From assembly GCA_027485795.1 (NCBI GenBank), contig JAIXQK010000139.1, forward strand, positions 1 through 16,977: a DNA stretch of 16,977 nt. The letters are read 5' to 3'. A model generated the notes under the pieces. The model was not told the DNA's origin, searched no databases, and saw only the letters and a list, made by a program, of their open reading frames with translations. This document shows, one piece after another, positions 1 to 16,977 of this stretch. Origin of the DNA: Oxalobacteraceae bacterium. GTDB taxonomy: Bacteria; Pseudomonadota; Gammaproteobacteria; Burkholderiales; Burkholderiaceae_D. The translations under genes were made by a program, and so were the position numbers. Positions within the stretch are counted from its first letter, which is position 1, and each line of letters opens with the position of its first letter.

Positions 1-1
1 C

Positions 2-1678
2 GACGAAGCGCTGCCGCTGTATGAGCGGTCATTAGCGATTCGAGAGAAGGTGGCGGGTGGTGAGCATCCTGATACGGGTGACGGTTACCAGGGTCTGGGT
101 GATTTTTATCGTCAGCAGGAATTACCCGATTTAGCGATCACGTTTTACAAGTTGGCGGTGAATGTGCGGCAATCGACCCGAGAGCGCGTGCGTCGGATTG
201 GTAGTGACGAGTTGGAGAGTTATACCCGGTCGGTGGAGACGGTGTACCAGGATCTAGCTTCAATTTTGACTGAGCAAGGACGATTGGACGAGGCGCAAGC
301 GGTTTTGGAGCTGTTAAAGGAAGACGAGTTATTTGAATTCATTCGTCGCAGCGAGACCAAGGATCTAGTGCGTCACAAGATCCAAACCACGCCCACCGAG
401 CAGGCTTGGATTACGCAGTACCGCGCTGTTGCCGATCGGCTGTTTGGCCTGAATCAGGAAGAGCAAACTCTGGAGAAGATCCCGGCAGCTGAATTGACCG
501 TAGCACAACGGCAGCGCCTGGCACAAATCAAGTCAGACCTGAAGGTGGCCAATCAAGCATTTACCCAATTCATGGGCGAGCTCAAAGCCATGGTGGCAGC
601 CAGCATGCAGCAGCGCTCAGCTGATGTGGAACAACTCAGTCAGACAGCTCAAGGCGAAACTCGCGAGATTCTTCAAGCCTTGGGCGATGAGGTAGCACTG
701 GTGCAGTATTTCATGACCGATAGCCAGTTGGGCATGTTGCTGACGACCGCCCGACTTCAGAAGGCGTACAACACCAAGATTGTCGCCAAGGAGCTTAATC
801 TCAAGATCAAACAGTTTCTGCTGCTTTTAAAGCATCCGAGGGGCAACCCACAGAAACTAGCTGAGGAGCTATACCAGTTGTTGTTTGCGCCGATGGCTGT
901 GGATTTGGCGCAAGCGGGAATCCGCACGGTCATGATTGCCGGGGATGGTGCCTTGCGCTATGTACCGTTTGCGGCCCTGCATGATGGTAAGGCGTACTTG
1001 GTGACTCGCTACACATTGCCAACTTATACCTCGGTGACACGGCACAAGCTCAAGGAATCCTCACTGTCGGTGTGGACGGGTGCGGGTCTTGGGGTCACGC
1101 AGGCGCATGGGGATTTAAAGGCATTACCGGCGGTGCGCGACGAGCTCCATAACATCATGGGTCCGGCGATCCCGGGCGAGATCTATCTGGACCAGGCGTT
1201 TACGGCACAGCAGTTGCAAGCGGTAGGCCGTCAGCGTTTACCGGTGGTGCATATTGCCAGTCATTTTCAGTTTAGCCCGGGGACGGAGTTGAATTCGTTC
1301 TTGTTACTGGGAGATGGCAGTCAGCTGAATTTGGGAGCGTTTCGGACGGGAGATTATCAATTTGGCGGAGTCGATTTGCTCACGCTATCAGCCTGTGAGA
1401 CGGGTTTAGGTGGCGGCCGGGATGAGAAGGGACGTGAAATTGAGGGGTTTGGGGTAATCGCGCAACAAAAAGGGGCCAAGGCGGTGATTGCCACGCTGTG
1501 GCCGGTGGAAGATAACAGCACATCGCTGTTAATGGCAGCGGTGTATCGCAACCGTAAGACGCAAGAGCTTACTAAGATCGAAGCATTACGGCAGGCGCAG
1601 TTGAGTTTGCAGAAGCAGGCCAAGTACGCTCACCCGTACTACTGGGCACCCTTTATCCTCATGGGTAATTGGCGCTAG
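2..1678 (+). CDS. TPR-repeat / CHAT-domain protein (caspase-like His-Cys protease fold); 5' end lies outside the window
   Basis: The frame of the 50..1678 ORF stays open back to position 2. Codons 2-49 read DEALPLYERSLAIREK and continue into VAGGEHPDTG, a typical TPR_12-style repeat, so the GTG at 50 is not the real start. The C-terminal third has the CHAT hallmarks HIASHFQFSPG (His) and LLTLSACETG (Cys), plus the HPYYWAPFILMGNW tail. Confidence 0.8.
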   Translation, partial: DEALPLYERSLAIREKVAGGEHPDTGDGYQGLGDFYRQQELPDLAITFYKLAVNVRQSTRERVRRIGSDELESYTRSVETVYQDLASILTEQGRLDEAQAVLELLKEDELFEFIRRSETKDLVRHKIQTTPTEQAWITQYRAVADRLFGLNQEEQTLEKIPAAELTVAQRQRLAQIKSDLKVANQAFTQFMGELKAMVAASMQQRSADVEQLSQTAQGETREILQALGDEVALVQYFMTDSQLGMLLTTARLQKAYNTKIVAKELNLKIKQFLLLLKHPRGNPQKLAEELYQLLFAPMAVDLAQAGIRTVMIAGDGALRYVPFAALHDGKAYLVTRYTLPTYTSVTRHKLKESSLSVWTGAGLGVTQAHGDLKALPAVRDELHNIMGPAIPGEIYLDQAFTAQQLQAVGRQRLPVVHIASHFQFSPGTELNSFLLLGDGSQLNLGAFRTGDYQFGGVDLLTLSACETGLGGGRDEKGREIEGFGVIAQQKGAKAVIATLWPVEDNSTSLLMAAVYRNRKTQELTKIEALRQAQLSLQKQAKYAHPYYWAPFILMGNWR

Positions 1679-1699
1679 CGAGCCACTGATCGGCTTGAC

Positions 1700-2089
1700 T
1701 TAATTCGCTTGTCCAGAAAATCTTGATGGCGGCTGACCTTTTTTGACACTGTAGGGAGTCGGACCACTGCCATGATAGTTTCCTTGGAAGCAGTGCCGAA
1801 CTTCGTGCCCTAGTTCGTGCCCGTTTGGTCGTTTTTTGGTTATGATAGTGCAGACACTGCCTTGCCAAAAACTACAGGCTTCTACACTAATATTAATGCC
1901 CCCGAGCCCTCTACGGCGACTTTCTTGGTCGCATGCCTGATTGATATTGTCCGCATAAATCCAGGTCAGCTGCACAGTTTCATACTTGTTCTTTTTTGCA
2001 TCAAACTTGGCCATTGGGTCGGCCCATTCTTGGGCCGTAGGGGAGCTTATTGGGATGAGTAGTGCTGCGACGACAAAGATTCGTTTCAT
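1700..2089 (-). CDS. Small secreted HExxH-motif protein, copy A (putative minimal zinc-metallopeptidase-like protein) with a 23-aa C-terminal extension relative to copy B
   Basis: 129-aa ORF with the signal-peptide-like N-terminus MKRIFVVAALLIPISSPTAQE. It has conserved Cys residues and the motif HELGHEVRHC near the C-terminus. It differs from the 5306..5626 paralogue at 22 of 106 aligned residues by hand alignment. Confidence 0.6.
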   Translation of the reverse strand: MKRIFVVAALLIPISSPTAQEWADPMAKFDAKKNKYETVQLTWIYADNINQACDQESRRRGLGGINISVEACSFWQGSVCTIITKKRPNGHELGHEVRHCFQGNYHGSGPTPYSVKKGQPPSRFSGQAN

Positions 2090-2290
2090 GGCAAGTTCTC
2101 AACGTTATGGGTAAGCCAAGTTCATTCGGGCAAGCAACCTCGGGTAATGAGATGGTATGAAATAAATGACTAAATGTCTATTTCAAGGAAGTTACTTTTA
2201 AGAGAGCGCATTAGATGAATTAGTTGTCAATGCTGTATCAGTAAATCGATTTGGCATGTTAGTACTTATAAAACAATTGGCACGCGGACC
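1772..2290. repeat. Diverged 519-bp direct repeat, copy A (318 bp coding + 201 bp upstream non-coding)
   Basis: Aligns colinearly and without net indels to 5309-5827. Homology starts exactly at the last sense codon of the HExxH ORF and ends at cacgcggacc / cacgagggcc. Confidence 0.85.
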
Positions 2291-2407
2291 TTGGGCGGTA
2301 TTGCACCGATGCAGCGGCTTGCCATGGCTGCATAACGCTACTTCTACCGACCGTTAAAAATGGGACGATTACCGAAGCAAATTTAAAGTATTACTCGGGA
2401 TTTGACT

Positions 2408-2902
2408 ATGCGACAGTGTATTTTTTTACTGCTTACATTGACTTGTTCGATCTCGACAGCCAGCGATCTCTGTATTGCAAATGAGAGAAATCTGTTCAGC
2501 TGTCGGCTTGAGGCCAACAGAAAATATGTCTCGTTGTGCCAGTCGAACGCCGATAATAGAAAAATAATCTATAGATTCGGAAGGCTAGGGCAGATCGAAA
2601 TATCTCTACCAAATGGTGGCTCACCACCTCCAAAAACCAGCCACGAGAGGATCGGTCCTGCGATTACTCAATGGGTAGAGCATATAATTTTCAAGAATGG
2701 CGAATTTTTATATGTTCTCTCATCGTTGCAAGGAATGTCGAATTCGCTAAATGTTTATAAAGGGAATAGACAGATCGCCGAAATGAATTGTGAATATCAG
2801 ACTGAAGCAGGTTTTCGTATCGTTGAAGTTTCTGAGCTGCTTAGCCGACTTGGTTTCAGCGCCGAAAAAAATTTTTGTTCCGCTTGTCCGTCAGCGTTTT
2901 AA
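2408..2902 (+). CDS. Hypothetical secreted Cys-rich protein
   Basis: The ORF 2402..2902 has its first ATG at 2408, preceded by GGGA. The N-terminus MRQCIFLLLTLTCSISTASD looks like a Sec signal. Cysteines are scattered through the mature part. I recognise no family. The local sequence is AT-rich. Confidence 0.55.
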   Translation: MRQCIFLLLTLTCSISTASDLCIANERNLFSCRLEANRKYVSLCQSNADNRKIIYRFGRLGQIEISLPNGGSPPPKTSHERIGPAITQWVEHIIFKNGEFLYVLSSLQGMSNSLNVYKGNRQIAEMNCEYQTEAGFRIVEVSELLSRLGFSAEKNFCSACPSAF

Positions 2903-2994
2903 ACACTTATCTAGGAAAGTTGTACAATTTTTTAAATCCCTTGGAAAACGAATTAACGAGAGACAAGGCCAAGGGAGTTGGCTCCGACTTAGCG

Positions 2995-4059
2995 CTACGC
3001 GCAGCCCTCATGAGTCGAGAGAACCGCAGTGATCTTTGACAGACGCTGGAGCTGCGGACCAGACATATTCGGTAGTTCAAGCCGAAACGTTTCGTCATTG
3101 CCCCAAGCCTTACGAACCAGGATGATCACCAGCTGATACTCGTCACGGTTATAGTAGCCGCGGAATAAATAGGCGCCTCTATCAATATACGGACCATCGT
3201 ATCTGATGGCAGGATTTACCAAATGAGGCGATTGTGGCTTGTAGAAAATTCTTCCGAGGCGCTGCCCTGCGCCATCCTCCAAATTGAGGCAGATACCCAG
3301 ATTATTGAGGTCTTGTGCAATATGCTCCAAAAGTATCGGGTCAACATCGGCTTCAACTGAACAGTCGTACGCATGTTGAATAGATAGGTAGCCCATCTTG
3401 TATTTTCGCGTGGGTAGCTCCTCAGTGCGTGCTCTTTCGTATTCTTTGGTTGCCGCGCAAAGGGACTGTAACATTTTTGCATTTATAGAAACGGTTACCT
3501 CAACGATGTTTGAAATCTTGGACCCGTTCCGAACAGTCTCTACTTGACCTGCTTTCACGTCGAATAACTTCGTAGCCATCCCTTTGGCTACATGCTCAAA
3601 TAGCCTACGAGCAGCGATGTCGCGGTCGATTTCGGAGCGTATTTGCTGCTGCCCTTTGTCTATCTGCCGACGGATTTCATTTCCACTCACTGCCCGGCTG
3701 TCTTGCGATGCAAGAAGGCGTCTTTCAATTGCTGTTGGCGAAACGGTTACTGACATATGAATTCGGTGAAGGCCGTCTTTGGGGTCCACGGTCCGCGAGA
3801 TCTCCCGGAAGCTGTCGATCACTCCCCGAGCATATGAGACGTCATCCTCGAATAATTTGTCTTCAACAACCCTACGCTCCGATAGATTCAGCGAGCCGTA
3901 CGCTAGTTGAACCGCATCGCGGAATGCTGCTCGGCGAGCCTCCTCCGCAGTTGTTCCCACACCGGTCACTAAAACGGTTACGTTGTTGAGGGGAATTTCG
4001 GCGCAACCAACTAAAATTGCAGTCCAAACCACGATCAAACAGAACCATACGCGCCCCAT
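2995..4059 (-). CDS. Hypothetical lipoprotein with LPP20/FlgP-like N-terminal pattern
   Basis: 354-aa ORF. The signal plus lipobox reads MGRVWFCLIVVWTAILVGC (L-V-G-C). The mature N-terminus VLVTGVGTTAEEARRAAFRDAVQLAYG...GVIDSF...IHMSVTV resembles the LPP20-type lipoprotein pattern (recalled from memory, not searched). Confidence 0.65.
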   Translation of the reverse strand: MGRVWFCLIVVWTAILVGCAEIPLNNVTVLVTGVGTTAEEARRAAFRDAVQLAYGSLNLSERRVVEDKLFEDDVSYARGVIDSFREISRTVDPKDGLHRIHMSVTVSPTAIERRLLASQDSRAVSGNEIRRQIDKGQQQIRSEIDRDIAARRLFEHVAKGMATKLFDVKAGQVETVRNGSKISNIVEVTVSINAKMLQSLCAATKEYERARTEELPTRKYKMGYLSIQHAYDCSVEADVDPILLEHIAQDLNNLGICLNLEDGAGQRLGRIFYKPQSPHLVNPAIRYDGPYIDRGAYLFRGYYNRDEYQLVIILVRKAWGNDETFRLELPNMSGPQLQRLSKITAVLSTHEGCA

Positions 4060-4077
4060 GATTTACTCGTCTGATAG

Positions 4078-4731
4078 TTAGAACTTATCCGCGTCAGCGG
4101 CGCGCCGCCGCTCTGAGGGCTTCGCCGGGAATGATTGGGGCTCGCTTGAACCTGATTCTGGTCTTGAGCTCGAACCTGAACGATTCATTGATTGGTCGAG
4201 CTGGTCCGCACCAGCCATGCTCTGACGATTAATTCCAACAACGACTTTTACTTCTTCGGACCTCTCATCATAAGAACGCTCAATAATTCGCACACCTCTT
4301 AGGACTGCTTGAGCACTACTTCCAGTCACTTCCTCTAAACTTTCTACGACCTTGCGTGTATTTTCTTTCGTCCAAGATGCGCCCTGGGTGCCAGAAGTCC
4401 GGCTTGCGGTACTGAGACTCTCATCAACTTCACGCAAAGTACGATCTGAACTAGAAACTTGTCGCATGTATCGAGCAATATTGGCCTTGGCTTTTTCTTC
4501 AGCGATTATGTAAGCCTTGTTTATTCCACGACGGTCAGGAAAATCCACTGGATGGAAGAAGGTCGACTTAAGACTTAGCAGTTGTCCACTGGCGTCAAAT
4601 TTCAGCTCCACGCCCAAGCCATCATCTGACACTACGGCTTGATTGCCGCCCTCAATCAATGCAACCCCCGACTGAGATGTTGAGCAAAAGCCAACCAGGA
4701 GCAAAGTAAAGACACAGCGATATAGTTTCAT
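4078..4731 (-). CDS. Hypothetical secreted protein with LPP20/FlgP-like pattern and Ser-rich disordered tail
   Basis: 217-aa ORF ending 19 nt upstream of the next gene on the same strand. Its signal MKLYRCVFTLLLVGFCSTSQSG has Phe at position -1, so it is not a canonical lipobox. AYIIAEEKAKANIARYM...SSAQAVLRGVRIIERSYDERSEEVKVVVGI matches the LPP20-like pattern. The C-terminus is rich in S, P, E and R. Confidence 0.6.
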   Translation of the reverse strand: MKLYRCVFTLLLVGFCSTSQSGVALIEGGNQAVVSDDGLGVELKFDASGQLLSLKSTFFHPVDFPDRRGINKAYIIAEEKAKANIARYMRQVSSSDRTLREVDESLSTASRTSGTQGASWTKENTRKVVESLEEVTGSSAQAVLRGVRIIERSYDERSEEVKVVVGINRQSMAGADQLDQSMNRSGSSSRPESGSSEPQSFPAKPSERRRAADADKF

Positions 4732-4889
4732 GTGTGGTTCTTTCAGTTGATCATTGATCAGAAGAATCTCAAGTCCCCCAAAATGAGTTAAGGTTAGGGC
4801 GACGTCTTTCAGTCCCTAGTCGGGTTTTTACCAGTCGTGCCTATGATTAACAGCTTTTGACTTACGTTTGTGGCTGATTTTTTACGGGA

Positions 4890-5174
4890 TTACTGTGCCG
4901 AACGCTTCGGATTTGCTATTTCGCGTTCTCGAGCTTCGCGCTGTCGTATGGCTTCTGCAATGCGCTTTTGCTTGGCCTCCTCAGCTAGCCTAGCTTGCTC
5001 AACCATTGTTGTATATGACTCGAAATCAGGCTCCACTTTTCGCTCAATTCCGAATAGCTTTTCGACCGTAGAGGCGATCGGGTAGGGCTTACTAGCACAT
5101 CCAGCGCACGTCACTATCATTGCAATATACATTGCAACCAGTTGAGCATTGACAATTGTATTTGGGATTTGCAT
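4890..5174 (-). CDS. Small probable lipoprotein with charged helical tail
   Basis: 94-aa ORF, first gene of the same-strand trio. It has a hydrophobic segment ending in VTCAGC (lipobox-like A-G-C). The C-terminal half AEEAKQKRIAEAIRQREAREREI is a charged helix. The start is uncertain because the SD is weak and there is an internal Met at MYIAMIV. Confidence 0.5.
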   Translation of the reverse strand: MQIPNTIVNAQLVAMYIAMIVTCAGCASKPYPIASTVEKLFGIERKVEPDFESYTTMVEQARLAEEAKQKRIAEAIRQREAREREIANPKRSAQ

Positions 5175-5305
5175 GTGGCCTAATGTTTTTTAACCAGCCT
5201 TATTAGTAATACAAGCCCAAGCGCTTCCACCGGATCAACGATCCCCATATTCATTCGCATTCCATTTACTGACTAGTGACTAAGTTACTTAAGACGCGTT
5301 ACTCG

Positions 5306-5626
5306 TCAATGATAGTTTCCCTGGAAACAATGCCTTACTTCGTGTCCTAGTTCGTGACCGTTTGGTCGTTTTTTAGTAATAATTGTGTAATGATTATCTA
5401 CCCAAAAACTACAAGCTTCTACGCTATAACCGATACCCCCGAGCCCTCTGTGGCGACTTTCCTTTTCACAAGCTTGATTGATATTGTCAACATAAACCCA
5501 TGTTAACTGTATCGCACCGTATTTGTTCTTTTTGGCATCAAATCTGGCCATTGGATCGTTCCATTCTTGAGCCGTAGCGGAGGTCATCGGGATGAGCAGT
5601 GCTGCGGCAAGAAAGATTCGTTTCAT
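5306..5626 (-). CDS. Small secreted HExxH-motif protein, copy B
   Basis: 106-aa ORF MKRIFLAAALLIPMTSATAQE...HELGHEVRHCFQGNYH, a paralogue of 1700..2089. Its stop codon (tca on the + strand, 5306-5308) lies immediately outside the repeat homology. Confidence 0.65.
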   Translation of the reverse strand: MKRIFLAAALLIPMTSATAQEWNDPMARFDAKKNKYGAIQLTWVYVDNINQACEKESRHRGLGGIGYSVEACSFWVDNHYTIITKKRPNGHELGHEVRHCFQGNYH

Positions 5627-5827
5627 GGCAAGTACTCAACGTTATGTGTAAGCCAAATTCACTCGGGCAAGCAACCTCGGGTAATGATATGGTATGGAAT
5701 TAATGACTAAATGTCTACCTCAGGGAAGTCACTCTTAAGAGGGCTCATTGCACGAATTAGTTATCAAAGTCTTATCAGTAAACTGATTTGGCATGTTAGT
5801 ACTTATGAAACGATTGGCACGAGGGCC
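5309..5827. repeat. Diverged 519-bp direct repeat, copy B
   Basis: Colinear with 1772-2290. I count about 28 mismatches in the 201-nt non-coding part, roughly 86 percent identity. Confidence 0.85.
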
Positions 5828-5842
5828 AATCGTCTCGAAATA

Positions 5843-6283
5843 CTATTTGGCAAACCCAGCCCTTAGTGCCCCGCTCGCTGCCTCAATTTGTGGATCGAGT
5901 TCGCCAGCAAGCGTTGCTGCCTTAAGCGTCTGCAGCGTCGTTATCAGCTCTTCGCCCGACGCTAGTTCTATCGCATTTTTTCCCTTGGCTAGTTCAAGCA
6001 CCTTGCTGCCATACTTGACCGAGAGATTGATCTTGCCCGCATCATTAATCCAAAACCATTCCTTTACGCGCTTGACTGCTTCGATGGTTACTCGCTCGCC
6101 AGTCTGTTTATTGGTGACCGTGCGTAGACGCTTGGGGGCGTAGATTTCACCGGCGCGCTGTGCTTCGCAAAGCTCAATTTGCTCGTGGATTTTGGCAGCG
6201 AGTTTATTGCGGCGATGCGCTACTGGCGAGATGGTGCGATTTTTCTTGCTGGCGACAAGTTTTAGTGCGTTGAGGGTACTCAT
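5843..6283 (-). CDS. Conserved hypothetical protein (family I recall from proteobacterial genomic islands; function unknown)
   Basis: The ORF runs 5843..6313. The ATG at 6283 is preceded by AAGGAG with a 5-nt spacer, giving MSTLNALKLVASKKNR...ASGALRAGFAK (146 aa). The N- and C-terminal motifs match a widespread uncharacterised family as I remember it. I cannot verify this without a search. Confidence 0.65.
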   Translation of the reverse strand: MSTLNALKLVASKKNRTISPVAHRRNKLAAKIHEQIELCEAQRAGEIYAPKRLRTVTNKQTGERVTIEAVKRVKEWFWINDAGKINLSVKYGSKVLELAKGKNAIELASGEELITTLQTLKAATLAGELDPQIEAASGALRAGFAK

Positions 6284-6461
6284 GTGTGCTCCTTGTAGAG
6301 TTGTACTGCACACACAAGTTATGACGCTTTTGTCGAGCGGACGACCGGAATCTGCCTTATTTAATCAGCATTTGCCAGATTGCGGTCAGAACCCCACAGA
6401 AATCACATCATGTAGTTAGGATTTTCTTTGGTCTTGATAATTCTGCAGAAACGACAGAAGT

Positions 6462-6725
6462 TTAATATTTGTTGATGTCATCTTCCGTTAGCAGTGTTTG
6501 GTCCGATTTTGTTCTGAAGTACTTGCGAAGGATCACAATCGCAACAAAAGACCCAATAGCAAACACAATGACATCACGACTTAGAGAAAAAGAGCTCGTC
6601 AAAAACTGAACGATCGCAACGCACAGCGTACCAGCTGCGAAGCCTAGGCAAATAAGTGTGAGCGTAAAGATTTCACAAATGACCAGTACGAAGGTCAGGA
6701 TCAGCGATATTTGATAGTACTTCAT
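6462..6725 (-). CDS. Small integral membrane protein, possible NfeD-like partner lacking the OB-fold domain
   Basis: 87-aa ORF starting 7 nt after the SPFH stop on the same strand. It has two or three hydrophobic helices and a short polar tail. The gene order SPFH then small membrane protein mirrors E. coli qmcA-ybbJ. Confidence 0.55.
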   Translation of the reverse strand: MKYYQISLILTFVLVICEIFTLTLICLGFAAGTLCVAIVQFLTSSFSLSRDVIVFAIGSFVAIVILRKYFRTKSDQTLLTEDDINKY

Positions 6726-6732
6726 GACGGCG

Positions 6733-7593
6733 TCACTTTATAAGTTTTTCGATGCCACCACTCAGAGCAGATACGATATCGGTTGGTAGAACAACCAGCT
6801 TGGTATTTGATCCAGATGAGATATCTGTCACCGATTTTGCTTGAATTTTTTTCACCTCAAAGTCGATCGCGCTCTGTCCGCCGTTTGCGATTGCTTCAGA
6901 AACAACTTTGACTGCATAGGCTTCTGCGTCTGCTAGGATCTTTTTTGCTTCAGCTTGTTTTTGTGCGGTGTAGAGATCCGCATCTGCCTTTAGTTGTGCT
7001 GCTTGCTTTTCCCCCTCGGCAGATGTAACTTGCCCACGCCGTTTTCTCTCTGCATTTAGCTGGATTTGCATTGCCTCACGCGTCGACTGATCAACTTCGA
7101 CTTCGGTCACCTCCACGCGAGTCAGCTTAATTCCCCATTCGTCGGCGATATGATTAAGCTCGGATTCAATTTCTGTGACGATCGTTCTTCGATTGGTTTG
7201 TACACCATCAAGGTCAGTTTTTCCGATTAAGCTCCTGACCGTACCCTCGATAACAGTTTTGATGCCAGCCGAGAGGTTTTCGATGCGGTATTTCGACTTG
7301 GATGGATCGATGATCCGGTACAAGATCGCTAGCCGAATATCAATCTGCACATTGTCCTGTGTTATTGCTCGAATAGGGTCCGGGGGCAGTTGGGTTTCTT
7401 GCACCGACACTCGATATCGGATTGTTTCAACAAAGGGTACGATGAGCTGCAAGCCTGCGCCAAGGGTACGGTTGTATTTGCCCAGTCGCTCGACTACCCA
7501 ATTCTCGCTTTGTGGAACGATATTGATCGCAAACTTTAGCGAAATAACAATCAGCGCTGCTAGCACCAGGTAAACCAGTGTTGAAAATTCCAT
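6733..7593 (-). CDS. SPFH / band-7 (stomatin-, QmcA-like) membrane protein
   Basis: 286 aa with AAGGAG 8 nt upstream of the ATG at 7593. It has an N-terminal TM anchor followed by NIVPQSENWVVERLGKYNRTLGAGLQLIVPF...WGIKLTRVEVTEVEV and an Ala/Lys/Glu-rich coiled coil, the typical SPFH architecture. Confidence 0.9.
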   Translation of the reverse strand: MEFSTLVYLVLAALIVISLKFAINIVPQSENWVVERLGKYNRTLGAGLQLIVPFVETIRYRVSVQETQLPPDPIRAITQDNVQIDIRLAILYRIIDPSKSKYRIENLSAGIKTVIEGTVRSLIGKTDLDGVQTNRRTIVTEIESELNHIADEWGIKLTRVEVTEVEVDQSTREAMQIQLNAERKRRGQVTSAEGEKQAAQLKADADLYTAQKQAEAKKILADAEAYAVKVVSEAIANGGQSAIDFEVKKIQAKSVTDISSGSNTKLVVLPTDIVSALSGGIEKLIK

Positions 7594-7740
7594 CGCAGCT
7601 TCTCCTTCGGATTAATCTAAGCCCAATCGCTTCTGGGCTAGTCTCTACGGTCGCCCCACAAATACTACACGAGAAGTATTAGTAATTAAATTGCTATGAT
7701 TTTTGTAATACTAGCGCGTTGGTGGTTAGCACCGTTTTAA

Positions 7741-7813
7741 AAGCCCTACAGCGCGTTTGTATAGGCGCTGGGTATTCTAGGTTGCGCTGCTTAAAAAACA
7801 GCGTGTAGGGCTT
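7741..7813. repeat. Nested inverted-repeat element (10-bp outer stem enclosing two GCGC(T)G hairpins)
   Basis: The outer arms aagccctaca (7741-7750) and tgtagggctt (7804-7813) are perfect complements. Inside, cagcgc/gcgctg (7749-7754 / 7765-7770) and gcgctg/cagcg (7784-7789 / 7799-7803) can form two further hairpins. Confidence 0.5.
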
Positions 7814-7827
7814 GTACAGCATCGCAA

Positions 7828-7852
7828 GTTATCCACATAAGCTGTGGACAAC
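7828..7852. promoter_or_regulatory. 10-5-10 palindrome containing a perfect DnaA box (TTATCCACA) facing a near-perfect one (TTGTCCACA)
   Basis: The sequence is gttatccaca-taagc-tgtggacaac, with one arm mismatch. TTATCCACA (7829-7837) equals the DnaA-box consensus. The site can also be read as 9-7-9, like the core site of a tyrosine recombinase. Confidence 0.5.
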
Positions 7853-7991
7853 GGCTCAGTTTCGCAACAGATCAGCGCCCAACAACTCGGTTGTATCGGC
7901 GTGCACAGAAATGTGGCAATCATCCTACGAGTTTAACAACCACGTTGACTGTTGTGGCTGTTGATTTTGCAACGAGATCGCTGGTGTCTAG

Positions 7992-8025
7992 AACCACATC
8001 AAATGCATGTTTGATGTGGTTTTTT
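7992..8025 (+). terminator. Hairpin plus T-tract (possible intrinsic terminator or protein-binding palindrome)
   Basis: aaccacatcaaa (7992-8003) pairs perfectly with tttgatgtggtt (8010-8021) across the 6-nt loop tgcatg, and is followed by tttt. The stem has only 4 of 12 G:C pairs, so the terminator call is tentative. There is no T-tract on the other strand. Confidence 0.4.
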
Positions 8026-8158
8026 GCTGAGCAGTGCTAAGTCATTGAATTTTGGAAGGAATCATTTTAAGGGTATTCCGCTAAAAATTGGTCGTCCAAA
8101 CAAAGCAAAGAAATTACGCTGTGTATGTGTTTAAGATTTGGTTAGAAAGGACGCACAC

Positions 8159-8731
8159 ATGCCCAAGCAAGCAAAAACCCTTCAAGCCCAAGAATTGCGC
8201 CGAGTGCTGGATTACCTTGCAACGCGCCCTCATGCATTACGTAATCGTGTGATGCTATTAACAACCTATTACGCTGGGCTGCGGGTAGGGGAGGTCGCCA
8301 ACTTACGCTACGGCGATATTGTCGATGGGCTCGGGCATATCCGCGATGAAGTTAGGCTTGATCCCGGGCAGACCAAAGGACGCTTTGGTCGGGTGGTGTT
8401 TATCAATATCAAGCTCAAGCGCGAGCTCGCGGCTTACCTTGCTCGGTTTCCGCAAACAGCCGCAGACCAAAAGTTGTTCGCTACCCAAAAGCGTGCAACT
8501 GGCTTCACGCCCAATACACTGGCGCAGCATTTTTATGGTCTCTATCGCGGCGCTGGCATCGAAGGGGCGAGCAGTCACTCGGGTCGGCGAACGTTTATTA
8601 CCAATCTCGCGAGTAAAGGCGTTGGGGTGAGGGTGCTGATGAGCCTAGCGGGTCACAAGCATATCGGTACGACTCAAGCTTATATCGATGTAAATGATGA
8701 GATGAAGCGCCAGGCAGTGGAACTTGTCTAG
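8159..8731 (+). CDS. Small (190-aa) tyrosine recombinase, catalytic domain only (FimB/FimE-sized)
   Basis: The ATG at 8159 is preceded by AAAGGA; the ORF track begins at a TTG at 8138. The catalytic signature is present: AGLRVGEV (Arg), TKGRFGRVV (Lys), HSGRRTF (His-x-x-Arg), LAGHKHIGTTQAYIDV (His, Tyr). There is no N-terminal core-binding or arm-binding domain. Confidence 0.85.
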   Translation: MPKQAKTLQAQELRRVLDYLATRPHALRNRVMLLTTYYAGLRVGEVANLRYGDIVDGLGHIRDEVRLDPGQTKGRFGRVVFINIKLKRELAAYLARFPQTAADQKLFATQKRATGFTPNTLAQHFYGLYRGAGIEGASSHSGRRTFITNLASKGVGVRVLMSLAGHKHIGTTQAYIDVNDEMKRQAVELV

Positions 8732-9111
8732 TCTCGTTTGACCCAGCGGTGTTCACCTCGCCAGCCTATTTCTTCGTCGGATAGTCCGGTTACGCGTTGA
8801 TAGTTTTGATCGGCTTGGCGCTGAACATCGGCATACCGCATGAATGCTTTGATGATGTCGATCTCGGTTGGCTCAACCGTCTGTGCATCGCGACCTATTT
8901 GAGCAGCAAGATACTTTTGCACCCAAGCGTGTTGCCAAGCTTTGGGATAGACCTTGACAGTCCGCTTGGGTGGTGAAGTGGGGACTGTGGGTGTGGGGAT
9001 TTGGGCAGCCGCTGACTGCTGCTGTTGTTGAATCAAGCGTTTCTGTTGTAGTTGTTGCTGACTGATTTTCAGTATGGGTGTTGCAGCTGGGGCAAATTCA
9101 AGAAAGCGCAT
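8728..9111 (-). CDS. Hypothetical protein with Gln-rich and Pro-rich N-terminal low-complexity region
   Basis: 127-aa ORF with AGGA about 9 nt upstream of the ATG at 9111. It lies downstream of and on the same strand as the 301-aa ORF. I recognise no family. Confidence 0.5.
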   Translation of the reverse strand: MRFLEFAPAATPILKISQQQLQQKRLIQQQQQSAAAQIPTPTVPTSPPKRTVKVYPKAWQHAWVQKYLAAQIGRDAQTVEPTEIDIIKAFMRYADVQRQADQNYQRVTGLSDEEIGWRGEHRWVKRD

Positions 9112-9168
9112 GTTGTATATCCTGGGTAGATCCTATTCCATGTATTTATAGGTTCTAGGATTACGGTA

Positions 9169-10068
9169 TCAAAGTGATTGCAGCAGTAGCCTCGCCTGAA
9201 CCATGGCTTCAATCGCTTTTTGTCGCTTGATCATGGGTTTGACTTTTCGCTCGTAGTAGGTTTTTCGGACGGAAACACCACTGTTGATTTTTTCGCGCCT
9301 GCGATTGTGCGCGATCTTGATCTGCTGAGCTGACAATACCCAAATTTGTTCGTAATTGAATGAAAGACCAGTGTCGATAGGTTCAAGCGACGGGAACACA
9401 CCGCGCGCAGCGTTTTCAGCCAGGTAAAACGATTCCTTCAGATGTTTGCTGACCAATATCCCGAGACTGGTGCGCGCTTCAAGATTATCAATGGTGTTTT
9501 TGGTGGCGGTTTTGAGCTCGTCTGTCCATTTACTTTTGAGCTTCACTTCTACCCCAAGCCGCCAATTTGAGATCTTTTTGCCGGTTTTGCGCTCAATGCG
9601 ACCCTTATCGTTGACTAATGCTAATCGTGCGTGCAGTGCGCTTAGCCGCACTTTATTCGTGAGAAATCTAATTGCCGAGCGCCGCTTGGATGATCGGTCC
9701 GCTTTTGCTTGACGGACAAAGGCGGTGAACTCCGCGATCAGTCTGTTTGGCGATTGTGCCAAGTCCACGGGATAGGCAATCAAATTCCCAGCATCGTTTG
9801 GATCGCGTAGCAAGTCTCTGCCCCGTTCCTCCCACCAGTCTTCGAATTCAGTTTCGTAGATATTTCCGCACAGTTCGTAGATCTCCAACACCCGTTTGAA
9901 GTCAGTTGGGAGTTGTCCTTTCTCGCTTTTCGTTAGTCCAACTGTTCGCTGCCGGTGGGCAAGCTGATAGCTGGGACTTGCTATCAAAAAGTCAAAAAAA
10001 GCCTCTTCCTTGTCCGTTGCATGCCGGGTGCTGGCCAGGAGGCTCAGGATTTTACGGTCAGTATTCAT
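9169..10068 (-). CDS. Hypothetical protein (about 299 aa)
   Basis: The long ORF is 9169..10074. The track start is a GTG at 10074 and the first ATG is at 10068. A perfect TATAAT (10080-10075 on the - strand) abuts the GTG, which puts the ATG about 7 nt downstream and raises the possibility of a leaderless mRNA. The C-terminus is basic. I recognise no family. Confidence 0.6.
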   Translation of the reverse strand: MNTDRKILSLLASTRHATDKEEAFFDFLIASPSYQLAHRQRTVGLTKSEKGQLPTDFKRVLEIYELCGNIYETEFEDWWEERGRDLLRDPNDAGNLIAYPVDLAQSPNRLIAEFTAFVRQAKADRSSKRRSAIRFLTNKVRLSALHARLALVNDKGRIERKTGKKISNWRLGVEVKLKSKWTDELKTATKNTIDNLEARTSLGILVSKHLKESFYLAENAARGVFPSLEPIDTGLSFNYEQIWVLSAQQIKIAHNRRREKINSGVSVRKTYYERKVKPMIKRQKAIEAMVQARLLLQSL

Positions 10069-10210
10069 AAACACATTATATGAAATAAGGTAATTAAGAT
10101 TTTATACAAAAGACAGTTCTTTCGCGATCGGGTTCAATCCGATCCATCGAAACGCCGCAAAGCGCTTCGGTGGAATTCAACCCAATTCATCTTTTGCGAA
10201 AGGCTTTGCC

Positions 10211-11179
10211 ATGACTACAACACTTGCGGCAGTACCGACCCAATCCCTGCCGATCAACGCGCCCACTAGCGCGCCACCGGTGACACTGACCAATCTGTTT
10301 CGACCCAAGGCAGCACAGGCGGCTGAGACCGCACTGACTAAACCAGTTCCAGCTGGCGTGGCGGGCGCTGTCGAGGTGGCGAATACCCTGCTGGCGAGCT
10401 ATGCCCAGCTCAAGGTTGAGGTGCTGGACCGCTCTGACCGTGCTTTATGGGCTTTGCTGGGTGAGGTGTATGCCTATGTAGCGGCGGTGGATGGGTCGCC
10501 CTTGAAGCGCGAGACGCGCGCTGAGTTGATTCGCCAGATTAGCCAACGTACGGGCTCATCGGTTTCCACGGCAGCGACGACTGCTGCGATTGTGGTGCGC
10601 TACATCTTTGCTGACCAATCCCGCCAGACCTGGAGTAACTACACGATTGCCATGGAAAAGGCAGCGGCTTTGGGTGTGACCACCGACAGCTTTGCGGGCT
10701 TTTTGGAGCAGTACGGCGGGGTCACCAAGGTGGTTGAGCACACGTTTGACTACCAGGCTGACGATGCAGCAACGGCTGCTGAGATTGCGCGCGAGCAGCG
10801 TGATACCAAGCAATCTCGCGTGGGCTTGGTGGGTCGCCTATGTACGGCACTGGCACATGCCTCCACGGTACAGCTGACCTATCGCGAGCCTTTGCATGTG
10901 TGGGTTCCAACCAAGCCTAAGAAGGCGGCGAAGGCTGCTAAATCAGCCGGTAAAGATGACAAGCTCGATCCCAAGTTCGAGAAGGGAAAGTTTGTGGTGT
11001 TTTTGACCGTACCGGACACCACAACAGGCACGTACCGAGTGGTCCAGGGCAACGTGTTTAATCGGGCAGTTGAAGAGCAGCTCTTGGCTGCAATGGCTGA
11101 GCGCATGGGTGCTGACGCCGACGAGTTGACCCAAGCGGTCGTCTCGCTTGAGCAAAGCATTAGCGGCGCTGCTGAATAG
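10211..11179 (+). CDS. Hypothetical Ala-rich protein with basic KPKKAAKAAKSAGK linker
   Basis: 322-aa ORF with AAAGG 7 nt upstream of the ATG. It is the first gene of the + strand operon that contains the polymerase-like gene. I recognise no family. Confidence 0.6.
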   Translation: MTTTLAAVPTQSLPINAPTSAPPVTLTNLFRPKAAQAAETALTKPVPAGVAGAVEVANTLLASYAQLKVEVLDRSDRALWALLGEVYAYVAAVDGSPLKRETRAELIRQISQRTGSSVSTAATTAAIVVRYIFADQSRQTWSNYTIAMEKAAALGVTTDSFAGFLEQYGGVTKVVEHTFDYQADDAATAAEIAREQRDTKQSRVGLVGRLCTALAHASTVQLTYREPLHVWVPTKPKKAAKAAKSAGKDDKLDPKFEKGKFVVFLTVPDTTTGTYRVVQGNVFNRAVEEQLLAAMAERMGADADELTQAVVSLEQSISGAAE

Positions 11180-11425
11180 ACCCCACTGTTTATACCCTGT
11201 GGGTCGAGCGTCTGGACACCTTGGGTGTGTCCAGATGCTGGATAGCCCCGTAATCGATACTCGAGTTGAAAAAAAGATCGGAGGATGGAATCGGCTTCGC
11301 CTCTTTCTATCGCTCTTTCCTTCTTTCCTGACCAATTTCTCTTTGCTCGAATTGATGGCAACTACGGGGGTTTGGGAAGCGCAGCTTCCTACTATAAGTG
11401 TGTGTATTTTTTAGAAAGTACAGCC

Positions 11426-12904
11426 ATGTTCAAGATTGTCATCGACCCGATCGTACTGCAGCGGCTCAGGAAGGCGTTTCCAAAGCCACCGCAGTGCGCA
11501 GACAAAGCCTTGGAGAAATACCGGCTATTACTTGAAGACCTCCTATTTAAAGCCATTCAGCGTGGACGCAGTGCCTATGAGCTGCGCTTTAACCTGTATT
11601 CGATCCCAGCCGCTGACTTATCGCATAAGGGTCCGCAGCTATCACTGGGTAAAGAGCGGCTACATGCATGGCTCAAAGCCCAACAGCTCGACCTCATACA
11701 AATCGTTGAGCTGGGTAGCAATCTGAATGGGCTGGTCTCAAAAGTACGACTGACCAACTTGGTCACCATCGATGATGGTTTAACCGGTCTTGCTCAGCAG
11801 CTAAGTTACGCGAAGAGCGCCGCTGAGGTTGACGCATTGCTGTGCGCAGATATGGCTGCGAACGCCAAGTTACTCAGCGAACTGTTCCCCGACTATTTCT
11901 CTTATCTATCAGCCCACCAGCGCGCCCAGGTATTTGACAACGTCCCCATCGATATCGGATCACTCGAAGCCTATATCGTCTGGCTCAATACCAAAGCGAC
12001 CAAGCTATCCGCCACCAAAATCCAGACCTATACCCGGCAGGCAATGATGATTCTGGCGGTTGCCAAGTACACAGGCGGGTATTTCCCAATGCGTAAAAAG
12101 CCAAGCGACTTTGGGCGTATGTATTACACCGGCACCAGTGTCCAGAATGTGGACAAGACGCTGCGACGAGCAATGCTGGGAGACTGCTGGGAATACGACA
12201 TCAAATCCGCAGTCATTGCCTGGAAGTTGACTTTTGCGCAGGAGCTAGCGGCTGCGCTCGATCCTAACCGAGCGGTTGAGCGCCAGTTCTGGGCATCTAT
12301 CTTGTATGTCACTGTGCGCTCCGAATTCATGCGCGATGTTCGTGCTGCCACCTTCGATCAATCAACGCTGCTACCGAGGGACGCACAAAACGCCCTGATC
12401 AAGCAGGCGGTCACCGCCATTGGGTTTGGTGCGCGCGCTAAGACCAGCGGCTGGCGCGAGGTGAATGGTACTTGGACGAATCCCTCCTTGGTCGAGCTAC
12501 TTAAAAACCCCGACGAGCGTAGCCGTTTCTTTGCTTGCCCAATGATTCAGCAATTCATTACCGAGCAGGCAGCACTCGACAAGTACCTGGCTCATGGCAT
12601 GAAGGCAGCGATGCCCGAGGTGTACTTCGGACCCTTAATTACCGCCAATACCAAGCCCAGCCCATCGAAAGCCGTGGCTTACCTCTATCAGCATCAAGAA
12701 ACCCAGGCAATGAATATTGCCCGCGCAGTTCTAGCCAAGCACGGCATACAGCCCATTGCCAACATTCATGACGCGTTCATCGTCAAGCGAAAATTACCAA
12801 CCGATGTGCTGCATGAGGTCATTTTTGAGATGCAGGAGCAGATGGAAAACCCCTATTTTTCCATGAAAGGAGACAAGCTTGAAGGATTCCGATTTGCCAT
12901 TTGA
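11426..12904 (+). CDS. Compact (492-aa) polymerase-like protein of the T7-RNAP / Pol I (family A) superfamily
   Basis: The ORF is open from 11285, but its first 47 codons are low-complexity and the ATG at 11285 abuts GGAGG with no spacer, so I start at Met 11426 (MFKIVIDP). Hand alignment from memory finds five matches. (1) DFGRMYYTGTSVQNV versus Pol I TGRLSSxxPNLQNI and T7 DWRGRVY. (2) Motif A, EYD258IKSAVI. (3) Motif B, K326QAVTAIGFG versus T7 KRSVMTLAYG. (4) YQHQETQAMNIARAV...KHGIQPIANIHD449AF versus T7 HSQDGSHLRKTV...KYGIESFALIHDSF. (5) The C-terminus GFRFAI versus T7 DFAFA. Confidence 0.6.
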   Translation: MFKIVIDPIVLQRLRKAFPKPPQCADKALEKYRLLLEDLLFKAIQRGRSAYELRFNLYSIPAADLSHKGPQLSLGKERLHAWLKAQQLDLIQIVELGSNLNGLVSKVRLTNLVTIDDGLTGLAQQLSYAKSAAEVDALLCADMAANAKLLSELFPDYFSYLSAHQRAQVFDNVPIDIGSLEAYIVWLNTKATKLSATKIQTYTRQAMMILAVAKYTGGYFPMRKKPSDFGRMYYTGTSVQNVDKTLRRAMLGDCWEYDIKSAVIAWKLTFAQELAAALDPNRAVERQFWASILYVTVRSEFMRDVRAATFDQSTLLPRDAQNALIKQAVTAIGFGARAKTSGWREVNGTWTNPSLVELLKNPDERSRFFACPMIQQFITEQAALDKYLAHGMKAAMPEVYFGPLITANTKPSPSKAVAYLYQHQETQAMNIARAVLAKHGIQPIANIHDAFIVKRKLPTDVLHEVIFEMQEQMENPYFSMKGDKLEGFRFAI

Positions 12905-13739
12905 TATTGAGTTTGACCGTGCTCTTAAAACTTTTGAGGAAAACATGACGACCTATCTGATCTTGACAGCGCCTGTTCCAGGCAATCGTGAAATATCAGC
13001 CGATACCAACGAGTCACTGGCATGTGAAATTTATGTAGCTATGTCGGGGCTAGCACCGGGCGACCGTAACCATGTAGCTTTGGCGTTAGCATCCGCACCC
13101 CAATCGATCGCGTTAGATCCTAGCCAAGCCATCGCTACGCTATCGATTCATACCAGTGGGTTAGTGCTATGGAAGCAGCGCTATCGCGCAACCTATATCT
13201 GCGCCCATCAACTTCACCTAGCAGCGATCGATCACGACTGCGAAGCGATCATTACCCACGCCGAGCAGTTATCAGTGCTTCTTGAGCAGGCAACTGAGCT
13301 GGGTGAGTATGACTTAACCGATCGTCTGGGCATCGATCGCTGCGGGGACAACTTTGACAACGAAGCGAATGCAGTCTTTGAAATCGCTGAAGAGCTTGAG
13401 GCGATTCTAGGATGCACAATCGCCGCCACACCCCAAGACGGGGGAGGCGAATTCGATGCGATTTGCTCCAACTGTGGCGAGCCGATGCACGATCATGGTG
13501 ATGAAGCCGCCTGGCACGTGGTCACCGCACAGGTTGCGGATGGTCACCCCTGCGATGTGTATTTCATATCTCACAGCATGGAGGAGGTCGATCAATTTGC
13601 AGCAGCAGTCCGTCCCAGGCTTGTGTGCACCAGTGCCTATACAACCTTAAGTGAGGCGCAGGCATTTGCTGATCAGCATTTACAGGGGTATGACGAAATC
13701 GATCCGAATGCAATGCATCTTTCGGATAACTTACATTAA
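12879..13739 (+). CDS. Hypothetical acidic protein with a Cys/His cluster (CSNCGEPMHDHGDEAAWH)
   Basis: 286-aa ORF from the TTG at 12879, with AAGGAG 6 nt upstream, overlapping the polymerase-like gene by 26 nt. The alternative start is the ATG at 12945, preceded by GAGGA. I recognise no family. Confidence 0.55.
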   Translation: MKDSDLPFDIEFDRALKTFEENMTTYLILTAPVPGNREISADTNESLACEIYVAMSGLAPGDRNHVALALASAPQSIALDPSQAIATLSIHTSGLVLWKQRYRATYICAHQLHLAAIDHDCEAIITHAEQLSVLLEQATELGEYDLTDRLGIDRCGDNFDNEANAVFEIAEELEAILGCTIAATPQDGGGEFDAICSNCGEPMHDHGDEAAWHVVTAQVADGHPCDVYFISHSMEEVDQFAAAVRPRLVCTSAYTTLSEAQAFADQHLQGYDEIDPNAMHLSDNLH

Positions 13740-14218
13740 TCTGTCTGCTGTAGACGCGCGAGTAGAAGCTGATGCCCAAGCTCACGCAAAGCAGCTTCAG
13801 TGTCCATCTTCTTGACACGACCCGTGTCAAATGTGAAGTCGGTGTAATTACCTTTACTGCTAGCGGTGATGGTGATTGCGCCGACTTCTGTCTTTGTGGC
13901 GTACTTTGCCGTAAAGCGTGGAATTAGATCAGTCGCGACGACCTCGTAGCTCACTTCGCTAGCAATGCCGCTATTGCTGGGCATTGCCCAATAGCCGACC
14001 ATATCGTCATAGCAGCGGTTCTTCAGTCTATCGACGATGAATGCGGCATCTTTGGAGCTGACATGCTTCAGCTGCGGTAGCTCACCCGACAAATCCTCTC
14101 CCGCTACTAGACGCTTTTTCACGCCATCGAAAAACTTCAAATCGGCTACGCGATCGCTGCAACGGCTTAACGCAGTCGCAGCGTGTTCCTTCAGGTAGTC
14201 GATTGCTTCTTGGCTCAT
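13736..14218 (-). CDS. Hypothetical protein (160 aa), downstream of the integrase on the same strand
   Basis: Clean ORF with no competing frame and no recognisable motifs. Its stop overlaps the stop of the convergent 286-aa ORF (ttaa). Confidence 0.55.
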   Translation of the reverse strand: MSQEAIDYLKEHAATALSRCSDRVADLKFFDGVKKRLVAGEDLSGELPQLKHVSSKDAAFIVDRLKNRCYDDMVGYWAMPSNSGIASEVSYEVVATDLIPRFTAKYATKTEVGAITITASSKGNYTDFTFDTGRVKKMDTEAALRELGHQLLLARLQQTD

Positions 14219-14310
14219 GAGATTTTTCGGTCGTGGCGGTAGGTATCTGTTTCGGGGTTTTTTTGCTTGTTGAGTCAGACGTGCAGGGTAGCGCAGGCTA
14301 CGGGGTTTTG

Positions 14311-15699
14311 CTACCGCTTTTGTTTCTTTATAGCGGCGCTACTGAGCTCTTTTTCCAGCTCCTCCGCAGCACGGGGATTGGCTTCAGTTAGGGTGATATG
14401 GATGCCCGTTGTGGCAGTGATAAGGCTCATAACGTCAGCGCGGACTGGGGAGATTTGGGCAAGTCGGCGGATTTCCTCAGCTTCAGCCGTTTGGGCATCG
14501 GGCATAGCGCCCGCTAGCTGCTCGGCAATCATCAGCGGTTTCAGATGGCTGTAGTGCTTTTCAATCATCGCCACTGAGGTTCCCATCTGGTTCGCTAGCT
14601 GTCCGAAGCTGACACCTTCTAAGATACGTTGTGTCGCGTAGTAGTGCCTGAGGCTATATAGACTGCGGGCTTTGCCATCTTTGTCGCCTTTGCTCATCCC
14701 GCATTCAGCCAAGCAGTCGGCAAAGGAATTGACCAAGTTGTAGGGTTTTGTGCCGTCTCGCAGCTTAAACAGCAGTTTGGGTGACTTGCTGGCAACGACC
14801 TCTTCCAGCGTCATATCGGCAAAGTCAGCGTCTAGCTGGCGAAGCTTCTCTAGCAGCGCCCACAGCTCATTCCTAGCAATCAGTGTGCGGCTCCCACGCT
14901 TACCCTTCGGCAGCGTGATATGGATGACCCGCATATTGGGCTTCTGCACGAATTCAATGTGCTTCCAGCACAAATCTTCAGTTTCGGTCCCAGGTCGTAC
15001 GCCAGTACACGCAACGAAGGTCACGTACAAGCCCAATAGCTCCCGTAACCAGCGGCTACGCTCGGTGCGGGCATTGGCGCTCCATTGCTGGATGAATGCC
15101 TGCAGCTCTATCAGTTCGTCAGTGCTGAATGAGCCTCGTGACTGAGTAGCGCCACCCGTATTCTTTAGCCCAGGTCGTTGGCTCTCGGTCATATAACTCT
15201 TTTCGATGGCGTAGTCGAAAACAGCGTTCAGGGCAGCATTGTGATTGTTCTGTGTACTAGCTTTGAGTTCGTAGCCAACCTTTTCCTTACGCCACCGATG
15301 AAACTCACTGACGATAGCAGGGGTGATCCGGTCGATGTTGTACGCACCGAAGAAGGGGATGAGGTAGCTATCGATAGCGCGATGGTAGTCGGCGTAACTT
15401 TTTTTGCCTGTACCTGCGTTCACTTCTTTCTTAAATCGTTCGCTTACGAATCGTGCAACGCTCGCGAACTTTTTACTGACTACTGCTAGTCCGCGTTTAT
15501 TTAATACGCGTGCTTCGTGAAATAAGTCTTCAGCGATTCGCTTTGCTTCGTCGAGGTGAGGTGTGCCTGATGTCTTGCGGTACCAATTTTTCGTAGCACC
15601 AATCTTGTAATGTATCTGCCAGTTCTTTGTTTCGGGGCGACGAATCAAGTTCAGCTCTTGTTCGCGCAGAACGACAGTTTCGCTTGATATATCAGGCAT
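14311..15699 (-). CDS. Tyrosine integrase (phage/genomic-island type), tRNA-Lys adjacent
   Basis: 462 aa. The catalytic region reads ACTGVRPGTE (Arg), LYSLRHYYAT (His-x-x-Arg context) and MGTSVAMIEKHYSHL (Tyr). It has a long N-terminal arm/core-binding region. The gene begins 163 bp from the 3' end of the tRNA. Confidence 0.9.
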   Translation of the reverse strand: MPDISSETVVLREQELNLIRRPETKNWQIHYKIGATKNWYRKTSGTPHLDEAKRIAEDLFHEARVLNKRGLAVVSKKFASVARFVSERFKKEVNAGTGKKSYADYHRAIDSYLIPFFGAYNIDRITPAIVSEFHRWRKEKVGYELKASTQNNHNAALNAVFDYAIEKSYMTESQRPGLKNTGGATQSRGSFSTDELIELQAFIQQWSANARTERSRWLRELLGLYVTFVACTGVRPGTETEDLCWKHIEFVQKPNMRVIHITLPKGKRGSRTLIARNELWALLEKLRQLDADFADMTLEEVVASKSPKLLFKLRDGTKPYNLVNSFADCLAECGMSKGDKDGKARSLYSLRHYYATQRILEGVSFGQLANQMGTSVAMIEKHYSHLKPLMIAEQLAGAMPDAQTAEAEEIRRLAQISPVRADVMSLITATTGIHITLTEANPRAAEELEKELSSAAIKKQKR

Positions 15700-15702
15700 T
15701 TA

Positions 15703-15748
15703 TGTGAATTTTTAGCATTGTGTCCTGAGTGTAAAGTAAAAATTCACA
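15703..15748. promoter_or_regulatory. Perfect 12-bp inverted repeat immediately upstream of the integrase start codon
   Basis: tgtgaattttta (15703-15714) and taaaaattcaca (15737-15748) are exact reverse complements separated by 22 bp. The proximal arm ends 3 nt from the int ATG at 15699. Confidence 0.45.
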
Positions 15749-15809
15749 ATGGGCAAAGAAATGAACTGTGCGACAACTGTGTAACGCTAAAAATGCGCAA
15801 AAAATAGGC

Positions 15810-15840
15810 AAAAAAAATGGCTCATCCGAAGATAAGCCAT
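15810..15840 (-). terminator. Intrinsic terminator of tRNA-Lys
   Basis: On the - strand, AUGGCUUAUC-UUCG-GAUGAGCCAU forms a 10-bp stem with one G.U pair and a UUCG tetraloop. Seven unpaired U follow. The hairpin begins 21 nt after the tRNA CCA end. Confidence 0.7.
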
Positions 15841-15861
15841 TGATTTTTCTGCTATTTATTC

Positions 15862-15937
15862 TGGTAGGTCGTGCAGGACTTGAACCTGCGACCAACGGAT
15901 TAAAAGTCCGCTGCTCTACCAACTGAGCTAACGACCC
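15862..15937 (-). tRNA. tRNA-Lys (anticodon UUU), 76 nt with encoded CCA
   Basis: The reverse complement reads GGGTCGT TA GCTC AGTTGGTA GAGC A GCGGA CTTTTAA TCCGT TGGTC GCAGG TTCAAGT CCTGC ACGACCT A CCA. This is a full cloverleaf with a G1.U72 wobble and anticodon loop CT-TTT-AA. Confidence 0.93.
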
Positions 15938-15947
15938 GAAGCCCGCA

Positions 15948-15977
15948 ATTATACTAAGTCGGAAAAACTTTTGTCAA
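15948..15977 (-). promoter_or_regulatory. Consensus sigma70 promoter for tRNA-Lys
   Basis: On the - strand, TTGACA (15977-15972), an 18-nt spacer and TATAAT (15953-15948). The GC-rich discriminator tgcgggc follows. The mature tRNA 5' end lies 10 nt past the -10 hexamer. Confidence 0.7.
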
Positions 15978-16071
15978 TCAGGGTCTTATCGCTTTTATAT
16001 GTTCGCGATGCCCTCTATTCCATGTGAACGGCTTGATTACGCAATCATGCACGGGCAGTCCTGCCAAATCC

Positions 16072-16977
16072 TCACTTAAGCTCAGACAACAGCTCTTTTC
16101 CCGTTTTTGCCGCCGGACTGGTGGGGAAGCGCTTAATCAGGTTGTTGATTGTCTGTCGAGCCGCTGCTTTGTCTTTCAGGTCCCTTTGACACTCAGCTAG
16201 GCTGAGCATGGCATCTGGGGCGCGTTGACTATTGGTAAAGCGAGAGACGATAGTTTGAAACGCCGGCATCGCACTCACGCAGTCTTGCAGAGCATAGTGG
16301 CTAGAGCCCAACCAGAAATAAGCCTGCGCCAAGTTACTCGAATCCGGAAAACGCTTCAGGAAGTCGGTAAAACCTTGCGCTGCTGCTCGGTAGTTTTCCG
16401 ACTTAAAATGACCCAGTGCCAGATCATAGGTTTTTTGCTCTGACAAGCGTTCATCCGCATCCGGCGGTGCGATTGCAGTAGACGAATCCCCCGCTTTGGT
16501 TGGGGTAGCAGGCTTGCTATCCAAAGTCGATTGCTTGTTTTCCAGCGCCTGCTGACGGGTCTCAACAGCGGCGTATTTCTGGTCAAGCGCACCAATGCGC
16601 TGGTCAAGGTCGGTGTAGAAATCTTTTTGGCGGCGCTGAGTATTCGCGATGTCGTTGGAGACCACCTCAAGTTGGCCACGCAAGCCGGCGAGGTCTTGCC
16701 GTAGCTTGTCAATTTCCTCACTAAGCTTCAGCAGCGCCTTGGTATCTGCTTTGCCATCGATACGCGCAGCTAGCGGTTGAAGCTTGGTGTCGACCTCTTT
16801 TTGCAAGGCGTCCAGCTTCGCATCAATCCGGCTTGATAGTTCATTGACTTGCTTGCGCAGATCGAGCAGCGAGCGGCGCGCGTCAACATCCTCAAACAGC
16901 GCGTGCGCGTTGATCGGCATCAAAATGAAAAGCGCCGCCATGGCGGCGGCGCGTAGTTTCAGCAACGAGGCATTCAT
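16072..16977 (-). CDS. cpoB: Tol-Pal system cell-division coordinator CpoB (YbgF)
   Basis: 301 aa. It has the signal peptide MNASLLKLRAAAMAALFILMPINAHA, a long coiled coil (LDLRKQVNELSSRIDAKLDALQKEVD...) and C-terminal TPR-like repeats (YDLALGHFKSENYRAAAQGFTDFLKRFPDS...AQAYFWLG...APDAMLSLAECQ). A tRNA-Lys gene also follows ybgF in E. coli. Confidence 0.85.
   Translation of the reverse strand: MNASLLKLRAAAMAALFILMPINAHALFEDVDARRSLLDLRKQVNELSSRIDAKLDALQKEVDTKLQPLAARIDGKADTKALLKLSEEIDKLRQDLAGLRGQLEVVSNDIANTQRRQKDFYTDLDQRIGALDQKYAAVETRQQALENKQSTLDSKPATPTKAGDSSTAIAPPDADERLSEQKTYDLALGHFKSENYRAAAQGFTDFLKRFPDSSNLAQAYFWLGSSHYALQDCVSAMPAFQTIVSRFTNSQRAPDAMLSLAECQRDLKDKAAARQTINNLIKRFPTSPAAKTGKELLSELK

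What the first reader, a model, noticed from the sequence alone, without database searches (positions are those of the whole stretch)
7594..8158. 565-bp ORF-free region with origin-like architecture
No ORF of 60 aa or more exists here on any frame. The region contains five notable elements. First, a perfect DnaA box facing a near-perfect one. Second, at least seven CCACA/TGTGG pentamers (7656, 7833, 7843, 7912, 7953, 7994, 8015), where roughly one would be expected for a pentamer plus its complement in 0.56 kb of even composition. Third, an AT-rich stretch (about 7675-7712, agtattagtaattaaattgctatgatttttgtaatact). Fourth, a nested inverted repeat. Fifth, a hairpin with a T-tract. DnaA-box clusters next to an AT-rich unwinding element are the standard layout of DnaA-dependent plasmid and chromosomal origins. 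A private polymerase gene lies 3.3 kb away.
Basis: partly seen in the sequence, partly recalled or inferred. Interest (0 to 1): 0.62.

Follow-up and report, generated by a model that had tools for sequence, protein, structure and literature searches.

The report
Recombinase control region with DnaA boxes
The gene-free 565 bases are not a textbook replication origin: about 150 bases came in with a neighbouring membrane-protein gene pair, and about 420 bases are a conserved control and DNA-cutting region for a small recombinase of a mobile island, which in this lineage also holds two sites for the host replication initiator DnaA.

Summary

- **Left part (7594-7740).** This stretch, including the AT-rich tract, is lineage-specific DNA next to the SPFH gene pair. 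It is absent from the paralogous island in the same genome.
- **Right part (7741-8158).** This is a conserved non-coding leader of the 190-aa tyrosine recombinase that has a catalytic domain only (8159-8731). It recurs on contig C122 of this genome and upstream of the same gene in about 80 islands, mostly betaproteobacterial.
- **Contents of the leader.** It holds a 12-6-12 palindrome (7992-8021), conserved flanking motifs and the recombinase promoter and ribosome-binding region. The palindrome is kept as a structure with many different arm sequences. In one group of related islands, homology begins inside it.
- **DnaA boxes.** The facing pair (7829-7851) looks real. Box 1 is invariant in 8 copies, box 2 varies mainly at the consensus N, and the 5-bp spacer varies in sequence but not in length. 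Only about 10% of family members carry the pair.
- **Weak points of the origin reading.** No conserved AT-rich unwinding element lies beside the boxes, and the CCACA excess does not survive correction for choosing the word afterwards.

My best reading is a DNA-processing site (transfer origin or resolution site) plus promoter for the recombinase, with DnaA as an accessory input. An origin is not excluded (about 0.2). The scan found this module before in other genomes.

The parts
7594..7740 (-). Lineage-specific DNA next to the SPFH start codon, probably the SPFH promoter and 5' UTR. It includes the AT-rich stretch 7675-7712 (81.6% AT) with the AGTATTA/TAATACT inverted repeat.
   Evidence: Homology to the paralogous island on C122 starts only at 7741. 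Only weak promoter-like hexamers were found: TTTAAT at 7690 and TAGTAT at 7667 on the - strand, 7 of 12 matches. The SPFH plus 87-aa gene pair occurs without the recombinase in two other genomes.
7741..7818 (+). Block A. It carries the conserved motifs CCCTACAGCGC (7744-7754) and AAAAAACAGCGTGTAGGGCTTGTAC (7793-7817). In this copy they form the 'nested inverted repeat' (7738-7750 / 7804-7816).
   Evidence: A profile search finds it in 22 loci (21 on the recombinase strand), about 300 or 415 bp before the recombinase start in the best-scoring ones. The sequence motifs are conserved, but the pairing is not supported by covariation.
7829..7851 (.). Facing (convergent) pair of DnaA boxes: TTATCCACA (7829-7837, +), the 5-bp spacer TAAGC, then TGTGGACAA (7843-7851, which reads TTGTCCACA on the - strand).
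   Evidence: In 8 copies box 1 is invariant, the spacer is fixed in length but free in sequence, and box 2 is TGTGNATAA in 6 of 8 with N varying. The geometry matches E. coli DARS1 boxes I/II (PMC6868365). It is one of 4 such pairs in the genome.
7859..7983 (+). Short direct repeats with a T[TC]GCAAC core (7862-7868 and 7967-7973). In this copy they extend to about 18 nt: GTTTCGCAACAGATCAGCG and ATTTTGCAACGAGATCGCTG. The span also holds a degenerate copy (7924-7942) of the family palindrome TGCGA-N3-TCGCA.
   Evidence: There are 15 plus-strand copies in 7 loci against 0.5 in shuffles and 2 on the minus strand. They sit at homologous positions, so they represent roughly 3 conserved sites. Sequences are shown.
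7992..8025 (+). 12-6-12 palindrome, AACCACATCAAA TGCATG TTTGATGTGGTT, followed by a T run (8020-8025). It is a candidate cleavage or core site for the recombinase. In this copy it also has the form of an intrinsic terminator for + strand transcripts.
   Evidence: -20 kcal/mol, z = -5.35. The paralog keeps a hairpin at this place with a different arm sequence. A strong hairpin lies 200 to 100 bp upstream of the start in 37% of 78 loci, against 0.8% of shuffles and 5% of other windows. There are 43 distinct arm sequences, and the U-tract is not conserved. Homology between related islands begins inside or at the palindrome.
8036..8061 (+). Conserved motif GCTAAGTCATTGAAT (8036-8050) followed by GGAAGGAA (8054-8061), on the 3' side of the palindrome. 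Its partner motif CTAAATA on the 5' side is degenerate in this copy.
   Evidence: It is conserved in most of the 78 aligned leaders.
8090..8158 (+). Recombinase promoter and leader. It holds the conserved stretch GGTCGTCC...AAAGAAATTACGCT, with a tentative -35 TCGTCC (8092-8097) and -10 TACGCT (8115-8120), then a T-rich stretch and the Shine-Dalgarno sequence AAAGGA (8146-8151).
   Evidence: The blocks are conserved across the family, in forms such as TTGCCC-N18-TATGCT in other members. The hexamer assignment is my own inference; the consensus scans found nothing strong.
8159..8731 (+). A 190-aa tyrosine recombinase with a catalytic domain only. All catalytic residues are present (R42, K73, H140, R143, H166, Y175).
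   Evidence: Pfam PF00589 covers residues 7-181 and no N-terminal domain is found. The closest solved structure is XerA 4a8e, catalytic domain only. Relatives were found at 80 loci.

Best explanation
The gap is a composite of two parts.

**Left part.** The left ~150 bp (7594-7740) came in with the SPFH plus 87-aa gene pair and probably holds that pair's promoter. The AT-rich stretch belongs to this part.

**Right part.** The right ~420 bp (7741-8158) is the conserved cis-acting leader of the small tyrosine recombinase at 8159-8731. That enzyme has a catalytic domain only and forms a backbone module of a family of tRNA-integrated islands.

**Proposed mechanism.** I infer that the recombinase cleaves DNA at or beside the 12-6-12 palindrome (7992-8021). 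The conserved flanking motifs position it there.
- Slightly more likely, this nick starts conjugative mobilisation of the excised island. That would make the region a transfer origin (oriT) next to a relaxase of the tyrosine-recombinase type, as in MobK, TcpM and MpsA.
- Otherwise the enzyme performs strand exchange that resolves multimers of the excised circle.

The last ~70 bp are the recombinase promoter and ribosome-binding site. In this copy the palindrome plus T6 also ends + strand transcription coming from upstream.

**Role of the DnaA boxes.** In one sub-lineage, which includes this window, a ~130-190-bp insert adds a facing pair of DnaA boxes and short direct repeats. Host DnaA probably binds the pair as a head-to-head dimer. 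It would then act as an architectural or cell-cycle input to the module, or to a neighbouring origin function.

**Shown versus inferred.** Shown here: conservation, architecture, intact catalytic residues and homology breakpoints. Inferred: cleavage at the palindrome, DnaA binding, and the choice between transfer and resolution.
For: **The leader is conserved with the recombinase gene.**
- Window 7741-8721 matches C122 11013-10036 at 69.5%. The non-coding blocks match at 73-77%, at least as well as the coding part.
- Upstream blocks are conserved in 78 aligned leaders from 80 loci, mostly in Betaproteobacteria with some in Alphaproteobacteria.
- The gene upstream of the leader varies between loci (an HUH Rep of family PF23343, c6, c16, c20 and others; SPFH in this window), while the leader stays with the recombinase.

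**The palindrome is the most consistent feature.**
- It is kept as a structure with 43 distinct arm sequences.
- In five Duganella-group loci, identity jumps from 27-30% to 88-95% inside its left arm. This leaves mismatched 'hybrid' arms in 3 of the 5.
- L059 and L060 start to match at its left edge.

**The enzyme looks active but lacks a DNA-clamping domain.** All catalytic residues are present.

**Published parallels.** The characterised tyrosine-recombinase-like proteins without a core-binding domain (MobK, TcpM, MpsA) are relaxases or presumed relaxases, and their oriT lies upstream of the gene (PMC8152469, PMC9299015). A preprint (10.64898/2026.01.13.699239) reports that such relaxases are the commonest relaxase type in the chromosomes it surveyed and that 96% of them lie near an integrase.

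**Island context.** This island has a separate full-length integrase beside tRNA-Lys, and I found no other recognisable mobilisation gene in the window.

**DnaA pair.** Its conservation pattern is and its genome-wide rarity.
Against:
- Similarity of the recombinase to MobK, TcpM or MpsA could not be tested. pIGRK is not in the plasmid collection.
- Relatives at 35-40% identity sit beside par/rep genes on plasmids and also occur in lytic Caulobacter phages. This fits resolution better than transfer. Those distant relatives also lack the palindrome architecture.
- Homology breakpoints coincide with the palindrome in only 2-3 of about 8 groups of related loci.
- A strong hairpin is detectable in only 37-63% of loci.
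- DnaA has no known role at an oriT or a resolution site. Its boxes, together with direct repeats, are what an origin would have.
- The most constant neighbouring gene (9169-10074) has a confident predicted fold with no PDB match, so it gives no functional clue.
Confidence: 0.5

Rival explanations
1. **Vegetative origin of the excised island.** Host DnaA on the facing boxes, with an element protein on the short direct repeats, would open nearby DNA. The island's replication genes (10211-13739) would then copy the circle. On this reading the recombinase next door is the multimer resolvase, as in plasmid ori-res clusters.
For: - The DnaA boxes are conserved, and three relatives have 1-2 extra exact boxes 140-160 bp upstream.
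- T[TC]GCAAC direct repeats lie beside the boxes.
- The host's only cluster of three or more boxes, in the hemE-priA gap on C146, contains the same facing 5-bp pair.
- In relatives the non-coding region lies downstream of a variable gene that is an HUH Rep in 17 loci. The proven SGI1 oriV likewise lies just downstream of rep and has iterons, a DnaA box and AT-rich DNA (PMC7433901).
- An earlier report from this scan calls 11426-12904 a TV-Pol-type polymerase. I did not test that.
Against: - The box module is absent from about 90% of family members. In the closest relatives that lack it, Block A is followed directly by the block before the palindrome.
- No conserved AT-rich unwinding element lies within 330 bp of the boxes. 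The window's AT tract is lineage-specific.
- Only two boxes are present and they face each other, rather than forming an array in one direction.
- The window has no Rep, c5 or c6 gene.
- The AT-richest DNA lies instead at 10067-10115, beside the replication operon.
- An HUH Rep would use a nick site, not DnaA.
Confidence: 0.2
2. **Purely transcriptional control region.** It would consist of divergent promoters for SPFH and the recombinase, operator palindromes, and a terminator that insulates the recombinase from upstream + strand transcription. DnaA would act as a repressor or activator, as it does at dnaA, nrdAB and mioC. No DNA cleavage would take place here.
For: - The hairpin plus T6 is a strong intrinsic-terminator form in this copy.
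- In most relatives a + strand gene lies upstream of the hairpin.
- The last ~70 bp look like a promoter and ribosome-binding site.
- Block A is conserved as sequence, not as structure, as protein-binding sites would be.
- It is established knowledge that DnaA boxes regulate promoters.
Against: - The U-tract is missing in about half of the family members although the hairpin persists.
- About 170 to 420 bp of non-coding DNA conserved as well as the coding sequence is a lot for a single small gene.
- Homology breakpoints fall inside the palindrome arm.
- No sigma-70-like promoter reaches the scan threshold.
Confidence: 0.2
3. **DARS-like or DnaA-titrating element carried by the island.** The facing pair would reactivate or sequester host DnaA and so alter host initiation to the island's benefit.
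For: - The orientation and 5-bp spacing are the same as in E. coli DARS1 boxes I/II, with one perfect and one imperfect box (PMC6868365).
- Metagenome loci near hemN/rdgB that carry the same pair also have a box-III-like TGTGGA 3 bp further on.
Against: - Box III is part of the three-box DARS core that PMC6868365 calls essential for nucleotide exchange. It is absent on both strands in the window and the paralog, and absent on the + strand in the other six copies shown.
- Facing pairs with 4-bp and 6-bp spacers are about as common in viral contigs (97 and at least 118 hits, against at least 116 for 5 bp). The 5-bp spacing is therefore not special in that collection.
Confidence: 0.05
4. **Fim/Mrp-type invertible promoter switch.** The small recombinase would flip a promoter-bearing segment that drives either SPFH or its own gene.
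For: - The recombinase is the size of FimB/FimE and is transcribed divergently from an operon, as mrpI is. That comparison rests on my own knowledge.
- NCBIfam DNA-invertase models hit it weakly: E = 1e-5, 25 bits against a cut-off of 221.
- A 20-nt inverted repeat, 75% complementary, spans 7682-7701 / 8098-8117.
Against: - The left arm of that repeat lies in lineage-specific DNA that the paralog and the rest of the family lack.
- No conserved pair of inverted repeats brackets a segment in the family.
- The conserved repeats flanking the hairpin are direct, not inverted.
Confidence: 0.03

Closest known systems
Mobilisation modules with tyrosine-recombinase-like relaxases (class MOB_M): MobK with the 456-bp oriT1 of plasmid pIGRK, TcpM of pCW3, and MpsA/MpsB with oriT and the sgm-sRNA of SGI1 (PMC8152469, PMC9299015)
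   Same: - The protein has a tyrosine-recombinase catalytic domain with its catalytic Tyr and no core-binding or arm-binding domain.
- A repeat- and hairpin-rich non-coding region of a few hundred bp lies directly upstream of the gene.
- The module sits in an island that has its own integrase. In SGI1 the island also replicates.
- In relatives an HUH Rep gene precedes the non-coding region.
   Different: - No sequence relationship to MobK, TcpM or MpsA was shown. By the authors' own account, those three are not similar to one another either.
- At 190 aa the protein is shorter than MobK (about 28 kDa with its His tag) and MpsA (catalytic Tyr at residue 319).
- No MpsB-like partner was found.
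- DnaA boxes are not described in those oriTs.
- Nicking and mobilisation are untested.
Recombinase genes with their core site just upstream (Cre/loxP of P1, TnpI/IRS of Tn4430, ResD/rfsF of F, Xer/dif). This comparison rests on my own knowledge.
   Same: - The layout is two inverted arms around a 6-bp spacer (12-6-12), adjacent to the recombinase gene.
- The catalytic domain is most like the Xer proteins.
- Hybrid arms occur at homology breakpoints.
   Different: - Those enzymes all have an N-terminal core-binding domain, which this one lacks.
- Their arms are conserved in sequence, whereas here the arms differ widely between relatives (43 distinct arm sequences).
Iteron-type oriV of a replicating mobilisable island: the SGI1 oriV (PMC7433901)
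   Same: It is a non-coding region in an integrative island that holds DnaA box(es) and direct repeats. In relatives it lies downstream of a Rep-type gene.
   Different: [quoted passage not shown]
- Here there are two facing boxes, only short repeats, no conserved AT-rich element, and no rep gene in the window.
DARS1/DARS2 core of E. coli (PMC6868365; sequence checked)
   Same: Both have a facing pair of DnaA boxes separated by 5 bp, one perfect and one imperfect, with the flanks GTTATCCAC and TGTGGA(T/C)AAC.
   Different: Box III is missing. The pair lies on a mobile element next to a recombinase gene rather than in a chromosomal regulatory locus.

Membership tests
DnaA-dependent iteron-type origin (oriV) | One or more DnaA boxes conserved among relatives | tested here: met
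   The boxes at 7829-7851 are conserved in 8 copies with variation at the consensus N. They are present in only about 10% of the family.
DnaA-dependent iteron-type origin (oriV) | An AT-rich unwinding element next to the boxes, conserved among relatives | tested here: not met
   The AT stretch at 7675-7712 lies in DNA that the paralog lacks. No conserved 30-nt window of 75% AT or more lies within 330 bp of the boxes in 7 loci.
DnaA-dependent iteron-type origin (oriV) | An array of three or more iterons of 17-22 bp | tested here: inconclusive
   There are two imperfect ~18-nt repeats 105 bp apart and 2-4 T[TC]GCAAC cores per locus. There is no regular array.
DnaA-dependent iteron-type origin (oriV) | An adjacent initiator (rep) gene | tested here: not met
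   The window has no c5 (HUH Rep) or c6 homolog. Relatives do have one upstream.
DnaA-dependent iteron-type origin (oriV) | Supports autonomous replication | not testable with these tools
   This needs a suicide-vector assay.
DARS-type DnaA-reactivating sequence | Boxes I and II head-to-head with a 5-bp spacer | tested here: met
   PMC6868365.
DARS-type DnaA-reactivating sequence | Box III 3 bp after box II, in the same orientation | tested here: not met
   No TGTGNATAA-like 9-mer follows on either strand in the window or the paralog, nor on the + strand in the other six copies.
MOB_M mobilisation module (tyrosine-recombinase-like relaxase plus oriT) | Tyrosine-recombinase catalytic domain with its catalytic Tyr, and no core-binding or arm-binding domain | tested here: met
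   PF00589 covers residues 7-181 of 190. The catalytic residues are R42, K73, H140, R143, H166 and Y175.
MOB_M mobilisation module (tyrosine-recombinase-like relaxase plus oriT) | A cis site with inverted and direct repeats in the intergenic region preceding the gene | tested here: inconclusive
   The architecture is present and conserved. Its function as an oriT is unknown.
MOB_M mobilisation module (tyrosine-recombinase-like relaxase plus oriT) | Site-specific nicking and helper-dependent mobilisation that require the catalytic Tyr | not testable with these tools
   This needs mating and nicking assays.
MOB_M mobilisation module (tyrosine-recombinase-like relaxase plus oriT) | A match to the MOB_M profile or to MobK, TcpM or MpsA | not tested
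   pIGRK is not in the plasmid collection, and no MOB_M profile is available here.
Core-type tyrosine recombination site (lox/dif/FRT-like) | Two inverted arms of 11-13 bp around a 6-8 bp spacer | tested here: met
   Arms 7992-8003 and 8010-8021 with the spacer TGCATG.
Core-type tyrosine recombination site (lox/dif/FRT-like) | The cognate recombinase has a core-binding domain that clamps the site | tested here: not met
   No N-terminal domain is present.
Core-type tyrosine recombination site (lox/dif/FRT-like) | Recombinant junctions fall at the site | tested here: inconclusive
   Identity steps up inside the left arm in 5 loci and at the left edge in one pair. Other groups break elsewhere.
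Fim-type invertible switch | Conserved inverted repeats bracketing a promoter-bearing segment | tested here: not met
   The only bracketing inverted repeat (7682-7701 / 8098-8117, 75% complementary) has one arm in lineage-specific DNA.
Intrinsic terminator | A GC-containing stem followed by a U-tract, conserved among relatives | tested here: inconclusive
   The feature is met in the window. About half of the relatives lack the U-tract.

The most novel reading that the evidence does not exclude
A lineage of betaproteobacterial islands has placed an oriC/DARS-style head-to-head DnaA-box pair inside the DNA-processing leader of a minimal tyrosine recombinase or relaxase. Host DnaA status would then gate when the excised island is nicked, transferred or copied. 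Linking the chromosomal initiator to a tyrosine-recombinase-type mobilisation or resolution module has not, to my knowledge, been described.
Probability: 0.15. Interest if true: 0.7.

Novelty: new variant of a known kind. Interest (0 to 1): 0.42.

Why it matters
The small recombinase and its leader form a widespread, uncharacterised backbone module of genomic islands in freshwater and soil Burkholderiales.

- **If it is a mobilisation module.** That would explain how these islands, which lack classical relaxases, move between cells. It would also add a very small member to the barely studied class of tyrosine-recombinase-like relaxases.
- **The DnaA-box pair.** It offers a simple, testable link between host replication control and island DNA processing.
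- **For annotation.** The result warns against calling an origin from DnaA-box look-alikes plus any nearby AT-rich DNA. Here the AT-rich tract and the boxes have different evolutionary histories.

Tried and rejected
- **Known RNA families.** An Rfam scan of the window found only tRNA-Lys. Polynucleobacter-1 RNA occurs in relative L009, about 0.9 kb upstream of the recombinase and outside the leader.
- **DNA matches.** A DNA search with 6400-8800 found nothing in the plasmid or phage collections.
- **Block A as a folded RNA or DNA.** RNAalifold gave no consensus structure, and pair counts equalled the shuffled controls. I rejected this reading.
- **A hidden upstream exon or small ORF.** The in-frame 'GRPNK' stretch at 8090-8134 is closed by a TAA, and the paralog differs by indels that are not multiples of three. 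I rejected this.
- **Promoter scans.** Nothing reached 8 of 12 matches; there were only weak 7-of-12 candidates.
- **SPFH leader conservation.** Two distant SPFH cassettes share no upstream DNA with the window and have no recombinase nearby.
- **Special status of the 5-bp spacing.** The controls with 4-bp and 6-bp spacers gave similar counts in viral contigs, so no claim can be made. Of 236 loci carrying the 5-bp pattern, only one is a recombinase module.
- **Distant plasmid homologs.** Those in Legionella, Paracoccus, Piscirickettsia and Azospirillum lack the palindrome architecture.
- **The conserved neighbour 9169-10074.** Its AlphaFold model is good (mean pLDDT 81), but there is no PDB match with E of 0.001 or better.
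- **Variable upstream genes and other island ORFs.** They gave no informative Pfam hits.
- **A right-hand junction for a 'cassette' model.** None was found after the recombinase stop codon.
- **Comparison with MobK.** pIGRK is not held in the collection.
Full report
**Setting**

The window is contig C93 of a 3.24-Mb, 54.5% G+C genome. Its closest relatives are freshwater Oxalobacteraceae and Polynucleobacter-type Burkholderiales.

The gene order is as follows:

| Coordinates | Strand | Feature |
|---|---|---|
| 2-1678 | + | CHAT/TPR protein |
| 1700-5626 | mixed | unknown genes |
| 5843-6313 | - | DUF6641 protein |
| 6462-6725 | - | 87-aa ORF |
| 6733-7593 | - | SPFH/Band-7 protein |
| 7594-8158 | | the gap under study |
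| 8159-8731 | + | 190-aa tyrosine recombinase, catalytic domain only |
| 8728-10074 | - | two unknown genes |
| 10211-13739 | + | three-gene operon, no family hits |
| 13736-14218 | - | 160-aa ORF, unknown |
| 14311-15699 | - | full-length integrase |
| 15862-15937 | - | tRNA-Lys(UUU) |
| 16072 onwards | - | cpoB/ybgF-like gene |

This is a tRNA-Lys island. A 45-nt repeat of the tRNA 3' part lies on another contig (C54), so the far end of the island is probably not in this window.

**Check of the observation**

All listed features are at the stated coordinates. Their weight differs.

- **Pentamers.** The CCACA/TGTGG count of 7 has P of about 0.001 for that word. However, 55% of dinucleotide shuffles contain some pentamer pair with 7 or more copies, and TTAAA and CAGCG also reach 7. 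Four of the seven copies belong to two palindromes, and the other three are not conserved.
- **AT-rich tract.** The 38-nt tract is 81.6% AT, but the AT-richest DNA in the window is at 10067-10115.
- **DnaA boxes.** The pair is unremarkable within the window but rare in the genome. There are 44 TTATNCACA sites, 16 perfect boxes and only four facing pairs with a 5-bp spacer.
- **Polymerase.** The '3.3 kb away polymerase' gave no hit in Pfam, NCBIfam, PHROGs or PDB sequences. An earlier report from this scan calls it TV-Pol-like; I did not test that.

**The gap is a composite**

A second island of the same family lies on contig C122. Window 7741-8721 aligns to C122 11013-10036 at 69.5%. The non-coding blocks align at 73-77%, at least as well as the coding part. 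Left of 7741 there is no similarity.

So 7594-7740, which includes the AT-rich stretch, is lineage-specific DNA beside the SPFH plus 87-aa pair. That pair occurs as a cassette in two other genomes without the recombinase and without shared upstream DNA.

In 80 related loci the recombinase has a recurrent neighbourhood:
- a large integrase;
- a DUF6641 gene;
- a variable + strand gene, which is an HUH Rep of family PF23343 in 17 loci;
- 300-900 bp of non-coding DNA;
- the recombinase;
- a roughly 300-aa unknown gene, corresponding to window 9169-10074;
- either c4 plus an AAA ATPase or, as in this window, a 322-aa protein followed by the polymerase-like gene.

In this window the SPFH cassette occupies the slot of the variable gene, and no c5 or c6 homolog exists in C93.

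**Anatomy of the conserved leader (7741-8158)**

Alignments of 20 and of 78 leaders show the following, from left to right.

- **Block A.** The motifs CCCTACAGCGC and AACAGCGTGTAGGGCTTGTAC are detectable in 22 loci, about 300 or 415 bp upstream of the start in the best-scoring ones.
- **Optional insert.** Seven of 82 loci, plus one metagenome copy (L207), carry an insert of about 130-190 bp with the DnaA boxes and T[TC]GCAAC direct repeats.
- **Small palindrome.** TGCGA-N3-TCGCA, degenerate in the window.
- **Main hairpin.** The motif CTAAATA precedes a hairpin 100-200 bp upstream of the start, and GCTAAGTCATTGA follows it.
- **Promoter and ribosome-binding site.** Two conserved blocks, with a tentative -35 TCGTCC at 8092-8097 and -10 TACGCT at 8115-8120, precede the Shine-Dalgarno sequence and the ATG.

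The window's 'nested inverted repeat' is Block A. Across 15 homologs its pairing is no better than shuffled controls (56.9% against 56.1%) and RNAalifold finds no structure. It is therefore conserved as sequence, not as a fold.

**The hairpin**

In the window the hairpin is a perfect 12-6-12 palindrome followed by T6 (-20 kcal/mol, z = -5.35).
- The paralog keeps a hairpin at the same place with a different arm sequence, CAAAGCTTA/TAAGCTTTG.
- Family-wide, a strong hairpin (score 10 or more) occurs in this 100-nt slot in 37% of 78 loci. The figure is 0.8% for shuffles and 5% for other real windows. There are 43 distinct 10-nt arms among 49 hairpins.
- The U-tract is missing in about half of the loci, so termination is not the conserved role, although this copy could well terminate + strand RNA.

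That explains the 'orphan terminator': in most relatives a + strand gene lies upstream, and here the SPFH cassette has replaced it.

**Breakpoints at the palindrome**

- Among five Duganella, Rugamonas and related loci, pairwise identity is 27-30% upstream. It is 47% in the outer left arm and 88-95% from the inner left arm onwards. Three of the five are left with non-complementary outer arms.
- L059 and L060 begin to match at the left edge of the hairpin, and L070 and L071 begin 180 bp upstream of the start codon.
- Other groups break further upstream, so this evidence is suggestive rather than general.

It is what strand exchange or nick-and-rejoin at the palindrome between non-identical sites would leave behind. 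No reciprocal junction follows the recombinase stop codon, so the module is not a discrete cassette.

**The recombinase**

It has R42, K73, H140, R143, H166 and Y175, and aligns only to the catalytic half of XerA and XerD. It has no core-binding domain.

The experimentally studied tyrosine-recombinase-like proteins without that domain are the relaxases MobK and TcpM and the presumed relaxase MpsA. In each case the oriT lies upstream of the gene (PMC8152469, PMC9299015). A 2026 preprint reports that such MOB_M relaxases are the commonest relaxase type in the chromosomes it surveyed and that 96% lie near an integrase (10.64898/2026.01.13.699239).

Against a pure relaxase reading:
- relatives at 35-40% identity lie beside par/rep genes on Legionella, Piscirickettsia and Paracoccus plasmids, and also occur in lytic phiCbK-type phages;
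- those distant relatives lack the palindrome architecture.

A direct comparison with MobK was not possible.

**The DnaA boxes**

The eight copies are listed.
- Box 1 is TTATCCACA in all eight.
- The spacer is always 5 bp but free in sequence.
- Box 2 is TGTGNATAA in six copies, with N = C, T or A, and carries one change in the other two. The window's box 2 is TGTGGACAA.
- Three relatives have one or two further exact boxes, not arranged as a palindrome, 140-160 bp upstream. This argues for a protein that binds as a monomer, such as DnaA, rather than a dimeric operator protein.

The geometry equals that of E. coli DARS1, which reads TTATCCACT, 5 bp, TGTGGATAA, 3 bp, TGTGTATTA. PMC6868365 describes boxes I and II there as head-to-head with a 5-bp space. 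Box III, however, is absent here.

The host's only cluster of three or more boxes lies in the hemE-priA gap on C146 and holds four boxes. I identified hemE and priA from sequence motifs. That cluster also ends in a facing 5-bp pair. dnaA itself lies on C163.

The pattern is common in metagenomes and viral contigs. In a chromosomal group near hemN/rdgB it is followed by a box-III-like TGTGGA. Controls with 4-bp and 6-bp spacers are about as frequent in viral contigs, so that abundance says nothing specific about the spacing.

**Weighing the origin idea**

For:
- real-looking DnaA boxes;
- short direct repeats;
- a position downstream of a Rep-type gene in relatives;
- the SGI1 oriV as a precedent (PMC7433901).

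Against:
- the boxes occur in only about 10% of the family;
- no conserved AT-rich element lies within 330 bp of them;
- the window's AT tract has a different history;
- there are only two boxes and they face each other;
- the window has no initiator gene next to the region;
- the AT-richest DNA sits beside the replication operon instead.

I put the origin reading at about 0.2.

**Conclusion**

- **Best reading (about 0.5).** The left 150 bp are the SPFH promoter region. The right 420 bp are the cis-acting leader of the minimal recombinase. It contains a palindromic cleavage site flanked by conserved motifs, the recombinase promoter, and in this lineage a DnaA-binding insert. I rate a transfer origin slightly above a multimer-resolution site.
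- **Purely transcriptional reading.** About 0.2.
- **DARS-like and invertible-switch readings.** Unlikely.
- **Shown here.** Conservation, architecture, catalytic residues and breakpoints.
- **Inferred.** Cleavage at the palindrome, DnaA binding and biological role.
- **Prior reports.** Earlier reports from this scan described the same recombinase-plus-leader module in other genomes and reached a similar view. I confirmed the module independently and add the DnaA-box sub-lineage and the breakpoint evidence.

Noticed in passing
G000 contig C122:7351-13346 (loci L002/L003): A second island of the same family lies in the same genome. It carries the AAA ATPase, c4, c2, the small recombinase (10036-10601, -), a leader with a DnaA-box pair (10900-10922), c6, DUF6641 and c10. 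Integrase-like matches lie at C122 389-1858 and 18628-18744.
   Followed up: partly
G000 contig C146:14460-15200: This is the only cluster of three or more TTATNCACA boxes in the assembly, with four boxes. It sits in a 740-bp gap between genes that look like hemE and priA. It contains AT-rich runs and a facing 5-bp pair (TTATCCACAAAAATTGTGGATAG). It is a candidate chromosomal oriC, although dnaA lies on another contig (C163).
   Followed up: partly
window 10075-10210: The divergent gap between the 301-aa gene and the 10211-13739 operon holds the AT-richest DNA of the window (10067-10115, 84% AT). It also holds small palindromes, for example GATCGGGTT-A-AATCCGATC at 10126-10144. It is an alternative place to look for the island's origin.
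   Followed up: partly
window 9169-10074 (-): This is the most constant neighbour of the small recombinase (27 of 82 loci). It has a confident all-helical AlphaFold model (mean pLDDT 81.2, pTM 0.68), but no PDB match with E of 0.001 or better and no family hit.
   Followed up: yes
window 6462-7593 (-); L331, L332: The SPFH protein and the 87-aa small protein form a two-gene cassette. It recurs, at 55-57% and 38-44% amino-acid identity, in two distant genomes of the order without the island backbone. Matches were found in only 2 of the 400 other genomes searched.
   Followed up: partly
L009:1823-1956 (+): A Polynucleobacter-1 RNA (RF01718, 84.7 bits) lies between the DUF6641 gene and the recombinase leader in a related island. 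It occupies the slot that holds the Rep or c6 gene elsewhere and the SPFH cassette here.
   Followed up: no
L102, L105, L116, L143, L153 and others (metagenome contigs): A chromosomal locus near genes resembling hemN, rdgB and rph in diverse metagenome contigs carries TTATCCACA-N5-TGTGGATAAC. In most members TGTGGA follows 3 bp later. That is the three-box layout of the E. coli DARS core, so these may be DARS equivalents in other Proteobacteria.
   Followed up: no
L236, L237, L245 and others (viral contigs): Facing DnaA-box pairs are frequent in predicted viral contigs at spacers of 4, 5 and 6 bp. One phage group has a third box 4 bp upstream (CTTATCCACA). Another carries the pair inside the 3' end of a gene resembling an SNF2 helicase.
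   Followed up: no
G000 contig C54:16333-16377: A 45-nt exact copy of the 3' part of tRNA-Lys (window 15862-15906) lies on another contig. It is probably the distal attachment repeat of the island, which would make the island larger than the window.
   Followed up: no
L070 / L071 (one alphaproteobacterial contig, 23 kb apart, opposite orientation): Two 99.4%-identical 1.1-kb copies are present, each made of 180 bp of leader, the recombinase and a 90-aa gene. They form inverted repeats that bracket 23 kb.
   Followed up: no

What the first reader, a model, noticed from the sequence alone, without database searches (positions are those of the whole stretch)
8159..15861. tRNA-Lys island with two tyrosine recombinases, a private polymerase and otherwise only unknown genes: candidate new class of integrative (satellite-like?) element
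Between the tRNA-proximal integrase and the small recombinase lie two divergent operons: 10068->8728 on the - strand and 10211->13739 on the + strand. A further unknown ORF follows int. I cannot assign any of the six unknown proteins (127, 299, 322, 286 and 160 aa, plus the polymerase partner) to phage structural, conjugative, partition, toxin-antitoxin or known defence families. The only enzymatic signatures are two recombinases and a family-A-like polymerase. The compact size and the combination of integrase and replication-type enzyme resemble phage satellites or small integrative replicons. However, known satellites use primase-helicase or Rep initiators, and pipolins and casposons use family B polymerases.
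Basis: inference. Interest (0 to 1): 0.7.

Follow-up and report, generated by a model that had tools for sequence, protein, structure and literature searches.

The report
tRNA-integrated island with private mini-polymerase
This is a real mobile DNA island, inserted next to a tRNA-Lys gene in a freshwater Burkholderiaceae bacterium, that carries its own stripped-down family-A DNA polymerase, two recombinases and an origin-like region. It belongs to a large family of such islands that no searched paper describes, though the general idea of mobile elements with mini family-A polymerases was proposed in 2008.

Summary

- **Polymerase call supported.** An AlphaFold model (pLDDT 85) matches Klenow and T7 DNA polymerase. 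It matches virophage TV-Pol replication proteins better still. The catalytic residues are conserved in 233-234 of 234 relatives.
- **The island is an insertion.** A contig from the same host lineage is 98.7% identical from cpoB through tRNA-Lys, then continues into metabolic genes with no island. The integrase is 95% identical to one in a host whose neighbouring cpoB is only 41% identical.
- **The stated extent is too small.** The conserved backbone includes DUF6641 (5843-6283). The whole window left of 15861 is absent from the empty site.
- **New feature.** A conserved 565-nt non-coding region upstream of the small recombinase holds paired DnaA boxes, an AT-rich stretch and a perfect 28-bp dif-like palindrome whose arms co-vary.

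The best model is an integrative element with an episomal phase. Host DnaA opens the origin, the polymerase primes or extends DNA, and the small recombinase resolves multimers.

It is not categorically new. TV-Pol elements (Iyer 2008) and the SCCmec CcPol-MP primase are precedents. I rate it a new variant of a known kind.

The parts
15862..15937 (-). tRNA-Lys(UUU), the integration target. The island joins at its 3' end.
   Evidence: ARAGORN and Rfam. It has a perfect sigma-70 promoter at 15977-15948. Identity with empty-site contig L188 runs through the whole tRNA and stops at window 15855.
15700..15861 (-). attR-side arm of the element. It carries an element-supplied terminator hairpin for the tRNA (15816-15841), repeated TTACAC/CACAG motifs, the integrase promoter region and the second copy of the TAAGYCATTGA repeat (15833-15848).
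   Evidence: The sequence differs completely from the empty site directly after the tRNA. It is conserved with L001 and shows compensatory changes in the hairpin. Terminator scan. Repeat analysis.
14311..15699 (-). Large tyrosine integrase (462 aa), which catalyses integration and excision at the tRNA.
   Evidence: phrog_1 integrase 1.2e-28 and SAM-like N-terminal domains. It is 95% identical to the integrase of L102/L143, which sits next to a cpoB that is only 41% identical. Relatives lie beside tRNA-Asn, -Lys, -Arg or -Val in at least 18 loci.
13736..14218 (-). p160, a conserved 160-aa protein always just downstream of the integrase gene. It is a candidate excision or directionality factor (inference only).
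   Evidence: The family is present in 21 loci, always as 'p160< INT<'. No Pfam, PHROG or PDB match.
12879..13739 (+). p286, a distant, enlarged member of backbone family f10. Function unknown.
   Evidence: hmmsearch with the f10 family profile gives E 1.6e-13. The family is found in 25 ORFs of 18 loci, between p322 and p160.
11423..12904 (+). Minimal family-A (TV-Pol-like) polymerase of about 492 aa, with no proofreading or 5' nuclease domain and an N-terminal domain of about 170 aa of unknown role. The longest ORF starts at 11285.
   Evidence: - AlphaFold pLDDT 85, pTM 0.72.
- Foldseek PDB: Klenow E 1e-6, then T7 DNA polymerase, Taq and Pol theta.
- Foldseek BFVD: uncharacterised freshwater phage proteins E 1e-25, virophage TV-Pol-helicase proteins 1e-9 to 1e-7, canonical phage PolA about 1e-6.
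- R232, D259, K327, F335-G336 and H449-D450 are conserved in 233-234 of 234 relatives and in 13 of 13 viral relatives.
10211..11179 (+). p322, a conserved backbone protein that heads the + strand operon. Function unknown.
   Evidence: The family is present in 24 loci plus a divergent branch f48 (E 3.9e-12), always divergent from p301. No Pfam, PHROG or PDB match.
9169..10074 (-). p301 (299-301 aa), a conserved backbone protein transcribed divergently from p322. Function unknown.
   Evidence: The family is present in 34 loci. No Pfam, PHROG or PDB match.
8728..9111 (-). p127, a small Q/P-rich protein of the MRF.E... type.
   Evidence: Relatives are found in window-type loci next to the small recombinase or downstream of DUF6641. 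No family match.
8159..8731 (+). Small tyrosine recombinase (190 aa, catalytic domain only) with an intact R-K-HxxR-H-Y set. It is the proposed resolvase for the adjacent palindromic site.
   Evidence: PF00589 2e-25, phrog_216 2e-40, Xer-like NCBIfam hits. It is 70-97% identical in more than 70 metagenome loci. It is present in 46 of 81 polymerase loci.
7594..8158 (.). Conserved non-coding region U, a candidate origin plus resolution site. It contains:
- an AT-rich stretch at 7660-7719 (GC 25-28%);
- convergent DnaA boxes TTATCCACA (7829-7837, +) and TTGTCCACA (7843-7851, -);
- a perfect 28-bp palindrome ACCACATCAAA-TGCATG-TTTGATGTGGT (7993-8020);
- invariant blocks, including TAAGTCATTGAATTTT (8038-8053).
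   Evidence: - Conserved across loci.
- The palindrome is unique in the window, with 0 expected by chance.
- Its arms co-vary in 18 loci: 93.9% paired against 82.7% in shuffles, 0 of 500 shuffles reach that, and 4 pairs carry compensatory changes. It lies about 165 nt upstream of the ATG in most loci of the clade.
- DnaA-box 9-mers are enriched 6- to 10-fold at fixed positions in 116 loci.
- AT-rich stretch.
6462..7593 (-). Cargo inserted between DUF6641 and region U: an SPFH/Band-7 protein (6733-7593) and an 87-aa ORF (6462-6725).
   Evidence: PF01145 4e-29. It is absent at this position in L102, L001 and L044, where DUF6641 and U are adjacent.
5843..6283 (-). DUF6641 protein (146 aa from M11), the most conserved backbone gene. 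It is always transcribed outward from U, divergently from the small recombinase. In most relatives it lies just downstream of the polymerase.
   Evidence: PF20346 8e-11, phrog_31551 4e-27. Found in 56 of 81 polymerase loci and in thousands of metagenome proteins. It lies inside the att-bounded element of L044. AlphaFold pLDDT 85, but no PDB fold match with E below 0.07.
1..5842 (.). Further inserted DNA, either cargo or an adjacent island. It holds a CHAT-TPR protein (cut at the window start), two paralogous secreted HExxH proteins, lipoprotein-like orphans and others. The left end of the island is not in the window.
   Evidence: CHAT PF12770 3e-59. A 300-nt repeat at 79% identity. None of this DNA is in the empty-site contig L188. 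No copy of the tRNA 3' end occurs in the window.

Best explanation
The window holds one member of a large family of tRNA-integrating mobile elements of freshwater Burkholderiales. I found no description of this family in the searchable literature.

**Shown**
- It is an insertion at the 3' end of tRNA-Lys.
- It is horizontally mobile and mosaic.
- It encodes an intact large integrase, an intact small catalytic-domain-only tyrosine recombinase and a catalytically intact minimal family-A polymerase.
- It has no helicase, ATPase, capsid or transfer genes.
- It has a conserved non-coding region with DnaA boxes, an AT-rich stretch and a co-varying 11-6-11 palindrome beside the small recombinase gene.

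**Inferred mechanism**
1. The large integrase, perhaps with p160, excises the element as a circle.
2. Region U acts as a plasmid-type origin. Host DnaA binds the paired boxes, melts the AT-rich stretch and loads host DnaB. This would explain why the element needs no helicase of its own.
3. The element's TV-Pol-like polymerase starts DNA synthesis there, either de novo as a primase-polymerase like SCCmec CcPol-MP or by extending a primer as Pol I does for ColE1. It may work together with DUF6641.
4. The small recombinase resolves replicon multimers at the 28-bp palindrome next to its gene, as XerS does at difSL or Cre at loxP.
5. The large integrase then re-inserts the circle at a tRNA.

Variable cargo rides along. 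Here it is SPFH, CHAT and secreted HExxH proteins; elsewhere it is Peptidase_C14-MORN, Peptidase_M23 and toxin-antitoxin genes.
For: **Insertion and mobility**
- Empty site L188 is 98.7% identical over 1123 nt, up to window 15855. It then continues into FMO-like, permease and GCV_T genes.
- Between the window and L102, the integrase is 95% identical, p160 84%, the polymerase 75% and the small recombinase 73%, against 41% for the flanking cpoB. DUF6641 is 44% identical to L102 but 83% to L001, which shows mosaicism.
- Related loci use tRNA-Asn, -Lys, -Arg or -Val as targets.
- A 51-nt att direct repeat bounds a 9.5-kb element in L044.
- Some genomes carry several copies.

**Polymerase**
- Family-A fold, closest to TV-Pol.
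- Catalytic residues are near-invariant in 247 sequences.
- Motif C is HD[A/G/S], never HDE. The steric-gate position is V/A/I. Both are as in RNA polymerases and primases rather than proofreading DNA polymerases.
- The family comprises 776 clusters at 50% identity, all stand-alone proteins.

**Origin and resolution site**
-.

**No helicase or ATPase**
- No Walker A motif in any window ORF, and at most sporadic regex matches among members of the conserved families.

**Precedents**
- TV-Pol elements with integrases, predicted to be prim-pols (PMC2579912).
- CcPol-MP, shown to be a primase (PMC10061031).
Against: - No excised circle, replication intermediate or activity has been observed. Every step after 'it is an insertion' is inference.
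- The one small stand-alone contig examined (L007, 10.4 kb) is bounded by IS fragments and is not a circle.
- The polymerase is dispensable for persistence. L162 is a 90-94% identical copy of L001 with a 1.6-kb deletion of the gene. Some minimal relatives (L182, L132, L114) have an integrase, DUF6641 and the small recombinase but no polymerase.
- The polymerase sits in two different operon contexts, so it behaves as a module.
- DnaA boxes within one mismatch are missing in 32 of 74 window-type loci. Such boxes can also be promoter regulators.
- No iterons or Rep protein were recognised.
- The 11-6-11 palindrome was not found in the tRNA-Asn-type relatives.
- DUF6641 shows no detectable OB or SSB fold.
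- The left att site was not found.
Confidence: 0.5

Rival explanations
1. The element is integrative but does not replicate on its own. The polymerase, with or without DUF6641, is a cargo or accessory module. It could be an anti-phage or anti-plasmid nucleotide polymerase (in the manner of AbiK/DRT-type polymerases), or a damage-tolerance or gap-filling enzyme. Region U would then be only a regulatory region for the divergent small-recombinase and DUF6641 promoters.
For: - The polymerase is absent from closely related and minimal elements.
- Its position varies between two operon contexts.
- The islands carry conflict-type cargo: CHAT, Peptidase_C14, toxin-antitoxin genes.
- DnaA boxes can act as operators.
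- Distant relatives of the polymerase occur in phage contigs without the other backbone genes.
Against: - No PADLOC match.
- The polymerase lies in the conserved backbone of 81 loci, not in the variable cargo slots.
- The nearest structural relatives are replication proteins of virophages and phage polymerases.
- The known precedents, TV-Pol and CcPol, are replication enzymes.
- A multimer-resolution-type site next to a recombinase, plus an AT-rich stretch and DnaA boxes, is the standard anatomy of a replicon.
- The POL-less copy L162 is a deletion derivative that still retains the 3' end of the gene.
Confidence: 0.25
2. It is a phage satellite or a cryptic, very small virus. In this reading the unknown proteins (p301, p322, f10, p160, DUF6641) include capsid, packaging-redirection or helper-sensing functions, and the element is mobilised by a helper phage.
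For:
- DUF6641 has a PHROG family (phrog_31551).
- The closest structural relatives of the polymerase are in uncultured freshwater Caudovirales.
- Most backbone proteins have no known fold, so structural roles cannot be excluded.
Against: - No terminase, portal, capsid, packaging ATPase or any P-loop protein.
- No tblastn hit of the polymerase or DUF6641 in 50,697 phage genomes.
- The IMG/VR relatives share only the polymerase.
- No member of the 49 backbone proteins scanned matches any PHROG.
Confidence: 0.1
3. The unit that moves is only the 7.8-kb segment from the small recombinase to the integrase (8038-15848), bounded by the TAAGYCATTGA direct repeat. DUF6641, the DnaA boxes, the palindrome and everything to the left would belong to an older resident island. 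This is essentially the first reader's extent.
For: - A direct repeat of 11-16 nt sits at the same two relative positions in 4 of 5 tRNA-Lys loci and co-varies (T or C in both copies).
- The repeat pair brackets the interval from the small recombinase to the integrase.
Against: - Region U is contiguous and conserved across the repeat in all loci. That includes L044, whose 51-nt att sites lie elsewhere and enclose DUF6641, U and the small recombinase.
- The DUF6641-U-small recombinase module travels with unrelated integrases and tRNA targets.
- Both repeat copies are element DNA; the tRNA-proximal one is absent from the empty site.
- L143 lacks the repeat although its integrase is 95% identical.
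Confidence: 0.1

Closest known systems
TV-Pol-encoding mobile elements (Iyer, Abhiman & Aravind 2008, Biol Direct 3:39; PMC2579912)
   Same: - A stand-alone 400-600-aa minimal family-A polymerase with no nuclease domain.
- A thumb coiled coil, a beta-hairpin arginine and two palm aspartates.
- Linkage to a lambda-type integrase in bacterial islands, and relatives in phages and virophages.
- Those authors predicted a primase-polymerase role in element replication. Their alignment even includes a Thauera protein, and a Thauera locus (L068) is in this family's neighbourhood set.
   Different: - Sequence-level membership could not be shown. There is no Pfam model, and hhalign against the candidate Ma-LMM01 TV-Pol gives E 0.41.
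- The fingers motif is QxxxxK rather than RxxxK.
- There is no D5-like helicase nearby.
- The N-terminal domain is mixed alpha/beta, not all-helical.
- The rest of the backbone (DUF6641, DUF6876, p301/p322, f10/f12, p160, the small recombinase and region U) was not described in that paper.
SCCmec CcPol-MP primase and PolA-SSB pairs of Bacillota islands (Bebel 2020; Rice 2023, PMC10061031)
   Same: - An A-family polymerase domain with a truncated N-terminal region.
- It is encoded in the core of a site-specifically integrating island that carries conflict-type cargo.
- In most relatives a small partner gene lies immediately downstream of the polymerase.
- Experimental proof exists that such an enzyme can prime DNA synthesis.
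   Different: - That group is known only in Bacillota, uses large serine recombinases, integrates at rlmH or ssrA and always has a helicase.
- Its partner is an OB-fold SSB. Here the partner candidate DUF6641 has no detectable OB fold, there is no helicase, the recombinases are tyrosine type, and in this window the polymerase and DUF6641 are unlinked.
Pipolins (piPolB elements; PMC7385651, PMC11551731)
   Same: - tRNA-integrated islands, often with two tyrosine recombinases, a private primer-independent DNA polymerase and exchangeable defence-type cargo.
- They are called 'self-synthesizing' integrative elements.
   Different: The polymerase is family B (piPolB), not family A. There is no homology in the backbone, and no DnaA-box or palindrome region has been reported.
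Single-recombinase Xer/dif modules and plasmid resolution systems (XerS/difSL, XerH/difH, Cre/loxP, ResD/rfsF) - from established knowledge
   Same: A tyrosine recombinase gene has its approximately 28-34-bp site (two inverted arms around a 6-8-bp centre) immediately upstream. This arrangement is used to resolve circular replicon dimers.
   Different: - The recombinase here has only the catalytic domain (190 aa, FimB/FimE-sized).
- The site is a perfect palindrome unrelated in sequence to dif.
- Activity is untested.

Membership tests
Family-A (PolI/T7-like) polymerase superfamily | Right-hand fold with palm, fingers and thumb superposable on Klenow or T7 DNA polymerase | tested here: met
   AlphaFold pLDDT 85. 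Foldseek PDB gives 61 hits at E<=1e-3, and all 50 listed (Klenow 1e-6 and others) are family-A polymerases, although TM is only 0.35-0.39.
Family-A (PolI/T7-like) polymerase superfamily | Motif A Asp, motif B K-x7-[YF]-G and motif C H-D all conserved | tested here: met
   D259, K327...F335-G336 and H449-D450 are conserved in 233-234 of 234 relatives and in 13 of 13 viral relatives. The Klenow E883 equivalent is A/G/S, as in T7 RNA polymerase (HDS).
Family-A (PolI/T7-like) polymerase superfamily | Detectable sequence homology to the curated family (Pfam PF00476 or PDB sequences) | tested here: not met
   No Pfam, NCBIfam or PHROG hit. phmmer and profile hmmsearch against PDB returned nothing at E<=10.
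TV-Pol family (Iyer 2008) | Four synapomorphies: a two-helix thumb, a beta-hairpin with an invariant Arg, two palm Asp, and fingers with a conserved Asp and an RxxxK motif | tested here: inconclusive
   Present: thumb helices 178-190 and 197-216, hairpin R232 (invariant), D259 and D450, and fingers D386 (187 of 234). The motif is Q322-x4-K327, not RxxxK.
TV-Pol family (Iyer 2008) | Closer to bona fide TV-Pols than to canonical PolA | tested here: inconclusive
   - Structure favours TV-Pol: virophage TV-Pol-S3H proteins (Zamilon, Qinghai Lake and others) score E 1e-9 to 1e-7 with rmsd about 5 A, against about 1e-6 for phage PolA.
- Sequence does not confirm it: hhalign against Ma-LMM01 MAP_030 gives E 0.41 with only motif-level agreement, and the HMM search was not significant.
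TV-Pol family (Iyer 2008) | No nuclease domains, located on mobile elements with an integrase, resolvase or transposase | tested here: met
   The DxE exonuclease motif is absent from the N-terminal domain (sequence). The integrase context is seen in at least 22 loci.
PolA-SSB (CcPol-MP-like) primases | A small OB-fold ssDNA-binding partner encoded next to the polymerase | tested here: not met
   The adjacent partner in 56 of 81 loci is DUF6641. Its confident model (pLDDT 85) has no PDB match with E below 0.07, and none to SSB or OB proteins. In the window it is 5 kb from the polymerase.
PolA-SSB (CcPol-MP-like) primases | A helicase (Cch or rep) in the same operon | tested here: not met
   No Walker A motif in any window ORF, and none consistently present in any conserved backbone family.
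PolA-SSB (CcPol-MP-like) primases | De novo primer synthesis | not testable with these tools
   Requires a biochemical assay.
tRNA-targeting integrative genomic island | Presence/absence polymorphism with a junction at the tRNA 3' end | tested here: met
   L188 compared with the window: 98.7% identity that ends at 15855, 6 nt past the tRNA end.
tRNA-targeting integrative genomic island | Direct att repeats at both ends | tested here: inconclusive
   Found in relative L044 (51 nt, 98%). Not found in the window, whose left end lies outside it.
Phage satellite (PICI, P4-like, PLE, cfPICI) | Packaging or capsid-hijack genes, a primase-helicase or Rep, and helper-responsive regulation | tested here: not met
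   No PHROG structural or packaging hits. No ATPase. No phage-genome matches.
Pipolin / casposon (self-synthesizing elements) | A family-B polymerase (piPolB, or PolB plus Cas1) | tested here: not met
   The polymerase has a family-A fold. No Cas1 or PolB domain was found.
Plasmid-type DnaA-dependent origin | DnaA boxes next to an AT-rich unwinding element, conserved among relatives | tested here: met
   A perfect TTATCCACA and an inverted TTGTCCACA lie 5 nt apart. Such boxes are enriched 6- to 10-fold at fixed positions in 116 loci. A stretch of 25-28% GC lies 110-170 nt away. Origin function itself was not tested.

The most novel reading that the evidence does not exclude
These elements are a third, bacterial lineage of 'self-synthesizing' integrative elements. 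Their replication would be started by a helicase-independent, minimal family-A primase-polymerase acting at a DnaA-opened origin, with DUF6641 as a new kind of initiator or polymerase accessory factor. The polymerase family, with motif C HD[A/G/S], no steric-gate Glu and 776 clusters shared with freshwater phages, would represent the near-ancestral state between DNA and RNA polymerases of superfamily A that Iyer et al. postulated. Cultured Limnohabitans and Zwartia strains that carry the element make this testable.
Probability: 0.3. Interest if true: 0.75.

Novelty: new variant of a known kind. Interest (0 to 1): 0.6.

Why it matters
- Private DNA polymerases on integrative elements are rare. 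They are central to ideas about how viruses and transposons arose (casposons, polintons, pipolins, virophages).
- Minimal family-A 'TV-Pols' were predicted in 2008, but only the Staphylococcus CcPol-MP enzyme has been studied.
- This family gives a well-populated Proteobacterial counterpart, with more than 150 loci and several cultured carriers.
- Its anatomy is unusual and simple: no helicase, a probable DnaA-dependent origin, and a Xer-like resolution module. Nine backbone proteins lack any known fold or family.
- It would allow direct tests of whether a roughly 490-aa family-A enzyme can prime and replicate a 10-kb circle.
- These islands move protease, CHAT and membrane cargo among abundant freshwater bacteria, so they are also relevant to lake microbial ecology.

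Tried and rejected
**Prophage, plasmid or ICE origin.** megablast and tblastn of the island, the polymerase and DUF6641 against 50,697 phages and 72,556 plasmids found only the tRNA. Rejected.

**Known defence system.** PADLOC gave no hits.

**DUF6641 as an OB-fold SSB.** The AlphaFold model is good but has no PDB fold match. Not supported.

**Function of p301, p322 and p160.** Profile searches against PDB sequences returned nothing below E 0.5. Scans of 49 backbone proteins returned no informative Pfam hit (two single-member matches to uncharacterised families) and no PHROG.

**Sequence link to a bona fide TV-Pol.** hhalign and HMM searches against Microcystis phage Ma-LMM01 MAP_030 were not significant.

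**Extrachromosomal copy.** The 10.4-kb contig L007 from a long-read assembly ends in IS fragments with no terminal overlap. It is not a circle.

**Left att site.**
- No copy of the tRNA-Lys 3' end occurs in the window, with up to 3 mismatches in 22 nt or by local alignment.
- The left flanks of L162 and L143 contain only orphan genes.
- The left end remains undefined here.

**Iterons, tandem repeats and RNA families.** Nothing convincing.

**Gene context of viral relatives.** Only the polymerase is shared. L083 is a novel phage with HNH endonucleases and one structural hit.

**TAAGYCATTGA repeat as attL/attR.** Considered, and judged unlikely to be an integration junction.

**Literature.** Searches for DUF6641, DUF6876, PolA-like integrative elements and Limnohabitans/Polynucleobacter islands found no description of this family.

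Full report

Yes. ARAGORN finds a single tRNA-Lys(UUU) at 15862-15937 on the minus strand. cpoB/ybgF follows at 16072-16977.

- integrase, 462 aa, 14311-15699 (-)
- 160 aa, 13736-14218 (-)
- 286 aa, 12879-13739 (+)
- 539 aa, 11285-12904 (+). Relatives are about 490 aa, so the real start is probably M47 at 11423.
- 322 aa, 10211-11179 (+)
- 299/301 aa, 9169-10074 (-)
- 127 aa, 8728-9111 (-)
- a 190-aa tyrosine recombinase with only the catalytic domain, 8159-8731 (+)

The six 'unknowns' have no hit in Pfam, NCBIfam, PHROGs or PADLOC. The four tested against PDB sequences (polymerase, p301, p322, p160) have no match there either.

**2. The polymerase**

*Size and spread of the family.* The 539-aa ORF has more than 400 close relatives, all annotated as hypothetical. 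It has 776 clusters at 50% identity in 1.8 billion representatives, all stand-alone proteins of about 450-650 aa.

*Fold.* An AlphaFold model from a 33-sequence alignment is confident (pLDDT 85, pTM 0.72). Against the PDB, every one of the 50 listed hits is a family-A polymerase: Klenow at E 1e-6, then T7 DNA polymerase, Taq and Pol theta, with TM 0.35-0.39. Against predicted viral structures the ranking is:
- uncharacterised proteins of uncultured freshwater Caudovirales (E 1e-25, TM 0.67);
- virophage and polinton-like 'DNA replication' proteins such as Zamilon and Qinghai Lake virophage (1e-9 to 1e-7, rmsd about 5 A). These are TV-Pol plus superfamily-3 helicase fusions;
- ordinary phage PolA (about 1e-6).

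*Catalytic residues.* The following are conserved in 233-234 of 234 relatives and in all 13 distant viral relatives:
- hairpin R232;
- motif A Y258-D259;
- motif B K327-x7-F335-G336, the same spacing as Klenow K758...Y766-G and T7 RNA polymerase K631...Y639-G;
- motif C H449-D450.

The residue after the motif C Asp is A/G/S, never the Glu of DNA polymerase I. The position of the Klenow steric-gate Glu (motif A Asp + 5) is V/A/I. No DxE exonuclease motif is present.

The enzyme is a minimal family-A polymerase without proofreading, with features that leave its sugar specificity open.

**3. The window belongs to a large family of elements**

Scanning one genome per species gave 80 loci. Almost all are in freshwater Burkholderiales (Limnohabitans, Polynucleobacter, Oxalobacteraceae, Rhodoferax, Zwartia). 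Some genomes hold several copies: one scaffold has three, and Limnohabitans Rim28 has three.

Clustering all ORFs of these loci shows a conserved backbone. The common arrangement is:

small recombinase< DUF6876> [cargo] POL> DUF6641> f5> p301< p322> f10> f12> p160< INT< tRNA-Asn

The window-type arrangement (window, L001, L002, L044, L102/L143, L189 and many metagenome loci) is:

[cargo] DUF6641< U small-recombinase> p127< p301< p322> POL> f10> p160< INT< tRNA-Lys

The 286-aa protein is a distant f10 member (E 1.6e-13). None of 49 members scanned has an informative Pfam hit or any PHROG hit. No window ORF carries a Walker A motif, and no conserved family carries one consistently, so there is no helicase, terminase or transfer ATPase.

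**4. It is mobile, and it is an insertion**

- *Different targets.* Related integrases sit beside tRNA-Asn, -Lys, -Arg or -Val.
- *Defined ends in one relative.* In L044 a 51-nt direct repeat of the tRNA-Arg 3' end (98% identical) bounds a 9.5-kb element. That element contains two cargo genes (one a Peptidase_M23), DUF6641, U, the small recombinase, p301-like, p322-like, POL and INT, with host glmM beyond.
- *Element genes are far more similar than host genes.* Between the window and L102, INT is 95% identical, p160 84%, POL 75% and the small recombinase 73%. The adjacent host gene cpoB is only 41% identical. DUF6641 is 44% identical to L102 but 83% to L001, which shows mosaicism.
- *An empty site exists.* Contig L188 (ENA ERZ27272103) carries a cpoB from the same 90% cluster as the window's, annotated as Burkholderiaceae. 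It is 98.7% identical to the window over 1123 nt, from cpoB through the complete tRNA-Lys to window position 15855. It then continues into its own terminator, FMO-like, amino-acid permease, GCV_T and DmmA-like genes. None of these occur in the window.

The tRNA's terminator hairpin in the window (15816-15841) is supplied by the element.

All of window 1-15861 is absent from the empty site. No copy of the tRNA 3' end is present, so the island's left end lies outside the window.

In L143/L102 the flank homologous to L188 starts about 0.7 kb beyond DUF6641. That suggests a core element of about 9.5-10 kb ending just past DUF6641. The CHAT and secreted-protein region (1-5842) may be extra cargo or a neighbouring island.

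**5. A conserved non-coding region that looks like an origin plus a resolution site**

The 565 nt between the SPFH gene and the small recombinase (7594-8158) are conserved across loci whose proteins are only about 70% identical. Four features stand out.

*A perfect palindrome.* ACCACATCAAA-TGCATG-TTTGATGTGGT lies at 7993-8020, with 11-nt arms and a 6-nt centre, the geometry of dif. It is unique in the window, with 0 expected by chance. In 18 loci the two arms change together: 93.9% of cells are paired against 82.7% in shuffles, 0 of 500 shuffles reach the observed value, and four positions carry compensatory changes. The site sits about 165 nt upstream of the recombinase ATG throughout this clade.

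*Paired DnaA boxes.* A perfect TTATCCACA (7829-7837) faces an inverted TTGTCCACA (7843-7851). Across 116 loci, DnaA-box 9-mers with at most one mismatch are enriched 6- to 10-fold over shuffles in the 600 nt upstream of the small recombinase, at fixed positions. This holds in both architectural types.

*An AT-rich stretch.* A stretch of 25-28% GC lies at 7660-7719.

*Invariant blocks.* One of them, TAAGTCATTGAATTTT (8038-8053), recurs as TAAGCCATTGATTTTT at 15833-15848, in element DNA beside the tRNA. The same pair, with co-varying bases, is seen in L001, L162 and L149. It is not seen in L143 or in tRNA-Asn-type loci. I could not explain this repeat. It is unlikely to be an integration junction, because region U is contiguous in L044, whose att sites lie elsewhere.

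**6. Most likely mechanism**

Shown:
- insertion at tRNA-Lys;
- horizontal mobility;
- an intact integrase, small recombinase and polymerase;
- no helicase or ATPase;
- a conserved region with DnaA boxes, an AT-rich stretch and a palindrome.

Inferred:
1. The large integrase excises a circle.
2. Host DnaA opens U and loads host DnaB.
3. The TV-Pol-like enzyme primes and/or extends DNA there, possibly with DUF6641. DUF6641 is always transcribed outward from U and lies just downstream of the polymerase in most relatives.
4. The small recombinase resolves multimers at its neighbouring palindrome.
5. The integrase re-inserts the element.

Precedents are the TV-Pol elements predicted to be prim-pols (PMC2579912) and the SCCmec CcPol-MP primase (PMC10061031).

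Weak points:
- No circle has been seen. L007 is not one.
- The polymerase is deleted in a 90-94% identical copy (L162 against L001) and is absent from some minimal relatives. It is therefore not needed for persistence.
- DUF6641 has no OB or SSB fold.
- DnaA boxes are missing in 32 of 74 window-type loci.

I put this model at about 0.5. The rivals are an accessory or defence role for the polymerase (0.25), a satellite or cryptic virus (0.1), and a 7.8-kb unit bounded by the TAAGYCATTGA repeat (0.1).

**7. Comparison with known systems, and novelty**

The element works like a TV-Pol or CcPol-type self-priming island and, in layout, like a pipolin: a tRNA target, two tyrosine recombinases, a private polymerase and swappable cargo.

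Membership tests give these results:
- Family-A fold and motifs: met.
- Curated sequence families: not met.
- TV-Pol synapomorphies: three of four met, with QxxxxK in place of RxxxK.
- Structural proximity to TV-Pol: met. Sequence link: not shown.
- PolA-SSB primase group: both the OB-fold partner and the helicase are not met.
- Satellite, pipolin and casposon features: not met.

Literature searches found no description of this backbone, of DUF6641 or DUF6876, or of PolA-type integrative elements in Proteobacteria beyond the 2008 survey.

It is still interesting, because it offers an abundant, culturable and anatomically simple system for studying minimal family-A polymerases in element replication.

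Noticed in passing
window 1700-2089 (-) and 5306-5626 (-): Two paralogous small secreted proteins (129 and 106 aa) share a signal peptide, conserved cysteines and an HELGHEVRH (HExxH, metalloprotease-like) motif. They are encoded by a 300-nt repeat at 79% identity, 3.5 kb apart. No Pfam family matches.
   Followed up: partly
window 50-1678 (+): A CHAT (caspase-like) domain protein with TPR repeats is cut off by the window start. Related islands carry Peptidase_C14-MORN proteins at the equivalent distal position (L102/L143 and the JGI contig). Caspase-like proteases therefore recur as cargo or flank of these islands.
   Followed up: partly
window 6462-7593 (-): An SPFH/Band-7 (HflK-like) gene plus an 87-aa ORF is inserted between DUF6641 and the conserved region U. 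It is absent at that position in related elements, which points to a cargo slot inside the backbone.
   Followed up: partly
window 8038-8053 and 15833-15848: The direct repeat TAAG(T/C)CATTGA brackets the segment from the small recombinase to the integrase. It is conserved and co-varies in 4 of 5 tRNA-Lys loci and is absent in tRNA-Asn-type loci. Its function is unknown.
   Followed up: partly
window 15816-15841 (-) and 15948-15977 (-): tRNA-Lys has a perfect TTGACA-18-TATAAT promoter. Its terminator hairpin is provided by the island and differs from the terminator in the empty site. The hairpin shows compensatory changes between the window and L001.
   Followed up: yes
L188 1400-1892 (empty-site contig): Directly downstream of tRNA-Lys in the empty site lies an uncalled stretch 67% identical to the 3' part of a Peptidase_C14-MORN gene of L143. 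It may be a remnant of earlier island traffic at this hotspot.
   Followed up: no
L001 5987-7608 compared with L162 about 10230: Two elements at the same site, 90-94% identical in DNA, differ by a clean 1.6-kb deletion. It removes the end of p322 and most of the polymerase gene.
   Followed up: yes
p127 (window 8728-9111) and families f5 and f6 in L007, L016, L035 and others: Several small backbone proteins begin with MR(I)F.E and are rich in Q, P and A. They sit downstream of DUF6641 or beside the small recombinase. They may be a divergent paralogous set of unknown role.
   Followed up: no
L081-L099 (IMG/VR contigs of 26-36 kb): Distant relatives of the polymerase (24-34% identity, 470-615 aa) occur in novel phage-like contigs that share no other gene with the island. 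In L083 the gene is flanked by HNH endonuclease genes.
   Followed up: partly
L109 and L189 (left part): Some loci carry two small recombinase genes in the arrangement 'small recombinase< DUF6876> DUF6641< U small recombinase>'. This looks like tandem or nested elements of the two architectural types.
   Followed up: no

Follow-up and report, generated by a model that had tools for sequence, protein, structure and literature searches.

What kind of enzyme is encoded by a 492-codon open reading frame in a tRNA-linked bacterial island, and what might it do for the element that carries it? The question arises from a 16,977-nucleotide stretch of DNA from an Oxalobacteraceae bacterium (GenBank assembly GCA_027485795.1, contig JAIXQK010000139.1, positions 1 to 16,977; hereafter the window), in which an earlier note, made from the letters alone, had described a half-size member of the superfamily that unites T7 RNA polymerase and Pol I. 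Translation from Met 11426 yields a 492-aa product (11426-12904, plus strand), so that the ORF is genuine, and the landmarks D228-F-G-R231, D258, K326 and H448-D449 lie exactly where the earlier note had placed them, while the segment it had numbered Q423-E-T-Q was off by one and is actually Q424-E425. An alternative, longer ORF opens at ATG 11285 and would give 539 aa; this product was dismissed, as homologues are mostly 490-499 aa long, cluster mates were mostly called at 492 aa and the alignment starts at Met 11426.

We assign the gene (11426-12904, plus strand) to a minimal family A, TV-Pol-like polymerase on the basis of its ORF, 268 close and 782 clustered homologues, an AF2 model and Foldseek matches. 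The 268 close homologues came from a homologue search with the 492-aa protein, and the 782 clusters, formed at 50% identity, make up a family annotated just as "hypothetical". Family members are carried chiefly by islands of freshwater Burkholderiales, cultured Limnohabitans strains among the hosts, and relatives are also present in uncultured tailed phages. We searched Pfam, NCBIfam, PHROGs, PADLOC and PDB sequences with the single protein and with a 50-sequence profile. Pfam, NCBIfam, PADLOC and the PDB gave no recognition of the polymerase, with nothing in Pfam, NCBIfam or the PDB even at E values of 1-10, and the sole PHROGs signal was a faint match to phrog_4756; exonuclease families likewise went unmatched in the Pfam, NCBIfam and PHROG scans. 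A tblastn search of isolated phages and plasmids with the polymerase returned no match, and with a phage relative as the query Desulfovibrio phage 7757 alone was matched, partially. A second homologue search with a diverse alignment recovered close relatives only and did not reach the named TV-Pols.

The AF2 model of the polymerase (pLDDT 85.7, pTM 0.73) was compared with known structures using Foldseek. The best 50 PDB matches were all family A DNA polymerases, namely Klenow, Taq, Bst, T7 DNAP, Pol theta and the apicoplast polymerase, with E values of 4e-6 to 6e-4, a probability of 1.0 and 344-599 aligned columns. T7 RNA polymerase was absent among these best 50, though many T7 RNAP entries exist. 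The low TM-scores (0.3-0.44) are what one would expect when several domains are joined by hinges, and the fold match is read from the scores. The best annotated matches in BFVD were virophage and giant-virus replication proteins (E 1e-9 to 5e-6), including the Zamilon "DNA replication protein" and the Qinghai Lake virophage helicase/primase/polymerase, which ranked above classical phage PolA. Judged from the model, the 492-aa protein has a right-hand fold of the family A superfamily, and this predicted fold is nearer to DNA polymerases and TV-Pols than to T7 RNAP, because T7 RNAP is missing from the best 50 PDB matches. The superfamily placement made in the earlier note is upheld as far as the fold is concerned, whereas its T7 RNAP side finds no counterpart among those 50; similarly, of the searches it had proposed, AF2 with Foldseek matched a family A palm and the sequence searches (Pfam, NCBIfam and PDB) came back empty.

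The model begins with a family-specific alpha/beta region (approximately residues 1-170; 11426-11935, plus strand), delimited by AF2 secondary structure and lacking any family match. These roughly 170 residues appear to stand in place of an exonuclease or promoter-binding domain, and at two positions, Y32 and G97, conservation reaches 90% or more, phage relatives included. Helices 177-189 and 196-215 (11954-12070, plus strand), predicted by AF2 just before the Arg hairpin, form a putative two-helix thumb. We scored residue conservation over 374 family sequences with identity down to ~21%. The beta-hairpin and the next helix (12080-12166, plus strand) carry F-G-R231-x-Y-Y, Q240 and R247 and are the counterpart of Pol I T-G-R668...Q677 by conservation, hhalign and AF2; strands 219-226 and 232-235 bracket R231 in the model, R231 and R247 are invariant in 374/374 sequences, as is G335, and Q240 is kept in 365/374. 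The proposed motif A catalytic aspartate, D258 (12197-12199, plus strand), is retained in 373 of the 374 sequences and lies near the C-terminal end of predicted strand 254-260; since the hhalign alignment is shifted by 7 at this point, the assignment relies on conservation and topology. Motif B, at the end of the O-helix, reads K326-x3-T330-A-I-x-F334-G335-A336 (12401-12433, plus strand) and was assigned from conservation and AF2 helix 318-333, which stops just ahead of F334-G335; K326 is kept in 373/374 sequences and F334 in 372/374. In the long helix before motif C, Q422 and E425 (12689-12700, plus strand) are conserved in 371/374 and 372/374 sequences, respectively. Motif C itself, H448-D449 with the second catalytic aspartate (12767-12772, plus strand), is placed by conservation, hhalign and AF2 at the turn of a beta-hairpin between strands 445-447 and 450-453, and is conserved in 370/371 ungapped sequences. 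The three residues on which the earlier note had staked its case, D258, K326 and D449, are therefore each kept in at least 370 sequences of the scored set of 374 (370/371 ungapped for D449), and the near-invariance of the active site goes well beyond chance and is a pattern to be expected only under selection for catalysis.

We also aligned the 374-sequence family profile to a 10-sequence PolA profile with hhalign. The alignment was colinear, placing residues 226-473 on Ec 663-908 with a score of 32.2 and a P value of 0.003, compared to scores of 13-25.5 and P values up to 0.027 for eight reversed or unrelated controls, and the sequence link to Pol I suggested by this P value of 0.003 is only modest. 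The paired residues were R231/R668, Q240/Q677, Q422/Q849 and H448-D449/H881-D882, and in a separate hhalign comparison H448-D449 paired with T7 RNAP H811-D812, which agrees with the earlier proposals for the Arg hairpin, as a likeness to Pol I T-G-R, and for motif C; the proposal of D258 for motif A fits its conservation and strand position, with the shift by 7 already mentioned. For motif B the lysine is conserved, but the Klenow register is ambiguous, as hhalign twice gave K326=R754 and F334=F762, not K326=K758 and F334=Y766. The distance from K326 to D449 is 123 residues, against 124 from K758 to D882 in Klenow, a comparison that held when checked on the E. coli polA sequence, and the Q240-R247 segment is 6 residues shorter than Klenow Q677-R690. 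The likeness of the C-terminal G-F-R-F-A-I to the T7 foot turned out to be chance: the tail is not conserved, and relatives terminate otherwise or bear extensions. When a shallow profile (A1) was aligned by hhalign to the single Klenow, T7 RNAP and T7 DNAP sequences, matches were local and non-significant, the nearest to significance being T7 RNAP motif C (E 0.015). With the family HMM, neither E. coli PolA, T7 DNAP and T7 RNAP nor the first 50 kb of Ma-LMM01, its 506-aa ORF beside transposases included, gave a match. At the sequence level, neither Pol I nor any established TV-Pol could be linked significantly to the family.

Several hallmarks of Pol I are absent from the active site. Position 263 (D258+5), which corresponds to the Klenow steric gate E710, is V in 305, A in 38 and I in 21 of the 374 sequences and never Glu. 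Four residues before K326 the position varies (E/P/D/V/L/N) and Arg is absent, while four residues after it a Thr occupies the F762-equivalent position; motif B has a single conserved basic residue (K326) and a single aromatic-Gly pair (F334-G335), and the pattern R-x3-K-x3-F-x3-Y-G does not apply. The fingers contain no invariant Asp, the conserved acid being E380 (366/374), and motif C is H-D-A/G/S and not the Pol I-type H-D-E, with the E883 equivalent missing. The polymerase core comprises ~320 aa, without a recognisable exonuclease and without space for T7-type promoter-recognition modules, just as the earlier note had remarked of this small protein.

We then considered the island around the polymerase gene. 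A tRNA-Lys(UUU) gene (15862-15937, minus strand; ARAGORN, Rfam) is the probable integration target and lies beside a large tyrosine integrase of 462 aa (14311-15699, minus strand; PHROG integrase E 1e-28, Pfam SAM-like domains); a search for a copy of the tRNA-Lys 3' end that could serve as an att repeat found none. Co-oriented with the large integrase gene and just 3' of it is the gene for a 160-aa protein (13736-14218, minus strand), whose cluster occurs in 25/89 loci and adjoins the integrase cluster in 27/89. A small tyrosine recombinase of 197 aa (8138-8731, plus strand; Pfam Phage_integrase E 2e-25) counts among the core genes of these elements and occurs in 51/89 loci. Directly 5' of the polymerase gene is a conserved element gene for a 322-aa protein (10211-11179, plus strand; cluster in 30/89 loci), and divergent from this lies one for a 301-aa protein (9169-10074, minus strand; cluster in 37/89 loci); neither protein has a family or PDB match, and profiles of both neighbour families gave nothing significant against PDB sequences, the best being a faint MarR-like match for the 301-aa family (E 0.02). 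A DUF6641 protein (5843-6313, minus strand; Pfam PF20346), a candidate accessory partner of the polymerase, is encoded on the opposite strand ~5 kb from it. The earlier statement that the island lacks helicase and primase genes was borne out by Pfam, NCBIfam and PHROG, none of which gave such a match in nine scanned island proteins; iterons and a repeated promoter-like motif were sought in the island without any being found, and the island has no helicase, SSB or recognisable origin.

The neighbourhoods of homologues, which the earlier note had suggested surveying, were examined at 89 loci, where integrases, DUF6641 and DUF6876 recur along with the polymerase. The polymerase is part of a conserved core with the integrases and not variable cargo. 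Related elements adjoin tRNA genes in 24/52 loci, several copies are present within single genomes, and one to three tyrosine recombinases are found per tRNA-integrating island. No Pfam helicase or primase was detected in 80 proteins from conserved neighbour clusters, and a helicase is fused to the polymerase in none of the 374 sequences. DUF6641 adjoins the polymerase in 58/89 loci, usually immediately downstream, and the two are fused in one lineage (P0151), as seen in three independent runs; a minimal element of ~5 kb, likewise seen in three independent runs, consists of two integrases, an 84-aa ORF and the polymerase::DUF6641 fusion and nothing more. Because DUF6641 is about ten times commoner than the polymerase (2831 vs 268 matches), it is not a dedicated polymerase subunit. 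DUF6641 was examined as a possible MP-like OB-fold SSB, and neither Foldseek with an AF2 model of moderate quality (pLDDT 73; nothing at E<0.1) nor a PDB profile search gave a match; a literature search on DUF6641 and DUF6876 found nothing. The phage relatives are 470-614 aa long; the contigs that carry them (26-42 kb) are those of tailed phages, with genes for terminase, portal and virion proteins, and no recognised helicase, primase or second polymerase was seen among the genes sampled on these contigs. Kinase/TPR or CHAT/TPR genes are close by in some islands, umuD/umuC-like genes lie beside the polymerase in one subgroup, and PADLOC returned no defence match.

The closest described relatives of the enzyme are the TV-Pol (Transposon-Virus polymerase) proteins of mobile elements and virophages. 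This family of minimal, nuclease-free family A polymerases of bacterial mobile elements was described by Iyer, Abhiman & Aravind in 2008 (PMC2579912), who predicted that TV-Pols are primase-polymerases copying replicative mobile elements, noted a helicase-free subset tied to lambda-type integrases, resolvases or transposases, and proposed RNA-primase activity for ancestral TV-Pol-like enzymes. The family also takes in the N-terminal domain of Sputnik V13-type virophage primase-helicases, the Sputnik-type enzymes carrying a TVpol domain there (PMC3671162). The 492-aa polymerase most resembles this already predicted kind and is not a new class, and the claim in the earlier note that it fits no described element class was wrong. 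Like TV-Pols, it is a minimal family A-like domain in the 400-600 aa size class without a recognisable nuclease domain, has an Arg-bearing beta-hairpin (R231) and an RRM-like palm with two conserved Asp (D258, D449), and is borne by viruses, here phages, and by bacterial mobile elements with lambda-type integrases; as in the integrase-linked subset, there is an additional N-terminal region, and the best annotated structural neighbours come from virophages and giant viruses, being replication proteins of the TV-Pol-helicase type. Unlike TV-Pols, it retains K326 but neither the Arg of the fingers RxxxK nor an invariant fingers Asp, has no D5-type helicase fused or adjacent, has a mixed alpha/beta N-terminal region in the model where TV-PolN is predicted to be all-helical, and has a recurrent partner, DUF6641, that is unmentioned in PMC2579912. 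The likeness to TV-Pols is structural, the sequence comparison having covered Ma-LMM01 1-50 kb only and given no link.

A second point of comparison is the A-family CcPol, which in complex with a small partner can begin DNA synthesis de novo, uses dNTPs only and keeps equivalents of both E710 and F762 (PMC7581432); a shortened helix in the region ahead of motif A has been linked to space for an initiating triphosphate (Bebel 2020, PMC7581432; Rice 2023, PMC10061031). CcPol-MP of SCCmec and the "PolA-SSB" primases of Bacillota (PMC7581432, PMC10061031) have in common with the island polymerase an A-family domain without a working exonuclease, a shorter segment preceding motif A, and an integrative element with site-specific recombinases in which, at most loci, a small protein gene lies directly downstream. 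In contrast, CcPol can still be recognised as a Pol I that has been truncated (NCBI PolA domain, 15-22% identity), while the island family escapes Pfam and has neither an E710 nor an F762 equivalent; the CcPol partner MP is an SSB of the OB/beta-barrel kind, for which DUF6641 shows no match; and the SCC operon always has a helicase and uses serine recombinases, whereas these islands have no helicase and use tyrosine recombinases.

With Pol I/Klenow and phage family A enzymes the protein shares the right-hand fold, Arg hairpin (R668), Q677, motif A and C aspartates, H-D, the helix-Q Gln (Q849) and the aromatic-Gly O-helix end, but it has no recognisable 5'-3' or 3'-5' exonuclease domain, no PF00476 match and no E710 steric gate, R754, F762 or E883, and the gap from Arg hairpin to motif A is ~10 residues shorter. 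T7-like single-subunit RNAPs belong to the same superfamily and share motif C I-H-D-(S/A)-F, the K-x7-(Y/F)-G spacing and the absence of a Glu steric gate. The island enzyme is, however, ~390 aa shorter than T7 RNAP (492 vs 883 aa), lacks its promoter-binding N-terminal domain, specificity loop and conserved C-terminal foot, and has Phe (F334, 372/374) at the position of Y639, the hydroxyl of which selects rNTPs in T7 RNAP. Pipolins are integrative elements with tyrosine recombinases, often at tRNA genes. Their polymerase, piPolB, is a self-priming DNA polymerase without a separate primase (Redrejo-Rodriguez 2017, as reported in Rice 2023, PMC10061031); as a family B enzyme it is not homologous, and the resemblance of pipolins to these islands is one of analogy alone.

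With moderate confidence, we interpret the protein as a minimal, catalytically competent family A primase-polymerase that is encoded by the element and copies its own island. Such an enzyme, with a family-specific N-terminal domain of ~170 aa followed by a ~320-aa core of putative two-helix thumb, Arg hairpin, palm and fingers and without a recognisable proofreading nuclease, would copy the element's DNA after excision or transfer; on element DNA that is single-stranded or has been opened, it would initiate chains de novo and then extend them, the host replisome possibly taking over subsequently, with DUF6641 as a likely accessory subunit. We infer its catalytic activity, de novo initiation, replicative role and substrate sugar specificity. 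Counting against this interpretation, the equivalents of the R of RxxxK, F762 and E883 are missing, so that activity could be weak or different, and the islands are without helicase, SSB and recognisable origin, no iterons having been found. The same missing universals (R754, F762, E883) might indicate a catalytically dead fold that now serves as a scaffold for DNA binding or initiation, which we consider very improbable given that the catalytic Asp pair, Lys, Arg hairpin and aromatic-Gly end are invariant across ~780 clusters down to ~21% identity.

Polymerisation of ribonucleotides, by an RNA primase or by a very small single-subunit DNA-dependent RNAP for element or phage genes, is a minority possibility. 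The V/A/I at the steric-gate position, the Thr at the F762 equivalent and a motif C that resembles the H-D-S of T7 RNAP all point in this direction. The dNTP-only CcPol retains both E710 and F762 equivalents (PMC7581432), and of the single-sequence hhalign matches that to T7 RNAP motif C alone came near significance (E 0.015); in addition, RNA-primase activity was proposed for TV-Pol-like ancestors by Iyer et al. (PMC2579912), and no other polymerase was seen in the examined parts of the 26-42 kb phage contigs. Yet T7 RNAP is not in the best 50 PDB fold matches, the Y639 equivalent is Phe in 372/374 sequences, neither a specificity loop nor a promoter-binding domain would fit into the protein, the FAFA-like C-terminus varies among relatives and a repeated promoter-like motif was not found in the island. 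It is unlikely that the ~320-aa core is a minimal self-sufficient polymerase initiating de novo with ribonucleotides, and hence the smallest RNA primase or RNAP of the T7/Pol I superfamily; the N-terminal domain and/or DUF6641 would then hold the template, replacing promoter-binding domain, helicase or SSB, and the enzyme would be near the state that Iyer et al. envisaged for the ancestor. Less probable still is a non-replicative accessory role, in anti-phage or abortive-infection DNA synthesis or as a repair or translesion polymerase. A defence function of MGE-borne PolA-type primases was raised by Rice 2023 (PMC10061031), and the kinase, CHAT and umuDC-like neighbours of some islands and the lack of helicase or origin would suit it, but PADLOC found no match, and the polymerase belongs to the conserved core with the integrases, is retained in a ~5 kb element with nothing else and is present in phage genomes too.

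The family could bear on several wider questions. The TV-Pol class was predicted in 2008 to lie near the root of the Pol I/T7 RNA polymerase superfamily, and CcPol, its sole studied enzyme, is a Pol I that was truncated recently. The clade found here is large (~780 clusters), compact and confidently foldable, and it is experimentally accessible because it is present in cultured Limnohabitans strains. Since the residues that confine Pol I to DNA and tie it to a primer are missing from the active site of this clade, it is a good test case for the minimum protein needed for templated synthesis and de novo initiation, for the origin of sugar selectivity in polymerases and for the replication of small tRNA-integrating islands without helicase or primase; an initiating polymerase of such small size might, in addition, serve as a tool.

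Finally, one gene is specific to this variant of the island. It encodes an acidic protein (12879-13739, plus strand) that is likely cargo and occurs in only two near-identical contigs; its probable true start is ATG 12937, with GAGGA 5 nt ahead of the ATG.

The polymerase is encoded by an ORF at 11285-12904 on the forward strand of the window, and translation from Met 11426, the start proposed in the earlier note, gives a protein of 492 aa. This start is upheld by the homologues, which are mostly 490-499 aa long, by the members of the 90% cluster, mostly called at 492 aa, and by the family alignment, of which Met 11426 is the first residue. The upstream ATG at 11285 was rejected because GGAGG abuts it directly, a spacing that is not workable. 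Counted from Met 11426, D228-F-G-R231, D258, K326 and H448-D449 lie where they had been placed, and the residue given as Q423 is Q424. Reference numbering was checked on fetched E. coli polA and T7 gene 1 sequences, which confirmed R668, Q677, D705, E710, R754, K758, F762, Y766, Q849 and H881-D882-E883 in Klenow and D537, K631, Y639 and H811-D812 in T7 RNA polymerase.

Database searches recovered 268 close homologues and 782 clusters at 50% identity (E < 1e-3), all labelled 'hypothetical' and none with a Pfam domain. The polymerase had no match in Pfam, NCBIfam, PADLOC or the PDB (phmmer and profile search), and a Pfam scan of 30 distant family members detected no polymerase family. The 2023 PolA reclassification begins from sequences already recognised as PolA and does not extend to proteins of this kind (PMC10201439). 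The family A palm proposed earlier, although invisible to these sequence searches, was recovered by structure. Foldseek searches of the PDB with an AlphaFold2 model built from 50 homologues (pLDDT 85.7, pTM 0.73) returned family A DNA polymerases as all 50 best matches (E 3.8e-6 to 5.8e-4, probability 1.0), including Klenow, T7 DNA polymerase, Taq, Bst, Aquifex Pol I, M. smegmatis Pol1, Pol theta and the apicoplast polymerase. T7 RNA polymerase was absent from these 50, which speaks against the idea of a half-size T7 RNA polymerase. Among predicted viral structures, the top two matches were uncharacterised proteins of uncultured tailed phages, both members of the family (E 1.7e-24, TM 0.66). 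The next best were mostly virophage and giant-virus replication proteins (E 1e-9 to 5e-6), ranking above classical phage PolA (1e-6 to 1e-4); these replication proteins include the Zamilon 'DNA replication protein', the Qinghai Lake virophage 'helicase/primase/polymerase' and a Pyramimonas orientalis virus protein. An N-terminal TVpol domain is present in Sputnik-type virophage primase-helicases (PMC3671162). We regard the predicted structure as decisive in showing that the polymerase has a family A right-hand fold.

According to the secondary structure of the model, residues 1 to ~170 form a family-specific alpha/beta region, of which even the phage relatives keep Y32 and G97. A candidate two-helix thumb (177-189 and 196-215) lies upstream of the Arg hairpin (strands 219-226 and 232-235, with R231), followed by a helix at 244-251 bearing R247, a strand at 254-260 with D258 close to its C-terminal end, and the predicted fingers (~263-440) with K326 and F334-G335. 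A long helix at 413-438 carries Q422 and E425, and H448-D449 sits at the turn of a hairpin (445-447/450-453). The polymerase core in the model comprises ~320 aa, which would explain the half size with palm, fingers and thumb all retained.

As an independent test at the sequence level, we compared the 374-sequence family profile with a PolA profile of 10 sequences (E. coli PolA, T7 DNA polymerase and eight diverse phage PolAs). hhalign gave a single colinear alignment of family residues 226-473 with E. coli residues 663-908 (score 32.2, P 0.003), against scores of 13-25.5 for eight controls (reversed profiles and unrelated island protein families) and only 16 for PolA and T7 RNA polymerase, a genuine remote pair, in the same set-up. 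It paired R231 with R668, Q240 with Q677, Q422 with Q849 and H448-D449 with H881-D882, in agreement with the earlier note; around motif A it contains a seven-residue shift and is unreliable. In motif B, hhalign twice chose K326 with R754 and F334-G335 with F762-G763, contrary to the earlier register of K326 with K758 and F334-G335 with Y766-G767. We infer that the earlier register is to be favoured, because the predicted helix 318-333 stops just before the invariant F334-G335, like an O helix ending in Y-G, and because Y/F-G at Lys+8/+9 is common to Klenow (Y766-G767) and T7 RNA polymerase (Y639-G640). Y-G ends the O helix in Klenow, Taq and T7 RNA polymerase, and the Lys+5 Gly of Klenow (G763), which is Thr in T7 RNA polymerase, counts toward the same register.

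Conservation was scored over 374 aligned sequences, including phage relatives at 21-34% identity; a separate alignment of 58 sequences was also made. R231, R247 and G335 are kept in all 374, D258 and K326 in 373, F334 and E425 in 372 and Q422 in 371, while H448 and D449 are kept in 370 of 371 ungapped sequences. D258, K326 and D449, on whose conservation the family A reading had been staked, are thus near-invariant, and the two-Asp/Lys active site is intact and under strong selection. The C-terminal GFRFAI, previously likened to the T7 'foot', is not conserved, and the resemblance is therefore attributed to chance; many relatives have a variable C-terminal extension instead. In many distant and phage members this extension has a conserved H-x3-I-x2-EE-like helix (alignment A3 columns ~917-960; e.g. 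P0120, P0184 and L101:9380-11224), which the window polymerase lacks.

Several residues that are near-universal among Pol I enzymes have no counterparts in the family. The position of the steric-gate Glu E710 (263 here) is V, A or I and never E in the 374 sequences, that of the O-helix Arg R754 is variable, F762 is replaced by Thr, and E883 by Ala, Gly or Ser. The lack of a Glu gate and the H-D-A form of motif C favour tolerance of NTPs, whereas F334, in place of the T7 RNA polymerase Tyr, points the other way. To our knowledge, CcPol is the only mobile-element polymerase of this kind to have been studied biochemically. This enzyme, which accepts dNTPs only, still has residues equivalent to E710 and F762 (PMC7581432). 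The protein had been thought unplaceable in described classes, but the Transposon-Virus polymerases (TV-Pols; Iyer, Abhiman & Aravind 2008, PMC2579912) are its closest described family. Two of their four defining features, the Arg hairpin and two Asp, are present; a bi-helical thumb is suggested by the secondary structure of the model, and the RxxxK motif is represented by its Lys alone. No named TV-Pol was connected with the family by sequence: searching nucleotides 1-50 kb of Ma-LMM01 with the family HMM gave no match. The clade is neither a new class nor a half-size T7 RNA polymerase; it is a large, unannotated, sequence-orphan group of minimal polymerases of the family A or TV-Pol-like kind, set apart by its active site and its partner. 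Its unexplored enzymology is experimentally accessible, but the concept dates back to 2008 in the literature.

We analysed 88 related loci, nearly all from freshwater Burkholderiales (Limnohabitans, other Comamonadaceae, Oxalobacteraceae and Polynucleobacter). DUF6641 was found in 58 of 89 loci, usually directly downstream of the polymerase on the same strand. Next in frequency came a small recombinase (51/89), DUF6876 (41/89), families of 301 aa (37/89), 161 aa (36/89) and 322 aa (30/89), a large integrase (27/89) and a 160-aa ORF (25/89). Of 52 loci, 24 have a tRNA gene, most often tRNA-Asn, next to the element. The polymerase is a core gene of this multicopy tRNA-integrating element. Single genomes can hold three or more diverged copies (L013, L024 and L048 on contig NCJK01000002.1; L070, L073 and L090), and one contig carries three. 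Polymerases of multicopy genomes are 40-54% identical to the query, and this divergence within genomes suggests that the element was acquired repeatedly and independently, at different tRNA sites, and did not arise by recent duplication. The polymerase of one subgroup (P0105) adjoins umuD-like (Peptidase_S24), umuC-like (IMS) and DUF3024 genes (L006:7420-9163, L007:5657-6640). IMG/VR contained relatives of 470-614 aa in 28 contigs. Both phage contigs sampled for virion functions (L095 and L101) carry terminase, portal and virion genes, and the sampled parts of L095, L101 and a third, L115, contain no other recognisable polymerase, primase or helicase. The island partner genes are missing beside the phage polymerases, one contig excepted.

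DUF6641 is tied to the polymerase by a 650-aa fusion (L128:1948-3900; also L129 and L130) that joins polymerase residues 4-477 to a DUF6641 domain at 509-645. The fusion represents one lineage, identical in three independent SRA runs, and lies in a unit of ~5 kb that contains only a 194-aa recombinase, an 84-aa ORF, the fusion and a 429-aa integrase, and that may be the minimal form of the element. A model of DUF6641 (pLDDT 73) had no structural match. DUF6641 is ~10x more abundant than the polymerase and must therefore also occur in elements without it. DUF6641 proteins are also unusually well conserved: the 120 best matches to the window copy (5843-6313, minus strand) are 74-97% identical, compared with values down to 42% for the polymerase over an equal rank range.

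We infer that the polymerase would copy element DNA after excision or transfer and would start chains itself as a primase-polymerase, with DUF6641 and/or the N-terminal domain perhaps holding the single-stranded template. This role is proposed because the element is without primase or helicase, as stated in the earlier note; Pfam identified no helicase, primase or SSB among 80 proteins from conserved neighbour clusters. It is also proposed because TV-Pols are predicted from gene context to be primase-polymerases (PMC2579912), because in CcPol-MP, the SCCmec primase, an A-family polymerase primes when given a template-holding partner (PMC7581432), and because the Q240-R247 stretch lacks six residues relative to Klenow. 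According to Rice and colleagues, shortening of the helix here makes space for the initiating triphosphate (PMC10061031).

The window itself contains a tRNA-Lys-linked island. Starting at the right-hand end, the gene order is cpoB/ybgF-like chromosomal gene, tRNA-Lys, 462-aa tyrosine integrase, 160-aa ORF, a 286-aa acidic ORF peculiar to this variant, polymerase, divergent ORFs of 322 and 301 aa, 127-aa ORF, 197-aa small tyrosine recombinase, Band 7 protein and DUF6641 protein. The acidic ORF (12879-13739) was found only in two near-identical contigs; its mechanical TTG start overlaps the polymerase stop, and the real start appears to be the ATG at 12937, with GAGGA 5 nt upstream. The Band 7/SPFH protein (286 aa) and the 87-aa ORF that follows it (6462-7593, minus strand) are probably cargo, since they are restricted to this island variant among the loci examined. 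At the far left, a TPR and CHAT-domain protein (50-1678; Pfam CHAT E 3e-59) may extend beyond the window start and may lie inside or outside the island; no left att site was found, nor was a second copy of the tRNA-Lys 3' end found anywhere in the window. Two small paralogues on the minus strand (ORFs 1700-2089 and 5306-5626) are encoded by a 300-nt direct repeat (1772-2071 and 5309-5608, 79% identity); neither has a Pfam match, and both have signal-peptide-like N-termini and a conserved H-E-L-G-H (HExxH-like) motif near the C-terminus. A 16-nt inverted repeat (11204-11242, 88% complementary, 7-nt spacer) closely follows the 322-aa ORF stop codon, with the polymerase starting ~185 nt further on; it has no T-run after it and could be an operator or attenuator. 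Finally, the A+T-rich spacer between integrase and tRNA-Lys (15699-15860) contains several inverted repeats and 2.9 copies of the 11-nt tandem repeat ACGCAAAAAAT (15784-15815), and its repeats are candidate integrase arm sites.
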